IMG/VR virus record: IMGVR_UViG_3300049794_000047
From: a virus
Taxonomy: Duplodnaviria; Caudoviricetes
Direction: 5' to 3' (one strand)
Length of the DNA: 64,000 bases
The notes beneath the pieces are model-generated. The model was not told the origin of the DNA. It saw only the letters and a list, made by a program, of their open reading frames with translations, and did not search any database. The position numbers and the translations under genes are program-made. Positions 1-64,000 of this stretch are shown here, piece by piece; positions within the stretch are counted from its first letter, which is position 1; every line of letters begins with the position of its first letter.

Positions 1-449
1 CACGTACAGCGCGGCGTCACTGGTCGCTCGCGGACTTGATGATCACGGTCCAGCGGTCGGTAAAGTCGAGCCAGACCGTTCGGGACGACCCCACCCGTCC
101 GCCAGGGCGTAGGCCCGTTTCTGTTGTCTGAACGTGTTGTCTGGCGGCAAATTCGAGGAGGATCCGTTTTTGCGCGCCCCGCTCTCTGGCGCGGCACGGG
201 CGTTCTCGACATCGACGACCAGGGCCATCAGGCCGATGAGCGGCAGCCCCGCCCACGTCTAAGGCCCCGCGCGAGAGAAGCTTGTTGGGCTGCTGTACGA
301 GGGTCAAAAGGTGGGGAGGTGTGCGACCCGCACGCTGTGGCTGGACAAACGGCGAACAACACGATCAAGCCTGCGCGGTGACCTCGATCATGCCGAGTTT
401 CGCAGACAGATCCTGACGCGGTGCGCTTGGCGATGGTAGGCTGCCGCTT

Positions 450-815
450 ATGTCGATTGAGCAAGCGCGCGCGGAAGCCGTTGTGTGGAAGAAGGAGAGC
501 CAGGCGCGGCTAAAAAGCGCATTGGCCCTCCTGCGCGAGTTTCGTAAAAGCCTTGACAAGCTCTGCGACGGACTTCGCTCGACGGCCGTCGCGGTTGAGC
601 GTGATGCCACGCGGGTCGCCAAGATGTACGAGCGTGCACTTGACGAGGAGAGTGAAGAGTACGACAGCGACTGGGACATGATGACGACCCTGCAAGAAAT
701 CCCGGTGATCGCTGATGAAGCCGATGACACCAAGTTACAAGCAGGCGAGGCGATCGAGGGGTTGATCTCGCAACTGGAGGAGGTCATCGAGGCTGTCAAG
801 GCGATCGAGTCCTGA
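450..815 (+). CDS. hypothetical coiled-coil protein
   Basis: 121-aa ORF, helical and acidic; no recognised motif. Confidence 0.6.
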   Translation: MSIEQARAEAVVWKKESQARLKSALALLREFRKSLDKLCDGLRSTAVAVERDATRVAKMYERALDEESEEYDSDWDMMTTLQEIPVIADEADDTKLQAGEAIEGLISQLEEVIEAVKAIES

Positions 816-1010
816 CACTGCGCGGGGTGCATCCGCGACACATTCGAGGTTTCACCCTGCTCTCCGTCAGGCGTAGAAGTGCCGAATCCAGTCCGGGCCA
901 AACGTGCCAAATCGTGACGGGTCATGCACGAACGTCTGCTGACCCCTGAGTGTTATGACCACGGGACCACTGCTATTCCCGCTGGGGCCTGCGAACACAA
1001 CGTGCATTGG

Positions 1011-1130
1011 CTGCTCTCTAGGCCGTGAACATTTGTACGCATTCACGGTTAGTTTCCACTTCCCGGATCAACGTGCGCGGGCGACGACGTCGTCCACCGC
1101 GTAGAGGTACGATCATCCATGGACGTAGGA
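1011..1130 (-). ncRNA. putative TnpB guide scaffold (omega/reRNA) at right end
   Basis: Blocks CGTCCATGGATGATCGT, GAAGTGGAAACTAA, CCGTGA and terminal AGCAG are conserved with 16195-16310; position typical of TnpB RNAs; 5' boundary uncertain. Confidence 0.7.
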
Positions 1131-2320
1131 GTCGCGCTGTTCGCGCGACTCCAGTTCCCCTCAAGCCGAGGGTACTGTTCCAAATTCAGCGCAGCTGTCC
1201 TATCACGATCTCCGCGATAGCCGCACGTCTTGCAAACATATTCGGCGTCCCCTAGCACCAGTCTGTCCTCGCCCGTCTTGATGTATCCGCAGATCGGACA
1301 CCGTTGCGTGGACGGAAAGTGGCGGGCCGCGACGACCAATGTCGTCCCCCAGTACAGGACCTTGTACACCATCATTGGCCGAAACATGCCCAGGGCCACG
1401 TCAGACACGGTCCTCGACAACCTCCGATTCTTTTGCATGAACGCCATCGATAGATCCTCGATCACGACCGCTTGGTTTTCACGGCAGAGATCGGTGGTCT
1501 TCTTGTGCCACCAGTCTTTCCGAACATAGGCAACACGCTGGTGCACCTCGGCCAGTTTGATCCGGGACTTCTCCCGGTTCCTACTCCCTTTCTTTCGACG
1601 GTGGAGCTCGCGATTCGCAGACCTGAGCCGGCGCAGGGCCTTCTTCAGGGGCTTCGGAGCGAGGAGCGGATTACCATGCGAGGGCATGACGGCGGTCTTC
1701 AGTCCAAGATCGACACCCACGATCGGATGCCCGTGGACGTGATCAGAGGGCTTGAGGACCCGTGTCTCTACGTTGAACGCGATGAACCACTGATCCGCCC
1801 GACGATACACCCGCGCGCCGAGGATCCGCCCTTGCCAGCGCAGGGGTTCTCTCATCCGCACGTCGCCGATCACAGGAAGACGCACCACACCGCGCTTGCC
1901 GCACTGACGGACCTTGATCTTATCGTTGGATACGTAGAAGCAGTCATTGCCTCCACGCTTCCGATACGTGGGGCGACCGATCTTTGGACCCTTCCGGGTT
2001 CCCTTGCGGGACGCGAAGAAATTGGCGTAGGCGCGGCCGAGATCTGCAAACGCCTGGCTATTCGCGTCGCGCGGGCTCTCCAGGATCCATGGATACGTCT
2101 CTTCTTTGATCTCGTTGAACAGGCGCTTGATCTCGTGCGCGTTGGGCTGTCCGCCCATTTCGTACTGAGCGCTCCATTCGGAGAGACCCCAGTTGAAGGC
2201 GAACCTGTGAACGCCGCACGCACGCGCGAGAGCGTTCGCGACCCCGACCGTCGGATCGAGGCGAATCACGTGACCTCGATCGGAGGTGCCTTCAAGTTTA
2301 GGGCGCCTGGAGGTTCTCAT
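1049..2320 (-). CDS. tnpB: TnpB RNA-guided nuclease (IS607 type)
   Basis: N-terminal HVIRLDPT..RFAFNWGL; RuvC VGVDLG / VVIEDL / DRDRTAALNL; Zn finger CPIC..CKTC; ATG 2320 overlaps the upstream TGA. Confidence 0.93.
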   Translation of the reverse strand: MRTSRRPKLEGTSDRGHVIRLDPTVGVANALARACGVHRFAFNWGLSEWSAQYEMGGQPNAHEIKRLFNEIKEETYPWILESPRDANSQAFADLGRAYANFFASRKGTRKGPKIGRPTYRKRGGNDCFYVSNDKIKVRQCGKRGVVRLPVIGDVRMREPLRWQGRILGARVYRRADQWFIAFNVETRVLKPSDHVHGHPIVGVDLGLKTAVMPSHGNPLLAPKPLKKALRRLRSANRELHRRKKGSRNREKSRIKLAEVHQRVAYVRKDWWHKKTTDLCRENQAVVIEDLSMAFMQKNRRLSRTVSDVALGMFRPMMVYKVLYWGTTLVVAARHFPSTQRCPICGYIKTGEDRLVLGDAEYVCKTCGYRGDRDRTAALNLEQYPRLEGNWSRANSATPTSMDDRTSTRWTTSSPAHVDPGSGN

Positions 2321-2415
2321 GTCAGGGCCGCCTGAAGTGACGGACGGTAGTTTCGCAGATCCCTGAGCCTTGCCGAAAAGCAGATCTGTCCGATTGTAAG
2401 CCCGTCGTGAGCCAT
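2317..2415 (-). CDS. mini-TnpA leader peptide (internally deleted tnpA, 32 aa)
   Basis: MAHDGLTIGQ-ICFSARLRDLRNYRPSLQAALT* matches the N- and C-termini of TnpA at 58319; ATGA overlap with tnpB. Confidence 0.75.
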   Translation of the reverse strand: MAHDGLTIGQICFSARLRDLRNYRPSLQAALT

Positions 2416-2879
2416 CTCGTAGAATCTTACACCTTTTTGAGACCAGAGTCAAGCTCCTCGCCGGGGTACTGGACGTCGACCGTGAAGACTCGCCGATCTG
2501 CGAAGGATTTGCCGGGCAAGATCTTCAGGATGCGAGGACCAGCGCTACTGCCCGTTTTCTTCGCCAGGATTTCGTCGACCTCGCGCTTGATCCGGGCGCT
2601 GGACTTTTTCTTGGGTACGTGTTCGACCGTGCTTGCTTCTTCAGGATGCAGCACAGTCCCTGTGTCATGCCACTCGAAGCCGTCCCAGCGTGTAATGGGC
2701 GCATAAGACCAGCCAGCCTGGCGGATCGCAACCCGTGCTTTTTTGGTTCGCGCGTCGTAGGTCTTACCTTCGACGTGTACGTAATTGCCCTTGCTGGCGG
2801 GTTTCTTCACTGCTTCAAAAGCGTACCACGTCACTCCGCGCTGCTGCTTCTTCTCGACGAGCGCTTTCTCGTCGATGTT

Positions 2880-3590
2880 TCACAGCGCCGGCAATCCTAG
2901 CGCCGTACGGCAGCGCTTACAGGTGATCTTGCTTGGGTCCGAGGTCTTTGTAAGAAACTGCCCTCCCCCGCGCCCAACGCCGCGGCAGAGGGTGCCGATG
3001 ACCTGCCGGACTATTCCACCGTGAATGGTCTTGACCGGACGCTCCATGTGGACGGTTTCGACCTTCGCCGCTGCGCCGGTTGTCGGGTACTTTTCCGGCG
3101 ACCATGTCGCGATCACCTTTTCGTAGGCGCCGATCGCACACTCCAACTCGTCCTTGAGGGCCTCTTGCTCGGAGACGTGCCGCTTGTGCTCTCGCTCGTA
3201 CAGGGGCCGACCATCGCGTGGCCACGGGTCATCCTTTCCGTAGCGTAGGGTCACCGGCCGTGACAGGTCCGGCAGCCCGCCGCGGACCTTGTTGTGGCTA
3301 CCGGGTTGGCGCGGGTACCAGATGAAGTCCGGGTTGCCTTCGAGCCGGCGCAACTCCTTCTCGACGGCGACTAACTGCTCGCGCGCATTGCTGAGAGCCC
3401 ACTGCGTGCCCTCGTATGAGATCCCGAGGTGCTGGAAGTTTGAGCCTCTGCACGAGCCCCTGTGGAAGCCACCGGACTGACCGTGGCGAACGTTGATTGC
3501 CGAGAAGCCATGCCGAATCGGATGATCACCCTGCAACTGCATCGGGCGCAGGCAGACGCTGCACGTACCTTTGCGCTTGTCGGTGGCCAC
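2880..3590 (-). CDS. hypothetical protein with Cys pairs
   Basis: 236 aa; CSVC, H..HG and CKRC motifs. Confidence 0.6.
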   Translation of the reverse strand: MATDKRKGTCSVCLRPMQLQGDHPIRHGFSAINVRHGQSGGFHRGSCRGSNFQHLGISYEGTQWALSNAREQLVAVEKELRRLEGNPDFIWYPRQPGSHNKVRGGLPDLSRPVTLRYGKDDPWPRDGRPLYEREHKRHVSEQEALKDELECAIGAYEKVIATWSPEKYPTTGAAAKVETVHMERPVKTIHGGIVRQVIGTLCRGVGRGGGQFLTKTSDPSKITCKRCRTALGLPAL

Positions 3591-3654
3591 GACTAGTAGT
3601 CCATCATGTTGTTGTAAGCTTCAAGGCTATTGGGCTGATGGCCCGTGCATTTAT

Positions 3655-4035
3655 TTACCGCGTCCCACGGGCCCTTTTGTCGCGCACGATGATGACGAAG
3701 TCATCCGGTCCGCCGCTGGCGAAGGCAGAATAACGTTTCCCCTTGATACGGACATGACCTTCGATGTCATGGCCGGAGTAACGCGCCCCCTCTAGCCGGA
3801 GGCTGTCTGCGATTTTCTCGTGTGCCCAACGCGCCCAGTCAGAGGTATATTTGGTGATCGGATCGCCAAACTTATCCTTTGCTCCGACAGGAAGCTTGAT
3901 AAGACGAACGGCCGGGGCTCGTACCTCAATCGGGCGACCGAAGTGGTCGTGGCGCAGCACGCGAAGTTCGCTGGACTTGCCTTCGCCCTGGCTCAGTATT
4001 TCGTCAACCTCGCGAGCGATCCGTGTCTTCGGCAT
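3655..4035 (-). CDS. hypothetical protein with N-terminal RIAREVDEIL motif
   Basis: 126 aa; TGgTAGGAT extended -10 lies 8 nt upstream of the ATG. Confidence 0.65.
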   Translation of the reverse strand: MPKTRIAREVDEILSQGEGKSSELRVLRHDHFGRPIEVRAPAVRLIKLPVGAKDKFGDPITKYTSDWARWAHEKIADSLRLEGARYSGHDIEGHVRIKGKRYSAFASGGPDDFVIIVRDKRARGTR

Positions 4036-4089
4036 GGAGCCGATCCTACCACGTTCAAAGGCGGGTTACGAAAGGACATTGTGCAGTTG

Positions 4090-4155
4090 CTCGTGCCGGC
4101 CGTCTCTTCGTCGGCGAAGTCCTCGGACGGGTGGCTCCAGTACGGACAGGTCTGG
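4090..4155 (-). pseudogene. 3' remnant of HTH-zinc-ribbon gene
   Basis: TCPYWSHPSEDFADEET matches CPHCGRPPDDFxDEET. Confidence 0.65.
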
Positions 4156-4348
4156 GTCAACAGCCAACAGCCTACACCTGGCGCGGAAAACGTCCAGTGG
4201 CCAGCGGTCCACGACCCGCAGGCGACCCGCAGGCGAGCGGCAGGCGAGCGGCAGGCGAGCGGCGCCACGCTCCTGCGTGTCCACGTTTTTAAGGCCGTGC
4301 CTGACGTCGACCGTTCGAGGTATCGCCCACGTTACATCAACCATTTCA

Positions 4349-4978
4349 TCAAATTCCCGTGGGGCCCGTGAATTTCACCGCGGTCCCGACGAGCGTCGCC
4401 TCGAAGACTTCGCCCGCGGCGAGAGGGCCGACGTACTCGACGGTCAGGACGAAATGCATGCCTATCTGACAGACCTCAAGACGGAGTTCGCTCATGATCC
4501 CGCCCTTGCGAAAGCGCTCTCCGGGAATCGGGGACAGAATCGAATGTGGAGATTGCGAACAGTAGCCGATCTTGATGTCGTGCACGCGCCAGTGCGACGG
4601 GTCCCCATTGATCTCGATTTCCTCGACACGATACAACAGCCATTGTGGAATCGCGGTCACCTCCGCGAACTGACCCGGAATGATGGGAAGTGGACGGTTG
4701 CTGTTGTCGTGCGAGCTTATGGTCATTGGGACACGTAGCGTACGGCCTGCGAGGTCTGCCAGTGCCTTTTCTGCGACAACCTCGCGCGCTGATGAGATGT
4801 ACACGTCAAGAATTCGCCCGAGTGCCTCTGGAGGTAGTGCGAGTCTGCAACGAATTTCGTCGCATTCCTGCAGCACGTCTGCCGTTCGCTGGAATGCCGC
4901 CTTCCTCATGACATCGTCGAGGATCGGTGGGGAGGAGGAAGGCTGGTAGTTGAAGGGGTGCGGAGCAGGTTGAATCAT
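4349..4978 (-). CDS. beta-rich repeat-domain protein (1 unit), paralog family
   Basis: IIPGQFAEVTAIPQ..WRVHDIKIG..SQ..PIPGE..LTVEYVG..F.ATLVG. Confidence 0.7.
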   Translation of the reverse strand: MIQPAPHPFNYQPSSSPPILDDVMRKAAFQRTADVLQECDEIRCRLALPPEALGRILDVYISSAREVVAEKALADLAGRTLRVPMTISSHDNSNRPLPIIPGQFAEVTAIPQWLLYRVEEIEINGDPSHWRVHDIKIGYCSQSPHSILSPIPGERFRKGGIMSELRLEVCQIGMHFVLTVEYVGPLAAGEVFEATLVGTAVKFTGPTGI

Positions 4979-4996
4979 CGCCCAATCCTATCACTG

Positions 4997-5086
4997 CCAA
5001 CGACCAACGACCAACGACCAACGACCAACGACCAACGACCGACGCCCAACGACCAACGACCAACGACCAACGACCGACGACCGACG
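4997..5086. repeat. 7-bp tandem repeat (CCAACGA)n, about 12-13 units
   Basis: Directly visible; intergenic. Confidence 0.95.
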
Positions 5087-5169
5087 CTCGGTCTGATTCG
5101 TAGGCACGACGAGCCCCACGGGCGCTTCCATCATAGCGGTAACTGTCCGGGCGACGGGGCGAGTGCCGA

Positions 5170-5421
5170 TCAGCGATACGTGCCGCGTTCACAGGTGCCG
5201 TGCTCGTAAGGCGTAGGTGCGAAGCCTCGCGGTTCATGTGCATATTCGTGAGGCGCAGGCGTGAAGTCCCGTGGTGCATGGCCACGTGCGATCGTCACGA
5301 TTCCTTTTACGACAGCGAGCCCCAGAAAGAACGCCATCCAAGGGTGCTCGTTGAAAAAAGAGGGCCCTGAAGAGGGGCGTTGGACATGTTTGGTAAGAAA
5401 AGAGGAGGAAGACTGCGGCAT
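5170..5421 (-). CDS. small membrane protein
   Basis: TM segment WMAFFLGLAVVKGIVTIA. Confidence 0.55.
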   Translation of the reverse strand: MPQSSSSFLTKHVQRPSSGPSFFNEHPWMAFFLGLAVVKGIVTIARGHAPRDFTPAPHEYAHEPRGFAPTPYEHGTCERGTYR

Positions 5422-5540
5422 TGGAAAAGTCTACTACAGGAGCGCCGAACGGGCACCCCGGCTTTGGAATCCATGCCGAAGCACACCGCTAATGCCCGCG
5501 CCTCAATCGTAAACTTTGGGCGCCTCGACGATCGGCCCCC

Positions 5541-6131
5541 TCAATGTCGGCGAGTCGAGGTCCTGGCCCAGGCGATCGCGGCAGTTTCGAGAGCACCGAC
5601 CGCGCCGGCGCTTTGCTGCGGATCAGCCGTTGCCACTGCACGGGCGGCGTCGAGCAGGGCAGGAAGCTCTGGGGCTCGTTTCCTGGGGGCTACGCCGCGC
5701 AGCCACTTGTCGCGACGCTCGGTCCGCGGGTGTAGCTTGACGATGGTCTCGTACGCACGGAGGATTGAGGGCGAGGCTCCGGACCACGCGAGATACCATG
5801 CGAGGGTGAGCGGGGCGCGCTCTTGCGCGTGAATGCAGTGGACGAGGACTTTCTTGCCACTGTAGAGCCTCCACCAGATCGTCTCCGCGATGAGGTCGAG
5901 CTTGTGAGGATCGGCGTGCCAGCCCCCAGGACCGTCGATCATGAACGGCAGGTCCAGCGACCCTTCAGGCTCGTGCGGCAACTCTTCCTTACGCTTGTAC
6001 CTCGATCGATACTCGGTCACCGAGACGCACGCCCAGTCGTCCGGCACGCGGGGACCAAGAGCCTCGGCGTCCTCGCGCCCGCCGAGGAAGAGTTTCGGGA
6101 GGATCTCGGTCGCCCTCATCTGAAGCATCAT
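5541..6131 (-). CDS. dual-specificity/tyrosine phosphatase-like protein
   Basis: TEILPKLFLGG N-terminus and VLVHCIHAQER (CX5R) loop. Confidence 0.75.
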   Translation of the reverse strand: MMLQMRATEILPKLFLGGREDAEALGPRVPDDWACVSVTEYRSRYKRKEELPHEPEGSLDLPFMIDGPGGWHADPHKLDLIAETIWWRLYSGKKVLVHCIHAQERAPLTLAWYLAWSGASPSILRAYETIVKLHPRTERRDKWLRGVAPRKRAPELPALLDAARAVATADPQQSAGAVGALETAAIAWARTSTRRH

Positions 6132-6420
6132 GCGCGCGATTGTCGCTCTAACGAGGGAACGTGGGGAGCCTGGATTGGTGCTCCAGACTATTTGGGGTTC
6201 CGTACCCCAAGTTGGCTCCGACTGCGATCCTGGGCGCTGGGCCGTGCACGGTGTAGGGCTGCGAGCTCTTTCAAAAATTCAGGCTTCTTGCGCGAAACAT
6301 GTGTATCCGGCAGGCCTGATGCACGAGCGTGGAACTTATGGCGCAAAGACGCAGAACACACCGGATCTTCAGGTGCAGAATAGGAGGCCTCCGATCCTGG
6401 GGCTTGACGTCACGGAGAAA

Positions 6421-6603
6421 CATGCGGCCGTGAATATTGGCGCTGCTATCTTGTTAATAGCACTGGGTACGGGAATTGGCTACAAAGTGACCCCCAAGGA
6501 TCCGGGCAAGGGCGCTGCCTTAGGCATTGCGGCTGGGTTCGCTCTTAGCCTCATGGGGCAGCAAGCTTCGGCGCTGTGTCGCATTTCCATGCAATCCGCG
6601 TAG
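6421..6603 (+). CDS. small two-TM membrane protein
   Basis: IGAAILLIALGTGIG..GAALGIAAGFALSLMG; start uncertain. Confidence 0.45.
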   Translation, partial: HAAVNIGAAILLIALGTGIGYKVTPKDPGKGAALGIAAGFALSLMGQQASALCRISMQSA

Positions 6604-6638
6604 TTGCACTGCAATGGAGGAGGCGGCGGCTCGGGGCC

Positions 6639-7052
6639 CTAGTAGTCATCCCTCGCGACGGCTGCCCGAATACTGTCGGCACCGAGGATGTAGAGTGCCA
6701 AGGACCTGTGGTTGCCTCCCAGAAGGTAGTAGGTGCGGCCAGGACCAGGCGTCACACGGATGTCGTCCTTCATCTGGTACAACGTGTCGGCCCCTTTGTC
6801 GACGAGCCACCTGAGAGCCTCGCGCTGCGCGGGCCAACCCTTGTGATCGGGAACCTCCCTGCCCTCGTAAGCTGCCTTAACCTTCTTCGCCAACCTGGTG
6901 AACGGGAGCTCGCTGAGCGAGCGGAAGTTGAACACGTCCCGCATGCCATACTTCCGGCCGCGGTGGAGGCCGATGTTGCTATGGTACAGGACGAGATCGT
7001 CGAAGGGGATCGCGATTAGCTGCTCGGGCTTCACCTTTTTCTTCTTCGACAT
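6639..7052 (-). CDS. ParB/Srx-like small protein
   Basis: YYLLGGNHRSLAL resembles the ParB-N DGxHR motif. Confidence 0.5.
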   Translation of the reverse strand: MSKKKKVKPEQLIAIPFDDLVLYHSNIGLHRGRKYGMRDVFNFRSLSELPFTRLAKKVKAAYEGREVPDHKGWPAQREALRWLVDKGADTLYQMKDDIRVTPGPGRTYYLLGGNHRSLALYILGADSIRAAVARDDY

Positions 7053-7249
7053 AGCCTGCAACTAATTTCACACGGCTGTTACCTCGGCGCATACATTTTC
7101 CTGCAGCCCCACAGGAGAGGCGGTCGCGCAGGGCGTGGAGTGAAGATCTCTGGTAGACGCCTCCGCGTGCACTCGAGACGCGCGGGGTGAACGCCGATCC
7201 TGCCGCGTAGCTTCCCGGTGCACGGCCGTGCTGGGCTTGACCGAAGTGC

Positions 7250-7627
7250 TCAGGCCAGCACGGCCCGCACGTACTTGACGTGGATCGTGAGCGGTTGCGT
7301 CGGCTCGTGGTCGTTGGTGTTCGTGATGGTGATCTCGAAGTTCTCGGGCGTCGTACCGGACATTTGGACCGAGGGCTGAAGGTTGGTGAAGGCTCCGGGT
7401 GTCAGACCCAGCGTGAAGTCGATCTGGACGGCGTCCGCGAGCTCGACGAGGCCTCCCTCGAAGGCGTAGGGCTCTGCGGTGAACGCCTGTGGGAGTCGGA
7501 CCTCTGGGTTCGAGGTTGATCGAAACAGGCCGATCGTGCCAGACGCGTCAGACGCCAGGCTCAGGCCGTGGATGACGAGCTCTTGGGCAGATGTTTGTAG
7601 GATGCTGTGGGTGCCCGTGAATGACAT
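7250..7627 (-). CDS. beta-rich hypothetical protein, possibly structural
   Basis: 125 aa, Thr/Ser/Gly-rich with alternating hydrophobic pattern. Confidence 0.55.
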   Translation of the reverse strand: MSFTGTHSILQTSAQELVIHGLSLASDASGTIGLFRSTSNPEVRLPQAFTAEPYAFEGGLVELADAVQIDFTLGLTPGAFTNLQPSVQMSGTTPENFEITITNTNDHEPTQPLTIHVKYVRAVLA

Positions 7628-8022
7628 GAGGGCATGCTACCACCATTCGCGCTTTGTGATCTCCAGACGCAGTCATCCGTACAATGGCACAACGGCCCCT
7701 CATCTGGGCGCTCTCCGCTGGAAGTGTCTAAAATCACGCGATTTTCGTTGAGCGCGAGAGGTTAGCTGCAACGAGCTCAAAGCCCCCTAGTCGCGCGAGC
7801 TTCTCGGCGATGTTGCTGTCGAGCAGCGACCTCAGGACCTGGAAGCAAGGTGTGCCACGTCGCACCTGACGGTTCCAGGTTTCGCTGCCAGGCGACGTGC
7901 GGCGTCACTGACGAACGGTCCCGTCGACCGAGCGCGAAAGACGCCCGCGCCAGAGCCCCGACGAAAATCGTCGTGCCCGCCGGGGTGTCGTAAGGTCGGC
8001 GCTCCGACGCCCGTCGCGTGAA

Positions 8023-8502
8023 CTACGCGTAGGGAGGGGAGTCGAGAGAGTCGAGGATCACGTGGTCCTCATCAAACACGGGGGCGTCAGCCGCGATGAA
8101 CTCGAAGCCCATATAACTGCCGAGCAGGTCCTTACGCTGCAGTCCCAGCGTGGACATCCAGCCGCGTAGCAGGTGCCTGAACGTGATCCCCTTGCCGTCG
8201 TAGGGCGCGCGGGCGAGAAAGAAGTTCTCGGTGCGCCCTGACGGCGTTGTGACGTCACGATGGAGGATCACGACGAACCCCGCGGGGACACTGGCACTGG
8301 TCGCGAGTTCACCTTCACCGCGGATCCAGTAGACTGCGCCGCGGGTGTCGTAGCGCTTGTTGGTCACGCCGCGCTCCGCGAGTTTGTCAGCGACGTTTTC
8401 ATCAGAGCCGAACACGTCGTGTGCCTTCGCGCTGGAGAAGGCAGCTCGCTCGGAAAGGTGGTCGAGCACCTCGCGCTGCCGAGAGGTGATTGGAGCCGTC
8501 AT
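8023..8502 (-). CDS. hypothetical protein
   Basis: 159-aa ORF; ATG overlaps the stop of the upstream ORF. Confidence 0.55.
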   Translation of the reverse strand: MTAPITSRQREVLDHLSERAAFSSAKAHDVFGSDENVADKLAERGVTNKRYDTRGAVYWIRGEGELATSASVPAGFVVILHRDVTTPSGRTENFFLARAPYDGKGITFRHLLRGWMSTLGLQRKDLLGSYMGFEFIAADAPVFDEDHVILDSLDSPPYA

Positions 8503-8781
8503 TTACGTTGCCCCTTGTGGCTTGGGGATCGTGCGGATGTAAAGGCCGCGGACGTGCGGACGTAGACGCCGCGGACGAGAGCGCGGTGGCCCTTGGCTCT
8601 CAGCTCATGAACGATCTGTAGTGCGTGCGCGGGCGACTCGGCGAGGATCAGGCTGCCGCCCGGCGGAAAATTCTCCGCTTCTTCGGCGGCCGAGAGTTCG
8701 GTGCGCCAGCGCTCCTGGTCTTCGGTACTGCCACGATCGACGGGGAAGTTACGCATGCGTCCTCCAGTGCGCCCCCAGTTG

Positions 8782-9702
8782 TCAGGTCCCTGGCTGCACG
8801 TAGGGCACGCGCCAGTCACAGCGCGCGACAACCTCCTCAGCGAGGGCCTCCCCGGATGTCTGGATGCTCACGCGCACATCAGGTGGTGGTTGCTGGAGGT
8901 CTTCGCGCACAACCGTGCCCAAAAGGCGGGCCGCGAAGCAGCAGCCACTCTTGTTGAGTCCAATGTACGTGACGAGCAACTCGATTCGGGTGCCGGGATG
9001 TAACTTGACAAAGCTATCGATCGCGTTGGTCGCGAACATGTCGCCCGGTATGTCACCGGACTGCAAGAACTGCGAGGTTCCGTCGATGCGGATATCATTG
9101 ACGATCCAGTCAGCAGCGCCCCCGTCAGTACCCGTGTCCTCGATTTCTAGCATGCCGATCTCTAGGGGCCGCTCGAGCACTGCGGTGATCGTCGTCGTGA
9201 TGGTGGGAAGCAGCGTCTTTTTCGTCGCGATTGGCAGCACTGTCGGCCGTTGTGACGGGGTGCCACCGATGATCGACGCGAAGAGAGGCACTCCAAGTGA
9301 ATTCGAGCCGATGTACGTGACGGTGACGGCTACCTCGCTCTCCCGCTCAATCACGTCGAGGCCATGGAAGTTGAGATAGGAGAACGCGTGGCTGCCACCT
9401 GCGACAATACCTCTCGTCGTGAACAGGGCGCCCGACAGGTCCTTCACCTCGAGCTGCGAGACACCGTCAATCTCGATGTCGTTGATGATCCAGTCGCGCG
9501 CGCCGCCCGCCGTGCCGGCACTGGAGATGACGAGGCGCTCGAGCATGAGCGCGCCGCGCTTGGGCCTCCCGACGATCCGTGTCGGCACGTACGGCATGAC
9601 GGGATTCCCCGACGAGATGCCGAGCACCTCGCGAAAAGGCTGAATGTCTGATTTCATCGTCGGCAAGCTTACTACTTCGTGGGGCAAAATGCGAGCCTGC
9701 AA
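8782..9702 (-). CDS. beta-rich repeat-domain protein (2 units)
   Basis: Two copies of GGA.DWI(I/V)NDI.IDG.SQ....G..F....VTYIG. Confidence 0.75.
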   Translation of the reverse strand: MQARILPHEVVSLPTMKSDIQPFREVLGISSGNPVMPYVPTRIVGRPKRGALMLERLVISSAGTAGGARDWIINDIEIDGVSQLEVKDLSGALFTTRGIVAGGSHAFSYLNFHGLDVIERESEVAVTVTYIGSNSLGVPLFASIIGGTPSQRPTVLPIATKKTLLPTITTTITAVLERPLEIGMLEIEDTGTDGGAADWIVNDIRIDGTSQFLQSGDIPGDMFATNAIDSFVKLHPGTRIELLVTYIGLNKSGCCFAARLLGTVVREDLQQPPPDVRVSIQTSGEALAEEVVARCDWRVPYVQPGT

Positions 9703-9835
9703 GTGCGCTCTGTCCCCACGACGCTCACGCCTTCACGGCACCCCTGCGAGGGGCATCAGACATGAGCCGCGCGTGGTGTTTTCTTGGCCCCGGGATCTGA
9801 CGGTCGGATGATCTCGCCGGGAAACGGGTCGTGCA

Positions 9836-9905
9836 GGGGCTGTCCTCGACGATAGTCTCCTGCGACAGGCCGCCTGAGGACTTCACCGACGAGAGCGGAC
9901 ATGAA
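9836..9905 (-). pseudogene. HTH-zinc-ribbon 3' remnant containing a 34-bp inversion
   Basis: Flipping 9860-9893 restores SCPLCDRPPEDFTDEETIVEDSP. Confidence 0.75.
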
Positions 9906-9918
9906 TCGCACTAACTCA

Positions 9919-10000
9919 TCGTTCATCGGCAGACTGCGTCGTTCATCGGCAGCGCGCGTCGTTCATCGGCAGACTGCGTCGTTCATCGGCAGACTTCGTC
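9919..10000. repeat. 20-bp tandem repeat x4 (GTTCATCGGCAGACTGCGTC)
   Basis: Directly visible; reiterates the stop-codon region of 9983..10921. Confidence 0.9.
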
Positions 10001-10921
10001 GATGAGCCGCGCTAATTCGTCAGGACTGATCCGGCTTCCGCCGACACGCGGGCTGCCGCCTACCGTGTCCGAGCCGCCCCATGTATCTTCACCCACGTCT
10101 CCGCCCGCGCGCTCCACCGTGTTGCACAGGCTGTAAATAGCTTCAAGCTTGAACGGCACGAATGGCGACATGCGCCCCACGGTGTAGGACCAGCGACCGT
10201 CACCGCGTGCCCGCGCGGCAACGAAGGCGGGGATACCGTTGGCGAACAATCCGGTCCTCGCCTGCGCACCGATCTCACGCACCATCGTCCATCCTTGACC
10301 TCCACCGATGCGCTCGTAGCGCGTGTCGATGGCCAGCTCCTCGCCGCGACCGATCACGTGCTGCTCGATCCGGTGTGTCACGTCATCGATGATGGATCGA
10401 AAAGCGCGGGGGCTTTGGGCGTCTCGGCGATCGATTTGCCCGGACAGGCGGAACTGTCGGTACGGTTCAAAGATCCACGCGAGCTCCCGTAGCGCGGGCG
10501 CGTCCGCTGAGATCGGGTAGGCGCCCGCAGTCGCGTCCAGCGCGTCCTCAAGCGCGACGAGCCGGTTGAGACGGGGATTCATCGACTGCTGGCACAGGTA
10601 GTGGCGGCTAAGAAGATACCAGGAGGTGCAGACGTCCTCGTCACAGTCGTTCACGTATGCGATCGCGCGCGGCCCTTGGTCGTCCCGGAACACGTCAAAC
10701 AGCCTTTGCCGGGCCGCCATGAGCACCTGCGCACACGTCGATCGCGTTGCGAGTCGATCGACGTCCTCGTGGTGGTTGAAGTTGACGTGGGGACCGCGAT
10801 CGTTGAAGCGGGGCGCACCCGCCACGAATCCGTCAAGCGCGACGGAGAACCGGGGGGCCTCCGCGACGAAGCGCTCCCATGACCATGGCGGATCGCCGGG
10901 GGAAACGACGAGATCGATCAT
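9983..10921 (-). CDS. DHH-like phosphoesterase-fold protein
   Basis: ALDG, NFNHHE, NDCDED and C-terminal WGGS..VGGSPR motifs. Confidence 0.5.
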   Translation of the reverse strand: MIDLVVSPGDPPWSWERFVAEAPRFSVALDGFVAGAPRFNDRGPHVNFNHHEDVDRLATRSTCAQVLMAARQRLFDVFRDDQGPRAIAYVNDCDEDVCTSWYLLSRHYLCQQSMNPRLNRLVALEDALDATAGAYPISADAPALRELAWIFEPYRQFRLSGQIDRRDAQSPRAFRSIIDDVTHRIEQHVIGRGEELAIDTRYERIGGGQGWTMVREIGAQARTGLFANGIPAFVAARARGDGRWSYTVGRMSPFVPFKLEAIYSLCNTVERAGGDVGEDTWGGSDTVGGSPRVGGSRISPDELARLIDEVCR

Positions 10922-11041
10922 GACTCTTCCTCTGCTCTAGTGGTCATCGATCGACTTGCGACGGAAACAGAACGCGCCGAAGCGGTCGCCGATGGACGTG
11001 GTGAACGTGTTGGCGTGACGGCGCGTGTACGTACAGCAGTC

Positions 11042-11674
11042 ATTACTTTGGATGCACTTGCTCTAGCGTAAGGGGCTGGACTTTATTAACTTGGTCATTT
11101 GCCCGATTTTCGGACGAAGATCCACCCGAAATGACCAGGTTATTTCGTTCCAGCCCCTAAAGCCCTCTTTGGCATATATCTCGACGGGCTTGCCAGTCTG
11201 ATCCGCGATCTCATGTGCCCAGGCCATGAAAGCCCGCCGGACGCCAGCCCACACGCGTCCGTCCGTACCTTCGGGCCATACATGACGGAGCCGCATTATT
11301 TTTCGATCTCGACTCAGGCGCGCCACGTCTTGCCCCTGGAGCCGCTGACCACTGATCGCGCGACCTTCGATCTCCGTTTTGGGGTCGAGTCGACGGCGAA
11401 CTGGACTGTGTGCGAGGGAGCGTCGCGGTGTCCGTGGGTCTCCGAGGATTTCTTTGACCTCTTTGGCAAGCTGGGCCTCTGTTTTCTTCACGGGGTGGAT
11501 CTCCTCGCTTTGGACCTCTCCTTCGTCGTCAATATCGCGCGGGTCGTACAGCCACACTGACTCACTGAGCGCATTGGCTTTTTCTTGGGCGACGCGCCGC
11601 GCGTGGATCTCCGGGGCTAAACCAGCCGCTAGTTGATTTCCGTGTCCGGTGTCGATGTTCCAATATCTAGGCAT
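11042..11674 (-). CDS. hypothetical protein with KKTEAQLAKEVKEIL motif; C-terminus altered by MITE
   Basis: Without the MITE it ends ...KEGFTLEQVHPK*. Confidence 0.65.
11072..11157 (+). mobile_element. 86-bp MITE copy 1 (TSD TAA)
   Basis: TIR GGGGCTGGA...TCCAGCCCC flanked by TAA/TAA; replaces the C-terminus of the 11674 gene. Confidence 0.93.
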
Positions 11675-12373
11675 TGTTCAATATTCCCCATTCGGCCTGT
11701 CCTGCGCAAGTATTCGATCGTGGCTCTTGTGTAGCCCCCTTTCTGGTCATGAGACACCTGGGTGCACACCAGCGACGAGCCGCAGCGCTGCAGCGCCGGG
11801 GCTGTAGCGTTGCAGCGAGGGTTCGTTGAGCCTCGGTCTGTCCCAAGGCACCAAGACACCTCAAACGCCAGTCCCGACGAGAGGATCATCATGCGGGGTG
11901 CCCATTCATACGGGGGCCGCGCGACCGCGCGTTGTGATGGCGCGACCGCGCGTTGTGATGGCGCGCGGTCAGCTTGGTCCTCAGGCAGCGGACGGCGAGC
12001 TTTGGACTTGGATCGCCGATCAGCTTATGGCACGTCCAGTGCTCCCCGCTGCTCCTCGACTTCCTGCGCCATTCGCCGAGGCGCACGCTCGAAAGCTTCT
12101 TTCCAACTTACGCCGCGCCCCAGGACGACTCGCTGCCAGCGCGTTTGGAAGTCGGAGGCTGGAGTGTGGATCAACTCGATGTATCCGACCTCGTAGCGGT
12201 CAGTGACCGACTTACGATGGAGGCAGACAAAACCCTCGCGGTCGCCGATGGCTACGGTGGGCGAGGACGTATGGGCGCAGCGGTGCCACAGTGCACCCGC
12301 CTTGAGTTGGGCCTGATACTTGGTCATGACACTAGGTGGAGCAGGGAGCGTGCCAACGCCCTGGCGCCCCTAA

Positions 12374-12404
12374 GGGGCTGGAACGAAATAACCTGGTCGT
12401 TTCG
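12374..12404 (-). mobile_element. partial MITE end
   Basis: TAA-GGGGCTGGAACGAAATAACCTGGTC, then diverges. Confidence 0.8.
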
Positions 12405-12448
12405 TTGGCCCACCCGTCTCTGGGCGTCCTTTTCACCACGGGGTTCCT

Positions 12449-12524
12449 GGCGCTGACGCGCTGACGCGCTGACGCGCTGACGCGCTGACGCGCTGACGCG
12501 CTGACGCGCTGACGCGCTGACGCG
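12449..12524. repeat. 8-bp tandem repeat (CGCTGACG)x9
   Basis: Directly visible; intergenic. Confidence 0.95.
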
Positions 12525-12606
12525 CGCGACCGCAGCCGCAACGTGCTGTGGCATTCTGCCTGCGGCGCAGCCTTGACCGTACCTTCAAAAGGACGTAAGG
12601 AACAGC

Positions 12607-12981
12607 ATGGGCTCAGGCACGTACTACGCTGTCGGTTGGGGCTGCGCGGTGCTTCCTTCATGCAGTGAGGACAATCGTCAGCAGCTTTTTGGGATCTTCG
12701 AAGAACACGACATCCAAACCAGCTACCAGGGCGCGTCAGCCTATGCGGTTATCCCGCTGCTGAGCACCCTTGAAGGATGCTGCGACCGCGACCGCGACCG
12801 CGAGATCCCCAGCGGTGTGATGCCGATCGAGGAGTTGGCCGACGCTATCAAGAAGCAGGTGCGCGTGAAGGTCGCCCGAGCGACCAAGATTTGGCGGGCC
12901 GTTCAAGAGGCAGCGGCGACGCTTGATGTGCCGGTCAACCTGCCTGATGGGCGCCTGCTCTGGTTCTGCGATCACGACTAA
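12607..12981 (+). CDS. hypothetical protein
   Basis: 124 aa with AAGGA RBS. Confidence 0.6.
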   Translation: MGSGTYYAVGWGCAVLPSCSEDNRQQLFGIFEEHDIQTSYQGASAYAVIPLLSTLEGCCDRDRDREIPSGVMPIEELADAIKKQVRVKVARATKIWRAVQEAAATLDVPVNLPDGRLLWFCDHD

Positions 12982-13865
12982 CGAAAACGTCGCGTCACGG
13001 AGGACGTGCGACGCCGAGTTCTGGCCTCGACGTTGTCGCCATCCGACAGGGCGCTCGTGATCAAGGCACGCCCGCCCGGCGATACGCTTTAGCGCCATCG
13101 CGTACGGGACCGTGGACGACTGGCCTGCACATCCCAACTGTGGGGTTCCCGAGATCTAGGGTCTAAAAATACCCAGAGTCGCGTGAACAGGAAGCAGCCT
13201 GGCACATTTCCCACAATGCACGGCTCCCCAAATTCCGGTTGCGCCGCTACTGAAGCAGTATTATAAGTACAGTCGTGAAAACAGCGTTTATCACCGTGGT
13301 CGGGTTGCAGGATGGTCAGTACACCGCTGGGACAGCGCATCTACTCCGCCGCATCCGCGCGCACGGGGCTACGGCCACGGTCGCCAAGACGGGCCGCGTG
13401 ACGCTCACGACGAAGACCGGCGACCGTCGGGTCTATGTTCTCAAGATAGACCCGCGCGTTCGAGCATTCACCGAGGCTGATTACCGGAACGCGGATAGTC
13501 CTCTTACACACGCGCTGCGCGACCTCACTGAGGGTCAGGTATGATCGCGTCCATGCTACTCCGGCAATGCGCCTCCTCCGCGGGGGGTGGGAAGTGAGCG
13601 AGGTGGGGCAGCCGCGTCTGGGAACAGCGCCTGCGAGGCTGTGCCTCGTCGGCGCCGTGGGGCATCCTCTCATGATTTACGCACTGAGCCCCGATTCCAA
13701 GGGCGACCTCCGGGGCATATTCGCGCTGCAATGGGGACTGCGTATCGATCAGGTTCGCCTCAAGGTACTGAAGGCTAGTGGAATTTGCGAGATCGCCGCG
13801 CTGATTCAGGGCAAGCTTCCCGTGCTGATCAGCACCGACCCAGAGCACTGGTCCGACGAGGATTC

Positions 13866-14348
13866 GTGAAAGATCAACAGTGCGGCGGCGCGGAAGATCC
13901 CCAGTGGAGCGAGTTCCGGACCAGACTCGAAGCGTGGACCTCACTGGGCGGCGCGCCCGCACTTGCGCGCCGGATCCGCGTGGACGAAGCGATCCTCCAC
14001 CGCTGGCGCCGCGGGGACACTCGACCCATGGCCGGGGTACGCGACCAGATCCTCAAATGGATCACGCGCGCTGTTTCGCTTGAGGGCCTTCCTGAGCTGG
14101 ACGCCGCAGTGCCCGGCATGCCTGGAACCCAGACGCTCCGGGATGTCCAGGCCCGTCACGTTCTGCGCGTGCTCAAGGCATGCGGAGGCAACAAGTCGCA
14201 TGCCGCGCGCGCCCTGGGCATTGATCGTTGGTCACTGTACCGACGGATCGCATGGGCAGGCGAGGTTTTGAAGCGCGGTGAGGCAGACGATGAACCGGGG
14301 AGGATCGAGGGCCCTGGGGCTGTTTCGACGAAGCCTCCTGCAGGATAG
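13866..14348 (+). CDS. double-HTH protein (XRE-like + Fis-type HTH)
   Basis: LARRIRVDEAILHRWRRG and TLRDVQARHVLRVLKACGGNKSHAARALGIDRWSLYRRI. Confidence 0.75.
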   Translation: MKDQQCGGAEDPQWSEFRTRLEAWTSLGGAPALARRIRVDEAILHRWRRGDTRPMAGVRDQILKWITRAVSLEGLPELDAAVPGMPGTQTLRDVQARHVLRVLKACGGNKSHAARALGIDRWSLYRRIAWAGEVLKRGEADDEPGRIEGPGAVSTKPPAG

Positions 14349-14952
14349 CGAGTGCCGTTGAGCGTGGGAGTTGCACCGGCTGCACCCGCGGCGACGGCGA
14401 CGCTCCGGCGCAAGCGAAGGTGACGGGCGACGAGGGACGAGGGAAGCTCTGTAAGAAGCCCTTGCTGACCAGTAGTCGCGTGCCTCCTGTTTGAACCTTG
14501 TGTAGGGGTTATGGCGATCCTCCCCATGTAGCCGCAGCTCCTACCATGGAGGGTACGGGGCAAGGTTCGGACATGCTTGTGGATCCAGGTGTGTTCTCCC
14601 TGTTCTCCCCTATTATAAAGGAAGTAGTACAGGAGAAAGAAACATAGGCACCTCACGAAAGCGGCCCCGCCCTGATAGAGGTTGGGGGGATCATTCGTAC
14701 AAGGGGGATCAGGGCGAGGGAGTTCCGTGGAAAGCTTTGGTGTAAATAACCAAGTGTACCAAATAGTTAGGCCTGGTCTAGGCCTGGTTTACCCCTCGTT
14801 TAGGGCTGTACGTTCAGCCGATCAGCCGTGCCTCCTCTGAGCTTTCCGTAAGGAGCTCCTAACGGTAGAGCCCGCGGATGAAACAGCTTCAAGACTGAGG
14901 TCGGTTAGTAGGAGCTTGACTCTGGTCTTCACAAGGTGTAAAATCCTACGAG

Positions 14953-15027
14953 ATGTTTCACGATGGGTACACCAAAAGACAGGTGGCCCTATACTTGCAA
15001 GGCTCTATCAAAGCGGCCCTGAAGTGA
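14953..15027 (+). CDS. mini-TnpA leader peptide (24 aa)
   Basis: MFHDGYTKRQVALYLQGSIKAALK*; GTGA overlap with tnpB. Confidence 0.7.
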   Translation: MFHDGYTKRQVALYLQGSIKAALK

Positions 15028-16193
15028 GAAAACCAGCGACTCCAAATACGGTGGATCGCGGACACGTAATTCGCCTCGATCCGACCTTTGCCCAGGCGAA
15101 CGCACTCTCCCGTGCCTGTGGAGTTTCGCGCTTCGTATACAACTGGGGTCTCTCCGAATGGGATCGGCAGTATAAGGCGGGAGAGAAGCCCACCGCGCAG
15201 AAGCTCAAGAAGCAATTCAACGCGATCAAGCGTGAGCAGTGGCCGTGGATGACGGAGAGTCCTCGCGATGCAAACAGTCAGCCGTTCGCAGATCTGGGAC
15301 GCGCCTACTCCAATTTCTTCGCTTCCTGCAAAGGAACGCGGAGGGGCCGCAAGATCGGGCGGCCGACCTATCGTAAGCGTGGCGTTCACGACTCCTTCTA
15401 CGTTGCCAACGACAAGTTCAAGGTCTGGCAACGCGGCAAGCGGGGAGTCGTCCGCCTACCCGTGATCGGCGATGTGCGGATGAGGGAACCCCTGCGCTGG
15501 CAGGGGAAGATCCTCTCCGCCCGGGTGTATCGCAGGGCGGATCAGTGGTTCATCGCGATCAACGTGGAGACGCGCGTCACGAAGCCCCACGTTCACTCTC
15601 GCGCAATTGTCGGAGTGGATCTTGGGCTCCGGACCGCCATGGTCCCCTCGCACGGCGATCCCATCGACGGCCCGAAGCCTCTTCGTACAGATCTACAGCG
15701 TAGCGCTCGCGCGAATCGCGAGCTCCACCGTCGAAAGAAAGGAGGGGCGAACCGAAACAAGTCTCGAATCAGGGTGGCCCGCATTCACCAGCGGATCGCC
15801 AACGTTCGGAAGGACTGGTGGCACAAGGTCACCACCGATCTCTGTCGTGATAACCAAACGATTGTGATCGAAGACCTGCAAATAGACTTCATGCGGAAGA
15901 ACCGTCGATTGTCGAGAGCGGTGCTGGATGTGGCGCCCGGGATGTTCCGACCCCTGCTGCTCTACAAGGCGGCTGTGTACGGCAGTCAGATCATCCTTGC
16001 GGATCGACACTATCCCTCGACACAGCGATGTTCGGGCTGCGGAAACATCAAGACGGGGGACAACAAGCTGGGTCTTGGCGTGTCTAGGTATTTCTGTGCC
16101 AAGTGCGGTTATCAAGAAGATCGAGATCGGAATGCCGCACTAAATCTTGAGCAGTACCCTCGGCTTGAGGGGAACTGGAGTCGCGAGACTTGA
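15024..16193 (+). CDS. tnpB: TnpB RNA-guided nuclease (IS607 type)
   Basis: VGVDLG / IVIEDL / DRDRNAALNL; CSGC..CAKC; close paralog of 1049..2320. Confidence 0.93.
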   Translation: MRKPATPNTVDRGHVIRLDPTFAQANALSRACGVSRFVYNWGLSEWDRQYKAGEKPTAQKLKKQFNAIKREQWPWMTESPRDANSQPFADLGRAYSNFFASCKGTRRGRKIGRPTYRKRGVHDSFYVANDKFKVWQRGKRGVVRLPVIGDVRMREPLRWQGKILSARVYRRADQWFIAINVETRVTKPHVHSRAIVGVDLGLRTAMVPSHGDPIDGPKPLRTDLQRSARANRELHRRKKGGANRNKSRIRVARIHQRIANVRKDWWHKVTTDLCRDNQTIVIEDLQIDFMRKNRRLSRAVLDVAPGMFRPLLLYKAAVYGSQIILADRHYPSTQRCSGCGNIKTGDNKLGLGVSRYFCAKCGYQEDRDRNAALNLEQYPRLEGNWSRET

Positions 16194-16310
16194 ACGTCCA
16201 TGGATGATCGTGCCTCTACCAGGGCTGCGAAAAGCAGAGCTGGCAAGCGTGATCTGTGAAGTGGAAACTAAACCGTGAGTTTTCCCAAAGACTCATAAAT
16301 TAGGAAGCAG
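16190..16310 (+). ncRNA. putative TnpB omega/reRNA scaffold
   Basis: Conserved with the right end of copy 1. Confidence 0.7.
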
Positions 16311-16947
16311 GAGGTGGGACCGTCGGAGTCTCGTGATGAGGCATCGAACCTCAACCGGACCCCCTCCAGATCCTTCGTGCCGTGACCTCATTTGGCGGGG
16401 CACCAAGGGCCGTCCGCGTCTGGCCCGGTGAGAGCGCCGATTTGATACCGTCTTGCCGCCGGCGTACGCGACCGGGGCGTCGATCAGGAACTTCAATCTT
16501 TCGCCACACCTTGCGCAGAGCGGGGGTTGTTGTGCGATTCTCAACGACACAGCGAAAACAGGGGTACCCCTCATGAGGCAGCAAGTTTTGATCGAGTTCG
16601 TCGTCGACGTTCCCAACGAGGGGGTCGCGCGAGACGTAGAAACGCGGATCCGCTACGAGCACCTCGCACGTTTGTGCGACGAGCTCCAATCGGTGACCGG
16701 CTACGAGCCTCTCCGGGCGCCGGGCCAGCGGGGGCTCTACGTCACTACCGAGCCCGTGACCTGGAGCCCTACCGAGCAGGAGTGGGTCGCCCTGGACGAC
16801 GACGGTAGCGCCAACGGGTGATGCAACCTGTTCGTGATGTCCGCGTTGCTGTGTCACGTGCGGCGCTGCAGAACGTGCGTCTTCACCGCGGAGCTCGCGC
16901 GGGCTAGACGCAGGTGCGACGGTGAGGAGCCCGTCGTGAACGACCTG

Positions 16948-17304
16948 ATGACCAAGGCGCGTCGCGCGTCGCGCGCACGCTCACCAACAAGGAGTTGCTC
17001 CACGTGCGGACCGCGATCCGTTTCCTGCGGTACCGCGTGGGCGGATGGCAGCCGCTCGCTGACGCCCTCGGGGGTCAAGGCCGACACGATCGGCAAGGTA
17101 CTCCGCGGCGGACGCTCCGTCACGGCGAGTCTGGCCTACAGTGTCGCACGCCTGACCGACGTGTCGATCGACGACCTGCTCGCGGGGGCGTGGCTCTCAC
17201 CACGGACGTGCCCGCACTGTGGGCGCCCGCCAGACGACTTCGTTGACGAGGAGACCGTCGTCGAAGATCGCCCGCGGGAGACTGGGCTCAGGATCGTCAA
17301 GTAG
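16948..17304 (+). pseudogene. HTH-zinc-ribbon gene with two compensating frameshifts
   Basis: VRTAIRFLRYRVGGWQPLADALG in one frame; GVKADTIGKVLRG..CPHCGRPPDDFVDEETVVE in another. Confidence 0.75.
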
Positions 17305-17307
17305 GCC

Positions 17308-17358
17308 GGGACAGAATTCGCGGAAAAGTTCCATTTTGTCCCGGGAAATGGTAAACAG
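17308..17358 (+). promoter_or_regulatory. palindrome GGGACAGAAT-N15-ATTTTGTCCC followed by a TGgTAAACA box
   Basis: Homologous to 41300-41349 on the minus strand. Confidence 0.55.
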
Positions 17359-17368
17359 AGAGCCTCCA

Positions 17369-18007
17369 ATGCCAACTCGCACATCACCTTCTCAGCTCGA
17401 TCGGGACATCGAAGCGACCGTGGGCAAGCGGATCGATCGCAAGAAACTCGCTGGGCTGATGTTGCCCTGGGGCAGCGACTCCTCTTATGGCCAGGGCTCG
17501 GGCGCGATCGGTGCGGTGGCGAGTTACTACAGCGACGGAAAGAAATACCCCGATCGTAAGTGGGTCGAGAGGGCTCTCAAGCAGGTCAACGAGGACCTCC
17601 CGAGGGCCGAGGAGGGAGCGCATGGCTGGACCAAGGCCGATGCTAAGACCCTGCGAACAATCGCGGCTGGTTTGAGGCACTATCTCGTGCACGACTACAA
17701 GGCAGGGGACATCTCGCACAGTACTAGAGGCCGGACTCCAATGACCACGCACAGGAGTCATGCCGCGATTAAGACGATTAGCCCGGTACAGATGTCGCAA
17801 CTCAACATTGCCGCGGATTACGGACGTAAGGCACAGCGTGCTGGACACGGGCTTAGTCCTGGAACGGATGCTCCGTTTCAAGCGTGGCGCCGCTTGGCTA
17901 GACTGTCCCCCATTCCTGGGAATCACGCGTGGATGTCTGGGTGGTTCGAAGCCAAAAACCCGGGCCGCTCCGTCAACTTCATGTCAGCGGCTCATGAGGT
18001 GATCTAG
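17369..18007 (+). CDS. hypothetical protein with TSPSQLDRDI and SHS/SHA motifs
   Basis: 212 aa; motif shared with four other ORFs. Confidence 0.65.
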   Translation: MPTRTSPSQLDRDIEATVGKRIDRKKLAGLMLPWGSDSSYGQGSGAIGAVASYYSDGKKYPDRKWVERALKQVNEDLPRAEEGAHGWTKADAKTLRTIAAGLRHYLVHDYKAGDISHSTRGRTPMTTHRSHAAIKTISPVQMSQLNIAADYGRKAQRAGHGLSPGTDAPFQAWRRLARLSPIPGNHAWMSGWFEAKNPGRSVNFMSAAHEVI

Positions 18008-18164
18008 TTCCCCTCGCAGCGACAGCAGCGGAGCGTGCCCCCCAGCGCACGCGGCAGTATAAACAGCACGGAGGTTTCGCGACGAACACGGGTCCTGCGC
18101 GCGCGACGGCTATATGTCTCATCAACCCGTCGACAGCCACCGTGTCTAGGCTGCACGGCGGCGG

Positions 18165-18400
18165 TCAGCGCGACTGGCGGGCTCGCTTGGGGACCCGGGT
18201 CATGGTTCGCTTGTGCCTGCCGGGGGGGCCCGGGTCATGGTTCGCTTGTGCCTGCCGGGGGGACCGGCAGGCAGCGTCGTGACGGCCTCGTCGGCTGTGA
18301 CGGCGAGGGGCTCCAACTCGACCAGGGCGTCGTAGGGGCGCCGGATCAGGAGGTCCCCACGTTTCCTGACGGTCGTCGGCGTCGGCGTCGGCCTCGGAGC
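18165..18400 (-). pseudogene. degraded paralog of 39563..39880
   Basis: YDALVELEPLAVTADEAVTTLP vs YSDLVELEGLAVTADEYVTALP; internal ~36-bp duplication. Confidence 0.6.
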
Positions 18401-18563
18401 CTCCGGGCCCGCTTGCCGTTGAGCTCAATGTGCGGAACACGGCGGTGGGAGTATGCATTCAGCCGACGTGTCACGTGCGAAATGCTGAAGATGTCGTTAA
18501 ATATTGTCGGAGCTCCATGAGCGCCTGCCGGTGCTCCAGTTGGCGGGCTACGGTTGTCACAAG

Positions 18564-19187
18564 ATGTTCGCTCCAATGTCACTCGACCTGAAGGGCTTGT
18601 TCCGCGATCCTGCCATGTTCAACTCAAGCAGCCGCTGGCGAAAAGCAGGCTTTTCCGTCGAGGGCAACGGTGTCCAGAGCGACATCATGGTTGCCAGCCA
18701 TCCTTCGGCGAGCGGCTATCTGTTCAAGAAGTACAGCCGGAAGATCTCCTTGAAGGATCAACGTAAGAACTACCGTTGCCGCATCAAGGGAGCCGAAAAA
18801 CTGCGGGAACTCCTCGCAGCTCAGCGCCTGACGCAGATCGTTGTTCCGCGGAAACACCTGCATGAGTTGCCCCCCGAATTCTGTCACAAGGGCGTGCCAG
18901 CCTACGTGCTCATCGTGGAGCGGTTGGTCCTTCTGGACTCCACGCAGTCCAAGCAGAGGTACCGCCAAATCGACACCGAGACCCTGCGGCAGTTCTGCAC
19001 GGTGCTTCGCACGTTTCGCGGCCTCGATTCTGGCGTCAGAAACGTACCCTTCACCGACAGGGGACAGATCGCTTTTGTGGATACGGAGCGTTGGGACAAC
19101 GAGAAGAAGGGCTCCCTCCGACGTATCCACCCGTACCTATCCGACGAGCGACGGGCGTTTGCAGCGGCGATTTTCAACATGCGGTGA
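18564..19187 (+). CDS. protein-kinase-like fold protein
   Basis: YLFKKY, IVVPRK, LIVERL, LDSGVRNV (D-x4-N) and IAFVDTE. Confidence 0.55.
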   Translation: MFAPMSLDLKGLFRDPAMFNSSSRWRKAGFSVEGNGVQSDIMVASHPSASGYLFKKYSRKISLKDQRKNYRCRIKGAEKLRELLAAQRLTQIVVPRKHLHELPPEFCHKGVPAYVLIVERLVLLDSTQSKQRYRQIDTETLRQFCTVLRTFRGLDSGVRNVPFTDRGQIAFVDTERWDNEKKGSLRRIHPYLSDERRAFAAAIFNMR

Positions 19188-19441
19188 TGGGGGGCTCTTG
19201 GGGCGCGTGGACGTGCTCCGCTAGGGCGACCTCGCGCACCGGCGCGCGATCGTGTTCTAGAGATGTGCCGCTCACATACATAGAGTACTGGGGGAGTAAC
19301 AAAAATTAGAGACCCCCTGTCGTGGTCGCTCTGCCGTAGGCGCCTTATCGGTGGAGCGGACGGATCAGGATGTTGCGGCGGCCGTCATGTTGACGACGCG
19401 CGTGGCCCCCTCGGCGTTCGTCCAAGAAAGAGAAGATCGAG

Positions 19442-20924
19442 ATGCATAGGCAACGATGGTGGATGGCGACGACCGCGGCCCTGGCGCTGGTGGGGTGCGA
19501 GACAATGAGCGCGACGAGCGACGTGGCGGACGGACGCTTCGCGGAGGCCCGGGCGATCGACACGATCCTCCCTGCAGCCTGCGACTACCCACAGGCGTTC
19601 GGCCCCCCTACGCACGCCGGCGCAGCGTGCCCCGAGGTGCGCGGGATGAAGGTGGTGGCCACGATCACCCAGGATCCGGACGCGGAGAACGAGGCCAGCG
19701 GCTTCCTGCAGGTGCACGAAGGACCTCCGCTGACGTCCGGCAACTTCGTGATCGTGCCGTCGAAGGAAGGGTTCACGACTCGATCGAACCGCGGTACCGA
19801 GCACTATCATGTGCAAGCGTTCCGATGGGCGCCATCGGTGACGTCGCCTGACGTAACGCTCGTTCCCCTGTGGACGACGAAAACCGACTGGCAGCCCGTC
19901 GACAGCATCGTGGGCTCACTCGGCAGCTACACCAATGGCTACGTGGCACAGTTCGGGCCCGCGGTGGCCCAACGGGAGCGTCTACCTGCCGGCGCGCGCC
20001 GGGCGTCTTCTCCGAGTCAGCCTGACGAGCAGTGCCGTGACCGCGACGATCGATCCGCTCGCCGGCACACCGTTCGCTGGCGATGCGCGCGCGATCGTGG
20101 TGAACGCGATCTCGACCGACGCGGTCGGCAACCTGTACTATGCCGTGATCACTGCCGGCGGGACCGTCAACCTTGGCAACGATCCGGACTTCAACAGTCC
20201 GGTGCGGTTCCGCGGACCGGATCTGATGGATTCAGCGCCCGTCATCGCGCCTAACGGTGATCGCTCGATCGGCGGCTACGACGGTGGGTTCTCCTTCGGC
20301 GGAGATTACGACGGGCGCGGCGCGGGCGTCGTATTTCATCGCGACGGATCGTTCGCGGCCAAGAACGAGGAGTTTTGGTGGGAGGTCACGCCGACGGTGT
20401 GGCGACATGACGGCACGTTCTCCTACCTTCAGGACAGGCAGTTATACTCCGATCTCGAGCTGTCGGTGGGCCAGTACGCGCCGGGGCAGGATCTCGAGAC
20501 GATCAGCACGATTCCGCTCGACCTCGATCCGGTTGCGATCGATTTTCTTGACGCGCACATCGTGTTCGGGCCCGGCGGCGACCGCTATGCCGTCAACGGC
20601 AACGGACACCTGTACAAGTTCGCCGCGGGAAGTGAGTTGCCGGTGGACGCCGTCGAGCTGCCCAACGCAGATGGATCGCTAGGCATGGAAGGGCTGTCGT
20701 CGTACTTCGCGCGTGACCGGGCCGGTCGAATTTACGTCTCCTTCGCCGGCCAGGTAACCGTGATTGGATCGGACGGAGCCGCCTCCACCAGCGCTGGCGA
20801 GGCACACGTCCGGGTGGCGGCCTCTCGAGTGACGGCACCGGAGGGCCGAGCGCGGCTTGCTGCTGGTGCGGCTGCCAAGCGGGCGGCAAGCCGTGCGTTT
20901 ACCCCGCCGCTGCCGCCGCAGTAG
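19442..20924 (+). pseudogene. frameshifted secreted lipoprotein
   Basis: Lipobox LALVGC; frame switch near 19970 into the 19935..20924 ORF. Confidence 0.55.
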
Positions 20925-21085
20925 CAGATCTTGATCCGCCGATCCGCAGGCGACGGTCAATCCGCCGGCGACGATCACCGCGCCGTGGCTCTTTGACCGC
21001 GCGTCGTCGATCCGCGGTATTGCGCGTTGCAGCAGCGCGGTACTGGCAGCGAGGTGCACGGTGGTCGCGCGGTGTGATCAAGCCT

Positions 21086-22180
21086 CTAGCGAGGCTCGAG
21101 CATGCGATCTGCAATCCCCCAGCCAATGACCGGACGAAGTGCACCGCTGGCCGTATCCTGCGCAACCCCCGCGAAGCCCCCTAGGAAGCTCATGTCAAAC
21201 TTGTCGCCGTAGTAGTCCCAGACGAACGGCACCGACGATAGTCCGGATGGGAAATCCCCCGAGTTAGGCCCATCGTATGTATCCATGGACCAGTCGCGGC
21301 GTAGCGCCAGCGTGTTCGGCTCGGTGTTCGCGCGTGTCTCGTAACTGGGCAGGTACGGAAACAGGACGTTGATCCAGCCGGTGACGAACGGGCCGCCGGA
21401 GCCGCCCTCGGGCTTGTAGAGCTTCTGCCAGAACTTGGGGTCGGCATCGCCGGCGCCGGCGCGGACGAAATGGTCGAGCACGTTCGACACTGCGCCGATC
21501 CAGTCTGACGCGTCGAACTCGCCCAGCGCCTGCGCGCGGTGTCTGATGTCGCTCCAGTCGTCGCGAGTCCCCAGGAGCGTGATCTCCGGGATGCCGCAGC
21601 ACGTGCGGACCTCATACGCGAAGTAGGCCTTCATGGCGTCCATGAGGACGATCTCGGAGGCCGCCCGCGACGCTGGACTCGTGGTTGAGAAGTCAGCGAC
21701 GATCATCCGGCGACGGGCATCACCGACGTGCTTGCCGATCTGCGCGGAGAACTCGGCGAACACGCCCGGCCAGTCGTTGTCGGTGCGGCCCTTGACGAAG
21801 CCGTCGCGCCGGATCGAGAGGAGCTTTTGGCCCGCGTGAGGGACGAACCTGCCGCGAAGTTGGTCCGCGTGCGCGTTGACGTGGCTCGCGAAGCCCTGGA
21901 CGAGGGCGAGCCACACGTCGTCAGGCGAGAGCACGAGCGGAAAGTGTTCGCCGTACGCCGCGTGGACTGCACGGAGCAGTCCGTTCGCCAGCTTGCCGGG
22001 GCGGCGATGATGAGGGGGTCCACGATCGTCGATGAGATCACCGTCGATGTTCGTGCCGAGTGCCTCGACGGTGACACCGGATGAGTCCCGGAGCGACTGG
22101 GCCGCGGAGACGCGCTCGAACTGGCTCGGGCTGCCGCGCTGAACGTTGGGAGAGACGGGAAAGGTGACACTGTTCTGCAT
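21086..22180 (-). CDS. DUF4419-family protein
   Basis: AYGEHFPLVLSPDDVWL, DFSTT, MDAMKAYF.Y..CGIPEITLLGTRDDW and TGWINVLFPY. Confidence 0.8.
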   Translation of the reverse strand: MQNSVTFPVSPNVQRGSPSQFERVSAAQSLRDSSGVTVEALGTNIDGDLIDDRGPPHHRRPGKLANGLLRAVHAAYGEHFPLVLSPDDVWLALVQGFASHVNAHADQLRGRFVPHAGQKLLSIRRDGFVKGRTDNDWPGVFAEFSAQIGKHVGDARRRMIVADFSTTSPASRAASEIVLMDAMKAYFAYEVRTCCGIPEITLLGTRDDWSDIRHRAQALGEFDASDWIGAVSNVLDHFVRAGAGDADPKFWQKLYKPEGGSGGPFVTGWINVLFPYLPSYETRANTEPNTLALRRDWSMDTYDGPNSGDFPSGLSSVPFVWDYYGDKFDMSFLGGFAGVAQDTASGALRPVIGWGIADRMLEPR

Positions 22181-22223
22181 AGGGATCCTGGGGCTGAAGG
22201 TAATGGCACTTTGCTTTTAAGGA

Positions 22224-22982
22224 TTAGTGTGTGGCGTACGCCGCCGTGAGTTGTTCCTGTAGGTCGAGGACCATTGCACGAAGGCCGTCGCACTTTTTCT
22301 CGAACTTCTCCAACTCAGACGCCTGGAGGACAAGTTCAGTCCCGAGCCTATCACGTTCTTCTTCGAGCGCGACGAAGCGTGCTCGGAGTTCGTCGACCGG
22401 GACATCGTCGCCTAGGTCGCCGTGCTGGTGAGGGGCGCTTGCCTGGACGGACGCTGTGGACGCCGTGCAGTGTTCATTGACCAGAGCGCTGACATGCTGG
22501 TGAGGCGCGCTTGCCTGGACGGACGTTGCGGACGTTGCGGACGTTGCGGACGTTGCGGACGTTGCGGACGTTGCGGACGTTGCGGACGTTGCGGACGTTG
22601 CGGACGTTGCGGACGTTGCGGACGTTGCGGACGTTGCGGACATTGCGGACGATACGCAGTGTTCGTCGACCGGAGCGCTGGCGCCTAAATTATCGTGCTG
22701 GTGAGGGGAGGCCTTCGCGGACGGCACGCAGTGTTCGGCGAACTTCCGCGCGGCTGCGAGGACCGAGGGCTCCGTCAGGCGCGGGGGTGCTGGCATCATC
22801 ACAAGCTTTCGCACAGCCTCGATGCATCCTTCACAGAGTTGCAACTTCTGGCTACGGTGACGAAGCATGAAGATGAAAGTGCGCACATTGGTTTGCGGCG
22901 CAGCGATCGCACCAGCTCCATCTTGACACACGGCACACGGGTCATCAGAAAAGAGGCTCTCACAGTGAATGTCGGGTTTCAT
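22224..22982 (-). CDS. Cys-pair/coiled-coil protein with (SAT)n tract
   Basis: In-frame 9-bp repeat. Confidence 0.6.
   Translation of the reverse strand: MKPDIHCESLFSDDPCAVCQDGAGAIAAPQTNVRTFIFMLRHRSQKLQLCEGCIEAVRKLVMMPAPPRLTEPSVLAAARKFAEHCVPSAKASPHQHDNLGASAPVDEHCVSSAMSATSATSATSATSATSATSATSATSATSATSATSATSATSVQASAPHQHVSALVNEHCTASTASVQASAPHQHGDLGDDVPVDELRARFVALEEERDRLGTELVLQASELEKFEKKCDGLRAMVLDLQEQLTAAYATH
22520..22650. repeat. 9-bp tandem repeat (CGGACGTTG)n, about 14 units
   Basis: Directly visible; in frame. Confidence 0.95.
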
Positions 22983-23050
22983 GGGGTCCTCGTATGTCCA
23001 CGTCTAGGTTTTGTAACGAAGTTTCATAGGCGCTCCTGGCTCCTGGAAAC

Positions 23051-24919
23051 CTAACGCCGCTTTCTGCGCGGACGCGCCTTCGGCTTCTTCGTCTTGGCTT
23101 GCCGGGGCTTGACCTCCTTCGCCACGGCTTCAAACGCCTTGGCTTGCTGGGGCTTGACCCTCTTCGTCACCGCCTCAAACGCCTCATCGAGCGTGGCAGG
23201 CTCCGATGCCTCGCACTCGTGGGCCTTCCCCGCGGCCTCCGCGATCCGCAGTACCGAGCGCGCGAAGCGCATGCTCTCGCCCCACTCGGGGTACTGCGGG
23301 CCCGACGACACGGAGGGCCTGAGCACGACCCCGAGGCCGCCCAGTACGTGCCGCACCGCGGACAACTCGGCGACCGCGTCCAGTAGCGCCGCTGGTGCCT
23401 CGACCTTGTCGGCAATCAGCATTGAGAAGTGCTCTGACACACCGATGACGCCGGGTATCGAGTCGTGGAACACCCACGCGCCTGGCATCCTGAAGTCCTG
23501 ATTCGCGTGGTACAGGATCTTGAAGTCGCCGAAGAATGGATGCTCCTTCTTCCGAAGCTCCTTAGTTTCCCATTCGTTTTGCTCTGCTTTGCGCTTGACC
23601 TCGATGGCCGCGCGCTCTTCGGGAGGCAGTGCCGTGATCCGCGCCTCTTCCTTCGCCGCATTTCCTCGACACGCTTTGTCGAGCTTGACATCCACGCGCG
23701 CGTCCTTATTGGCGCCCTTCCTGTCCGAGAACTCCTCGAGCGCGGCTTTCCACGTTGCCCGCGTGCCCTCCTTGTACGCCTCGAGCCCGTACCAGACGTA
23801 TTCACTCCACTCACGCTGCTCGACCCTGTGAGGCACACCCGCGGGAAACACAGGTCCGTGAGTGTATTTTGCACCCTTCGCATGCTTCTTGTACGGGGTG
23901 CCGTTGATCGACGTGGTCGGGCAACTTCGATCCTCCTTGTGGTAGCACGGCGACTGACCGCACACGACGCAGTCGTGTGCGAGGTAATCGCCGTGCGGGT
24001 ACGCGATGAGCGCCTGCCACACGTCCTCACGGATCATCGCCAAGCCGACACGGAGGACTTTGTTACCATCCGCCGGCTGACCGGGCGCCATGTCCCATTG
24101 CGGGCCTACGATGTGCTCGTCTGTCGACGCGGGCAACGGGAACACCAGGAGGTCGGCGCTATCCGCATAGCGCCCAGAGCCCGCCGTGATGACTCCCGTG
24201 AGCTTGGTCAGCATCGGTAGGCCCCTGGGGCCAAGCTTCCGACCCTCGTCGGCCTCGACGGTTCCACCCTCGGTACTGGGGCCAACGAGCACACCCTCGG
24301 CACTGGGGCCAAGCGCATAACCCTCGACGACCCTACGCGCAATCTCCAGCGCGGCCAGGCACTCCTCACCGTGCTGGTATGCACCGAACCTGACACGCAC
24401 CATATGTGGGACAGGCTCGTCGACGACGTACTTGTCATGCTCCGCGTGCCGCGACACGGAGCCAGGGAACTGGGACTCGAGCAACTGCTCGACGCGCCGC
24501 ATGAGTGGCGGGATGTAGGCCTTGTCGCTGCCCGGTCCGCGCCGCGGACTCCTCCAGAAATGCTTCGCATCCTGCGATACCTGGAGGCGCCGCGCCTGGA
24601 TCGCCGCCATCATGTCGTTGAACGACATGTCGATCGCGACCGGCACGTCGTGGCACGAGTTGTCGCCGAGTCCCTTTTCGACGACGTCCTCGCGGAGGCC
24701 GCGAAGCCACAGCTTCGCGATGAACGCGTCCTCCTTGTGGACATCCTCGATCGAGCCGTAGTCGTTGTACACGGCGCGGAGCGGCGGCGTCCGCACGATC
24801 CAGGTCTTGCGTGGGTCATCGTCCCCGTAGGGGGACGCGGTAAGGAGCAGGCAGCGCACCGGCGTACCTGCACTGATGCCGAGCCCGGAGATGCTGCAGA
24901 TCATAGAAAAAGAGTCCAT
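23051..24919 (-). CDS. large phage-type hypothetical protein
   Basis: 622 aa; AAGGA RBS; CSISGLGI..YNDYGSIE N-terminus. Confidence 0.75.
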   Translation of the reverse strand: MDSFSMICSISGLGISAGTPVRCLLLTASPYGDDDPRKTWIVRTPPLRAVYNDYGSIEDVHKEDAFIAKLWLRGLREDVVEKGLGDNSCHDVPVAIDMSFNDMMAAIQARRLQVSQDAKHFWRSPRRGPGSDKAYIPPLMRRVEQLLESQFPGSVSRHAEHDKYVVDEPVPHMVRVRFGAYQHGEECLAALEIARRVVEGYALGPSAEGVLVGPSTEGGTVEADEGRKLGPRGLPMLTKLTGVITAGSGRYADSADLLVFPLPASTDEHIVGPQWDMAPGQPADGNKVLRVGLAMIREDVWQALIAYPHGDYLAHDCVVCGQSPCYHKEDRSCPTTSINGTPYKKHAKGAKYTHGPVFPAGVPHRVEQREWSEYVWYGLEAYKEGTRATWKAALEEFSDRKGANKDARVDVKLDKACRGNAAKEEARITALPPEERAAIEVKRKAEQNEWETKELRKKEHPFFGDFKILYHANQDFRMPGAWVFHDSIPGVIGVSEHFSMLIADKVEAPAALLDAVAELSAVRHVLGGLGVVLRPSVSSGPQYPEWGESMRFARSVLRIAEAAGKAHECEASEPATLDEAFEAVTKRVKPQQAKAFEAVAKEVKPRQAKTKKPKARPRRKRR

Positions 24920-25292
24920 GACGATTCCTTTGCGCTTTATCGAGAGCTTGGCGACTTGTGCTCGGCTCGACGGTTCAGTTCTTCAATGATCCGGTCGGTA
25001 GACATTGCAACATCGTCCTCGGCGACCTCCCCGCTTTGATCGAGGTAGCGGTCACAATCCTCCGTGAGCGGCGAGCCGTCCATGCACGTGTCCTGCAGGT
25101 CGCGCACCATCACGTCGGTCAGTGTGTGCAGCGTGAGGGGCCGCCATCCATGCTCACGCTTCGCAGGTTGAGCACCATTGTGTTGGTCAGCGTGTGCAGC
25201 GTGGGAGGCGCGGGGGCCAGGTCTCGCACCAATCGTGTTGGTCAGCGTGTGCAGCGTGAGGGCTGAGGCGCTACCGCGGCGTTGGAGCTTGG

Positions 25293-26114
25293 TCACGATT
25301 GTCGTCCCTTGTAGATCGCGTCCCCCTCGACCTCGCAACCGAACAGCTTCCCGGCGCAGTCCCGGCCGACCCAGAGCGAATAGGGGGTCAACTTCTCGTT
25401 GTTCCCGTACGCGAGGATCGGCACCCAGTTGAACAGGTCCTGGATCGCATGACCGCAGGCCTGGCACTGCTTGTGGTTACCGCTGTGGAAGAAGCGGGAC
25501 TTGTTGTGCTGCGTGTCCTCGGGCCAATCGATGATGATCTCGTACACGGAGCACTTCTCGCCCTTGTAGATGAATTCGATCCACTCACCGTGCATCGGCG
25601 GTGACTGGATCGTCGAGACATTGATACCGATATGGGCGCTGAGGGTCTTGGCCACCGTCGGTGACAGCGTCTTCATCACGACGACGGATCGGGGGCGGCG
25701 GGTATCGAGCAGAGCAACCAACTCAGCGACTGGCGTGAATGCTTCCGCCCACCGAAGCGCATCCTGCGCGTACGGTTTCTCTGCATCGCTGAACTTTAGA
25801 GTCGTGCGAAGCGCGTGCAGCAATCGCGGGGCGTGCTCAAACGCCCCGAACAGCAGGCTTGATTCCGCCTCGCAGAGGGGATGATCGTGGCGCAGGTGGA
25901 ACGAGCCGAACAAATGTTCACCGAACTCCTTTTCGACCTTACGTGCCCACTTCGCAGCGACGTTCTGCTTGTTGAGCGTCGCCCGCACGGTACGTGAAAC
26001 GCCCTTCTTCCAGTACCCAAGTTGCTCGGACTCGACCAGCGCCGGGATGGTGAAGGAGACGAGGGTGTCGCGCGCCTTGCCGCTGAACCACTCCAGAATG
26101 TTCTCGAAGCGCAT
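25293..26114 (-). CDS. hypothetical protein with C-terminal Zn motif
   Basis: CQACGH..VGRDCA; RBS before MRFENIL. Confidence 0.65.
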   Translation of the reverse strand: MRFENILEWFSGKARDTLVSFTIPALVESEQLGYWKKGVSRTVRATLNKQNVAAKWARKVEKEFGEHLFGSFHLRHDHPLCEAESSLLFGAFEHAPRLLHALRTTLKFSDAEKPYAQDALRWAEAFTPVAELVALLDTRRPRSVVVMKTLSPTVAKTLSAHIGINVSTIQSPPMHGEWIEFIYKGEKCSVYEIIIDWPEDTQHNKSRFFHSGNHKQCQACGHAIQDLFNWVPILAYGNNEKLTPYSLWVGRDCAGKLFGCEVEGDAIYKGRQS

Positions 26115-26386
26115 GCTCTCTTTCCTTTGCGAGACACACGCCAAGTGACAAGGCTCGCAAAGCCGTGATCCAGCACGGCTGGGCACAGGTTTACCCGTGT
26201 CGCTGCGTTGACTGAGTATCGATATACCCGGATAAAACTGCACCAGTTTGTACAACGTGCACCGTCAGGGTAGCCCTTCGCAAGCAGCACGTGGCAGATC
26301 AGTGCCTTGGAGCAAAAACCGTCGCTGGTTGTCCCGTCCCTCCAGCGCTAGACGCTGATCGGATCAGTCAACACCCGCGCGTTGTC

Positions 26387-26656
26387 TCAAGCTTGCCGAG
26401 CCCGGGCGCGGTCCATGTACGCCCTGGAATCCTGAAGGCTCAACCCCGTGCGCTCGCGGATCGACTTGATCACTGACAGCAAATTGGGGTTGGGACGGTC
26501 GAGGTCGGCACGCTCCTCGTCGGTCAGCGTGCCGTCGTTTCCGCACTGCCGTAGCTTGCTCTCGAGGTGCTTCTTGGCCTCATCGCGCAGGGCTGAGAGC
26601 TGTGCCACGGTCAGAGTCGGGAGCATCCCGAGAATGGCTGTCAGGTTGTCGGGCAT
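26387..26656 (-). CDS. ribosomal L7/L12 C-terminal-like small protein
   Basis: IKSIRERTGLSLQDSRAYMD resembles IKxVRExTGLGLKEAK. Confidence 0.5.
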   Translation of the reverse strand: MPDNLTAILGMLPTLTVAQLSALRDEAKKHLESKLRQCGNDGTLTDEERADLDRPNPNLLSVIKSIRERTGLSLQDSRAYMDRARARQA

Positions 26657-26980
26657 ATGTCTTCTCTACTGCGAATCGTGCGCCAAGCTGCAAGGAATGT
26701 AAAGCCGTGAATTGACAGCGCCGAGCACAGATCTACCCGTGTCACGCCGTTGACTGTGGGGCGTTTCACACGCACGCCCACAACGAAGACCCTAACGTGG
26801 CGCCGGGCTGGAGCAAGTCGGCATGGCGCCCAAGCAGCATGTACAAAGAGGCAACGGACGCATCTGACGACTAGCCGCCGGGCCTCTTTGATACAATGTC
26901 AAGGCAGACCTGCGAGCGCCACGATCCCCACACCCGCGGGACGTCCTTGCCTCGCTCGGCTCTGGTGTGCAGGCAGTGTT

Positions 26981-27463
26981 TCATTGAACACCACCAAGTC
27001 GTATTGCCTCGGCTTCGGAAAACGCGGACTCGTGTCCATCAATCTCATGTCGGAGATGGTCGATAGCGCGCTGAGTGCGATCAAGCTGATTGAGCAGTTC
27101 AAGCACTACGAGCGGATGCGCAGCGATGATGTAGTCGAGGACGTTGGGCGCGGCGTGCAAATCGGGATGACCGTCCGATCGCTGTTTCACTGTGCATAGA
27201 ACGTCGCCATCGCCTCGATCGGTGCCGATACGACGAAACGAATTAGATGTCTGAATATTCCACGGACGGCGCAGTGCGCCCTTGGTGACGAGGAGGGCAA
27301 GTTCGCGGAGCTTGCGAGATTGTTTGATAGTCATCTTGTCAGCTTTCTTTGTAAGGGTCAGTAAAACCCTGATGTCAACGGCAGGGTGAGGCTTCAGCTC
27401 GGTTGTCTGGGCGGCCGTTTTCGTCGGCCCGACACCATTTTCCGCCGCTGAAGCAGTAGCCAT
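26981..27463 (-). CDS. Ead/Ea22-like phage protein
   Basis: PW..YIIAAHPLVVLELL motif. Confidence 0.5.
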   Translation of the reverse strand: MATASAAENGVGPTKTAAQTTELKPHPAVDIRVLLTLTKKADKMTIKQSRKLRELALLVTKGALRRPWNIQTSNSFRRIGTDRGDGDVLCTVKQRSDGHPDLHAAPNVLDYIIAAHPLVVLELLNQLDRTQRAIDHLRHEIDGHESAFSEAEAIRLGGVQ

Positions 27464-28000
27464 GGGACTTCAGCCATGCGCGTTGCTCTGGTGTCGCGCT
27501 TCCTCCAAGGCGCACGATCCAGCCATAGACATGCGGCGCGTGCGGAGGATTACCGCTGAACAGTTTGCGATGGAAGCTGTTCATGCCAATGGGGCACCGC
27601 ACACGAAGATCGATCCACGCGAGCGTCCACGGTGTTTGCCGTGAGGTCAGTTCAATCGGGACGCGACTGCCGAGGGCGTCGAGCCATAGGCGCTCTTGCG
27701 TTGACTGCTCCGTGCCGATTATCTGGACTTTGGCACCATCGGTCAGCCTAACCACGAACCGCGCGACGTTGTCCCCGTGCCGTCGCAACTTGCCGAGTGC
27801 GACGACCTGTCCGCGCGAGAATGTGTGCCGTGGACCGCCTGGCCAGGGCGTGAACGATGGCAGCTCGATGTGTGAGACCCCATAACCGCGGGGTGGTTGG
27901 CTAACGATGAGTGTTGTGCCGATCACTCTTCTTCTCCATGCTGTGTAGGGCGGCTTATGGGCGACGCGACGCGGCCCGCTTGCTTCCAGTGAACACGCAC

Positions 28001-28450
28001 CTAGGCGTTATCGTCGTCGTCCGAAGCGTCTTGGTTGTCCGGGTGGTCACCGTGCGTACCGTCGATCCACATGTCGACATCGAGTGCGGGTACATGAATC
28101 TTGACGGTGATCCACACGTGATCTTCATCGTCTATCTCCGCGACCGGCGGGTCGTCGACCTTATGCTCCAACTCGAAGTGTTTCTCACTGAGCCACACGG
28201 CTTCGAGCACCTCGGCGGCGGCGAGGGCGCGATCCGGATCGCATTTCTTCGGATCGGGATTCTTCGCAGCATCGAGCCATATCTTGATGGCCTCGTTGAG
28301 ATCACGGGGCGAGGCGCGCTCGGTGAGAAAACGGGCCGCCGTCAGTCGGAGATGCTTCGCGGCCTCGCGTGCCGGCGACTCGACGTAGTACGGCACGGCC
28401 GCATCTCCCGTGGTGGAGCGCCCCGCGTTGCCTTGGACTTTGCGCGTCAT
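28001..28450 (-). CDS. hypothetical protein
   Basis: 149 aa; AGAGG RBS. Confidence 0.55.
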   Translation of the reverse strand: MTRKVQGNAGRSTTGDAAVPYYVESPAREAAKHLRLTAARFLTERASPRDLNEAIKIWLDAAKNPDPKKCDPDRALAAAEVLEAVWLSEKHFELEHKVDDPPVAEIDDEDHVWITVKIHVPALDVDMWIDGTHGDHPDNQDASDDDDNA

Positions 28451-30089
28451 TTATTGGTCCTCTGTGTCTTACGAGACACTCGGTCGGCACGGCTCAGCAG
28501 CGTCTTACGAGACACTCGGTCGGCACGGCTCAGCAGCGTCTTGACGATCCACGCGCTCAGGCTCGCGCATCCTTCGATCTTAGCGATGACCTCCCACTGC
28601 TCACACTCGGCGGCGGTCGCCCGGAACGTGACAGGCCTGCCCGCCACGTCAGCGCGAGGCTTGCGGCTCAAGAAGTCACCTTGCGGTAGTCCGGGCAGTA
28701 GGCTCGGCTGTTCGTCAGCGAGCACGGCCAGCTCGGAACGGGCTTCTCATGGTGACCGGCCTTGTGGTCCAGGCGCTCCTCCGCGACGACCTGTGCGGTG
28801 AGTCGCGGAGCCAGCGCGTCGGCATGGGATTTGAGATAGCGGAGCCACGTGTGGGCGAAGGGAGCGGCGCCAGGCATACCGCGCACATTGCCGTTGCGCG
28901 CCGGGTCGCTGGTATCGAGGTAACAGAGGACGTGACGACGGAGCTGCTCGAGTGCGGCAACGGCCTCGGCGGCGCGCTGCTTGTACTTACGGAGGTCTCC
29001 TAATACGTCGAGCGATCCCGTTCCGTCGCACAGCGAGCACTGGCAAGTCACGCCGCCAAGCCCGTCACTCCATTCCACCTGGTCGTACACGGTGCCCTTA
29101 CCGCGGCAGTCGGGACATTCGGTCTTGCTCATGTTCGTCATGTCTTTAACTCTAGCCATTCGTACGACGTTGGGCAAGCACAGCCGTACGACGAATCGGC
29201 GGACCGCTAAATCGGAGGCCTTTCTCACGGTTGATTGAGGGATCAATTGAGGGATCATCTTCCGATGAGCGCGGGACAGCCCCCCCCATCGAAGGTCTCT
29301 CTCACGGTTGATCGAGGGATCATCTCTCGATGAGCGCTCGATGGTCACTCCGTGTCAAGAGGTACCCGCCCTGACCGTACGGAAGTTCAGCACTTACCGG
29401 AACGCTGCCGGGACGGAGCAGACCGCGAGTGGCTAGGCCTCGACAGGCGCTGTGCCCCGCACTGCCCTTTGGTACGACGAGACTCGGCGGAACGAACCAG
29501 CGACGTGCCGTCGCACGAACGTCGGGAGACCAGGGTCATATTTTTCGGGCAGTTGCCGATCTTCACCCAGACGCGTGCTCGAGTGCCTAGACGTTTTTCG
29601 CCGCGAGCAGTCCTTGTCACGCATCAATCCCTCCTCCGGCGGGCGCTTGAACCGAACGGCACGGTAGCGTTGAACACGTCGATCTCCATGTCGGCGTACC
29701 TGACCTCATCCTCTTTGTACGCTACCTCCACGAGCGCACGCTCCGTTCTCGACAACTCACCACCGGACTTTGATTTGCAGCGCAACTGGAACACCTTGCA
29801 CCACTCCGCGTCCGTCAGCTTTCGAGGCTTCGCCATCAGTAGCCGATCCAGCGTCGCTGTCGCTCCGCATCCACAAGGTCCATGGCTTCGAGCCACGTGC
29901 TTGCGGCTCCCTCGATGCGATCGCGCGCGAACGTGACCGCGATATGGCGCCGGGGGCCGGCATTGACGTGCTCGATCCACTGGATCGCGCTCCGATTCGG
30001 CCAGCGCTCGTCGCACATCCCCTGAACGCGCACCATCGTTTGCGGCTCGCCCTCGACCCGGTGTGCGGCGATTGCCTGTTGACGTTTCG

Positions 30090-32171
30090 TCATTCTTCCC
30101 CTTGGGCCGTTAGGGTGCTGGTCCCGAGGCCGTGCTCTTTGCGCAGACGCACGAACGCGCGCTTGCAGAGCGCAATGGTGATCCGCAGCTCCAGGTGACG
30201 CCACGGGTTGTCGAGGCGCCAGTCCTGGGGGTCGACACGGTCAAGGATGCTGTTGCCGGTGTACGGCTCGGACGTCGACCAGCACCGGAGGGGCCACGGC
30301 AGCTTTCCCTCGGGGATGCCGCAGAGCAGCGCGAGTGCTCGCGGGTTGCCCGGCTGAATGACGGTGAAGACCGAGGCGCGTCGGGAGGGATCCTTCCCGC
30401 ACATGACGCCTCGACGATCGTCGTCCCATTGTCCGATCTCGACACCTTTGTTCTGGAAGCGGTCCCCGGGGAACGCGTGTCGCCAGTCCTTGGCGGTTCG
30501 CTGCTGGAGGATGTTTTCCTCGCTCCACACCGGCGCGTCGTGGAGCGGAAAGCCGTGCTCGACGGTGTGCTGCCAGCGCATCACTGGGGCCACCAGTTCT
30601 CCGCGTGCAACGGCGCCCCAGAGGAACGGCATGTTTCGCGCGATGCGTGCCCGGTACCAGCGCAGCACGAGCGCGTGCTTCTCCGCGAACTCGGAAACAG
30701 CAAATTTTTGGACAGCCTGCATCATATTCACGCGTGCCGACCAGACACGATTACGCTCGATTTGCGTTCGGGTCCCGAAGCAGGTCGGGTCGACTGCGTG
30801 GGGGACGAGCGCGGTCTTTCGATGGTCCGGGCCCCACCCGATGACGTTCGGCTGTCGGCGCTCCGGAGGCAGGTTGCTCGCGATGACCTCGCTAGGGAGC
30901 AGCCTCGATGCCTGTTTGCCCACCTCGAGCGCCCTCCGCGCGCCGAGCACGTTCAGGAGGATCTCGGGAACACGATGACGGTAGCGCTCCTCCATCCAGG
31001 CGTTGTGCCCGACGGGCTCTCGGTTGTCGGCTGCCTCGCGCGTGGTGGTTTCCGGCGTGAGCTTGGGCAGAACCAGCGGTCTGTATTGATCCGTCACTAC
31101 GAGGGCGTGCGCTGATCCAAGGAGCGCTTGCGGCTCTATGATCATTTCTCCCGTGTAGGACAACTCCGCAGTCTTGAAGTCGCCGCCGTACTTCTCGGTG
31201 ATAAGCTCAAAGAGCAGCGTGAGCCAGATGAACTCGGGCGGTTCGAGCTTCGAGACCTCGTCGACCGCGATCGCCCTGGCGTCCTTTGCGACGAGGGCCC
31301 TCTTGTTCTTGGCCCGTTTGATCGGATCTTCGTCGAGCAGTCGGTACGGAAACCAGTGACAGCGCGCGCGGGCGTCGAGTTGTCGCTCGGGCCGCCGCGT
31401 CATGTTGTGGTACTCGGGGTGAACACCTTCCTCGTAGTCGGTCAGGACCGTGATGTTCGCGCCGTTCCGCAGGCCGAGGACAAAGAAGGACTTGAAGCCG
31501 CCACGTTCGTCGCTCGAGTCCCGGACGAGCGCGAGCGTGATGCCTGAGATCCACTGCTTGTGCAGAGCGGCCACGAACGAGTTGATATTCGTGAACTCGA
31601 AGATCTCGCGGTTGTACTGGAGGGGTTTCGGATCCGGCTTGCCCTGCGTGAATTGGTGGACGTCCAACTTCTCGCAACTCCGTGCCGCGGCCAGCCTCAG
31701 CTCGCCCAGTGCTCGATCGTCGGCCAGGTGCTTCGTGAGCTTCCCGAGATCGTAGCCGTAATGGACGGCCGCGGCACGGACCGACTCCCTGAACTCGACG
31801 ACCGTTTCCTCGCAGACCGGGCTCGTGATCAACGCGTGAAACGCGCGCATCTTCGAGAGGGTCGACTCGATCTTCTCGGGTTCGTACAGCATTGCGTGGA
31901 TCTTGAACACGCGCTCCTGTACGTAGGCCTCGAATAAGCCGCGGAGGAGCAGGAGCGCCGTCGTCCCGGACATGTCGAGCGTGCGGGCCTCGTTCAGATC
32001 ATCGATGTACTTCTTGAGGCCGTAGTCCTGGAACTCAGAGTTGCTTCCGAGCGTGAACGTGTATGAGTTCGTCCCGAGCCTGGTACCCGTCAGCTCCGCC
32101 CATTGTGGGATCGCATCGTTGAGGATCTTGTTCAGCGCGTCGGACATCGACATAACACCCTTGGAGCTCAT
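30090..32171 (-). CDS. large hypothetical protein
   Basis: About 690-aa ORF; start uncertain. Confidence 0.75.
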   Translation of the reverse strand: MSSKGVMSMSDALNKILNDAIPQWAELTGTRLGTNSYTFTLGSNSEFQDYGLKKYIDDLNEARTLDMSGTTALLLLRGLFEAYVQERVFKIHAMLYEPEKIESTLSKMRAFHALITSPVCEETVVEFRESVRAAAVHYGYDLGKLTKHLADDRALGELRLAAARSCEKLDVHQFTQGKPDPKPLQYNREIFEFTNINSFVAALHKQWISGITLALVRDSSDERGGFKSFFVLGLRNGANITVLTDYEEGVHPEYHNMTRRPERQLDARARCHWFPYRLLDEDPIKRAKNKRALVAKDARAIAVDEVSKLEPPEFIWLTLLFELITEKYGGDFKTAELSYTGEMIIEPQALLGSAHALVVTDQYRPLVLPKLTPETTTREAADNREPVGHNAWMEERYRHRVPEILLNVLGARRALEVGKQASRLLPSEVIASNLPPERRQPNVIGWGPDHRKTALVPHAVDPTCFGTRTQIERNRVWSARVNMMQAVQKFAVSEFAEKHALVLRWYRARIARNMPFLWGAVARGELVAPVMRWQHTVEHGFPLHDAPVWSEENILQQRTAKDWRHAFPGDRFQNKGVEIGQWDDDRRGVMCGKDPSRRASVFTVIQPGNPRALALLCGIPEGKLPWPLRCWSTSEPYTGNSILDRVDPQDWRLDNPWRHLELRITIALCKRAFVRLRKEHGLGTSTLTAQGEE

Positions 32172-33209
32172 ATATGCCGCCTGGGCGGTGCTCCCCTGTG
32201 GGCCGCGGCGTAGGCCGACGTGACCGAGGCGAAACGGCAAACATCGCAACTCAGAGGGCACTGCGTGGTGCTCACCGTGACTGTCTCGCGGATCACGGAC
32301 GGATCACCGGCGGATTGTCCTCGGCGGTGATCCCAGCAGCCGCGCTCTCTGCTTGTGATCTCGGCAGAAATGCGTCACCGCAGCTGCCGATCGCGCGGCC
32401 GTCCGTCGTCCTACCGCTGATCGAGATTCGGTCCCCACACACGGGACACAGGTGTCTGCTCCTCTTCTTTTTGCCCGTGCTCATAGGAAACCTTCCCGGA
32501 GCGGTGGGAGCCCCGCCGCCTCGCGCGTGTCGGCGTTCGCGAAGGCACTTTCCCATGTCGGTCCTTCACCGATGAGCAGAGGGGCGCTTAGACGATGTTC
32601 GGCGTTTTTCCAGAGTTGGTACCCGACCATACAGCGGTTGGTGTGCTTCTTGGAGCGGAGACAGACCTGTGCGGAGGATCCGAACTCGCCGCGCGATGAC
32701 CAGCGTCGAGCAGCCTCCACACGTGCTTGTGTTTTTGTCATCATCTGCCTCCACGGCGTGGAATCGTTTCCGTAGCACAGTCGCACTGCAGCAGTAGTGC
32801 GTCAAGCACGCACTCGTCCAGCTTTGAGGATGCCGTGACGTTGGGCATTGGGACAGCCGTGAACTTGACGGTGTGTTGATCACTACACTCTGCGCCCATG
32901 CGGGATGGCGCAAGATTCGATACGTCGATGTCCATCTCGGACAGGTGGCCCTGGGGCCAGATCCACACCCGTATCCGCTTGCCATCCGGCGCCCAGGCCC
33001 ATTCGGCGCGAGGGAGCGTGACGGGGAAGGTCACTGGAGCTCCCGGAGAATCGCGGCGCACGCCGCTGAACACGCATGCTTATTGCTGACGCGGCGCCAG
33101 GGCGGACTGATGTCGCGGACGAACTCCGCTACGGTCATGTTCGGCAGCGACGAGTTGTTGGTCTCGGCGCAGTCCGGATTATCACAGGAAATTTGCAGCC
33201 AACGTTCAA

Positions 33210-33596
33210 TCATCGCCGCCCTCGGTGCTGCGCACTTCGCTTGGCGGCAGCACGAGCTGCCAGCGCAATCGTGACAGCCTGCCGCGCCTCCACACGCCCC
33301 TCGATCGCCTCCTCGAGCATCTGCATCGTTTCGGCGTCGCGGGCACTGAGCTTCCACGGAGGGCTCTGAGCGCGGTAGCGCGCTTCCTTGGTCTTGAAGT
33401 GTTCGTGCTGCCGCGCTAGTTCGGTCACTGGAAACAGCTTGACGCAGCCATGCATCGCGCCGAGTTGACGCCCGTCCTCGACCTGAAAGCGAATCACATA
33501 ACGCCCGGTCGCGCCGCAGTGCGGACAGGTGGCCCCTGCGCCGCAGTCGTCGGTGCCCAGGAAGCGCACGATGAGCGGCAGGCTAGCGGTTGTCAT
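33210..33596 (-). CDS. Zn-finger hypothetical protein
   Basis: CPHCG..GC motif. Confidence 0.55.
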   Translation of the reverse strand: MTTASLPLIVRFLGTDDCGAGATCPHCGATGRYVIRFQVEDGRQLGAMHGCVKLFPVTELARQHEHFKTKEARYRAQSPPWKLSARDAETMQMLEEAIEGRVEARQAVTIALAARAAAKRSAQHRGRR

Positions 33597-34106
33597 GGCA
33601 TCTTCTTGCCTTGCGGGCGGCGCGCCAGACCACGTACGCGCTAAGTCAGTGACTGCACTGACCAGGGTACGAAGTTACCCGTGGCGTTACAGGGAGGGTG
33701 TCCATCTACCCAGAATACGGGCTGCGTCAGATCGTGCGGTGCCTCAGGCATGGTGAGCGTACTATCGCCGATGGCGAAGGTGCTCCCGACGACATGGACG
33801 CATTCCCAGTTGCAGGAACACGAGGCCGTCGCCTTGCGTTCATCGTACGTCTCGCTTGTCACGGGCAGCACTGTTGCATTCACGGTGGCGTCCCCTCAGA
33901 GCGTGGGCACAGTTCGCGGCGCCGCATGGGACCGCAAGCGGCGGTCGGGGCGACGTCGATGAGGCGGCGGCCGCAGGTCGGTTGCGAGCGCGCCGGGCAG
34001 AGCTTCGTCGGTGGCGCCGGCCGGGATGAAGTGGTGTAGGCCGGCGCGGGTCGGCTGCGAGCGCACCAGCCGGATGACGATCGCTCGACGGTGAGCGTGA
34101 GGGTCG

Positions 34107-35501
34107 CTACGCGCTCACGGTGATGAAGCGCAGGATGTTGTAGGTGAGGGCGAAGAGACAGGCGGTGCCGGTGACCTTGTCGAGGCCGCGCAACGCGGTG
34201 GCGGCCATGCCGCGATGGGCTTTTGCGTCGGCGTTTACCGTCTCGGCGGTCGCGGCGCGCTGCTTGTAGATCTGCTTGGCCTCGTCGGTGCCCATGCGGA
34301 CGCGCCAGGCGGCGACGGCGTCGCTGTCGCCAGGCTTGGGCAGATGAGGGTCGATCGGTGGTTGGTCTGGCGTCTCGGACGCCTTGCTACGCGGCTTGGG
34401 CACCGGCGCGTAGAGGGTCACGCCCGCGGCGGTGGCCTCGTCGATGGCGTCGTGACTGGGATAGCCACCATCGACGAGCAGCTCGGTGGGGCGGACCCCC
34501 GTGCGAGCCTCGATCTGTTCGAGCATCGGGGTGGCTTGGCCTTGGTCGGTGCCGCGGTTGGTGACGCTGACGCCGACGATGGCGCGAGCGGCGTCCGTGG
34601 TGGTGGCGAACTGGGCGTTGAAGGCCGGGCGGAAGCCACCGTCGGGCATCTTCATGACGCGGGCGTCGGGATCGGTGGTGGACACGCGGGGGGTCGCGTC
34701 CTTGGCGCCGCTCTTCTTCTTGATCGCGGCGACGTCGGGGAGCTCGGCGAGCTCGGCGAGCGCGTGCTCGAGCCGTGCGAGCCGATCCTGTGCGACGCGC
34801 GCCATCGTCGCGGCGTGGCGGGCCGTGAGCGCGGGGTCGGTCGCCGCGCGGGTAACCTCGACGAGGTGGGCGCGAGCATCGAGCATGAGCCGCTCGAGCG
34901 ACTCACCGCTGCGAAACGATGCAGCGCCGGCGGACGCGCGGATGCGGGTGCCGTCCTGGGCGACGCAATGAAGATCGATGAGGTCGTGTTTCATGAGTCG
35001 CGCCAGGAGCTGGGTCACGAGTTCGCTGAACACGTCACCGTGGTCGCTGCGGAAGTCGTTGAGGCGGTGATAGGCGACCGCGACGCCGCCGCACAGCCAG
35101 CGGTAGGCGGCGTGGAGCTCGACGAGCCGCGCGATCTCGCGCCCCGAGCCGACGCCGTCACTGGTGGCGTAGACCCAGAGCCCCAGGAGGATCTTGGGGT
35201 CGGTGGCGGGTGCGCCGGCGATCTCGCCGCGGGCGCGGACGTCGGCGTAGAGCCCGCGCAGATCGAGCTTGTCGACGACGGCGGCGATCGCGCGCACCTC
35301 GTGATCGGCGGGCACCTCGGCGTCGAGGTCGACCCGTCCCCAGGTGATCTGGCCGCGCTGCGCGCGCTTGACTCGCACGTCGCGCTCCGGCTGCACCGGG
35401 CAACTCGGCCCGGCCGACCCGGCGGCTTCGTCGGTGGCGCCGGCCCACAACTCGGGCTGGATCGCTGCCCCCGTGCGGGGTGCCGACCGCTTGCGTCTCA
35501 T
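34107..35501 (-). CDS. IS1182-family DDE transposase
   Basis: DPKILLGLWVYA..SGREI, AQDGTRIRASA, STTDPDARVMK, LVDGGY and YKQRAATAE. Confidence 0.9.
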   Translation of the reverse strand: MRRKRSAPRTGAAIQPELWAGATDEAAGSAGPSCPVQPERDVRVKRAQRGQITWGRVDLDAEVPADHEVRAIAAVVDKLDLRGLYADVRARGEIAGAPATDPKILLGLWVYATSDGVGSGREIARLVELHAAYRWLCGGVAVAYHRLNDFRSDHGDVFSELVTQLLARLMKHDLIDLHCVAQDGTRIRASAGAASFRSGESLERLMLDARAHLVEVTRAATDPALTARHAATMARVAQDRLARLEHALAELAELPDVAAIKKKSGAKDATPRVSTTDPDARVMKMPDGGFRPAFNAQFATTTDAARAIVGVSVTNRGTDQGQATPMLEQIEARTGVRPTELLVDGGYPSHDAIDEATAAGVTLYAPVPKPRSKASETPDQPPIDPHLPKPGDSDAVAAWRVRMGTDEAKQIYKQRAATAETVNADAKAHRGMAATALRGLDKVTGTACLFALTYNILRFITVSA

Positions 35502-36134
35502 GGCCCCGCTCGCTTCCAGCTCTCGCGCAAGAGCCAGGTCTGGGCCGGCGGCAACGCCAGGTCGAGCGCGCCCGCCGACGAGTACGGATCGACGTAGCCG
35601 GGCGCATAGGTCTCGCCGCGCTGGGCGGCGTGCTTGCGCGCGTTGTCGCGGACGTAGCGCATGGCGTGGCGGACCTCGGTGGGCGTGCGCAAGACGCGCG
35701 CGTGATAGCGGTCGTCGAACACGCGGCCCGAGCGCCCCATCATCCGGTTGAGCCCCTTGGCGACGCGGATCGAGAAGCCCTGGACCGCGCGGGCGAGCGC
35801 GCGGCGGTTGGGCGCCTCGACCAGCAGGTGGATGTGGTTGCCTTGGACCGAGAACTGGATGACGCGGACGTCGAAGCGATCGCCACCGATCCGGAGCGCC
35901 GCCGCGATGACGCGGAACGAGCGCCGGCTGCGCAGGTTGTAGACGTGCGGCGCCATGCGCAAGGTGACGTGGAGCGGCATCGGGCGGGTCCACTCGCCGC
36001 GCGAGCGATGTGCCACGCCGGCGCGCGCACCGCGGGGTTTGCGGCCCGCGCCAGCGCGCTTGCCACCCCAGGTCCGGAACTCGAGCGCGAGCTGGCGGGG
36101 GCGACGCCGGGGCACGGGTGGGGGTGACGCCGTC
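35498..36134 (-). CDS. REP-associated (RAYT-like) Y1/HUH transposase
   Basis: PLHVTLR, QGNHIHLLVEA, GRVFDDRYH and RYVRDN; start uncertain. Confidence 0.85.
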
Positions 36135-36262
36135 ATCTTGATTAAGCATATATTGTCACGACCGTCGGGAAACGCAAGGGCTCTCATCAATCAGGTCCTC
36201 GCGCAGGCGGCGTCCCCACGGGCTAACCGGCGCTGATAGGTGAGATCTTGACGAGCGTGATC

Positions 36263-36370
36263 GCCGCTCCGGCGACCGCTGCCGCTGCCGCTCCGGCGAC
36301 CGCTGCCGCTGCCGCTGCCGCTGCCGCTCCGGCGACCGCTGCCGCTGCCCGCTGCCGCTCCGGCGACCGC
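36263..36370. repeat. GCCGCT / CCGGCGACCGCT hexamer-based repeat tract
   Basis: Directly visible between the RAYT and four-helix-bundle genes. Confidence 0.85.
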
Positions 36371-36690
36371 GGCGGAAGCGCTGCCGGTCGTCGGCGAGCT
36401 GTGGCCGAAGCTGGCTCCTGCGCAGCGAGTCCTGCGTGTTCGCGTCGCTCGCGGTGTCACATCACGCCCCGTGCTTGGCCCCGCGCCGAGGCCGTCGCCC
36501 TTGCGCCGCTCTCGCGCACCGTCCCGCGCCGAGCGCTCGATCCACCGACATCACGCCAAGGGCGTCCCCACAGGTGATCGATCGGCGAGCCGCGAGCGGC
36601 GGTGCCGCGCTCGTCACGGGACGTGCGCTCCGCGGACGCATCGGGCGACGACGGCCCCGGCGCTCGGAGGCCAAGCATAAGGGGGTTCTG

Positions 36691-37011
36691 ATGTTCGATA
36701 CGCTCGAGATGTCGCTCACGGTGCTGGAACGACTCGCTCCGCTGGAGCCCAAGCTCCGCCTGCGCCGCAAGTCGCTCGCCGACGAGGTCGGCCGCGCTGC
36801 CGAATCGATCGCGCGCAACGTCAGCGAAGCGCGGCAGCGTGCCGGCCTCGATCGCGCCGACCTGTTCCGCCGTGCCGCCGGCTCCGCAAGCGAGCTCACC
36901 ACGGCGCTGCGCATCGCGCAGGCACGCGGCTACATCACGCCCGCCGACTTCGCCGCCGTCGATGCGGTGCTGGATCGAGTTCGCGCGATGCTGTGGCGGC
37001 TCACGCACTGA
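36691..37011 (+). CDS. four-helix-bundle protein (23S rRNA-IVP/bAvd-like)
   Basis: LADEVGRAAESIARNVSEA..FRRAAGSASEL..GYI..LDRVRAMLWRL. Confidence 0.85.
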   Translation: MFDTLEMSLTVLERLAPLEPKLRLRRKSLADEVGRAAESIARNVSEARQRAGLDRADLFRRAAGSASELTTALRIAQARGYITPADFAAVDAVLDRVRAMLWRLTH

Positions 37012-37299
37012 GTGGCCGGAGGACGTCCGCGCGGAGCTGTCCCGGGTGCGGCGCGGCGCGCGGATCTCGAGCGGTAGCTCTGCCAGTTGCTCGGCATCGA
37101 CCAGCAACGCCACGCGCCGGCCGGGCGTCGAGCCCGGGCTGGCTGTGGGGCTCCGCCGCGTCCCGGCAGGCTCCCAGTCGTCATCCCGAGCCTTCCAGGG
37201 CCATCGGCGGCTCCGTCTTCAGCTCACGATCCTGGCGCGCCGAATCGTGCCCAGGCTCTCAGTCTTCGTCACGAGACGCGAGCACTGAGGTCCCACCCG

Positions 37300-38538
37300 C
37301 TAGAGTGCCTGAACGAGGCGCCCCTGGACGCCACAGAAAAAGAGCGCACTTTCCTTACAGTCCTCTCCACGCGTCGTGACCAAGACGAAGTCTTGACCTA
37401 CGTGCACGGGATCTAGCGTCATGTGACTGCCGACGGTGCGGCCAGCGAAAGATTGACCTGGAAGGTCACCGCCGTTGGCGGCGAGCTGACAACGAATTCC
37501 GATCATGATGTTGTTGACGATCCAGTCGTCTTGGTGAGCGATAACCAGGCGCTCTGGTAGAAAGTCCCTCTGCGGTCGAGCGGTAATCTGCGCGCTTTGT
37601 GTCGACAAGATCGGCACGCGTGTGGACATTGGTAAGAAATAGCTGACCGTGCGCTGGGCGTTCGTGAGTTTCGTGGTGCCCGACAAATCGACCACGAGAC
37701 GCGCGGAGGGGTTGTTCCCGATATAGGTCGCCACAATCTCGACACGATCTTTCGCTGCCAAGGGTTCCAAGATCACAGGGACGGAATCCAAGAACATTTC
37801 CCCGGGCAGCTCTCCTGCTTGCACGAAGATTGATTTTCCGCGTGTTCGAATATCGTTTACGATCCAGTCCTTTGCATCCGCGATTGTGAGGCGATCGACG
37901 AATAGAGCCGGGGACGTGAGGGTCAACGACAGTTTGATGGTTTTGTTAGCCAGCACGCTTTTGGATTCTGCGCGCTCTGCAACGCGCTCGGAAGCGCTTG
38001 CGTCGTGGTGCTCCGTCGCCTTTGTCGGAGGACAACTTTCCCATCCAAACAAGGCTGCCTCGAAGCCCTCACCTTGTTCACTCGAACCTGTATAGGTCAC
38101 CACGGCCACGATTTCTTCGCCGCAACGAACTTTTCGTGAAGTGAGTGGGTGCCAGGCGTCCAGCGAGAACGCCGAGGCATCGCAAGAGTCCGCCTCGATG
38201 AGCGAGGCTTTGGAACCTGTCCAACTTTCGACTGTGAGCTGGTGAATGTCCCAACGCTCCGCGTTCTTGATCAAGAGGCGCTCAGGCCAAAACGCGTCAA
38301 GTTGAGGTCGCACCGTGACCTGAGCAGACTGCCCAGGCAGGATTTTGACATTGACAGGGGTGCTCAACGATAGCGGGACGCGGCGGGCATCCTTCGGAGT
38401 ACTTGTGGTATTCGATGGATTGGGCGCTTCGCTAGCTGTCAGTGATCTCCAAGCAGCTTGGTAGCTCTCGCCGGTCTTGTTTTGGCGCTCACGCACGCTG
38501 AGCTGCAACGCGCGATCCCGTTTCTTATCGTCTCTCAT
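37300..38538 (-). CDS. beta-rich repeat-domain protein (3 units) with N-terminal KTGESYQAA helix
   Basis: ILPGQSAQVTVRPQ..PERLLI; DWIVNDI..GELPG; ILSTQSAQITARPQ..PERLVI. Confidence 0.8.
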   Translation of the reverse strand: MRDDKKRDRALQLSVRERQNKTGESYQAAWRSLTASEAPNPSNTTSTPKDARRVPLSLSTPVNVKILPGQSAQVTVRPQLDAFWPERLLIKNAERWDIHQLTVESWTGSKASLIEADSCDASAFSLDAWHPLTSRKVRCGEEIVAVVTYTGSSEQGEGFEAALFGWESCPPTKATEHHDASASERVAERAESKSVLANKTIKLSLTLTSPALFVDRLTIADAKDWIVNDIRTRGKSIFVQAGELPGEMFLDSVPVILEPLAAKDRVEIVATYIGNNPSARLVVDLSGTTKLTNAQRTVSYFLPMSTRVPILSTQSAQITARPQRDFLPERLVIAHQDDWIVNNIMIGIRCQLAANGGDLPGQSFAGRTVGSHMTLDPVHVGQDFVLVTTRGEDCKESALFFCGVQGRLVQAL

Positions 38539-38901
38539 TGAAACCTCTCGTTGTCTCGTCCGAGCTGTCCCGCACCGACGGCCCGTCCGAGCAGAGAGAT
38601 TCAAGAGCGCATCCCGGTGGGTCATCCCCTTCATCCCCGCGAAGCGACCAAGGTGCGGTTGGTCGATGGGGCTCAGGCATCCCGGTAGGTGCCGAGATTA
38701 GGTTATCATGTTGGAGACCTGATCCGCAAGCGATGCATGCCCCAGCGGCAACAAAAGCATGCGTTTCTTGTTGTGTTTCATTACCTTGGAGATCAGCGTG
38801 GGTGCCCATCTACCTAGAATACGGGATGCGTCAGATGCCCGTAGGCCACGTGATCTCCTCAAATTTTGAGAGAACCTTTCAGAAATGGTTAGGCTGCCAA
38901 C

Positions 38902-39201
38902 ATGCCGAAGAAGAGCGCCGCCCAACTTGACAGCGAGATCGCCGTCGCCCGGATGATCGGACGTCACGTCGCGTCCAAGTGGCATGGCCGCGCGGACGGC
39001 GAAAGCGTTCAATGGAAATCGTTCGGCGCGTCCATGACCGATGTGCTCGTGCGCGATGTTCCGAGCAATCGGCTCAACTGGCACGCGAGCCAGGGCCTCA
39101 CACCGATCGATGGTAAAGGTCCACTGCCATCACGTACTGAGGTACGTGAAAGTCGTCGCCGCGAGATGGCGTTGCCTCAGAACCAGGGATCGCTGGGGTA
39201 G
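38902..39201 (+). CDS. hypothetical protein with KKSAAQLDSEI motif
   Basis: 99 aa; TGgTTAGGCT box just upstream. Confidence 0.65.
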   Translation: MPKKSAAQLDSEIAVARMIGRHVASKWHGRADGESVQWKSFGASMTDVLVRDVPSNRLNWHASQGLTPIDGKGPLPSRTEVRESRRREMALPQNQGSLG

Positions 39202-39325
39202 TCTCGAGGCAGCTCGTTCGATTGCGGGGCGTTCGATCGGGCTTGGACACCGCCTCAGTCTCGAACCGCGGGATTTAGGGGCAACCACATCGAATCAGGG
39301 GCAGGCGAATGAAAGGCGCCTGTTA

Positions 39326-39411
39326 GGGGCTGGAACGAAATAACCTAGTCATTTCGGGTGAATCTTCGTCGGAAAATCGGTCAAATGGCCAAGTTAATAA
39401 AGTCCAGCCCC
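39326..39411 (-). mobile_element. 86-bp MITE copy (TSD TTA)
   Basis: TIRs and TSD visible. Confidence 0.93.
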
Positions 39412-39562
39412 TTAGCGATCCTCGACGGAGAAGCGACAGCGATTCAATGTCACACGGGCGCAGTACGACATCGTGGACACCCCTCGCCGCATCCTGGCAG
39501 GGGAACAGAACCACAGCGGCCCGCCGACGGTTGCAACCCGCCGACGAGCCAAGGAGTCCACG

Positions 39563-39880
39563 ATGTCGAAGCATCGCAACCCCCGGCCGAAGGTACCGAA
39601 GCGGCCCACCCCTGACAACCCCGACCCCGGCGTCCTGGTCGGGCGCCTCTACAGCGACCTGGTCGAGCTGGAGGGCCTGGCCGTCACCGCCGACGAGTAC
39701 GTCACGGCGCTGCCGGTGTTCCCGACGGGCAGGTACAGGCGCACCCTGCGGCGCCTCTACGTGCTCGTCGGCGCAACCGCCGGACGAGCCAGCGCGGTGC
39801 TGGAGCGGAGCGAAGGCGTCCTCGCTCAACTGGCAACAACCCCCGGGGGTCGGCGCCCGCCGATCCGCCGAGTACGCTGA
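39563..39880 (+). CDS. hypothetical helical protein
   Basis: AAGGAG RBS; paralog near 18300. Confidence 0.65.
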   Translation: MSKHRNPRPKVPKRPTPDNPDPGVLVGRLYSDLVELEGLAVTADEYVTALPVFPTGRYRRTLRRLYVLVGATAGRASAVLERSEGVLAQLATTPGGRRPPIRRVR

Positions 39881-40325
39881 GTTTCTGTTTCGCGCGTGTC
39901 TGCTGATCTGGGTCGGCAAGACGGCAACACACGTTCACGATATAACGGTCGTGAACGTCTCGATCACGCGTCCGTCGCGAACGATCGCGATCCCGCGGCT
40001 ACCCGAGAGTACGCCCCACGGGCCGTCCCAGTAGTAGAGGGAGTCACCGGGTCGACAGACGCTGCGGATGAGGCGGGGAGGATGCTGCTTGCCCTCGAAG
40101 TCTATCCATCCCCCGCCGCGTTGGAGGACCAGCTCGTCGCGTTGCCATGGATCGAGGTCCGGTCGCGCGGCGATCACGTCGGGTGTGAGCGGATAAAGCG
40201 TCAGTCCTTGGTGATTGATCATGGGATGTCCTTAGCCAGTTGATTCCCTTCGGGTTCGCGAAGCTGGGAGAGACAGTGGACTTGATTGGGAGGCCGGCGC
40301 TTCCAGTCATCGACGAATCCTCTTA

Positions 40326-40411
40326 GGGGCTGGACTTTATTAACTTGGGCATTTGCCCGATTTTCGGACGAAGATCCACCCGAAATGACCAGGTTATTTC
40401 GTTCCAGCCCC
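40326..40411 (+). mobile_element. 86-bp MITE copy (TSD TTA)
   Basis: The TSD is the stop codon of the 40412 gene. Confidence 0.93.
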
Positions 40412-41290
40412 TTAGAGATCTGGGTCTGGATCCCAGCCGAAACCCGGAGGTGTTCGCTCGAACTTCGCGGGGACCGGCGGTAACTGTGTCGCGGTTTGGA
40501 AGTCGATTGATGTGCCGTTGAGTCGATTCTCTGCTCGTCGAATGGGTAACGGCAGAGATGGAAGGGACGGCCGGATCTCCTCTCCGAAGATCAACATCTC
40601 GAACGGGTGTCCCCTCAAGGTTTCCTCGTCAACACAGGTCACGACCACGACGATGTCCTGGCAAGGCTGACACGTGGTCATTGTAAGAGCGCGGCCAAGC
40701 TCGGCAGTCTCGGCGCCGATCACTCGGATCGGTACGACGATGTGCCCCTTGCCCGCCCTCTGTTCGATCTCGGTGGAGATCTCGAGAACCGGCAGGCCCT
40801 GGAGTCGAACGGCCCAGGTCTCACCTGGAACATCCTGGGAGCACGGGAATTGGCTGCAGTTCCCGACCTTGAGATCGTGGATGACGAAGTGTCGCGCAAG
40901 TCGGTCCGGAATCGCGACGCGGCGCCCACGAAATGGCACCTGGGGGCGCACGGTGATTTGCGCGGACTGCTTGGGGAGGATGGGCACACCTACACAGAGC
41001 GCAAGCATGGAATCTCGTACTTGCGGCTCTTGCTCGGTGACCTTCTCGGCGCGTAGGTGTTCCCATGCCTGGAGGTAAGCGCACACCTCGTCGTGAGACC
41101 CCATGAAGGTCGATCCGACGGCGGCCTTTCCGTCGACACAGCGTCGAACGGCACCGCGTTGTTGATCCCAGCTGATGATCTCGATCCCGAGATTGCGGGC
41201 ACGCTTCATGAGGTCGTCGGGTGGTCTCATGGCTGGCACGCGTATCCAGTCAGCGGTGACCGACGCTTCATTCCTGGTCTTGGTCGTCAT
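40412..41290 (-). CDS. beta-rich repeat-domain protein (1 unit)
   Basis: ILPKQSAQITVRPQVPF..FVIHDLKVGNCSQF..DVPGE..QDIVVVVT. Confidence 0.75.
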   Translation of the reverse strand: MTTKTRNEASVTADWIRVPAMRPPDDLMKRARNLGIEIISWDQQRGAVRRCVDGKAAVGSTFMGSHDEVCAYLQAWEHLRAEKVTEQEPQVRDSMLALCVGVPILPKQSAQITVRPQVPFRGRRVAIPDRLARHFVIHDLKVGNCSQFPCSQDVPGETWAVRLQGLPVLEISTEIEQRAGKGHIVVPIRVIGAETAELGRALTMTTCQPCQDIVVVVTCVDEETLRGHPFEMLIFGEEIRPSLPSLPLPIRRAENRLNGTSIDFQTATQLPPVPAKFERTPPGFGWDPDPDL

Positions 41291-41301
41291 TGGCACAAAG
41301 C

Positions 41302-41682
41302 TTACCGTGGCGTGGGACAAAACGGGAAGTTTCTCGAGCATTTTGTCCCGACCTGCTTGACGACCCGGAGAACCGCCTCGCGCGGTCGGTCCTCGACGAC
41401 GGTCTCCTCGTCGGCGAAGTCATCCGGTGGCCGACCACAGTGTGGGCACGTCCTCGGTGAGAGCAGCGCGCCCGCGAGCAGGTCATCGATCGACACGTCG
41501 GTCAGCCGCGCGACGCCGTAGGCGAGCCTCGCCGTGACGTCCCTCGTGCCGCGGAGCACCTTGCCGAGGCTGTCCGCCTTCACCCCGAGCGCGTCGGCGA
41601 GCGGCTGCCAGCCGCCAACCCGGAACCGCAGGAAGCGGATCGCGACGCGCACGTGTCGCTGTTCCCTGTCCGTGAGCCTCAC
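41302..41682 (-). CDS. XRE-like HTH + CPHC zinc-ribbon protein
   Basis: GWQPLADALGVKADSLGKVLRG..SIDDLLAG..CPHCGRPPDDF; GTGA overlap with the transposase stop. Confidence 0.8.
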   Translation of the reverse strand: MRLTDREQRHVRVAIRFLRFRVGGWQPLADALGVKADSLGKVLRGTRDVTARLAYGVARLTDVSIDDLLAGALLSPRTCPHCGRPPDDFADEETVVEDRPREAVLRVVKQVGTKCSRNFPFCPTPR

Positions 41683-42458
41683 GGCATCACCAGGCGCGAG
41701 AACTCGGCCTCGACCCCGAACTCCTCGATCGCGTGCACGATGCAGCTCAGGTTCCACAGGAGCACCTTCGCGAGCACCTCGTTCACCTGCGCCGCGAACA
41801 GCTTGGAGCGCACGCTGCCGCCGAACTTCGCCTTCATCGCGCCGAACGTCGACTCGACGTTGCTGCGCCGGTGGTAGTGCCTGAGGAACTCCTCGGCCTT
41901 GAGGTCGAAGTAGGCCCACATCTTCCGCCAGTGCTCGTTCGGGTGGTCCATCTCGCGGCTGTTCGACTTGAACGGCACGAAGGGCAGGGCGCCGACCGCG
42001 GCGATCGCATCGAGATTGGGCTCGGCCAGGTACGCCTTGTCGGCGCTGACCTCCCTCATCAGGAAGCGCCGGGCCGTCGCGTGGACGAGATCTTTGAACT
42101 GGAGCGAGTCGCCAGATCCGGTGCCCGTGCCGATCGTGACGCGCGCGGCGGTCACGACGTTCGTGAGCGTCCCGGTCGCGGCGTGCAGCTTCACCCAGTC
42201 GTGGATGAATCGCTGCTCCTTGTGCTTCGCGGCCCGCGAGCCGTGTCTCGTGCGAGATGGGCCTGGCGCGCGACAGATCCTTGATCCGACGATCGAGGTC
42301 AGCGTGCTCCAACTCGTGGATCCGGTCGCACTGCTCAAGAAGCTTGCGCAGTAATTCGAGGTTCGACATCTGCACCATGACGGGATGTCTCTCTCGTAGC
42401 TTGATCGAGAGAACTACGTCGAAGGGTCTGTGACCGGGTCAAAAAGACGTTTTGTCCC
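41314..42458 (-). mobile_element. internally deleted IS4/IS5-superfamily element carrying the HTH-Zn gene
   Basis: 11-bp inverted repeat GGGACAAAACG at both ends; no TSD found. Confidence 0.6.
41679..42250 (-). pseudogene. 5'-truncated DDE (DDE_Tnp_1-type) transposase
   Basis: WVKLHA, SADKAY and YHRRSNVESTF..K.KFG; first catalytic Asp region missing. Confidence 0.8.
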
Positions 42459-42492
42459 GAGCCAAGACCTCTTGACGCTCCCTGCTGCTTGG

Positions 42493-43191
42493 TCACCGCT
42501 CGTCGCGCTGACGCTTGAGCCAGCGCAGGCGGTGCTTCTTGATGACGTTCTCCCTGAAGTGCGCGACGAAGGTCTCGCGGCCGGTGATGAAGTCCGCATC
42601 GACGAGGCTCTGCGTGACCTGCTCGTCGGAGCGACCGAACCGCTGCTGCTCGGCGGCGAGGTAATCGCGCGCGACGGAGGGTGCCCGTCCCCCATCGTGG
42701 CGGCGCTGGTGGACCAGTTGATACTCGTAGACCGCAACGTGCGCGTTCAGCGTCTCGGCACAGTCCAGGAGCAGTCCGCCCTGGCGATGCCAGTGCACTG
42801 GCAGTGGACCGAGTTGCTCGTCGAGGGTGTCGACGAGCGCGAGGTCGCCGTGCTCCGTCGCGAACTTCGCGCGCAGTCGCCTGACGACCTCCGACTGCCC
42901 GTGCCGCCCGAGTTCCCTCGGATCGGTCCAGGTCCCCCGCTCAAGGCGCCGGGCGAGGCGGAAGACGTCCAGCGCCTCGCTCTCCAGCGCGTCCACGAGC
43001 TTGAGCGCCTGCAGCCGGATCTTCTTGCTCTCCAGCTTGGACAGCTCCAGGAACATGTTGAGGGCGTCGCGCCACGTCCTGGACGGCGGCGGCGGCGGTT
43101 CGGCGGCTGGCGACTCGACGCGCCGTGTCGACGAGTTGCCCCGGCCTCGTCGGCGGGGCTTGCCCCACGTTTTCTTGCGCTTCCCTGCCAC
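42493..43191 (-). CDS. hypothetical protein
   Basis: 232-aa ORF with a basic N-terminus. Confidence 0.55.
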   Translation of the reverse strand: MAGKRKKTWGKPRRRGRGNSSTRRVESPAAEPPPPPSRTWRDALNMFLELSKLESKKIRLQALKLVDALESEALDVFRLARRLERGTWTDPRELGRHGQSEVVRRLRAKFATEHGDLALVDTLDEQLGPLPVHWHRQGGLLLDCAETLNAHVAVYEYQLVHQRRHDGGRAPSVARDYLAAEQQRFGRSDEQVTQSLVDADFITGRETFVAHFRENVIKKHRLRWLKRQRDER

Positions 43192-43642
43192 CCGGCGCGA
43201 TCATCCGACCGTCAGATCCCGGGACCAAGAAAACGCATCGGGACGCCCCACGAACGAACCGGGTGCCCGGGGCGATCCCTGATCTAGGGGCGCCCCACCT
43301 GAACTAGGGGCAGACGCTGGAGTGACTGAACAGGCGCGGGACGCTAGCCCTCCGGTTAGGGGGCATGATCACGCGATCGAGAGGCACGCAGGCGTTCTGA
43401 GGCAACGCCCCGCGAGATGCAAACCTCGCTCGAGAAGATCCGTGAGCTCCATGTTCAGGACTGGGATCGCCCCTGGCCAGGCGCGAATTTTGGCAAGGTG
43501 CTGGTAGGGCGGGCGATCAATGCAGCCCTCGCGGAGTTTCGCGCGCCGAAGAAGGGATAGCCTGCCCGTTCAAGGGCGGCCACGAGAACGAAAGCGCGCC
43601 GTCCCCCCCGGGAGCTGCCTGGCGCCTGGCACCGCCCTTCGA

Positions 43643-44260
43643 TCAGAACAGCATGCTGGAGATCTTGTGCTCGATTTTCGCGAGGCGCCCTGCAAGATCT
43701 TCCACGTGCCTCTCGTAGTTGTATGGCGGCAGCGTGTATCCGCGCTCACGGGAGCGATTGCCGCTCCAACTGTTCAAAAGAGCCTGTCGCCGCTCGGCGT
43801 TGAAGCTGCTGCCGGGAAGGACCCACACGTTCGCATCGCCCATACTCCAGACCTGGCGCAGCCCCCGTCCGTGTGGATCGGGAAACTCCTCCTCGAGCGT
43901 TGGCGAGGGTACGGCGAGTTTCTCCACTTCACGCCATGCCATGCGCGCGCGGGCGTGCTCGTCGCGGGCGACGGCGAGCTCAGCGCGCAGCTTCGATCGC
44001 GTCTTCGCCGCGGAAACGGCACTCTTGAGTCGAGACTGTACCTCCATTGTCTCACCTTTCGCGCACCCCGATCCGATGTTCGCGCGCCGCCCGTTGGACA
44101 GCTCGACGTCCATGTGGATCTCGTGCTCGTGGCAGCAGCGATCGCACGGGCGAAGATCGCCCGATCCGGGCACGGGCACCCAGCGGTCGTCGATCTCGAT
44201 GCGATCCCCGCGTGTCGCGCACGTCGATGATGCGCGAAATAGTCGGAATCGTTGGCAACT
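43643..44260 (-). CDS. Zn-binding hypothetical protein
   Basis: CDRC..HE..GSGCA; start uncertain. Confidence 0.55.
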   Translation of the reverse strand, partial: SCQRFRLFRASSTCATRGDRIEIDDRWVPVPGSGDLRPCDRCCHEHEIHMDVELSNGRRANIGSGCAKGETMEVQSRLKSAVSAAKTRSKLRAELAVARDEHARARMAWREVEKLAVPSPTLEEEFPDPHGRGLRQVWSMGDANVWVLPGSSFNAERRQALLNSWSGNRSRERGYTLPPYNYERHVEDLAGRLAKIEHKISSMLF

Positions 44261-44277
44261 TGGTCACCACGACGGCC

Positions 44278-44580
44278 TCAGTGCGTCTTTTCCCAGTGAT
44301 CGCGTGCACGCTCCCACATATCGAGCTGACGCGAGTCTTTAACCTCGTCCATGTACCAGGGGAGCCCAGGAAATTCGGCCTTCCAGGCGCTGATCTCTTT
44401 CTCGTGTGCGCTCAGACGCGGACGTCTGGCCGCATGCGCGCCGAGCAGCGCGAGACCGATGCCCGCCAGACCAACACCACCGAGCATCCACGGCGCGATC
44501 GAGCGTCCAGAGGGTTCGGAGGCTTCTGTCCCGATGTGCGGGCGAGAGCCGTACTGACCGCGCTCGTTCGTGAACGCCAT
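44278..44580 (-). CDS. small membrane protein
   Basis: TM segment WMLGGVGLAGIGLALLGA. Confidence 0.6.
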   Translation of the reverse strand: MAFTNERGQYGSRPHIGTEASEPSGRSIAPWMLGGVGLAGIGLALLGAHAARRPRLSAHEKEISAWKAEFPGLPWYMDEVKDSRQLDMWERARDHWEKTH

Positions 44581-45862
44581 GGATCGAGTCTACCTCGGGT
44601 GTCCTATGATCAGAAGGGCACCCCTCACGTCGCCCCCCCCACAACGACGGTTACAGCCCCCGATCGGCGACCTCCGTCAGCCGCCGCTGCCCCAGGGTAC
44701 CTACATGGACCTTCAGTTGTCGACGACCAGCGTGATGCCTTGCATGCCGTTCCATGGGTACGGCGGCTTGTCACGCCATATGTTATCGGGGGGCACCTGA
44801 ATTTTTGCCGCTAGTTCATCAAGGTACCCTTGTGCGCCCTCGAGCGAGGGGGCGCCCGTCGTGTGGTGCATCTTGCTGCGCAGCCTGACGGCCCGGACAG
44901 CGGCAACGTCTTGCACGGGTTCGGGTGGTGGAGCTTCCTCAAAGAAGGCCACGTGATACGTCCCGGCCTCCACGTGGTGGAGGATCATGAGGACGTCGAG
45001 TGCTGCCGCTGTGTACGTGCCCTCACCGTTACTGATCAACATGGATTTTCTCCCAGTTCAAAGATCGAGACAGTCATCGTGGCGCCTTGTTACGTATTCC
45101 GTTGAGGAGCGCAGAGCGTGCGTTGCTCCACGCGACAGCGCACTGTGCAAAAGTCTGCCGCCCTCTTGCAGGCGAACAGCAAACTTTTGTTGTCCGTTTC
45201 GCGTTTCGAGCGCATGCCTCTCTACCTGGTCGCTCTGCGCCAGGGTCAGCATATCGACGGTGGCGTGCTCGGTGAAGATCACAACCCCACCGCCCTCTCT
45301 GCCAGCACGAACCGGCGCTGCGTGCCAGGAATCTGCTGACCGTGCACCCACAACGGGTCGCCGGGTGCGAGCTCGAGCGTGAGCATCGGCTGGGGCTCGG
45401 CCACGCCGGGGGTGATCGCGATGATGGGTCGGCCGTCAGGCAGGATGTACTTGGTGCGGGTCATAAGCCAACTCAGCTGTCCGAGGGGCGTGCAGTTGCA
45501 GCCGTGATGGCTCTCCGACACAGTGCCTCAAGTCCTGACCGTGTGTGAGGCAATCGCAACAACCGACGACGGCGCAGGATGTTTCGCGCTCGGCTGTAAG
45601 AGCCAAAGGACACAGTATCCGCATCGCTGGCATCGAGTTCACCGATCTTTGGATCGAAGAACAAGTCAGGGCGCCCGCAGGGCGCCCGCAGGGCGTGAGT
45701 AACCGTCGTGAGATCGACATTGCGGCCAACTCGTAGGCTTGATAGCGTTTCGTTTCTCGATGGGAGGCCCCTTCGTTGTCCAGGCCAAACAGCACCAGAC
45801 CGATGTTTCGGCGTGGCACCGTGAGCAAGTGACCGATCTCATGCGCCGGCCACTACAGGTTA

Positions 45863-45948
45863 GGGGCTGGACTTTATTAACTTGGTCATTTGAACGATTC
45901 CCCGACGAAGATCCACCAGAAATGACCAGGTTATTTCGTTCCAGCCCC
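45863..45948 (+). mobile_element. 86-bp MITE copy (TSD TTA)
   Basis: TIRs and TSD; located at the stop of 45949..46284. Confidence 0.93.
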
Positions 45949-46852
45949 TTACCGCTTGCTCGCGTTCAGAATGGCGACACAGCGCGCACGCGCTTCGGCC
46001 CGTTCCGCGAGTTGCTTTGGGCTCGTGTCATACGTCACGCGCATCGCGGCGATACACCATGCCTTGGTGTTGAGCGAGGAGAGCGGGGGGCTACCAAGCG
46101 CGAGGATTTGCTCGTCGGTGATCGTCTCGGCAGTGACAGTACCCTTGAACCGTGCGGGATGAGAGGCCGGGTCGTTAAGGCGCGGACAAGGCTGGTAGAT
46201 CGGCACGCGGCGCTTGCCATGCAACTCATCCACGATTCGATGGCCCTTGACGGTCAGCCGTGCATGACAGACACCGCAGCGCATCTACTTGCGCTCCTGG
46301 GCGGGCCAGTCCGTGCGCGCTGCCAACGGCTTTGTACACGTCGTAGAATTCTGCCGGGATGATGTTGTTGACGATGCGCGCTGACCCGAGGCACACGCCG
46401 TACTCTTCAGTACGTTGGATGTCAACCGAATAGGTGTGATTCATACAGTGCTCCAAGGGAGCAACCAAGCCACCCTGGGTAGTTCAGTACCCGTGTCTCT
46501 GGGCCCCTGGGAAGAAACGACCATGGTCAACTCGCTCCGAACTTTGCTCCCGGCGCGAAGGCCAGGAACGCGTCGATCATCGCGATGTGGCGGGCCACTG
46601 GATCCGGGCTGGCCCATTCGGGCGGCACCGTGTAGCAGTCGTTGTCGGTCAGGCACGAATCCTCAAGGTACGCGTGACCTGCCCAGATGACCGCGTCCCA
46701 GCCAAGATCACGACAGTGCTGCTCGTACCACTCGACGATGACGGCGGCGTTCCCGCTAAACACCTTGGCACGCCCAAGGCCAGGCCCCTCAGCGTCAGGA
46801 TTGCCGACGAGCGGAAACGCTTCGAAGTGCGAGTAGAGACACAGATCGTGAC

Positions 46853-47251
46853 TCATGGAATCGCCACGTTACGGGAGGATCCGTGGAGACCGTGGCGCTG
46901 GAGCAGTCGTCGAAAGTTGGTGCGATCGAGGCCGGAGAGACGTGCCCCCGCGGAAACCGAGCCCCCTGCGCGCTCCATCACGCGAACAAGGTAATGGCGC
47001 TCGAACTCGGCCGCCGCGAGGCGCTTGGCCTCGGTGAGTGGCATCGCCAGCAACGTGTCGACATCGTCGAGCTTCGAGACCAAGGCAGACGTATCTGCGT
47101 CGATGTTGGCGGCCTGATCGGCGGCGGCGATGCTGGCGGCCTGATCGGCGGCGTCGATGCTGGCGACTTGATCGGCGGCGTCGATGCTGGCGACTTGATC
47201 GGCGGCGTCGATGCTGGCGACCTGGTCGGCGGAGATAACGAGCTGCTGCAT
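46853..47251 (-). CDS. orphan Fis-type HTH protein with 9-aa repeats
   Basis: FERHYLVRVMERAGGSVSAGARLSGLDRTNFRRLLQRHGL; QVASIDAAD x5 (27-bp repeat). Confidence 0.8.
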   Translation of the reverse strand: MQQLVISADQVASIDAADQVASIDAADQVASIDAADQAASIAAADQAANIDADTSALVSKLDDVDTLLAMPLTEAKRLAAAEFERHYLVRVMERAGGSVSAGARLSGLDRTNFRRLLQRHGLHGSSRNVAIP

Positions 47252-47427
47252 GCCGATAGACCTTGCGTTTCGCGTGCCGATCCACGCGGGGATGCAAGTC
47301 CGTGATCACAAAACCCCGGGTAGCTTCGCACCCGTGTCTGGCACTCCACACGGAGCTGCCTTTCTGTTCACAGTGCGTTGCATAATCAGCGGCCTGTCGC
47401 AAAAGCGCTCGATTGCAAAGTATGTGG

Positions 47428-47457
47428 TTGACAGGCGTTCGGATGTGAACGTAGGGT
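47428..47457 (+). promoter_or_regulatory. putative sigma70 promoter TTGACA-N18-TAGGGT
   Basis: Perfect -35 upstream of the RHH-VapE-cas12 run. Confidence 0.45.
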
Positions 47458-47466
47458 GCAGCCCTG

Positions 47467-47634
47467 ATGGTTGCCACAAAGGACAAACAAGGCTTGGCCG
47501 TGCTCGTCCAGGTAAAGATCAACCGACGCGCGGCTCACCTCCTCCGCAAGCGCGCGAAACGTGCCCTGCGTACACAGGCGAGCTACCTCCGCGCTCTCAT
47601 CTACCGCGACCTCGGACTCATTGAGGCCGATTAA
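47467..47634 (+). CDS. small ribbon-helix-helix-like regulator (55 aa)
   Basis: VLVQVKI..LLRKRAK..TQASYLRALIYRDL; below the ORF-track length cutoff. Confidence 0.55.
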   Translation: MVATKDKQGLAVLVQVKINRRAAHLLRKRAKRALRTQASYLRALIYRDLGLIEAD

Positions 47635-47720
47635 GGGGCTGGAACGAAATAACCTGGTCATTTCTGGTGGATCTTCGTCGGGGAATCGTTCAAATGACCA
47701 AGTTAATAAAGTCCAGCCCC
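47635..47720 (-). mobile_element. 86-bp MITE copy (TSD TAA)
   Basis: TIRs and TSD; located at the RHH stop codon. Confidence 0.93.
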
Positions 47721-47766
47721 TAAGAGTGTTTCGCCCTCGATGAACTGAACCTGGAGAAGCTCTCCC

Positions 47767-48453
47767 ATGACAGTTACTCAGCAAAAGGAAGCCCACAAGT
47801 CTGTAACCGACTACCTTGCCTTCATCGTGTGGGACGGTAGGCCGCGACTCGATCGCTGGCTCATCGATTACGCGGGCGCAGAGGACTCGACGCACGTCCG
47901 CATGGCGTCGCGTGTGATGCTCGTCGCGGCCGTCCGACGCGCGCGACATCCCGGGTGCCGGTTCGACCAGATGCCGGTGCTTGAGGGTCCACAGGGCTGC
48001 GGCAAGTCGAGCGCTCTCCGTGTTCTTGCCGTCGAGGCCTCTTGGTTCACCGACGAGTTTCCGTTCAATGCATCGGGGATGGCGGATGCAACCGCAGGAA
48101 AATGGATCGTCGAGGTGAACGCGTTAAATCTGTTCGATGCCGAGGCACTCAAGGCGATCTTGTCGCGAGGATACGATGCCCGCCTCAGGCCCTACACCCA
48201 CACGGGCACGCAGTTTATGCAGGTGCCGCGACAGTTCGTGCTCATTGGGACCATGAACCTGTCGCCGGTGTCTGGCTACCTCCGTGAGTCGTCAGAAAAC
48301 AGGCGCTTCTGTCCCGTACGGGTGCAGCGCTTCAATCTCGAGAAACTCCGGGCCGACCGCGATCAACTCTGGGCGGAAGCCGTGCACGTCGAGGTGTCAG
48401 GCGGGTCAGTCCGCGTCGCGAATGCTGTTGCTGGATCCCACGTGGAAGGATAA
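47767..48453 (+). CDS. VapE/VirE-like P-loop ATPase domain (stand-alone or truncated)
   Basis: WDG.PRLD.WL, LEGPQGCGKS, WFTD, GTMN, NRRF.PV and RDQLWAEA. Confidence 0.85.
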   Translation: MTVTQQKEAHKSVTDYLAFIVWDGRPRLDRWLIDYAGAEDSTHVRMASRVMLVAAVRRARHPGCRFDQMPVLEGPQGCGKSSALRVLAVEASWFTDEFPFNASGMADATAGKWIVEVNALNLFDAEALKAILSRGYDARLRPYTHTGTQFMQVPRQFVLIGTMNLSPVSGYLRESSENRRFCPVRVQRFNLEKLRADRDQLWAEAVHVEVSGGSVRVANAVAGSHVEG

Positions 48454-48457
48454 GAGG

Positions 48458-50572
48458 ATGCTCGACAATACGACCGACACGACCGCCGCCGACACGACCT
48501 CCGCCAGTACTACAACCATTCCGCCAAAAGCGCTCAAGAAGCGCGCCCGCAAGACCTCGACCAAGCCTACACGGATCTACAGCTATCGGATCTTGCCTCC
48601 TGAGGATCCAGAGCACCGGAGGCTGGTCGTCGAGCAGTTCTGGCTGGCGCACCAGTACCGTTGCCGGCTGACCGAGATCGAGATCGAGCAGCGCAGCCGC
48701 TTCCGTGCAATCGACCTGGATCACCCGCTCACGCGCGAAGCGACCTCCCACTGGGAGGCGCAGAGCGCGGCGCTCGACGCGACCTATGCGGCGCTGCGCG
48801 CAGCAAAGGCTGGCCGCGCCCCCGAGCATCGCGACGATGAAGCGATCAAGCAGCATCTGAGGTCGCTGAAGGGGGCCTGCACCAAGGCATGGCGTGACGT
48901 CAAGGCAGCGCGCGCACAGCCCGAGGTGAAGGCCCACCATCAGCCGCGCTACGCCGCGGCTCGAGAGACGACCGCTGAGCAACGCCTCGCCGCGCGAGCG
49001 TCGTTCTCTGCCAGAGGTCTGATGCACGGCACGTACATGTGCATCGAGCACGCCGTGGAACGATCCGTCGACTCGACGGGGCGCCCTCCAAAATTCCTTC
49101 GTTATGAGGGCGAGGGTTCGATTGGGCGCCAGTTGCCACGGACGCGAGACAAGAACGATCGGCTCTACAGCATTACGGCAGATGACCTCTACTCCGGGGA
49201 CGACAGTCGCGTGCGGATGACACCCCTGCCCGTGGGCTGGGAGCAATTGGCGCGGACCGCGCGGCGCCGGATCGCCAAGCCGTACCGTGGGCACGCCAAA
49301 CGTCAGCGTCACGGCGACAGTTGGCAGGAGATCCCGGCCCGCCTCAACGGTCAATACCTCGAGATGCAGTTCGGCTGGGGTCCGGCGAAGCGGCCAAGCG
49401 CCTGGATCCGTTTCCCCCTCACGCACCATCGCCGGATGCCCGAGGACGCCGAGATCTTGTGGGTGTACGTCCACCGCTGGCGCGTCGGGATCCACTACGA
49501 GTGGCGGGTGCAGCTCACAATCGAGAGTGAGACGTTTCACCGGCCACAGGTCCCGATCGCGGTCGGTGGCACCTGCGCGATCGACATTGGCTGGCGACGA
49601 ATCTTCGACACGGACGGAAGTCAGATCGGCCTGCGCGTGGCCTACCTGGTCGACGAGCATGGGCAGGAGCGCGAGATCCGCGCGCCGGACGGTCTCTGGC
49701 AGCGGCTTGCGAAGATTTACTCGATCGCGCAGATCCGCTCTCGAGAGCTCGATGCTGCACGCGATCGCCTGGTCGTCTGGATCAGCGATCGGCCGTTGCC
49801 CCCATGGTTCACCGACCGCGCCAAGGGGCTCGCGATGTGGCGAGCGCCGCGCAAAATGCAACGTCTCATTGACACCTGGCAGCGGGAGGAGAATCGTTTC
49901 GAGGACGACGCGGCGGCGCTCACCATGCTCCAGGCCTGGGCGAAGCACGATCGGCACCTCGGGAACTGGGAAGCCCACATGCGCGATCGAACGATCGCCC
50001 ACCGGCGCGAGGTGTGGCGTCAGGTCGCCGCTGAATTGGCACGCACGTACCAGACGATCCTCGTCGAGGACGGGCTGTGCCGATCGGAGGGCCGCGAGCG
50101 CCAGATGAAGATTGTGGACATCGAGGGTTGGGACAAACGTCCCCCAGAGGAGGGCGACCCGCACGAGGGGCGCGAGCAGCGTCGTCAGTCGCGGATGGCC
50201 GCGCCCGGTGAGCTGCGCCTGGCCATCTCTCACGCGACCCACAAGACTGCGTCCACTGTGATCGATGTGGCGCGAAGCAAGAAGTCGACGCGCGAGTGCT
50301 CCTGGTGCGGACACGATCAAGAGCACGCCAACTTTGCGGTCTCGATTGAGATCCAGTGTGAGGGCTGTGGGCGCAGTTGGGATCAGGACGCGAATGCAGC
50401 CCGCAATCTCCTGCACCACCGCGGTCTGACGAGTGGACAGGTACCACCGATCCCTACGAGCGGTCCTGTGCTACTCCTTGACGGGCAGGCGCGCGCACAA
50501 GGCAAACGGGGGAAACGACGCGGCGATGCAGGTAGAGGGCGTCGGCGGGAGGTTAGAGAGACGACCGTTTGA
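48458..50572 (+). CDS. cas12m: type V CRISPR effector, Cas12m (V-M/V-U1)-like, 704 aa
   Basis: QFWLAH, GEGSIGRQL, HRRMPEDAEI, AIDIGWR, WRAP, ILVED, AAPGELR, CSWCGH..CEGCG..DQDANAARN; directly followed by leader and array. Confidence 0.85.
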   Translation: MLDNTTDTTAADTTSASTTTIPPKALKKRARKTSTKPTRIYSYRILPPEDPEHRRLVVEQFWLAHQYRCRLTEIEIEQRSRFRAIDLDHPLTREATSHWEAQSAALDATYAALRAAKAGRAPEHRDDEAIKQHLRSLKGACTKAWRDVKAARAQPEVKAHHQPRYAAARETTAEQRLAARASFSARGLMHGTYMCIEHAVERSVDSTGRPPKFLRYEGEGSIGRQLPRTRDKNDRLYSITADDLYSGDDSRVRMTPLPVGWEQLARTARRRIAKPYRGHAKRQRHGDSWQEIPARLNGQYLEMQFGWGPAKRPSAWIRFPLTHHRRMPEDAEILWVYVHRWRVGIHYEWRVQLTIESETFHRPQVPIAVGGTCAIDIGWRRIFDTDGSQIGLRVAYLVDEHGQEREIRAPDGLWQRLAKIYSIAQIRSRELDAARDRLVVWISDRPLPPWFTDRAKGLAMWRAPRKMQRLIDTWQREENRFEDDAAALTMLQAWAKHDRHLGNWEAHMRDRTIAHRREVWRQVAAELARTYQTILVEDGLCRSEGRERQMKIVDIEGWDKRPPEEGDPHEGREQRRQSRMAAPGELRLAISHATHKTASTVIDVARSKKSTRECSWCGHDQEHANFAVSIEIQCEGCGRSWDQDANAARNLLHHRGLTSGQVPPIPTSGPVLLLDGQARAQGKRGKRRGDAGRGRRREVRETTV

Positions 50573-50632
50573 AGGAGGTGCTCGCGATCAGGGATGTGAG
50601 GTCGCGCGATGATAATTGAATAGTGATTGACT
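50573..50632 (+). promoter_or_regulatory. CRISPR leader A
   Basis: GGTGCTCGCGATCAG..ATGATAATTGAATAG..TGACT; homologous to the leaders ending at 54248 and 55332. Confidence 0.8.
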
Positions 50633-51258
50633 GTGATGGAGCTTGCCCGAGCGGTTGACGTTCGGGACGCGTCGCGCTGCCGATTCACAGCGACGGCGGG
50701 GGATAGAGCTTGCCCGAGCGGTTGACGTTCGGGACCTGCGATAGTCGCCCACACGCAGGCGGCTGCAGGCGGTGATAGAGCTTGCCCGAGCGGTTGACGT
50801 TCGGGACCGCATAGCATGTCTGGCACACGGACCTGCGCGCACCGGGTGATAGAACTTGCCCGAGCGGTTGACGTTCGGGACGGTGAGCCGATCCCACGGA
50901 TCCACGTCGCGCCGCGGAGGTGATAGAGCTTGCCCGAGCGGTTGACGTTCGGGACTCGTGCCAGATCGAGAGACCATCGTGTGATAGAGCTTGCCCGAAC
51001 GGTTGACGTTCGGGACTCCGGCTCGTCTCCGTAGCGGACGTACACTGTGCTTAGAGCTTGCCTGAGCGGTTGACGTTCGGGACGAACGCGGTCAGGCGTG
51101 CCGACGGCGGGTACGAGATGTTTGCCCGAGCGGTTGACGTTCGGGACTCCGGCGAAAGAATCTTCCTGGGAGTCTGCCCGAGCGGTTGACGTTTTGGGAC
51201 CTGACCACGTCCACGAAGCCGCGTGATTGAGCCTGCCCGAGGGGTCGACGTTCGGGAC
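50633..51258 (+). CRISPR. array A, 10 repeats GTGATAGAGCTTGCCCGAGCGGTTGACGTTCGGGAC
   Basis: 36-bp repeats with unique spacers; degeneration increases distally. Confidence 0.95.
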
Positions 51259-51414
51259 TGTCAGTGCGAAACTCATGCTGTCCGCAGGATGCACGTGCTG
51301 GAACTTACCAAGCGGTCGTCAGCCCCTGCGCGCGGTTCTATGCTTCGGGTTGATGGGAGGTGCCCGCACAAGATAAGCACAGGGAACAACACAGCTTTGC
51401 AGGGAAAGGTGGCT

Positions 51415-51804
51415 ATGGATCTGGCCGATCTGGGAGTGATGGAGCCTGCCCAAACGGTTGACGTTCGGGACGACGCGGACCCGCGCGCATCACGACGTCC
51501 GCGAGCTGTCGGCCGACTGACCAGCAAGGAGCAGAGGGCCGTGCGGACGGCGCTGCGGTTCCTGCGGCTGCGCGTCGGCGCCTGGGGGCCGCTGGCGAAG
51601 GCCCTGCGGTACGAGTGGGACAGCATCCAGAAGGTCGCCACCGGCAAGCGGGCCGTTACCCCAGCGCTCGCGCTGCGGGTGGCGCGGTTCGCCGGGATCC
51701 CCATGGACGAGCTGCTCGCGGGGCAGTGGCTCTCGGCACGGGTCTGCCCGCACTGCGGCCACCCGCCCGAGGACTTCGTCGACGAGGAGACGATGGTCGA
51801 GTAG
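51415..51804 (+). CDS. HTH-zinc-ribbon protein read in frame through a CRISPR repeat
   Basis: VMEPAQTVDVRD (repeat) fused to RLTSKEQRAVRTALRFL..CPHCGHPPEDFVDEETMVE; start uncertain. Confidence 0.7.
   Translation: MDLADLGVMEPAQTVDVRDDADPRASRRPRAVGRLTSKEQRAVRTALRFLRLRVGAWGPLAKALRYEWDSIQKVATGKRAVTPALALRVARFAGIPMDELLAGQWLSARVCPHCGHPPEDFVDEETMVE
51436..51471 (+). CRISPR. single repeat preceded by cas12-tail remnant (first repeat of interrupted array B)
   Basis: GTGATGGAGCCTGCCCAAACGGTTGACGTTCGGGAC. Confidence 0.85.
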
Positions 51805-51885
51805 GTCAAGGCAACGAAATTGGAGCAGTGAGGTCGTTTCGTACCTGACGTGATAGAATCGAGCGAATCACGTTCTGGAGATCCC

Positions 51886-53151
51886 ATGATCAATCGCCTC
51901 GGACTCTACCGACCCCTCCGCCTCCCGCTGCCGATGTCGAACGGGTTTAACATCCTGCCGACGCAGACGGCACAGATCACCGTCCATCCACAGACGAACA
52001 AGTTCTACCCGGAGCGCCTCCTGATCAAGGAGGCCGCTCACTGGAAGATCGACGCGATCCGCGTCGGGGATCGAGACAGTGCCCTCGTCCAGAATCTCCC
52101 AGGGTCGATGTTCGCGCCCGACGCACCGGGGCGCTTCCCGGGTTGCGGCGAGATCGAGATCCCGCCCGGCGGAGAACTGATTGTCGGGGTGACATACACC
52201 GGCCTCCGCGAGGCCGGAATCCCTTTCGAGGCGTGCGTGTTCGGATCCGACGATCGGACGACGATGCCGGTCGCATCGACCTCTCGCCGGGGGGAAAAGA
52301 AGATCGCAACGGCGCGGAGCGAACGCTCGATACCGCACAACCGCTCAACGAAGCTGTCCACGGATCCGATGAAGCGCGATGCGTGGCCGAGTCGTCTCGT
52401 GATCAAGGACGCCTCCGACTGGGTCGTCAACGACGTCCGCGTAGGCAAGGTGTCGATCTTCGCGCAGGCCGGGGACGTCCCAGGAAGCATGTTCTCCGAG
52501 GACGCCAAGAACGCGGGGTCCGCGATCTGCCTGGGGCGCCTGGTCGCCGGAGACAAGTTCTCGGTCATCGCGACGTACATGGGAACCGCGTCCGACGCTG
52601 AGTTTGTGTACGAACTCTACGAAACCCATGCCGAATCCGAAGCTGCCGACCTTCCAATCGCAGTGATCCTGCCGATGTCGACGGGAATCCCGATCCTGCC
52701 GAGCACGTCGGCGCAGATCACGGGCCGATGCCAACCACCGGATGGCTACTTTCGTGGGATTGGTCCCCGCCAGGGCTTCATAGCCGAGCGGATCGTCGTC
52801 GAAGGAGGCGCTGACTGGGTCTTCAACGATGTCAGGATTGGGCGCACGTCGCAATTCGCGCAGGTCGGGGACGTCCCAGGTCTCGCGTTCAGTTCCGGGA
52901 CCCTGGGAGGCGCGGTGTCCTTCGACGCTGCGCAGGCCGGGATCGACGTCGCCATCGTGACGACTCACATCGGACCTTGCGAGGTCGGAGCTGCCTTCGT
53001 CTGCGGAATCCTGGGTAGCCTCGTCGACCTGGCTGAGGTCGACACGTCGCCCAGACGCGGCCGGATCCTGTCAGCCCAGCGAGTCGACTTGTTCAGGCGC
53101 GAGCCCCGTGCCGTCATACTCGACGACCACGCCACGGCGCTGGAGCGATGA
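51886..53151 (+). CDS. beta-rich repeat-domain protein (3 units)
   Basis: ILPTQTAQITVHPQ..PERLLI; DWVVNDVRVG..GDVPG; ILPSTSAQIT..DWVFNDVRIG; GGAG RBS. Confidence 0.8.
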   Translation: MINRLGLYRPLRLPLPMSNGFNILPTQTAQITVHPQTNKFYPERLLIKEAAHWKIDAIRVGDRDSALVQNLPGSMFAPDAPGRFPGCGEIEIPPGGELIVGVTYTGLREAGIPFEACVFGSDDRTTMPVASTSRRGEKKIATARSERSIPHNRSTKLSTDPMKRDAWPSRLVIKDASDWVVNDVRVGKVSIFAQAGDVPGSMFSEDAKNAGSAICLGRLVAGDKFSVIATYMGTASDAEFVYELYETHAESEAADLPIAVILPMSTGIPILPSTSAQITGRCQPPDGYFRGIGPRQGFIAERIVVEGGADWVFNDVRIGRTSQFAQVGDVPGLAFSSGTLGGAVSFDAAQAGIDVAIVTTHIGPCEVGAAFVCGILGSLVDLAEVDTSPRRGRILSAQRVDLFRREPRAVILDDHATALER

Positions 53152-53399
53152 TCTTCGCTGAGAGGGATCCTAGAACTGTCGCTGCCAGGGCGTGCGTTGA
53201 TCACCATGAGCAAGGAGCCGACGAGTGAACGATGATTCCGCAACTTCGTGCTCGGGGACGTGTCGGAAAGTCATCTTTCCCTTTTCCTTCTGTAGTTGGT
53301 ACAAGGAGTCCGATGTGCATCGAGGGTGGGGCTGGAGCGACTTCTCCGTTGAGAAGCTGATCGTCAAGACTCGGGAGGAAGAAGATCCAATTGTCAACC

Positions 53400-53675
53400 T
53401 CCAAATCGACGGGCGCCCGGTCCTCTCTTGCTTGCAGATCGCATCCGAGCCGATGACACAGCGTGTGGACGAGAAGGGGATGAAGTGGTTCGCCAAGACG
53501 TGGGTGCCGGAGGTCGCCACCACGGTGTCGCGGCGCGGCCCGACGACAGCGTTACAGGCCTCGGTCGACGAGCGCAACCAGTGGACCGGCGAAGAGGGGG
53601 CGTTCTACGGCGACATGTTCGTGCCGATCGATCAGCCGCTCGAGTGGGTCGCGTGCCGCGGCGGCCCCCGCTCCG
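53400..53675 (+). pseudogene. fragment of a myxobacterial-type secreted protein
   Basis: VSRRG..EEGAFYGDMF..ACRG pattern, cut off at a repeat remnant. Confidence 0.4.
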
Positions 53676-53679
53676 TCAC

Positions 53680-54077
53680 CCCGAACGTTCGGGACCTCGG
53701 CCTGCTCGCTGGCATGCTCCGCAGGGCAAATGTGATAGAGCCTGCCCGAACGATTGACGCTCGGGACACCAAGCGCGCGAGGGAACTACAGGCACGAATT
53801 CGAGGGACAGCATCTGCCCGAACGGTTGACGTTCGGGATGAAGGCAAGTGGTCGCCCTCTGGGATAGAGCCTGCCCGAACGGTTGACGTTCGGGACGGAG
53901 CGGCCAAGCGCGAAGCAGCGCGTGGGGCGTCAAGGTGATAGAGCTTGCCCGAGCAGTTGACATTCGGGACCAACCGGCAGAAGTGCGCCGATCGCGCGTC
54001 GTGATAGAGCCTACCCGAGCGTTTGACAGGGGTCGGCGTACATGATGGAATCTGCCTGAACGGTTGACGTTCGGGAC
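53680..54077 (+). CRISPR. array B, about 7 degenerate repeats
   Basis: Same repeat family; first repeat loop-deleted (CCCGAACGTTCGGGAC). Confidence 0.85.
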
Positions 54078-54748
54078 GACAGGTAGATCTTGACCGCTCA
54101 GAATTCAGACTTCAATGATGTCGCAGGAAACGACGCGGAGACTCAGGTAAAAAGCACTGTCGTGACAGGGGGAGGGCGCGAGACCCCTTTGAATAGAGTC
54201 CGTGCAAGTGTAGTAAAGAATGTAATGGCAATTGAATAGCTGTTGACTGTTGATGGGGCTTGCCCGAGCGGTTGACGTTCGGGCAATCTGTACGACGCGC
54301 TGTGCCCAGGCTGGGTGATGGGGCCTGCCCGAACGACACCCGTTCGGGACCCCTGAGGCACGTCGCGGCTGATGTTGGCACTACGCGTGATAGAGTTTGC
54401 CCAAAACGGTTGACGTTTGGGGCCGGCAACCTGGCTGGTCAGGATCACGGGAGTGATAGAGCCTGCCCGAGCGGTTGACGTTCGGGACCACCGCGCGAGG
54501 ATGACGACACGACAGATTAACCGGCCTGCCCGAGCGGTTGACGTTTGGGACGATGAGCACTTCCTTGGGGCGCTAGAGCCTGTCCGAACGGTTGATATTG
54601 GTAATGCGGATACTGCTCGCGACAGCCGCTTGTACCGGCTGTAATAGAGCCCGCCCGAGCGGTTGACGTTTGGGACAAGGAGACAGCAACTGCGTACGAA
54701 GTGCTGGGCAATGTGATAGAGCCTGTTCGAACGGTTGACGTTCGGGAC

Positions 54749-54783
54749 AACCCGGCGGTGCTGAAAGCGCTGTCGGTTTCTTT
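54749..54783 (+). terminator. terminator-like spacer, copy 1
   Basis: 11-bp stem, GAA loop, TTTCTTT tail. Confidence 0.55.
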
Positions 54784-54836
54784 GTGATAGCACCTGCCCG
54801 AACGGTTGACGTTCGGGACATCATCGGCGGAAGTTA

Positions 54837-54922
54837 GGGGCTGGAACGAAATAACCTGGTCATTTCTGGTGGATCTTCGTCGGGGAATCGTTCAAATGAC
54901 CAAGTTAATAAAGTCCAGCCCC
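54837..54922 (-). mobile_element. 86-bp MITE inserted in a CRISPR spacer (TSD TTA)
   Basis: TIRs and TSD between the repeats at 54784 and 54928. Confidence 0.93.
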
Positions 54923-55332
54923 TTAGCGAGATGGAGCTTGTCCGAGCGGTTGACGTTCGGGACGTAAGGCTCGGCCACCTGCCGGGTCGTGCTGGAGCTC
55001 GCCCGAGCGGTTGACGTTCGGGACTGCGGGTCTTTGCCCCGCTTTGGCGGGGCCTCGATCGCAAGATAGAGCTTGCCCGAGCGGTTGACGTTCGGGATCG
55101 CAATCCAAGCAGGGGTGCTCGTCGGTCAACCGGGCTGCGTGACGACGCCAACCCACGCGAGCGGTCCTATGCGTCGAGTTGATGGGAAGGCGCTCGCACA
55201 AGATAAGCACAAGAAACGACACAGCTTTGCAGGTAAGGTCAATGTCGAAATGTTGAAGAGCCGTCTGTTTGAATGGGGTGCTCGCGATCAGTGCAGTAAG
55301 ATCGCGAAATGATAATCGAATAGTTGTTAGCT

Positions 55333-56835
55333 GTGATGGAGCCTGCCCGAACGGTTGACGTTTGGGACAAGTGGGACGGTGACGACGTGCCGGCCTTCAT
55401 GCGTGTGATGGAGCCTGCCCAAACGGTTGACGTTTGGGACGCTGGATGCGCGATGAGGACGACGAGCAGGCTCGAAGTGATGGAGCCTGCCCAAACGGTT
55501 GACGTTTGGGACCTACGCGAATGCGAGCGGTACTTTTGAATCACCGAGGCGTGATGGAGCCTGCCCAAACGGTTGACGTTTGGGATCCGGCGTGCGGACC
55601 GTGCGCCTGTGGTGCAAGCGGGAGTGATGGAGCCTGCCCAAACGGTTGACGTTTGGGACCCAAAGTCACCGAGGCGAACCGACACGGGAGATACGGCGTG
55701 ATGGAGCCTGCCCGAACGGTTGACGTTTGGGACGGGTGGACAGTGATCACCGCCATCGTAGCGCTCGCGTGATGGAGCCTGCCCGAACGGTTGACGTTTG
55801 GGACAGCCGTCGCCACGGATCCACCGCATCCACCTGCCTCATGTGATGGAGCCTGCCCGAACGGTTGACGTTTGGGACGAGAAGCAGGTCGCGGACACGC
55901 GGCGGCTGGTCAACGTGATGGAGCCTGCCCGAGCGGTTGACGTTTGGGACGCGGACAGCCCGACGCCCCCCTGATGAGCCTGCCCGAACGGTTGACGTTT
56001 GGGACGCGCCGTACGCCGTCGTGGGCACGGTGAATCCATTGGTGATGGGGCCTGCCCGAACGGTTGACGTGTGGGACGAGCTGGTGAGCACTTCAAACCC
56101 GGCATGCCGACTTGTGATGGCGCCTGCCCGAACGGTTGACGTTTGGGACTCGTCGCCACGCGTCCGATGCTCCCGGAAGACGCACGTGATGGAGCCTGCC
56201 CGAACGGTTGACGTTTGGGACCGGTGATGGGGCGTCATGGATCGTCGCCCTTCACGCGTGATGGAGCCTGTCCGAACGGTTGACGTTCGGGACAACCCGA
56301 CGGTGCTGAAAGTGCCGTCGGTTTCTTTGTGATAGCACCTGTCCGAACGGTTGACGTTCGGGACGCCGCGTGGCTCCGCGTGTGATAGAGCCTGCCTGAA
56401 CGGTTGACGTTTGGGGCCAACGTAAGGACGCGGCGCGTAGATCTGAATCGCCGTTGTGATAGAGCCTGCCTGAACGGTTGAGGCCAGGAGCGTGCGCGAT
56501 CGACGTCGCCATGCTCGCGGTGATAGAGCCTGCCCGAACGGTTGATGCTTCGGGACTATCCGACTGAACTGCACAAGCGCGGATTCAACGGCATGATGGA
56601 GACTGCCCGAATGGTTGACGTTTAGGACCAGGCTGCGCCGACAGCAACCGCGCGCCGGTTAAGCGTGATGGAGCCTGCCCGCGCGGTTGACGCTCGGGAC
56701 ACCTGTACGACGCGATGCGAGGAATGGACACAGGCCGGGTGATGGAGTTTGTCTAAGCGACTGACGTTATGGACGTGAGAATTCCGACGCGCACAAGATG
56801 GAGTGCGCTAATAGGCGCTTGCCCCAATGGTTGAA
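55333..56835 (+). CRISPR. array D, about 22 repeats GTGATGGAGCCTGCCC(G/A)AACGGTTGACGTTTGGGAC, own leader about 55160-55332
   Basis: Best-conserved block; mostly 35-38 bp spacers. Confidence 0.95.
56294..56328 (+). terminator. terminator-like spacer, copy 2
   Basis: Same hairpin with 3 pairing-compatible substitutions. Confidence 0.55.
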
Positions 56836-56873
56836 CCCCTCGACTACTTCACCAAACTCGCGAGGAAAACTGC

Positions 56874-57577
56874 GTGATAGAGCCTGCCCAAACGGTTGAC
56901 GTTTGGGACAACAGCGGGCACTCTAACAGACTCGGCGCGCGCCTGGTGATAGAACCTGCCCAAACGGTTGACGTTTTGGGACGCATGAGTCTCCACTCCC
57001 ACATCGACCTAGCTTTTGTGATAGAGTCTGCCCAAACGGTTGACGTTTGGGACCAGGTGCTCGGCATTGGGCCCGTCGATGTCGCCGCTGGTGATAGAGC
57101 CTGCCCAAACGGTTGACGTTTGGGACAAGTCAAGCCTGGGTGACGTGATAGAGCCTGCCCAAACGTTTGACGTTTGGGACAAGAGATCCACCAGGCGATC
57201 GCGCCGCTGGCACGCGTGATAGAGCCTGCCCAAACGGTTGACGTTTGGGACCGTCCCACAACACTGCCAACTACGTCGCCGCGTGATCGTGATGGAGCCT
57301 GCCCAAACGGTTGACGTTTGGGACAACCGTACGAACCTCGCGAGTTGTGATGGAGCCTGCTCGAACGGTTGACGTTCGGGACCTTACGAACCCACGGGAA
57401 AACGAGGATCGCTTTCTGGTGATGGAGCCTGCTCGAGCGGTTAATGTTTGGAACGGTCGGGTTTGTGGTTGATTGCCTTGACGGCAGCGTGTGATGGAGC
57501 CTACTCGAACGGTTGACGTTCGGGGACACCTGTACGACGCGCGGCACAGGATAGAGTCTGCCCAAACGGTTGACGCT
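56874..57577 (+). CRISPR. array E, about 11 repeats GTGATAGAGCCTGCCCAAACGGTTGACGTTTGGGAC
   Basis: Repeat conservation resets after the decayed end of D; no leader visible. Confidence 0.92.
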
Positions 57578-57649
57578 CACACCAACGGACTACAACTGAC
57601 GCGCGTTCCATTCCGGTTAGAACCCACGAGGGCACTCGGTTGTTCCAGC

Positions 57650-57991
57650 CTATTCCGTGGGACACGTTTTCCGCTCCCCGGTGAGGTACCGTAGGAGATC
57701 GATCCTCCCACCATAACTGGCGAGGATGATCTGCGTACCCGCGAGATGGCAAGCTGCCAATCGATGATGCCCGTCGAGCAGGATGGGCTCGGGATAGATC
57801 TGACCGAAGTCGCAGCAGTTGTCGACGTTGATCGCATCCAGCGTCTCGCCTCCCAGCAGTCCCTCGTAGAAGTAGCGAATCCGGCCATAGTCCCATGCGC
57901 GTGTGGGGCGCCTTCGGCTTCTCTGCACGTCACTCACGTAGGCCGGCTGCGCGCGATACCGGAGAAGTTTCGAGATCGTCATCCCCCGCAT
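57650..57991 (-). CDS. ParB/Srx-like small protein
   Basis: ILLDGHHRLAA motif; start uncertain. Confidence 0.55.
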   Translation of the reverse strand: MRGMTISKLLRYRAQPAYVSDVQRSRRRPTRAWDYGRIRYFYEGLLGGETLDAINVDNCCDFGQIYPEPILLDGHHRLAACHLAGTQIILASYGGRIDLLRYLTGERKTCPTE

Positions 57992-58318
57992 AGGAAGATT
58001 CCACTCGGGCCAGGCATAGAGTTCCCAGAGGCGCGCTACAAGCAGCTTGCTGTGAGTGTCCACATCACCTCTTGTCACGATCCTACAGCAGTGGCAGATA
58101 AGCTGCTCGCGAAATTGCGGGCGCGTGGAGTCGACACGTGACCAAACCAGCGCCGTGAACATCGATGCCACACTGCTGCACACTAGGATGCGTGTCAGGT
58201 GCCACCCGACGTGCGCCCCGCGAGCACCCGGTTGCAGCTGAAGGCCACGTAACCCCCGCAAAAATCAAGGGACCTGGACTCTTGCATCCGGTCTCCAAAA
58301 GGTGTAAGAGCCTACGAA

Positions 58319-58930
58319 ATGGCTTACGACGGACTCACAACCGGACAGGCGGCCCTCTACTTGAAACGTCATCCCAAGACCCTTCAGGGATGGGACCGTG
58401 ACGGTTCGCTTCCCGCCAAACGCACGTCGACAGGACGACGCTACTGGCTGAAGACGGACCTGGATCGTTATCTCGGCAAAACGAGTCTCGTGGTAGAGCG
58501 TGTGAAGATCGCCTATTGTCGTGTCTCCTCCCAGGCACAACGGGCTGACCTCAAAAATCAGAGGGCCGTCCTGGATGACTTCTGCGCGAAACAGGGCTTC
58601 TCGAATGTCGAGCACATCGCAGAGATCGGCGGGGGCCTGAACTTCAAACGAAAACTCTTTCTGTCGATCGTGGATCGTGTCGTCAGCGGCGCGGTGTCGC
58701 ATCTCGTGATTGCACACAGGGATCGCTTGACACGGTTCGGCTTTGATCTGCTCAAGCACCTCTGTGACACACATGATTGTGCACTGCACGCCCTTGACCA
58801 AGAGAAACTCTCGCCAGAGCGAGAGATGGGCGAAGACCTGAGGACGATCGTCCACTGCTTCTCGGCACGGCTCGAGGGTCTGCGAAACTACCACAAGTCG
58901 CTTCAGGCGGCTCTAGCGAGCAGGACGTAG
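58319..58930 (+). CDS. tnpA: IS607-family serine recombinase TnpA (no adjacent tnpB)
   Basis: MerR-like HTH, AYCRVSS..QRADLKNQ, GGGLNFKRK and RDRLTRFGF; IS607 left end at about 58281. Confidence 0.92.
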   Translation: MAYDGLTTGQAALYLKRHPKTLQGWDRDGSLPAKRTSTGRRYWLKTDLDRYLGKTSLVVERVKIAYCRVSSQAQRADLKNQRAVLDDFCAKQGFSNVEHIAEIGGGLNFKRKLFLSIVDRVVSGAVSHLVIAHRDRLTRFGFDLLKHLCDTHDCALHALDQEKLSPEREMGEDLRTIVHCFSARLEGLRNYHKSLQAALASRT

Positions 58931-58933
58931 ACC

Positions 58934-59554
58934 GTGCTCGTCTGGATCGACCTGGAGGCCACGAGTCTCTGCGTCCACACGCAAGTCCTGCTCGAAGTGG
59001 CCGCAATCGTGACGGATGACCGGCTCCGGGAGGTGGGCCGGTTCCACCGTGTAGTGCACTGGCCGCCAGCAGAGCAACTCGCGTCCCTGGAGCCCGACAG
59101 CCCAGGCGAAGCGTTTAGGCTCGATGCGGAGCTGATGGGAATCGACCGCGTGGTCATCGAAATGCATGCGAAAAATGGACTGTGGGCCGAGTCGGCGCGG
59201 TCTCCGCACCGCTTGACAGTCGTTGATAACCAATTCGCTGAGTTCCTCGCACAGACCGCAACAGCTACGGACCCAGCAACAGGACAGCAGACCAAAGCGC
59301 AGATCGCGGGATCGTCGATCTGGTTCGACCGCTTGCTCATGATCTCTAGCCTGCCGCGTGCACTTGAGCAACTCCACTATCGCTGCGTCGACGTCACGAC
59401 CCTGAACGAGCTTGCACGACGATTCTGGCCCGGGCTGCTTGGTGGAAAACCCTGCAAGCGAGAGATCCACCGCTCGATGTCTGACATCGAGGACAGTCTT
59501 GAGCTTTGCCGTTACTACGTCGAACAAATTGCCCGTGGGGAAAGGAGCTGTTAA
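58934..59554 (+). CDS. orn: oligoribonuclease (DEDDh)
   Basis: WIDLE, EVAAIVTD, MHAKNGL, GSSIWFDR, LHYR.VDV and HRSMSDIEDS. Confidence 0.85.
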   Translation: MLVWIDLEATSLCVHTQVLLEVAAIVTDDRLREVGRFHRVVHWPPAEQLASLEPDSPGEAFRLDAELMGIDRVVIEMHAKNGLWAESARSPHRLTVVDNQFAEFLAQTATATDPATGQQTKAQIAGSSIWFDRLLMISSLPRALEQLHYRCVDVTTLNELARRFWPGLLGGKPCKREIHRSMSDIEDSLELCRYYVEQIARGERSC

Positions 59555-59894
59555 CTGATATGCCAAGGAATTCAGATCCGCCAGCCTCAAGCCAAGAGAA
59601 GGCGAGCGACCTTCACACAAGCCTCGGCGAGGTCGTCTGGTGCGTCGACCTCGATCAAGCGGCGTGCTCGCCGGGGCGGTTGGTGCCTGCCGACCCGAGC
59701 CTCTGATGCTGCACGAAACGAGACTTGAGAACGCGGGCTCCTACTACGCATGGTGTTGCACCTGTGGTCGGACGTCGCGACACCTCGCACCACTGCAGGC
59801 TGCTGATCGCAACGCCAAAGCCCACGAGCGAAAGTACAACAAGCAGTCGGATGCCGTCGGCTCGGTCAGCGAGAGCAAAGGTGGCGGGGGGTAG

Positions 59895-60545
59895 ATGGCG
59901 AAGCACCATGGATCCGAAGCCGAGCTTGCCGCGGGGGTTGTTGCTTGGCTTCACAGCAGCGGGGCCGAGGTGTATCAGGAGGTCGAGGTGCCTGGCGGCA
60001 TCGCCGACATCGTCGCGTGTGTGGGTGCCGAGCTCTGGATCATCGAGACGAAGCTGAGCCTCTCGCTCACGCTTCTTGTCCAAGCGATGGATCGCCGCAG
60101 GCTCGCGCACCGCGTGTACTGCGCCGCGCCGCGAACTCGCACGAGCCGGGACTTCGGCCGTGTTTGCAAGGAGTTGGGCGTGGGTCTGCTCGAGGTCTAC
60201 ACAGGGGGTGATAACACGTGCGTCAAGGAAGCCGTCGCATCCAGGCGCTGGAACCGGCGCCCGGCGGTGCTGGAGGGGCTGCTCCGGGCAGAGCACCAAA
60301 CGCACGCGGTCGCGGGAACGAACGGCGGGCGCTGGACACCGTTCCGTGACACCTGCGCGCAGTTGCTGTCCGTCGTCACGGCCGAGCCCGGCATCCAGTT
60401 GCGAGATGCGATCGAGACGATCCGCGACCACTACAGCAGCAAGAGCGCGGCACGGTCCCATATGGCGCGGTGGATCGCGATGAACAAGGCAGCTGGCGTG
60501 CTGCTCGTCGAGGGTGCTCTCTGGCCGACTGGCGGTGGGACGTGA
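59895..60545 (+). CDS. PD-(D/E)XK nuclease-fold protein
   Basis: QEV..ADIV..IIETK..Q motif. Confidence 0.65.
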   Translation: MAKHHGSEAELAAGVVAWLHSSGAEVYQEVEVPGGIADIVACVGAELWIIETKLSLSLTLLVQAMDRRRLAHRVYCAAPRTRTSRDFGRVCKELGVGLLEVYTGGDNTCVKEAVASRRWNRRPAVLEGLLRAEHQTHAVAGTNGGRWTPFRDTCAQLLSVVTAEPGIQLRDAIETIRDHYSSKSAARSHMARWIAMNKAAGVLLVEGALWPTGGGT

Positions 60546-60943
60546 CATTTCGCAACCGCCGCACCGGAGGCCCTGCCGGGACACACCCTGGCGCTCGATC
60601 AACAGCAGCCCTCTCCGCACCTGTTGAGCTATCCCGGGACCATACGCAGAGAGCCTCGATCCCTCCACATGAGGAGCATGGGCATGACCCGTAAGAGCAT
60701 TTCAACAAAGGCAACTCGTCGTTTGCGACGTCCCAGCAAGCACGTTGGTAGTTACGTCAACGCGGACGGTGAGGACAAGCCGACCCGCGACACCCTCGCT
60801 TTCGAGGCGTGCGCGGACGGCACACTCATCATCTATGCCACGTTGCCCGACGGAGACGGCGAGCCGATCCACATCGAACCTGAACGTGTCGGTTCGCTTC
60901 TGGCCTCGTGCGGTGATGCCCTCGCGAGGAAGCCAAGCAGGCG

Positions 60944-61270
60944 ATGACTCAAGAAGAAGAGCTTCACGTCCTCCGTGTGCGCGTCGCCGAGTTGGAGGCT
61001 GAGCGTGATCGGAAGCTCCCGATACCGATGAGCGCATCAGACAAACTCAAGTGCCACGTCAAGGCATGTCCCATCGGCTGGCACAAGGGGCAACTGAAAC
61101 TTCACCGTGCAACAACCACTACTGACGTGACTGCCTGGATTCAGGAGCTTGATCGGCTCGTTGGAGTACAATCAAATACTGCGACTAAAACACGCTTGCC
61201 GAAACCGTACGCGGGGGGACCAAAGATCGACGCTGTTGATCGGCTTTGGAGATATTTTGGAGGTTTGTAG
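60944..61270 (+). CDS. hypothetical protein
   Basis: ATGA-coupled to the upstream ORF. Confidence 0.55.
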   Translation: MTQEEELHVLRVRVAELEAERDRKLPIPMSASDKLKCHVKACPIGWHKGQLKLHRATTTTDVTAWIQELDRLVGVQSNTATKTRLPKPYAGGPKIDAVDRLWRYFGGL

Positions 61271-62569
61271 AAGAATAGCGGCGACTGAATATTTTTGGGG
61301 CCGGTACTGGGAACAGCGTCGCAGCTGACCAAGCAACCGTCTCCTCGCAGCTAACGAGCAGCTTCAAAGCCCCGGCCAGTGTGTTAGGATGAGCCTATGA
61401 CCACCCAGGAACATGCTCAGAAAAGTGACGGTGCCCGTGCGAGGCAGGCGCCGGGCCTTTTGGAATGCGATCATTGCGGTGGCGGCGGTCGACATTGGTA
61501 TATTCCGCTGACAGATGAAACGCTCTGTCACTCGTGTTACGAGTGGCTACTCGATCGACTGAGCCCAGAAGGCGCGGCGGCGCCTGGTCAAGTCGCAGCC
61601 CGGTTTCTGGCGGGACTTGGCGACGATTCCGCTCGGCTTCCAACTCCTCGAAGAAGCGCGGGCGCAGCGCTTCTTGTGCCAGATCCTCTCGAAGAGCCCA
61701 CGCAAGATCCCGGCCGCCGCCGGCGAGAAGATTGAATGGTGTGTCAAGCACGTGCCTGACCTGCCCATCGTGCTGTCCGAAGACAAGGGCCTCGTCTACG
61801 GCAAAGCTCTTGTGCGACGATTGGCCTGAGTACATCGAGCGGTGGCTCACCTGGCGTCCGCGCGGCCTCGTGGTTGCGGTTGCGGTGGCTCAGCGGTGGA
61901 ACGTCGGCATCGACCAACGGTTCCCCAAGAACGTCGTTAGGTTCGACGGGTCGAATTTCGCTTATGTTCGAGAGCGCATGCAGGAGATTCGCGCGACGGC
62001 GGGTCAGGCATAAACATGGATGTGCAGGGAACGGATCGGTCTATACACGCAGCTGCGAGGGGTACGTCTACATCGGCGACCAGGGCATCGAAGTCTGTGA
62101 GACCTGCGGGGGCTGTACATGCTGCCGTCACGCGGACGTCGACCACCGCAAGGCTCGCTACAGGTGCTGGCACAATCGTGAGAGCACGGCGTGTCTGCTC
62201 GTTGGTAAAAAGCAACTTCAACCATGACTGCAAGAGAGACCAACGCCCATGAGAACCCGGGCGTTGTCTGCCTTGCAACTAGACAGGACACCCGACATGG
62301 AAACCAAGATGACTCTGGCACAAGACGAAGGTCCAGGCCCAACGCCGACATTCGACATCACGCTTGGGCACAGCGCTCGGCACTCACAGGGTCTCCTGCG
62401 ACTTCGTGCCGGGATCGAGATCTCCGGCACCACTGAGGCCACCCTGACCGCGCGCCCGACCAGCGCGTTTTCGCCCGCGCAGGCTGGCGATTTTACCGCC
62501 ATTCGCGCGTCGATTTGACATCATTGATTTGAAGGTTGGGTTTGTCAGTGTGTTCGCTGACGACAGTAA

Positions 62570-62655
62570 GGGGCTGGACTTTATTAACTTGGTCATTTGA
62601 ACGATTCCCCGACGAAGATCCACCAGAAATGACCAGGTTATTTCGTTCCAGCCCC
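62570..62655 (+). mobile_element. 86-bp MITE copy (TSD TAA)
   Basis: TIRs and TSD. Confidence 0.93.
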
Positions 62656-63198
62656 TAACGGTGCCGTCGCGAGGCATGCTGACGGCAGTACCTGTCTATA
62701 CTGTCCCGCGCGCCGGTACGAGGCCGTCTATCGATTCAAGCACACAACGTCAGTGCTAGACATCTTGGCCAACCCTGGACCTGCGCGGGCGCTCGTTACC
62801 TCGTCCGCGCCCAGCATACTCGGTCACGAGATCTCGGCGAGGACCTGCCATGCATGGCAGGACATTTCGATCACGGTGCGCGCCTATGAGGGCCACCCCA
62901 GTGACTTCGAGGCGATTCTCCTGGGTGACTTTCGAGAAGCGGGAATCTGTCGCCAGGGGCACGACGGCGAGGACATTTTCGTTGACGATGTAGTCAGGGC
63001 ATACCTCATGACACCGGACGGACGGTACGACCCCACGCTCGACGACGTGCTTCGCCACGTGCAGGGCCTTTGCCCTGCCTGGGTAACAATGCGCGATGAC
63101 GTGAGCCGTCTCGTCGAGCTGTACACGTCGGGTGGTTGACCTGGCCTCTCACGATCGCTGAACGAGGCCACCGCGTCAGGGACTGGCAACCCCGCGAG

Positions 63199-63930
63199 TC
63201 AGACCTCGACGACGAACCTAGGGTCGAAACCGTTACCCGCCTCACTCGGATAGCCACGAGGGTTGCAGACGACCCGGGTCCCGCCAGTGACGTAGTCGCG
63301 CCGCGCGTGCGTGTGCCCATGGATCCAGAGACGTGCGTCCGATTCCTCCACCAGCCCAGCAGCATCCGCCGCGACGAAAAAGCGGTTCAACGCTGATCCA
63401 GCATACTGCGGCGCGATGCTCCGCGGATGAGGCAGATGGTGAGTAACGACGACGTCACCAGGCTGTACGTTGGTCTTGAGGAACGTTAGATGCGCCCTAT
63501 GGGTGTCGTGCACCCAGGGCACGAAGTCGGCGATCAACTTGAAGTCGTTCAAGGAACTGCGGTACAGGATCTCATCCGGCGTGGCGGGGAACCACAGCGC
63601 TGCGCCGACGAACCGGGTCCCGTCGATGATGGCGACGCCGGGGTTGAGGACGTGAAGGTTGGGGATCTCCTGAGCACAAGCGGCGAGCAGTGCCTCGGCG
63701 TCTGCGGGACGCGTCCTGTAATACTCGTGGTTGCCTGGCACGAAGATCACATGAGGGAAGCGGTTGCAGAACCAACTGAATGCGCGGCGAACAGGAGTGG
63801 CCTCACGCAGTGGGATCAGGTCGCCACCAAGGACGAGCACGTCCCCGGCAACCGGCACACCGCGCGCGAATTCCTCGCCGCCGTCGCGGTCGAACTCAAA
63901 GTGTAAGTCAGAGCAGATCTGAATTCGCAC
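63199..63930 (-). CDS. calcineurin-like metallophosphoesterase
   Basis: SDLH, GGD, GNHE, THH, HGHTH and NPRGY. Confidence 0.9.
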   Translation of the reverse strand: MRIQICSDLHFEFDRDGGEEFARGVPVAGDVLVLGGDLIPLREATPVRRAFSWFCNRFPHVIFVPGNHEYYRTRPADAEALLAACAQEIPNLHVLNPGVAIIDGTRFVGAALWFPATPDEILYRSSLNDFKLIADFVPWVHDTHRAHLTFLKTNVQPGDVVVTHHLPHPRSIAPQYAGSALNRFFVAADAAGLVEESDARLWIHGHTHARRDYVTGGTRVVCNPRGYPSEAGNGFDPRFVVEV

Positions 63931-64000
63931 GGCGTTTTTATCTTTACCTGTGTAGAAGATAGACGTGTTGAGTACCGAATCGTGCCGGCACCGCTTCAAG

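Follow-up and report, generated by a model that had tools for sequence, protein, structure and literature searches.

What does a mobile element do with a single effector gene and some sixty CRISPR spacers, and how does it come to hold them with no spacer-acquisition genes in view? The locus discussed here, from a 64-kb window (the whole stretch of DNA analysed, 64,000 nt), raises both questions. It is a CRISPR-Cas12m locus of type V-M. We consider it likely that a very large element, probably of a soil Kofleriaceae host, carries it and that its array serves to silence DNA by binding it. A Pfam scan of the 76 predicted ORFs of the window found no Cas1, Cas2 or Cas4, in line with what a first-pass annotation of this DNA had stated, and none of six relatives' loci has a Pfam-annotated cas gene within 10 kb. 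Adaptation genes are normally absent from V-U1/V-M loci.

The effector and its family

The cas12m gene (48458..50572, + strand) starts with an ATG 6 nt downstream of AAGAGG and encodes a protein of 704 aa (P0005) with the RuvC residues D376, E537 and D644 and a CxxC...CxxC zinc ribbon. It is a clear member of the Cas12m family, and ordinary TnpB is excluded. In an HMM comparison with Cas12m and TnpB proteins of the kind that the first-pass annotation had suggested, a family profile gives full-length matches to all four solved Cas12m proteins (23vw, 8hhl/8hio, 8pm4 and 23vu; profile positions ~17-578, E 1e-157 to 2e-69), whereas TnpB and Cas12f match it at the C-terminus only (best non-Cas12m E 1.5e-14). 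A phmmer search of the PDB likewise retrieves Cas12m 23vw at E 5.7e-43 and Cas12m2 at E 5.5e-25. The best four Foldseek matches of an AF2 model of the protein (pLDDT 81.6) are Cas12m structures (Cas12m2 and GoCas12m complexes; E 2.6e-30 to 2.7e-24, target-normalised TM 0.57-0.67), with Cas12f fifth at E 7.5e-12, and the model is predicted to contain the Cas12m fold of WED, long helical REC, RuvC with a helical insertion and zinc-ribbon TNB. The earlier description of a TnpB-related, Cas12m-like effector that retains D-E-D is borne out by these searches. The suggestion of a new branch holds in part: it is fair for a separate subclade of ~700-aa proteins within the DED/NED portion of Cas12m, and for nothing beyond that.

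Two other readings of the protein have to be weighed here. It could be taken for an ordinary transposon TnpB, and its repeats for something other than a CRISPR array, on the grounds that Pfam sees the TNB zinc ribbon (PF07282) alone and that the window contains two true TnpB genes, each with all three Pfam domains; however, its homology and fold are those of Cas12m over the full length, the window's own TnpBs align to it over the last ~150 residues only, its NCBIfam guided_TnpB (NF040570) score of 31.5 bits is far under the cut-off of 100, and the repeats alternate regularly with unique spacers. Family profile and Foldseek together refute this reading, to which we give next to no chance. A more serious contender is that the ~700-aa D-E-D subclade actively cuts DNA under RNA guidance, destroying rival elements instead of silencing them. 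D376, E537 and D644 are invariant in 10 of 10 aligned members of the close clade, three segments of that clade (1-37, 540-569 and 655-704) are missing from characterised Cas12m, and it has been proposed that clades 3 and 4 of the family, which have a DED/NED triad, might support two-metal hydrolysis (PMC10442227). Yet the triad states published for Cas12m comprise HEK/HQK, HDD and DED/NED/DND (PMC10442227), and the state seen here matches clades 3 and 4, so D-E-D is not unusual for Cas12m. At least eight orthologs show crRNA-guided, PAM-dependent dsDNA binding without cleavage and RuvC-independent pre-crRNA processing (PMC11013384, PMC10442227). All four assayed D-E-D orthologs bound DNA and did not cut it (PMC10442227, PMC11013384), D-E-D, H-D-D and N-D-D proteins alike bind dsDNA without cleavage and process their own pre-crRNA (PMC11013384), and replacing the HDD motif of Cas12m2 by DED did not restore cutting (PMC10442227). 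We regard a nuclease as unlikely, and favour silencing by binding.

Relatives of the effector fall into ~40 metagenomic protein clusters of 64-99% identity; single-protein patterns found no close relative in IMG/VR or GTDB genomes. All metagenomic contigs with the same repeat and enough flank show this cas12m, and five independent loci share the repeat, with 63-107 repeats (80 in L001, 107 in L003, 63 in L006) and internal leader restarts, which lie within the arrays of L001, L003 and L005, the last a strain 98.2% identical to the window. Array-bearing Cas12m loci that lack Cas1 are themselves widespread on IMG/VR viral contigs, which tempers a recent claim of the first phage Cas12m. What stands out is not the enzyme but its multi-leader arrays, 60-110 repeats long and kept although no genes for spacer acquisition are seen beside them.

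Arrays, crRNA handle and upstream genes

The repeats had been counted as about 63 in five blocks; a repeat HMM confirms this closely, finding 62-63 36-nt repeats on the + strand, grouped in five or six blocks between about 50633 and 57575; the rest of the 64 kb has none. The array begins 61 nt past the cas12m stop codon, on the same strand. Outside the arrays the HMM found no reverse-strand match in the window, and with no anti-repeat there we expect no tracrRNA. The spacers include 56 of 15-60 nt (mode 36 nt), with one duplicated pair.

Sub-array A (50633..51258) has 10 repeats, the distal ones truncated, and is followed by a truncated leader copy with a lone repeat (51317..51471; repeat at 51436-51471). 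Sub-array B (53685..54077) comprises ~7 repeats, several of them degenerate; sub-array C (54250..54819) has ~10, with a leader-like unit ahead and a terminator-like spacer at 54749-54783; sub-array D (54929..55097) has three; and sub-array E (55333..57575) has ~32, its 14 repeats ahead of a second terminator-like spacer (56294-56328) being mostly near-consensus and the later ones mostly degenerate. All lie on the + strand. Leader unit A (50445..50632, +) consists of the final ~125 nt of cas12m and a 60-nt leader whose conserved AT-rich block abuts the first repeat, and diverged copies of it lie at 51317-51406, at about 54150-54250 and at 55146-55332; the last, leader unit E (+), again joins a cas12m tail to a leader copy and is 74-81% identical to unit A. 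The stack is interrupted by a + strand gene cassette (51517..53151), in which a ~95-aa HTH-like gene (51517-51807) precedes one for a 433-aa beta-rich repeat protein (51850-53151) that has paralogs elsewhere in the window, and by a second copy of a MITE-like element (54836..54926, +). Array blocks differ between soil samples by deletion or replacement. The first six, leader-proximal spacers of sub-array A are the same in L005, a strain 1.8% diverged in DNA, so acquisition appears to be slow or absent on that time scale, and the many truncated or mutated repeats together with the two terminator-like spacers suggest that a large share of the stack may be silent.

The 3' hairpin of the repeat, CCCGAACG / GTTGA / CGTTCGGG, folds at -12.9 to -15.3 kcal/mol. 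The stem change from CCCGAACG/CGTTCGGG to CCCAAACG/CGTTTGGG, which the first-pass annotation had read as covariation, is real and runs via G-U intermediates: across the window, L001, L003, L006 and L007 the 8-bp stem is kept, with compensatory changes at ~6 of 8 positions. Because G-U pairs are frequent, the stem pairs fully on the + strand only, and in variant repeats stem non-pairs are rare while G-U or compensatory changes are common. The covariation thus supports a + strand crRNA handle formed by this hairpin, as had been proposed.

Upstream of cas12m lies a gene for a 55-aa RHH-like protein (P0004; 47467..47634, +), whose start codon is 9 nt past the end of a sigma-70-like promoter candidate read from the sequence (TTGACA, 18 nt, TAGGGT; 47428..47457, +) that falls under the threshold of a consensus scan. 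Copies 66-86% identical are found upstream of cas12m in L001, L002, L003/L004, L006 and L181, directly so in L001, L003 and L006. Its sequence pattern and its language-model look-alikes (CopG/Arc/NikA/HicB RHH clusters, score 0.95) hint at an RHH protein; Pfam gave no match at E up to 1 except an unrelated weak one, a PDB profile search gave none, and the monomer model has an extended segment followed by a single unbroken helix (residues 20-49). At the stop codon of this gene sits a 91-nt MITE-like hairpin (47634..47724, +), which folds at -38.4 kcal/mol (z -5.2), occurs in the window as seven full copies and one partial copy, 91-100% identical, and among the relatives' loci is present in L005 only. 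Next comes a 228-aa VapE-like P-loop ORF (P0003; 47767..48453, +). Its ATPase domain had been noted before and is confirmed by Pfam (PF05272, E 6.4e-48, profile positions 5-190 of 217), which finds the P-loop domain only, with neither the N-terminal primase/DNA-binding part nor the C-terminal winged helix; compared with VapE or D5-type primase-helicases it appears to be a domain-only fragment or a minimal form. By tblastn it occurs in the window and L005 only. Of the proposed operon of RHH regulator, VapE domain and effector, the RHH-like gene recurs upstream of cas12m as its conserved partner; VapE does not, and is a lineage-specific insertion adjoining the MITE.

Probable host, spacer targets and proposed mode of action

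The carrier is a very large extrachromosomal or virus-like element; that the system is borne by a mobile element, as earlier proposed, is borne out by relatives on contigs of 105-461 kb filled with small genes of unknown function. PHROGs matched no structural phage family among ten large window proteins, no phage hallmark gene was recognised among the window ORFs scanned, and Rfam and tRNA scans of the window gave no match. The host is probably a soil member of the Kofleriaceae (Myxococcota): an IS transposase at 34107-36149 is 85-94% identical in protein to copies in Kofleriaceae MAGs, the ~95-aa HTH gene is 81-84% identical in nucleotides to copies in three such MAGs, and the MITE is common to those MAGs as well.

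The spacer search proposed by the first-pass annotation as a route to targets and PAM yielded no protospacer among phage, plasmid, viral and Kofleriaceae sequences. In phage and plasmid collections, megablast found nothing that matched the complete 7-kb stack; IMG/VR contained no exact match to any of four 24-nt spacer seeds; and a BLAST search with 362 family spacers over 1.5 Mb of sequence from related and viral loci returned 16-21-nt matches at chance level only. Two candidates were rejected: a target in L177 for spacer 57181, whose 19-nt exact match extends to 25/35 only and misses the 5' end, and 22-26-nt host matches of spacer 56492, which lie behind a truncated repeat and look like a GC-rich coincidence.

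We propose that transcription of the + strand arrays begins at one leader unit or several, and that Cas12m itself, needing no tracrRNA, processes the transcript after recognising the 3' hairpin in every 36-nt repeat. Mature Cas12m crRNA elsewhere consists of ~33 nt of repeat and ~17 nt of guide (bioRxiv 10.64898/2026.03.26.714355); by analogy, the products here would be ~50-nt crRNAs in which no more than the initial ~17-18 nt of a spacer are used. The complex would then grip PAM-flanked DNA tightly and block transcription or replication of the target, most likely a rival mobile element in the same host. The 55-aa RHH-like protein most likely regulates transcription of the operon. The 7-kb stack itself may have arisen by duplication and recombination of a module of cas12m 3' tail, leader and array, later broken by the MITE and the 2.2-kb gene cassette, with its distal part largely decaying and the VapE-like ORF a passenger insertion.

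It is possible, if doubtful, that most of the stack is a relic, with expression confined to the leader-proximal units of one or two sub-arrays and everything else unselected debris of recombination. The truncated distal repeats, the spread of spacer lengths from 16 to 38 nt, the inserted MITE and cassette, the mostly degenerate repeats beyond the terminator-like spacers at 54749 and 56294 and the turnover of blocks between soil samples would suggest as much; but variant repeats, too, retain a paired stem, at least four diverged relatives maintain arrays of 63-107 repeats, and short spacers would be tolerated if guides are only ~17 nt long. We find it improbable that the arrays mainly silence or reprogram Kofleriaceae host genes during infection or element carriage. 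This would fit spacer 56078-56113, which matches a Kofleriaceae MAG at 28/31 from spacer position 1 and has TTC, a PAM type known for Cas12m, adjoining the match on its 5' side; however, that match is near chance level, in a search in which low-E matches were far commoner than expected. Among 138 Kofleriaceae genomes, with few candidates scored per genome, there was no other host match and no array with the same repeat, and the GC content of the spacers (61-65%) resembles that of the elements (61-63%), unlike that of sampled host DNA (70-73%). Very improbable, finally, is a VapE-like ATPase acting as a functional partner of Cas12m, for example as a helicase aiding interference or spacer capture: the ORF shares the strand of cas12m, ends 4 nt before its start, has an intact Walker A motif and is 100% conserved in L005, but it is missing from L001, L002, L003, L006 and L181, adjoins a MITE insertion and has only the P-loop core of its family.

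The locus also invites a bolder proposal, which we rate as a long shot: that huge Kofleriaceae elements keep Cas12m arrays of 60-110 spacers without any Cas1-Cas2 by Cas1-independent spacer gain, with an effector that could also be the first cutting Cas12m. Modules of cas12m tail, leader and array may be exchanged by recombination between co-infecting relatives, or an integrase of unidentified type may be at work. With its several leaders and its punctuation by terminator-like spacers, the locus is a concrete system in which to study how mobile elements fill and maintain CRISPR memories. Cas12m is, moreover, nature's 'CRISPRi' enzyme and a compact tool for editing bases and the epigenome; with this subclade the family gains a longer, diverged D-E-D branch whose crRNA handle is well defined.

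Comparison with known systems

The locus shares with those of MmCas12m2, GoCas12m, MsCas12m and PmCas12m (type V-M, formerly V-U1) an effector homologous over its full length and similar in fold, a same-strand array directly 3' with 36-nt repeats bearing a 3' hairpin, the lack of a tracrRNA-like anti-repeat and of cas1/2/4, and the D-E-D triad of clades 3 and 4. In contrast to these, its effector is ~100 residues longer at ~30% identity, with basic tails at both the N- and the C-terminus and 30 residues inserted after E537. The arrays described there are small, whereas those here run to 60-110 repeats, punctuated by internal leader restarts and terminator-like spacers; in addition, an RHH-like gene is conserved upstream, and the carriers, 100-460 kb long, are rich in genes of unknown function. 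Similar in setting is MvCas12m of myxophage MV-1 (610 aa, 8 spacers, recognisable phage genome; bioRxiv 10.64898/2026.09.14.751636), compared here by description. Both are Cas12m proteins with conserved D-E-D on a Myxococcota mobile element or virus, with an adjacent array, no adaptation genes and no protospacers identified, whereas the present system has 704 aa, ~60 spacers in several sub-arrays and no phage hallmarks among the ORFs scanned.

Cas12j/CasPhi of huge phages similarly joins a compact type V effector and an array on a very large element without cas1/cas2, and both are presumed to serve competition with other mobile elements. The family differs, however, matching only weakly (profile E 2e-5, Foldseek E 1.8e-6 to 6.8e-5), and CasPhi is a DNA-cutting enzyme with small arrays. 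With IS200/IS605 TnpB, a protein of about 400 aa, the effector has in common the C-terminal core of RuvC and zinc ribbon, a similarity of ~150 residues, but it lacks an OrfB_IS605 or HTH Pfam match, and where TnpB has transposon ends and an omega-RNA, this locus has a CRISPR array in their place.

The effector, its family and its RuvC triad

Using sequence profiles, a predicted fold and a comparison with the window's own TnpB genes, we identify the 704-aa product of cas12m (48458-50572, + strand; ATG at 48458, 6 nt 3' of AAGAGG; stop at 50572) as a Cas12m, in line with the first-pass annotation. A profile built from 42 members of the effector family (alignment A1) matches all four solved Cas12m proteins almost end to end (E 1e-157 to 2e-69), while TnpB, Fanzor, Cas12f and CasPhi align over the C-terminal RuvC/TNB part only (E 1.5e-14 or weaker). 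When the PDB is searched by sequence, the top matches are all Cas12m (23vw, E 5.7e-43), with Cas12m2 at 5.5e-25 and GoCas12m (8pm4) at 6.5e-17 for the same query. The AlphaFold2 model (pTM 0.68, mean pLDDT 81.6), its disorder confined to residues 1-28, 540-569 and 662-704, retrieves Cas12m cryo-EM structures at Foldseek ranks 1-4 (E 2.6e-30 to 2.7e-24), followed by Cas12f and TnpB from 7.5e-12 onwards. These full-length matches to Cas12m rule out an ordinary TnpB, a reading that the weak NCBIfam guided_TnpB score (31.5 bits; cut-off 100) also disfavours. The sole Pfam match is the Cas12f1-like TNB zinc ribbon, and the window's two ordinary IS605-type TnpB genes (1049-2452, -; 14916-16193, +) are similar to the effector in its final ~150 residues alone.

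About 40 clusters of ~700-aa proteins, all metagenomic, are 64-99% identical to the effector, and an exhaustive search returned 819 clusters with E below 1e-30, of which most are 555-650 aa long. To the same clade belong variants of ~813 aa (P0013, P0014, P0016, P0018 and P0020; L006 10001-12442) with ~100 extra residues in the N-terminal helical region; this insertion matches Pfam PF03050 (IS66 transposase), possibly as a mere coiled coil.

The catalytic residues noted in the first reading, D376 (AIDIG), E537 (ILVED) and D644 (DQDAN), are indeed kept, and are unchanged in 10 of the 10 close relatives aligned; in remoter family members the first position is D or N. The intact triad is unexceptional for Cas12m: the published division gives DED/NED for clade 3 and DED/DND/NED for clade 4, and Cas12m2 did not regain cutting when its HDD motif was changed to DED (PMC10442227). 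Tested orthologs, including four D-E-D as well as H-D-D and N-D-D proteins, show PAM-dependent DNA binding without cleavage and process pre-crRNA independently of RuvC (PMC11013384). An N-D-D ortholog likewise binds without cleaving and processes pre-crRNA independently of RuvC, its mature crRNA comprising ~33 nt of repeat and ~17 nt of guide (bioRxiv 10.64898/2026.03.26.714355). We regard the locus as a genuine and probably functional type V-M system whose ~700-aa D-E-D effector belongs to a subclade of its own; possible DNA cutting by this subclade is a question of interest.

A multi-leader array and its repeat hairpin

A repeat profile made from twelve clean repeats and run over the 64 kb finds 62-63 repeats at 50634-57575, every one of them on the + strand. 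It detects no significant copy in the rest of the sequence or on the opposite strand, and so reproduces the count of about 63, the block structure and the coordinates first reported. The stack comprises sub-array A (50633-51258), a lone repeat (51436-51471) and sub-arrays B (53685-54077), C (54250-54819), D (54929-55097) and E (55333-57575), all on the + strand. A leader unit made of the last ~125 nt of cas12m and a 60-nt leader (50445-50632, +) recurs as diverged copies at 51317-51406, about 54150-54250 and 55146-55332, each preceding a fresh run of repeats; such internal restarts are also seen in three relatives' loci (L001, L003 and the near-identical strain L005). A 2.2-kb cassette inserted in the stack carries, in an array gap, an HTH-like gene (51517-51807; ~95 aa, C-terminal CxxC) and a 433-aa beta-rich protein (51850-53151). 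Three Kofleriaceae MAGs contain multicopy sequences with 81-84% nucleotide identity to the HTH-like gene, a likeness that suggests recent host-element exchange; in one of them the copy lies 3' of a 415-aa SWIM/transposase-like ORF. The beta-rich protein has paralogs elsewhere in the window (37312-38382, 8908-9642, 40448-41143 and 4361-4744, all -), a family with an internally repeated ~110-aa unit and no match in Pfam or PHROG.

The 56 spacers extracted are 15-60 nt long (mode 36 nt), include a single duplicated pair and share just one spacer with a relative's array. The duplicated spacer (54749-54783 and 56294-56328) resembles an intrinsic terminator, with an 11-bp hairpin directly ahead of TTTCTTT; the three differences between its copies leave the pairing intact. 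In sub-array E the 14 repeats 5' of the copy at 56294 are mostly near-consensus and those 3' of it mostly degenerate. Spacers 54286-54314, 56701-56738 and 57527-57547 have their first 12-14 nt in common (CTGTACGACGCG core) and diverge afterwards, as if drawn from homologous sites in related targets.

The repeat is predicted to form, adjoining the spacer, an 8-bp stem capped by a GTTGA loop (-12.9 to -15.3 kcal/mol). Across 219 repeats, taken from the window and from six loci of relatives, the tabulated stem arms show few non-pairs, many G-U intermediates and full compensatory changes at about 6 of the 8 stem positions, which bears out the covarying + strand crRNA handle proposed earlier. Position 4 changes from G-C to A-U in the window and position 6 from G-U to G-C in L003 and L006; in the 45%-identical system of the metagenomic contig L007, with stem arms CTCGGACG/CGTCCGAG, position 2 changes from C-G to U-A and position 5 from A-U to G-C. 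Read from the opposite strand, the many G-U pairs would become A-C mismatches, so it is the + strand transcript that is the functional repeat RNA.

Companion genes and the carrying element

Two companions of cas12m are conserved: an RHH-like gene, and a multi-leader array of exceptional length that was built by recombination. The 55-aa small gene (47467-47634, +) recurs at 66-86% identity upstream of cas12m in L001, L002, L003, L006 and L181, immediately 5' of it in L001, L003 and L006. Its product has no Pfam or PDB profile match and its monomer model is uninformative; it looks like a ribbon-helix-helix regulator from its sequence pattern and its Atlas look-alikes, which are CopG, Arc, NikA and HicB clusters (score 0.95). 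An RHH-like ORF likewise lies 5' of a 41%-identical cas12m in IMG/VR (contig L103), where a few other cas12m genes have small HTH ORFs ahead of them. The VapE linkage highlighted in the first-pass annotation did not recur: among the loci compared, the VapE-like ORF (47767-48453, +) is confined to the window and L005, which is collinear with window positions 42757-51084 at 98.2% nucleotide identity. The linkage is thus essentially peculiar to this contig. The ORF is incidental: together with an adjacent MITE, it is a lineage-specific insertion between the small gene and cas12m.

This MITE-like element, 91 nt long and folding into a hairpin of -38 kcal/mol, has seven full copies (47634-47724, 54836-54926, 39325-39415 and, on the - strand, 45860-45949, 62569-62656, 40322-40412 and 11071-11158) and one partial copy (12373-12403) in the window, 91-100% identical. 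One copy sits precisely at the small gene's stop codon, and that at 54836-54926 lies inside the CRISPR stack. Its depth in soil contigs is 25-40x that of the flanks, and its 3' part is 86-87% identical to several contigs of one Kofleriaceae MAG. An IS4/IS5-like DDE transposase (34107-36149, -), in a 71.6% GC island of the 62% GC window, has its nearest relatives in Kofleriaceae MAGs (85-94% protein identity, with one Kofleriaceae copy at 90%), the same MAGs that the HTH-like gene and part of the MITE match. A short RNase T-like ORF lies just 3' of an IS607-like serine recombinase (58319-58930, +). PHROGs recovered no phage structural family among ten large window proteins, so 'virus' is a putative label for the element.

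The locus is present in soil metagenomes, where block deletions and alternative spacers set the arrays of different samples apart; the six spacers nearest the leader are nevertheless identical between the window and L005 despite 1.8% DNA divergence. The relatives' loci inspected lie on contigs of 105-461 kb among small genes with almost no Pfam matches, and the same repeat occurs 80 times in L001, 107 in L003, 63 in L006 and just 4 in L002. On the 461-kb L007 lie two Cas12m-like genes, each preceding a repeat type of its own (arrays about 7.9 and 2.5 kb long; features at 1-1697, 2003-9888, 10001-11938, 12072-14600 and 15027-15733). A repeat scan of JGI metagenome contigs found ten contigs, with an effector-type cas12m adjoining the array wherever a flank exists.

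Spacer sources and known viral Cas12m systems

The target search proposed at first reading yielded no convincing protospacer in phage and plasmid collections (megablast, whole stack), IMG/VR (four 24-nt spacer seeds, exact), 141 Kofleriaceae genomes or 1.5 Mb of related loci. The best lead, near chance level, pairs spacer 56078-56113 with a Kofleriaceae MAG (28/31 from spacer position 1); the site (G002:C153:21241-21272; L100 642-672) has TTC directly 5' and is covered by no annotated family. Spacer GC (61-65%) is like that of the elements (61-63%) and unlike that of sampled host DNA (70-73%), which weakly favours related mobile elements as the spacer source. The L003 spacer 18931-18965 resembles, at a statistically borderline 27/30, the L007 spacer 2331-2360 from an array with a different repeat; the two could share a target.

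The reported absence of cas1/2/4 holds for all 76 window ORFs scanned with Pfam, and precomputed Pfam annotation places no Cas1, Cas2 or Cas4 within 10 kb of six relatives' loci. How such long arrays are filled without adaptation genes is an interesting question. By analogy with the known Cas12m mechanism, the likeliest here, crRNAs would be self-processed and DNA bound tightly, and a large mobile element would most likely employ the system against its competitors.

In IMG/VR, Cas12m relatives at 24-41% identity occur on at least 72 predicted viral contigs, most with an array directly 3' of the gene (0.1-2.4 kb), and Cas1 is absent throughout five such records, of which four reach 90% completeness or more. 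A bare Cas12m-plus-array layout is thus common on viruses, and arrays of 6-9 kb are peculiar to the effector's group. The myxophage Cas12m that a September 2026 preprint bills as the first from a phage is a D-E-D protein of 610 aa with eight spacers (10.64898/2026.09.14.751636).

Follow-up and report, generated by a model that had tools for sequence, protein, structure and literature searches.

Subtype V-M CRISPR-Cas12m systems, reportedly the subject of Wu et al. 2022, interfere by binding DNA without cleaving it. Arrays without Cas1-Cas2 are carried by huge phages, for example at Cas12j/CasPhi loci, where they are short and have one leader, and virus-borne mini-arrays are said to be used in interviral conflicts, in work attributed to Medvedeva et al. 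2019, which PMC10120712 cites. A canonical CRISPR leader comprises a promoter and integration signals adjoining repeat 1. The Cas12m systems described in the literature do not need a tracrRNA, and 5' T/C-rich PAMs have been reported for subtype V-M Cas12m (Bigelyte et al. 2024, PMC11013384), while leader RNA hairpins, as in the case of Cas13, tune crRNA production (PMC13187072).

Here we analyse a window, a stretch of 64,000 nucleotides, in which a Cas12m-like gene precedes a CRISPR array on a large phage-like element, which may be a phage or a plasmid. The element shows no adaptation genes, the ORFs scanned include no hallmark structural gene, and IMG/VR gave no match. The locus resembles subtype V-M in that its effector is homologous to the solved Cas12m proteins, as the subtype requires, and in that 36-nt repeats with a 3' stem-loop lie directly 3' of the gene with no adaptation genes near. 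The 5'-TTC flank of a single protospacer would be compatible with the T/C-rich PAMs. It departs from the subtype in its protein, which is ~100 aa longer and ~30% identical to a plasmid-borne Allomeiothermus relative (tblastn, plasmid records), in arrays of 60-100 repeats with several internal leaders, and in its carriage by phage-like elements of 100-430 kb. With huge-phage arrays and viral mini-arrays it has in common a mobile-element-borne array that lacks an adaptation module and is aimed at least partly at kin; unlike those, the arrays here are mosaics of great length, interrupted by terminator-like spacers and copies of the leader.

As in canonical leaders and leader hairpins, a conserved element stands at a fixed distance from the leader-repeat junction, together with a conserved RNA hairpin. 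However, the leader here is only 60 nt long, the repeated unit extends upstream into the 3' end of the effector frame, and this unit is present several times within one array. The locus also recalls the TnpB omega-RNA, since, at the 3' end of a TnpB-derived gene, a region of conserved length outside the protein core overlaps the gene and lies immediately before guide-encoding DNA, but the overlapping part here has no conserved secondary structure or covariation and is followed by a repeat-spacer array instead of a single guide. An omega-RNA/tracr-like RNA overlapping the gene's 3' end is not supported, as there is next to no covarying structure in the overlapping part, no anti-repeat and no single-guide junction.

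Results

The array behind the Cas12m-like gene is a patchwork

The Cas12m-like protein has 704 aa, with the start placed as in its 99%-identical homologue. It matches PF07282 (TNB domain) with 36.9 bits, above the cut-off of that family (Pfam), and keeps the RuvC-III motif WDQDANA. Its best solved relatives are Cas12m chains (phmmer against the PDB, E 5.6e-43, 4.7e-25 and 6e-17), and more than 35 homologues with 64-99% identity occur in soil metagenome contigs. No Cas1/Cas2 family was found in 8 related loci, searched to 10 kb from cas12, or among 20 larger ORFs of the window.

The 7-kb CRISPR array behind this gene is a patchwork of sub-arrays, and several of these open with a copy of the leader and of the cas12 end, which points to arrays that grow and reshuffle by duplication and recombination. 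The features of the locus are as follows.

48458..50572, +, Cas12m-like effector gene (PF07282 match, Cas12m chains, homologues)
50446..50632, +, home copy of the module: cas12 tail codons (50446-50572) and 60-nt leader (50573-50632)
50581..50608, +, leader hairpin: 9-bp stem (50581-50589 with 50600-50608), 10-nt loop
50610..50623, +, leader motif TGATAATTGAATAG, 23 nt before repeat 1
50633..51258, +, sub-array A: 10 repeats, decaying toward the distal end
51313..51412, +, internal copy 1: tail only, frameshifted, without leader
51437..51472, +, solitary repeat, 5' of the gene cassette
51473..53679, +, 2.2-kb gene cassette (ORFs) occupying a spacer position
51490-51804, +, HTH gene of the cassette (weak HigA/XRE-type match only)
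51850-53151, +, ORF for a 433-aa protein of the cassette, with internal repeats
from 53225, +, third cassette ORF, entering a partial repeat at ~53676-53697
53732..54077, +, sub-array C: 6-7 repeats, partly decayed
54126..54249, +, internal copy 2: 24-nt tail fragment (54126-54149) and decayed leader
54250..54819, +, sub-array D: 9 heterogeneous repeats, 70% pairwise alike
54749..54783, +, terminator-like hairpin (11-bp stem, GAA loop, T-rich tail) occupying a spacer position
54833..54923, -, MITE-like inverted-repeat element of 92 nt, inserted in the array
54928..55097, +, sub-array E: 3 repeats
55146..55332, +, internal copy 3: full module with tail, stop-codon position, hairpin and motif
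55281-55289 paired with 55300-55308, +, hairpin of internal copy 3
55310-55323, +, leader motif of internal copy 3
55333..56364, +, sub-array F: 15 repeats, better preserved than any other part of the array
56294..56328, +, second terminator-like spacer copy, followed by decaying repeats
56380-56871, decaying repeats after the second terminator-like spacer
56872..57582, +, sub-array G, the array end: 11 repeats, third repeat variant

The repeat variants differ between the sub-arrays, in line with the view of the first-pass annotation that the array is composite and that its sub-arrays restart with their own leader. The repeats of sub-array A are 83% pairwise alike and its spacers measure 16-38 nt; sub-array F, which lies directly 3' of the full internal unit (copy 3), has its own repeat variant, 92% pairwise alike, with spacers of 35-38 nt. 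No recognisable leader precedes sub-array G. Neither Pfam nor PHROG assigns a family to the 433-aa protein of the cassette or to the ORF from 53225. The MITE-like element has six further copies in the window, and in sequencing run X2 the array is present without it.

All three differences between the two terminator-like spacers preserve pairing on the + strand, and behind such a spacer the pairwise repeat identity falls from 92% to 79%. Sub-arrays have an end module in common, composed of a repeat, the terminator spacer and a variant repeat. From sequence we infer terminator activity, by which the two spacers would close sub-arrays.

The cas12 end and leader recur inside the array

A module of ~190 nt recurs inside the array, the 5' limit of its home copy being set from the internal copies. 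In local alignments against the cas12 end, 51324-51409 scored 44 (shuffles 18.3 ± 2.2, maximum 28), 54126-54149 scored 33 (17.8 ± 2.1, maximum 26) and 55158-55324 scored 114 (18.6 ± 2.4, maximum 29). The scores exceed all shuffles, so that the recurrence of the cas12 tail first noticed at about 51332-51408, 55161-55236 and partly 54127-54148 reflects significant homology. At the third segment, identity with the home copy is 74%, and the alignment extends past the stop codon across the entire leader. We also built a profile from the cas12 3' ends of 10 relatives, spanning the last 800 nt of the gene; it matched 51313-51412 (E 1e-6, hmm 657-764) and 55146-55329 (E 8.5e-31, hmm 668-852), and weakly 54122-54244 (E 0.1). 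Copies 1 and 3 are 78% identical.

The leader that had been seen to follow the tail at 54248 and 55332 was confirmed by its motif at 54227 and 55311 and by the alignment running through the leader. Likewise, the translation given for the copy at 55160, SGPMRRVDGKALAQDKHKKR, belongs to the frame that starts at 55091, and copy 3 is still an open frame resembling the Cas12 C-terminus. The supposed decayed 'QCE..QDA..NL' end at 51260-51310, on the other hand, did not hold up: it scores like shuffles against the cas12 gene (p 0.34), and as a longer cas12 remnant it goes unmatched by a profile of the corresponding cas12 part.

The 5' limits of the six longest copies cluster at profile positions 657-681, and in the profile search no internal copy, in any genome, extends more than ~125-140 nt upstream of the stop codon. 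A random breakpoint does not predict this cluster; the copies may descend from one or two events.

The leader is conserved directly upstream of repeat 1

The motif TGAYAAYTGAATAG, allowing at most one mismatch, occurs in the window only at 50611, 54227 and 55311, that is, in the three leaders. In the form (T/A)TGAYAAYTGAATAG it is found family-wide behind the cas12 stop, including in relatives whose Cas12 is 26-83% identical, and its distance to repeat 1 is 23 (±1) nt in nearly all of them. More than 20 loci have kept motif and hairpin directly 5' of repeat 1; thus, sequence immediately upstream of repeat 1 is conserved among loci, as for a functional CRISPR leader. All leader-bearing internal copies carry the motif with 0-3 changes in 14 nt, and copy 2 has retained it (54226-54239) though the remainder of 54126-54249 is only ~45-53% identical.

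The hairpin loop measures 11-12 nt in most relatives. Across 17 leaders 96.7% of the cells are paired, and G-U pairs on the + strand accommodate 18 one-sided changes, versus 5 unpaired cells. Two pairs show a change on both sides; the columns vary too little for the covariation to reach significance against shuffles. The hairpin could alternatively be read as a palindromic protein-binding site. Taken together, these patterns suggest that the leader part, with its + strand RNA hairpin and motif, stays under selection.

In three relatives (L019, L020 and L034) a U-tract comes after the hairpin and precedes TTGACA, and in distant relatives TGTGAT or GGTGAT stands 17 nt downstream of TTGACA. In the window's clade the -35-like hexamer is degraded to ATGATA/ATGACA. 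The candidate -10, TGTGAT, overlaps the start of repeat 1 and is without the A that is conserved at position 2; a scan for sigma-70 promoters gives no call at the window's leaders. As judged from sequence, the array promoter most likely coincides with the motif or lies within it, and the leader copies probably restart transcription of each sub-array. The motif may also mark the site of repeat/spacer addition, and the copies perhaps restart spacer uptake.

Related elements exchange array segments

Internal copies also occur in related loci: one each in L001 and L013, five in L002, two to three in L006 and a remnant in L015. L001 is 98% identical to the window over 8.3 kb, and the two have in common cas12, the leader and only spacer 1; the arrays beyond are completely different, and the internal unit of L001 is 79% identical to that of the window. 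Segments have therefore been exchanged by recombination. Since the leader-proximal spacer is common and all others differ, the pattern is one of recombination and not of polar spacer addition.

Among ~350 spacers from 13 related loci, almost none is common to two genomes. Array capture therefore cannot replace de novo spacer acquisition, and some route of adaptation must keep supplying new spacers. More than 15 spacer pairs within genomes (L006, L002, L004), ~97% identical and partly collinear, point to segmental duplication in place.

Discussion

We regard it as fairly probable that the whole is a single composite subtype V-M-like array, whose leader-proximal unit has been duplicated and swapped, with a functional leader part and a passenger tail. 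The leader-proximal end of the locus would be what recurs, comprising the final ~125 nt of cas12, which are under weak constraint, the stop codon and the 60-nt leader. By the recombination mechanism that we infer, tandem duplication, segmental duplication or unequal recombination would have placed copies of this unit in the array, the two breakpoints lying in the cas12 3' end and in a repeat. Copies would then spread, be trimmed and be exchanged between related co-infecting elements by recombination across repeats; only short cas12 stumps would survive, because a longer direct repeat would be lost by recombination with the real gene. The internal leaders, with a + strand RNA hairpin and a motif 23 nt before the first repeat, would be functional and, together with the two terminator-like hairpin spacers, would cut the 7-kb array into separately expressed sub-arrays. 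In distant relatives the leader hairpin would be the hairpin-plus-U-tract terminator of cas12.

Strain variants of one cas12-leader-array locus could in principle have been stitched in series during assembly, as repeats are hard to assemble and the metagenome holds several strain variants (alternative joints). However, three stretches (50926-51464, 52676-54861 and 55068-55361) are spanned by Logan contigs of run X1 that differ nowhere from the window, each joint with array repeat, unit and next repeat, that of copy 3 by an exact contig of 294 nt; the joint at 54009-54403 is also bridged in runs X2 and X3 from other studies, thus in three runs in total. Because independent short-read contigs span all three joints, local mis-assembly is unlikely and the joints stand, and the same architecture recurs in unrelated assemblies (L001, L002, L006-L008 and L013), so that we consider an artefact extremely improbable. 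The first-pass annotation had also offered a structured RNA like the omega-RNA. Such a non-coding RNA, whether an omega-RNA vestige or tracr-/scout-like and needed before each sub-array, would agree with the distance from the RuvC-III motif WDQDANA to the leader motif, kept at 186-244 nt in relatives while the stop codon shifts between 90 and 207 nt after WDQDANA, with the conserved + strand hairpin in the leader, and with the units of some relatives that fold better than shuffles (z down to -3). Against it, conservation in the tail is weakly of codon type (identity of 61/61/45% at codon positions 1/2/3; 87/90/56% in the core) and not base-pair covariation: RNAalifold finds one weak 6-bp helix with 2 double changes and several breaks, at a slightly unfavourable covariation term of +0.45, and several internal copies, as well as the cas12 gene of the window itself, do not keep this helix intact. 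Shuffled sequences fold as well as the two full units of the window do (z +1.07 and 0.0), there is no anti-repeat on either strand (the minus strand searched at ≤5 mismatches in 26 nt), repeat-like or anti-repeat alignments in the tail score as shuffles do, Rfam yields no match, and published Cas12m systems work without a tracrRNA (PMC11013384). We therefore hold this RNA to be very unlikely; the tail, given its weak codon-type conservation, lack of covariation and ordinary folding energy, looks like a passenger, and only the short hairpin in the leader proper resembles a conserved RNA structure.

Each unit might instead be the stump of a once complete extra cas12 gene, left when tandem cas12+array modules lost their genes by deletion. 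The tail is indeed homologous to coding sequence, and the frame of copy 3 is open; yet the 2.1-kb gene is represented by at most ~140 nt in each of the ~12 copies in 5 genomes, the arrays contain nothing from the ~660 nt of cas12 that precede this part and are covered by the profile, and independent deletions should leave many stump lengths, which makes this origin unlikely. We give a similarly low chance to the serial capture of ready-made leader+array cassettes from other elements, which would replace Cas1-Cas2 spacer acquisition, as had been proposed at first. The wholly different arrays past spacer 1 in two 98%-identical elements, the repeat variants of the sub-arrays with their common end module, and the lack of Cas1/Cas2 in the loci and ORFs searched all speak for capture. 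Nevertheless, with spacers almost never common to the 13 loci, the cassettes would need an unseen pool that still makes spacers, the duplicated spacers inside genomes show in-place growth, and the internal units are no closer to any sampled foreign cas12 end (68% identity or less) than to the resident one (71%). Thus, of the earlier idea of tandem cassettes from related loci, the composite array and the exchange of segments are retained, but the slightly greater closeness to the resident cas12 end speaks against the foreign origin; similarly, the comparison with relatives revealed exchanged segments (L001) but almost no spacers common to two genomes. 

A spacer of a relative, L011, matches the window element at a single protospacer (42175-42206, minus strand), which bears the 5'-TTC flank. 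The arrays are therefore aimed at least partly at kin.

The Cas12m-like locus and its array

The effector gene (48458-50572) encodes a Cas12m-like protein of 704 amino acids with a TNB zinc-ribbon domain (PF07282). Among solved structures, Cas12m proteins are nearest to it (E 5.6e-43), and a plasmid-borne relative from Allomeiothermus is ~30% identical by tblastn. Homologues that are 64-99% identical are encoded on soil-metagenome contigs 100-430 kb long, which contain mostly small genes without a known family and occasionally a seryl-tRNA synthetase, a NUDIX protein or a VapE-type helicase. The size and gene content of these contigs fit a jumbo phage as the carrier element, or possibly a megaplasmid; a scan of IMG/VR detected no relative.

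The CRISPR array starts 60 nt past the cas12 stop codon and ends at 57582. Its ~60 repeats of 36 nt are not uniform, and they are laid out as follows.

Layout of the array as assembled, in order from cas12
50633-51258: sub-array A, directly after the cas12 leader; repeats 83% identical pairwise, spacers 16-38 nt
Between sub-array A and a single repeat: 175-nt interruption
After this interruption, before the gene cassette: the single repeat
51473-53679: 2.2-kb gene cassette in spacer position, between two CRISPR repeats
After the cassette: sub-array C, then a 170-nt interruption
After the 170-nt interruption: sub-array D, then a 92-nt MITE-like insertion
After the MITE-like insertion: sub-array E, three repeats, then a 233-nt interruption
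55333-56364: sub-array F, 15 repeats, 92% identical pairwise, spacers 35-38 nt; full internal unit at its head
After sub-array F, to 57582: decayed repeats, then sub-array G

Sub-array F is thus the best-preserved block, better than the cas12-adjacent sub-array A. Repeat variants differ among the sub-arrays, and changes in the repeat stem compensate one another.

The end of the cas12 locus recurs inside the array

The three interruptions each hold a full or partial copy of a unit from the end of the cas12 locus, made up of the cas12 3' tail, the stop codon and the 60-nt leader.

Copies of the unit in the window
50446-50632: home copy
51313-51412: internal copy 1
54126-54249: internal copy 2
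55146-55332: internal copy 3

In pairwise alignment with the cas12 end, 55158-55324 is 74% identical over 168 nt and scores 114 (shuffles 18.6 +- 2.4), while 51324-51409 scores 44 (shuffle maximum 28) and 54126-54149 scores 33 (shuffle maximum 26). A profile built from ten relatives, spanning the leader and the final 800 nt of cas12, matches 55146-55329 (E 8.5e-31), 51313-51412 (E 1e-6) and, weakly, 54122-54244 (E 0.1). The recurrence noticed in the first-pass annotation is therefore upheld, with significant alignments for all three copies and clear profile matches for two of them. The same annotation had read 51260-51310 as a decayed coding remnant (QCE..QDA..NL), a reading that finds no support in pairwise alignment (p 0.34) or in the profile search, which returned no match there. 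More extensive cas12 remains in front of the units, including CGCAATC behind the repeat at 55098, were likewise rejected as not significant by either method.

Local mis-assembly of strain variants, which had been named as one way the recurrence might prove false, is unlikely to account for these copies, since every joint is bridged by independently built contigs from public sequencing runs. Contigs of run X1 cover 50926-51464, 52676-54861 and 55068-55361 with zero differences, and two further runs from other studies cover 54009-54403.

Limits and nature of the repeated unit

About a dozen internal copies were found in five genomes (three in the window, one in the related locus L001, five in L002, two or three in L006 and one in L013), together with a remnant in L015. 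At the 3' side each stops at the leader-repeat junction unless truncated before it, and none extends upstream into cas12 by more than ~125-140 nt, counted from the stop codon. On the profile, six copies start at 657-681 and the others at 709, 730, ~760 (four) and 812. This 5' limit falls at the end of the conserved Cas12 protein core.

Identity among relatives at codon positions 1/2/3 is 87/90/56% in the core, 61/61/45% in the tail and 65/68/74% in the leader, and the periodicity of the tail indicates that it is translated under weak constraint. In more distant relatives the stop codon falls 90-207 nt past the W of WDQDANA and the leader motif 186-244 nt past it, and in L019 and L020 the region matching the window's tail by position is plain non-coding leader. 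Given this mobile stop codon and the non-coding counterpart of the tail, the repeated unit is best described as the entire variable stretch from the Cas12 core to the first repeat, a leader in the wide sense through which the reading frame partly runs.

A separate arrangement is seen in L003, where ~360 nt (L003:8318-8676) separate the cas12 end from the leader; from this point the protein has a different C-terminal tail. The leader itself, with its hairpin and motif, is intact before a five-repeat array.

The first-pass annotation had alternatively proposed that the tail is a structured RNA, like the omega-RNA that overlaps tnpB 3' ends. Our analysis does not support this: RNAalifold gives a single weak helix of 6 bp in the covariation check, no repeat-like or anti-repeat sequence is present in the tail, and Rfam has no match in the unit. 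Structure of the whole unit was also rejected, the z-scores being mixed and those of the window's own two full units no better than shuffles (+1.07 and 0.0). By these four approaches nothing points to an independent function for the tail. Repeat-like sequence in the tail (common word CGAGCGGT) was considered as a recombination site and discarded, because repeat-to-gene alignments score like those of shuffled repeats; the best of them fall at different positions in different relatives.

A conserved motif and hairpin in the leader

The leader motif (T/A)TGAYAAYTGAATAG stands behind the cas12 stop codon even in relatives with as little as 26% protein identity, nearly always 23 (+-1) nt ahead of the first repeat. 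The 64-kb window has it, at up to one mismatch, in the three leaders only, so that a role as an element-wide promoter was rejected. In distant relatives the motif opens with a perfect TTGACA, 17 nt upstream of TGTGAT or GGTGAT at the leader-repeat junction; this pair could be a promoter, with a poor -10, and a sigma-70 scan does not call it. We regard the motif with its fixed spacing as the most promising thread of the analysis.

The leader also contains a potential 9-bp stem (50581-50589 with 50600-50608), whose loop measures 10 nt in the window's own copy and 11-12 nt in most relatives. Across 17 genuine and internal leaders, pairing is kept in 96.7% of cells; 18 one-sided changes lead to G-U pairs on the plus strand against 5 unpaired cells, and both sides have changed in two pairs. 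The shuffle control is not significant, as the columns vary little. Taken together, these comparisons provide moderate evidence for an RNA hairpin on the plus strand. L019, L020 and L034 have a different hairpin at the equivalent place, followed by a U-tract, which looks like a cas12 terminator.

Within the internal copies the motif is the best-preserved part, and at 54226-54239 it persists although the hairpin is lost and the remainder is ~45-53% identical. We conclude from the conservation of motif and hairpin that selection acts on the leader part of the internal units.

Terminator-like spacers

A 35-nt hairpin takes the place of a spacer at 54749-54783 and again at 56294-56328, with an 11-bp stem, a GAA loop and a T-rich tail. 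All three differences between the two copies keep pairing on the plus strand, and the same odd repeat variant follows both. Past the second, pairwise repeat identity falls from 92% to 79%. Such preservation of blocks would be expected were expression restarted by leader copies and ended by hairpin spacers. Scans of L002 and L006 for sigma-70 promoters and terminators gave no clear punctuation pattern.

In L002 the middle of the CRISPR repeat is iterated three times (L002:17285-17346) just behind a terminator-like hairpin (L002:17246-17266); these tandem partial repeats may be products of slippage within the array.

Origin of the mosaic and supply of spacers

The window and L001 agree at 98% across an 8.3-kb stretch that takes in cas12, the leader and spacer 1. 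All later spacers differ, and the internal unit of L001 has only 79% identity with that of the window. By this comparison, the difference between the two arrays points to recombination, not polar spacer addition. Many spacers also recur within genomes at ~97% identity and in part keep their order, with more than 15 such pairs in L006, L002 and L004, indicating that array blocks have been duplicated in place.

The first-pass annotation had inferred that leader-array cassettes were captured in tandem from related loci, giving immunity by array acquisition rather than Cas1-Cas2 spacer acquisition. A composite array with leaders of its own agrees with the repeat variants and the L001 exchange, but import from distant relatives fits less well: the window's internal units are marginally nearer to the resident cas12 end (71%) than to any sampled foreign one (<=68%), and those of L002, L013 and L006 likewise. 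An origin within the lineage by duplication, or from close kin by exchange, fits this better. Array capture in place of spacer acquisition overreaches, since almost no spacers are common to different genomes among 13 related loci and new spacers must continually arise. The search for Cas1 and Cas2 covered eight relatives, up to 10 kb from cas12, and 20 larger ORFs of the window; neither family is recorded in these.

A spacer of L011 (L011:13540-13576), whose Cas12 is 71% identical to the window's, matches 42175-42206 (minus strand) at 31/32 nt with a 5'-TTC flank. The arrays are thus directed, at least in part, at related elements. The protospacer falls within a gene of 358 aa that has a weak repressor-like match.

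These results bear on how effector-carrying mobile elements without Cas1-Cas2 build and renew arrays of 60-100 spacers. The locus and its relatives show mosaics of duplicated, recombined leader-headed blocks, in which near-identical elements may differ in nearly every spacer. We consider it probable, from sequence comparison, that duplication or unequal recombination copied the leader-proximal end of the locus into the array and that the copies were subsequently shuffled among kin; their leader part would restart sub-arrays, and the cas12 tail would be carried along as a passenger. A more far-reaching and rather unlikely version holds that each leader, its spacers and a terminator form an independently transcribed, exchangeable cassette traded between related giant phages. 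The motif 23 nt before the first repeat would then be a cis site for repeat-spacer addition or cassette recombination, served by machinery that the host supplies in trans or by a new activity, not by locus-encoded Cas1-Cas2, and internal leaders would raise the number of active growth points per array.

Composite arrays and recombination between arrays are familiar in principle; we found no description of internal or duplicated leaders or of multi-leader arrays in the searchable literature, which does not in itself prove their absence there. The locus and its relatives also offer three cis elements for testing: the motif common to very distant Cas12m-like loci, the leader hairpin and the terminator-like hairpin spacers. 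Should the internal leaders act as promoters or integration points, this would explain how expression of very long arrays is sustained, and would supply rules for designing long multiplexed Cas12 arrays.

Other features of the array and element

The cassette at 51473-53679 holds an HTH/XRE-like gene, a gene for a 433-aa internally repetitive protein and a third ORF ending in a partial repeat. Its genes match no Pfam or PHROG family, and the Atlas gives only unnamed viral clusters. In two other runs the HTH gene is covered 3-4 times as deeply as its surroundings, suggesting that it is present in other contexts too. A fluoride-riboswitch match inside the array (Rfam) lies below threshold and was judged to be chance.

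The 92-nt MITE-like element has inverted-repeat ends and at least seven copies in the window, 91-100% alike.

Copies of the MITE-like element
54833-54923 (inside the array)
11068-11158
39322-39415
40323-40414
45860-45951
47632-47723
62566-62659

Its read depth is ~70 times that of its surroundings, and a contig of run X2 presents the array without the copy (empty site).

Homologues of ~813 aa (P0009, P0010, P0012, P0014, P0016 and P0017) form a sub-clade of the Cas12m-like proteins with a ~100-aa insertion after the first third, annotated as PF03050 (IS66-type transposase family) in precomputed Pfam data. The same element as the window's effector also carries TnpB/IS605 OrfB-like genes at 1049-2452 (minus strand) and 14916-16193 (plus strand), which match phrog_506 with E 1e-85 and 1e-95.
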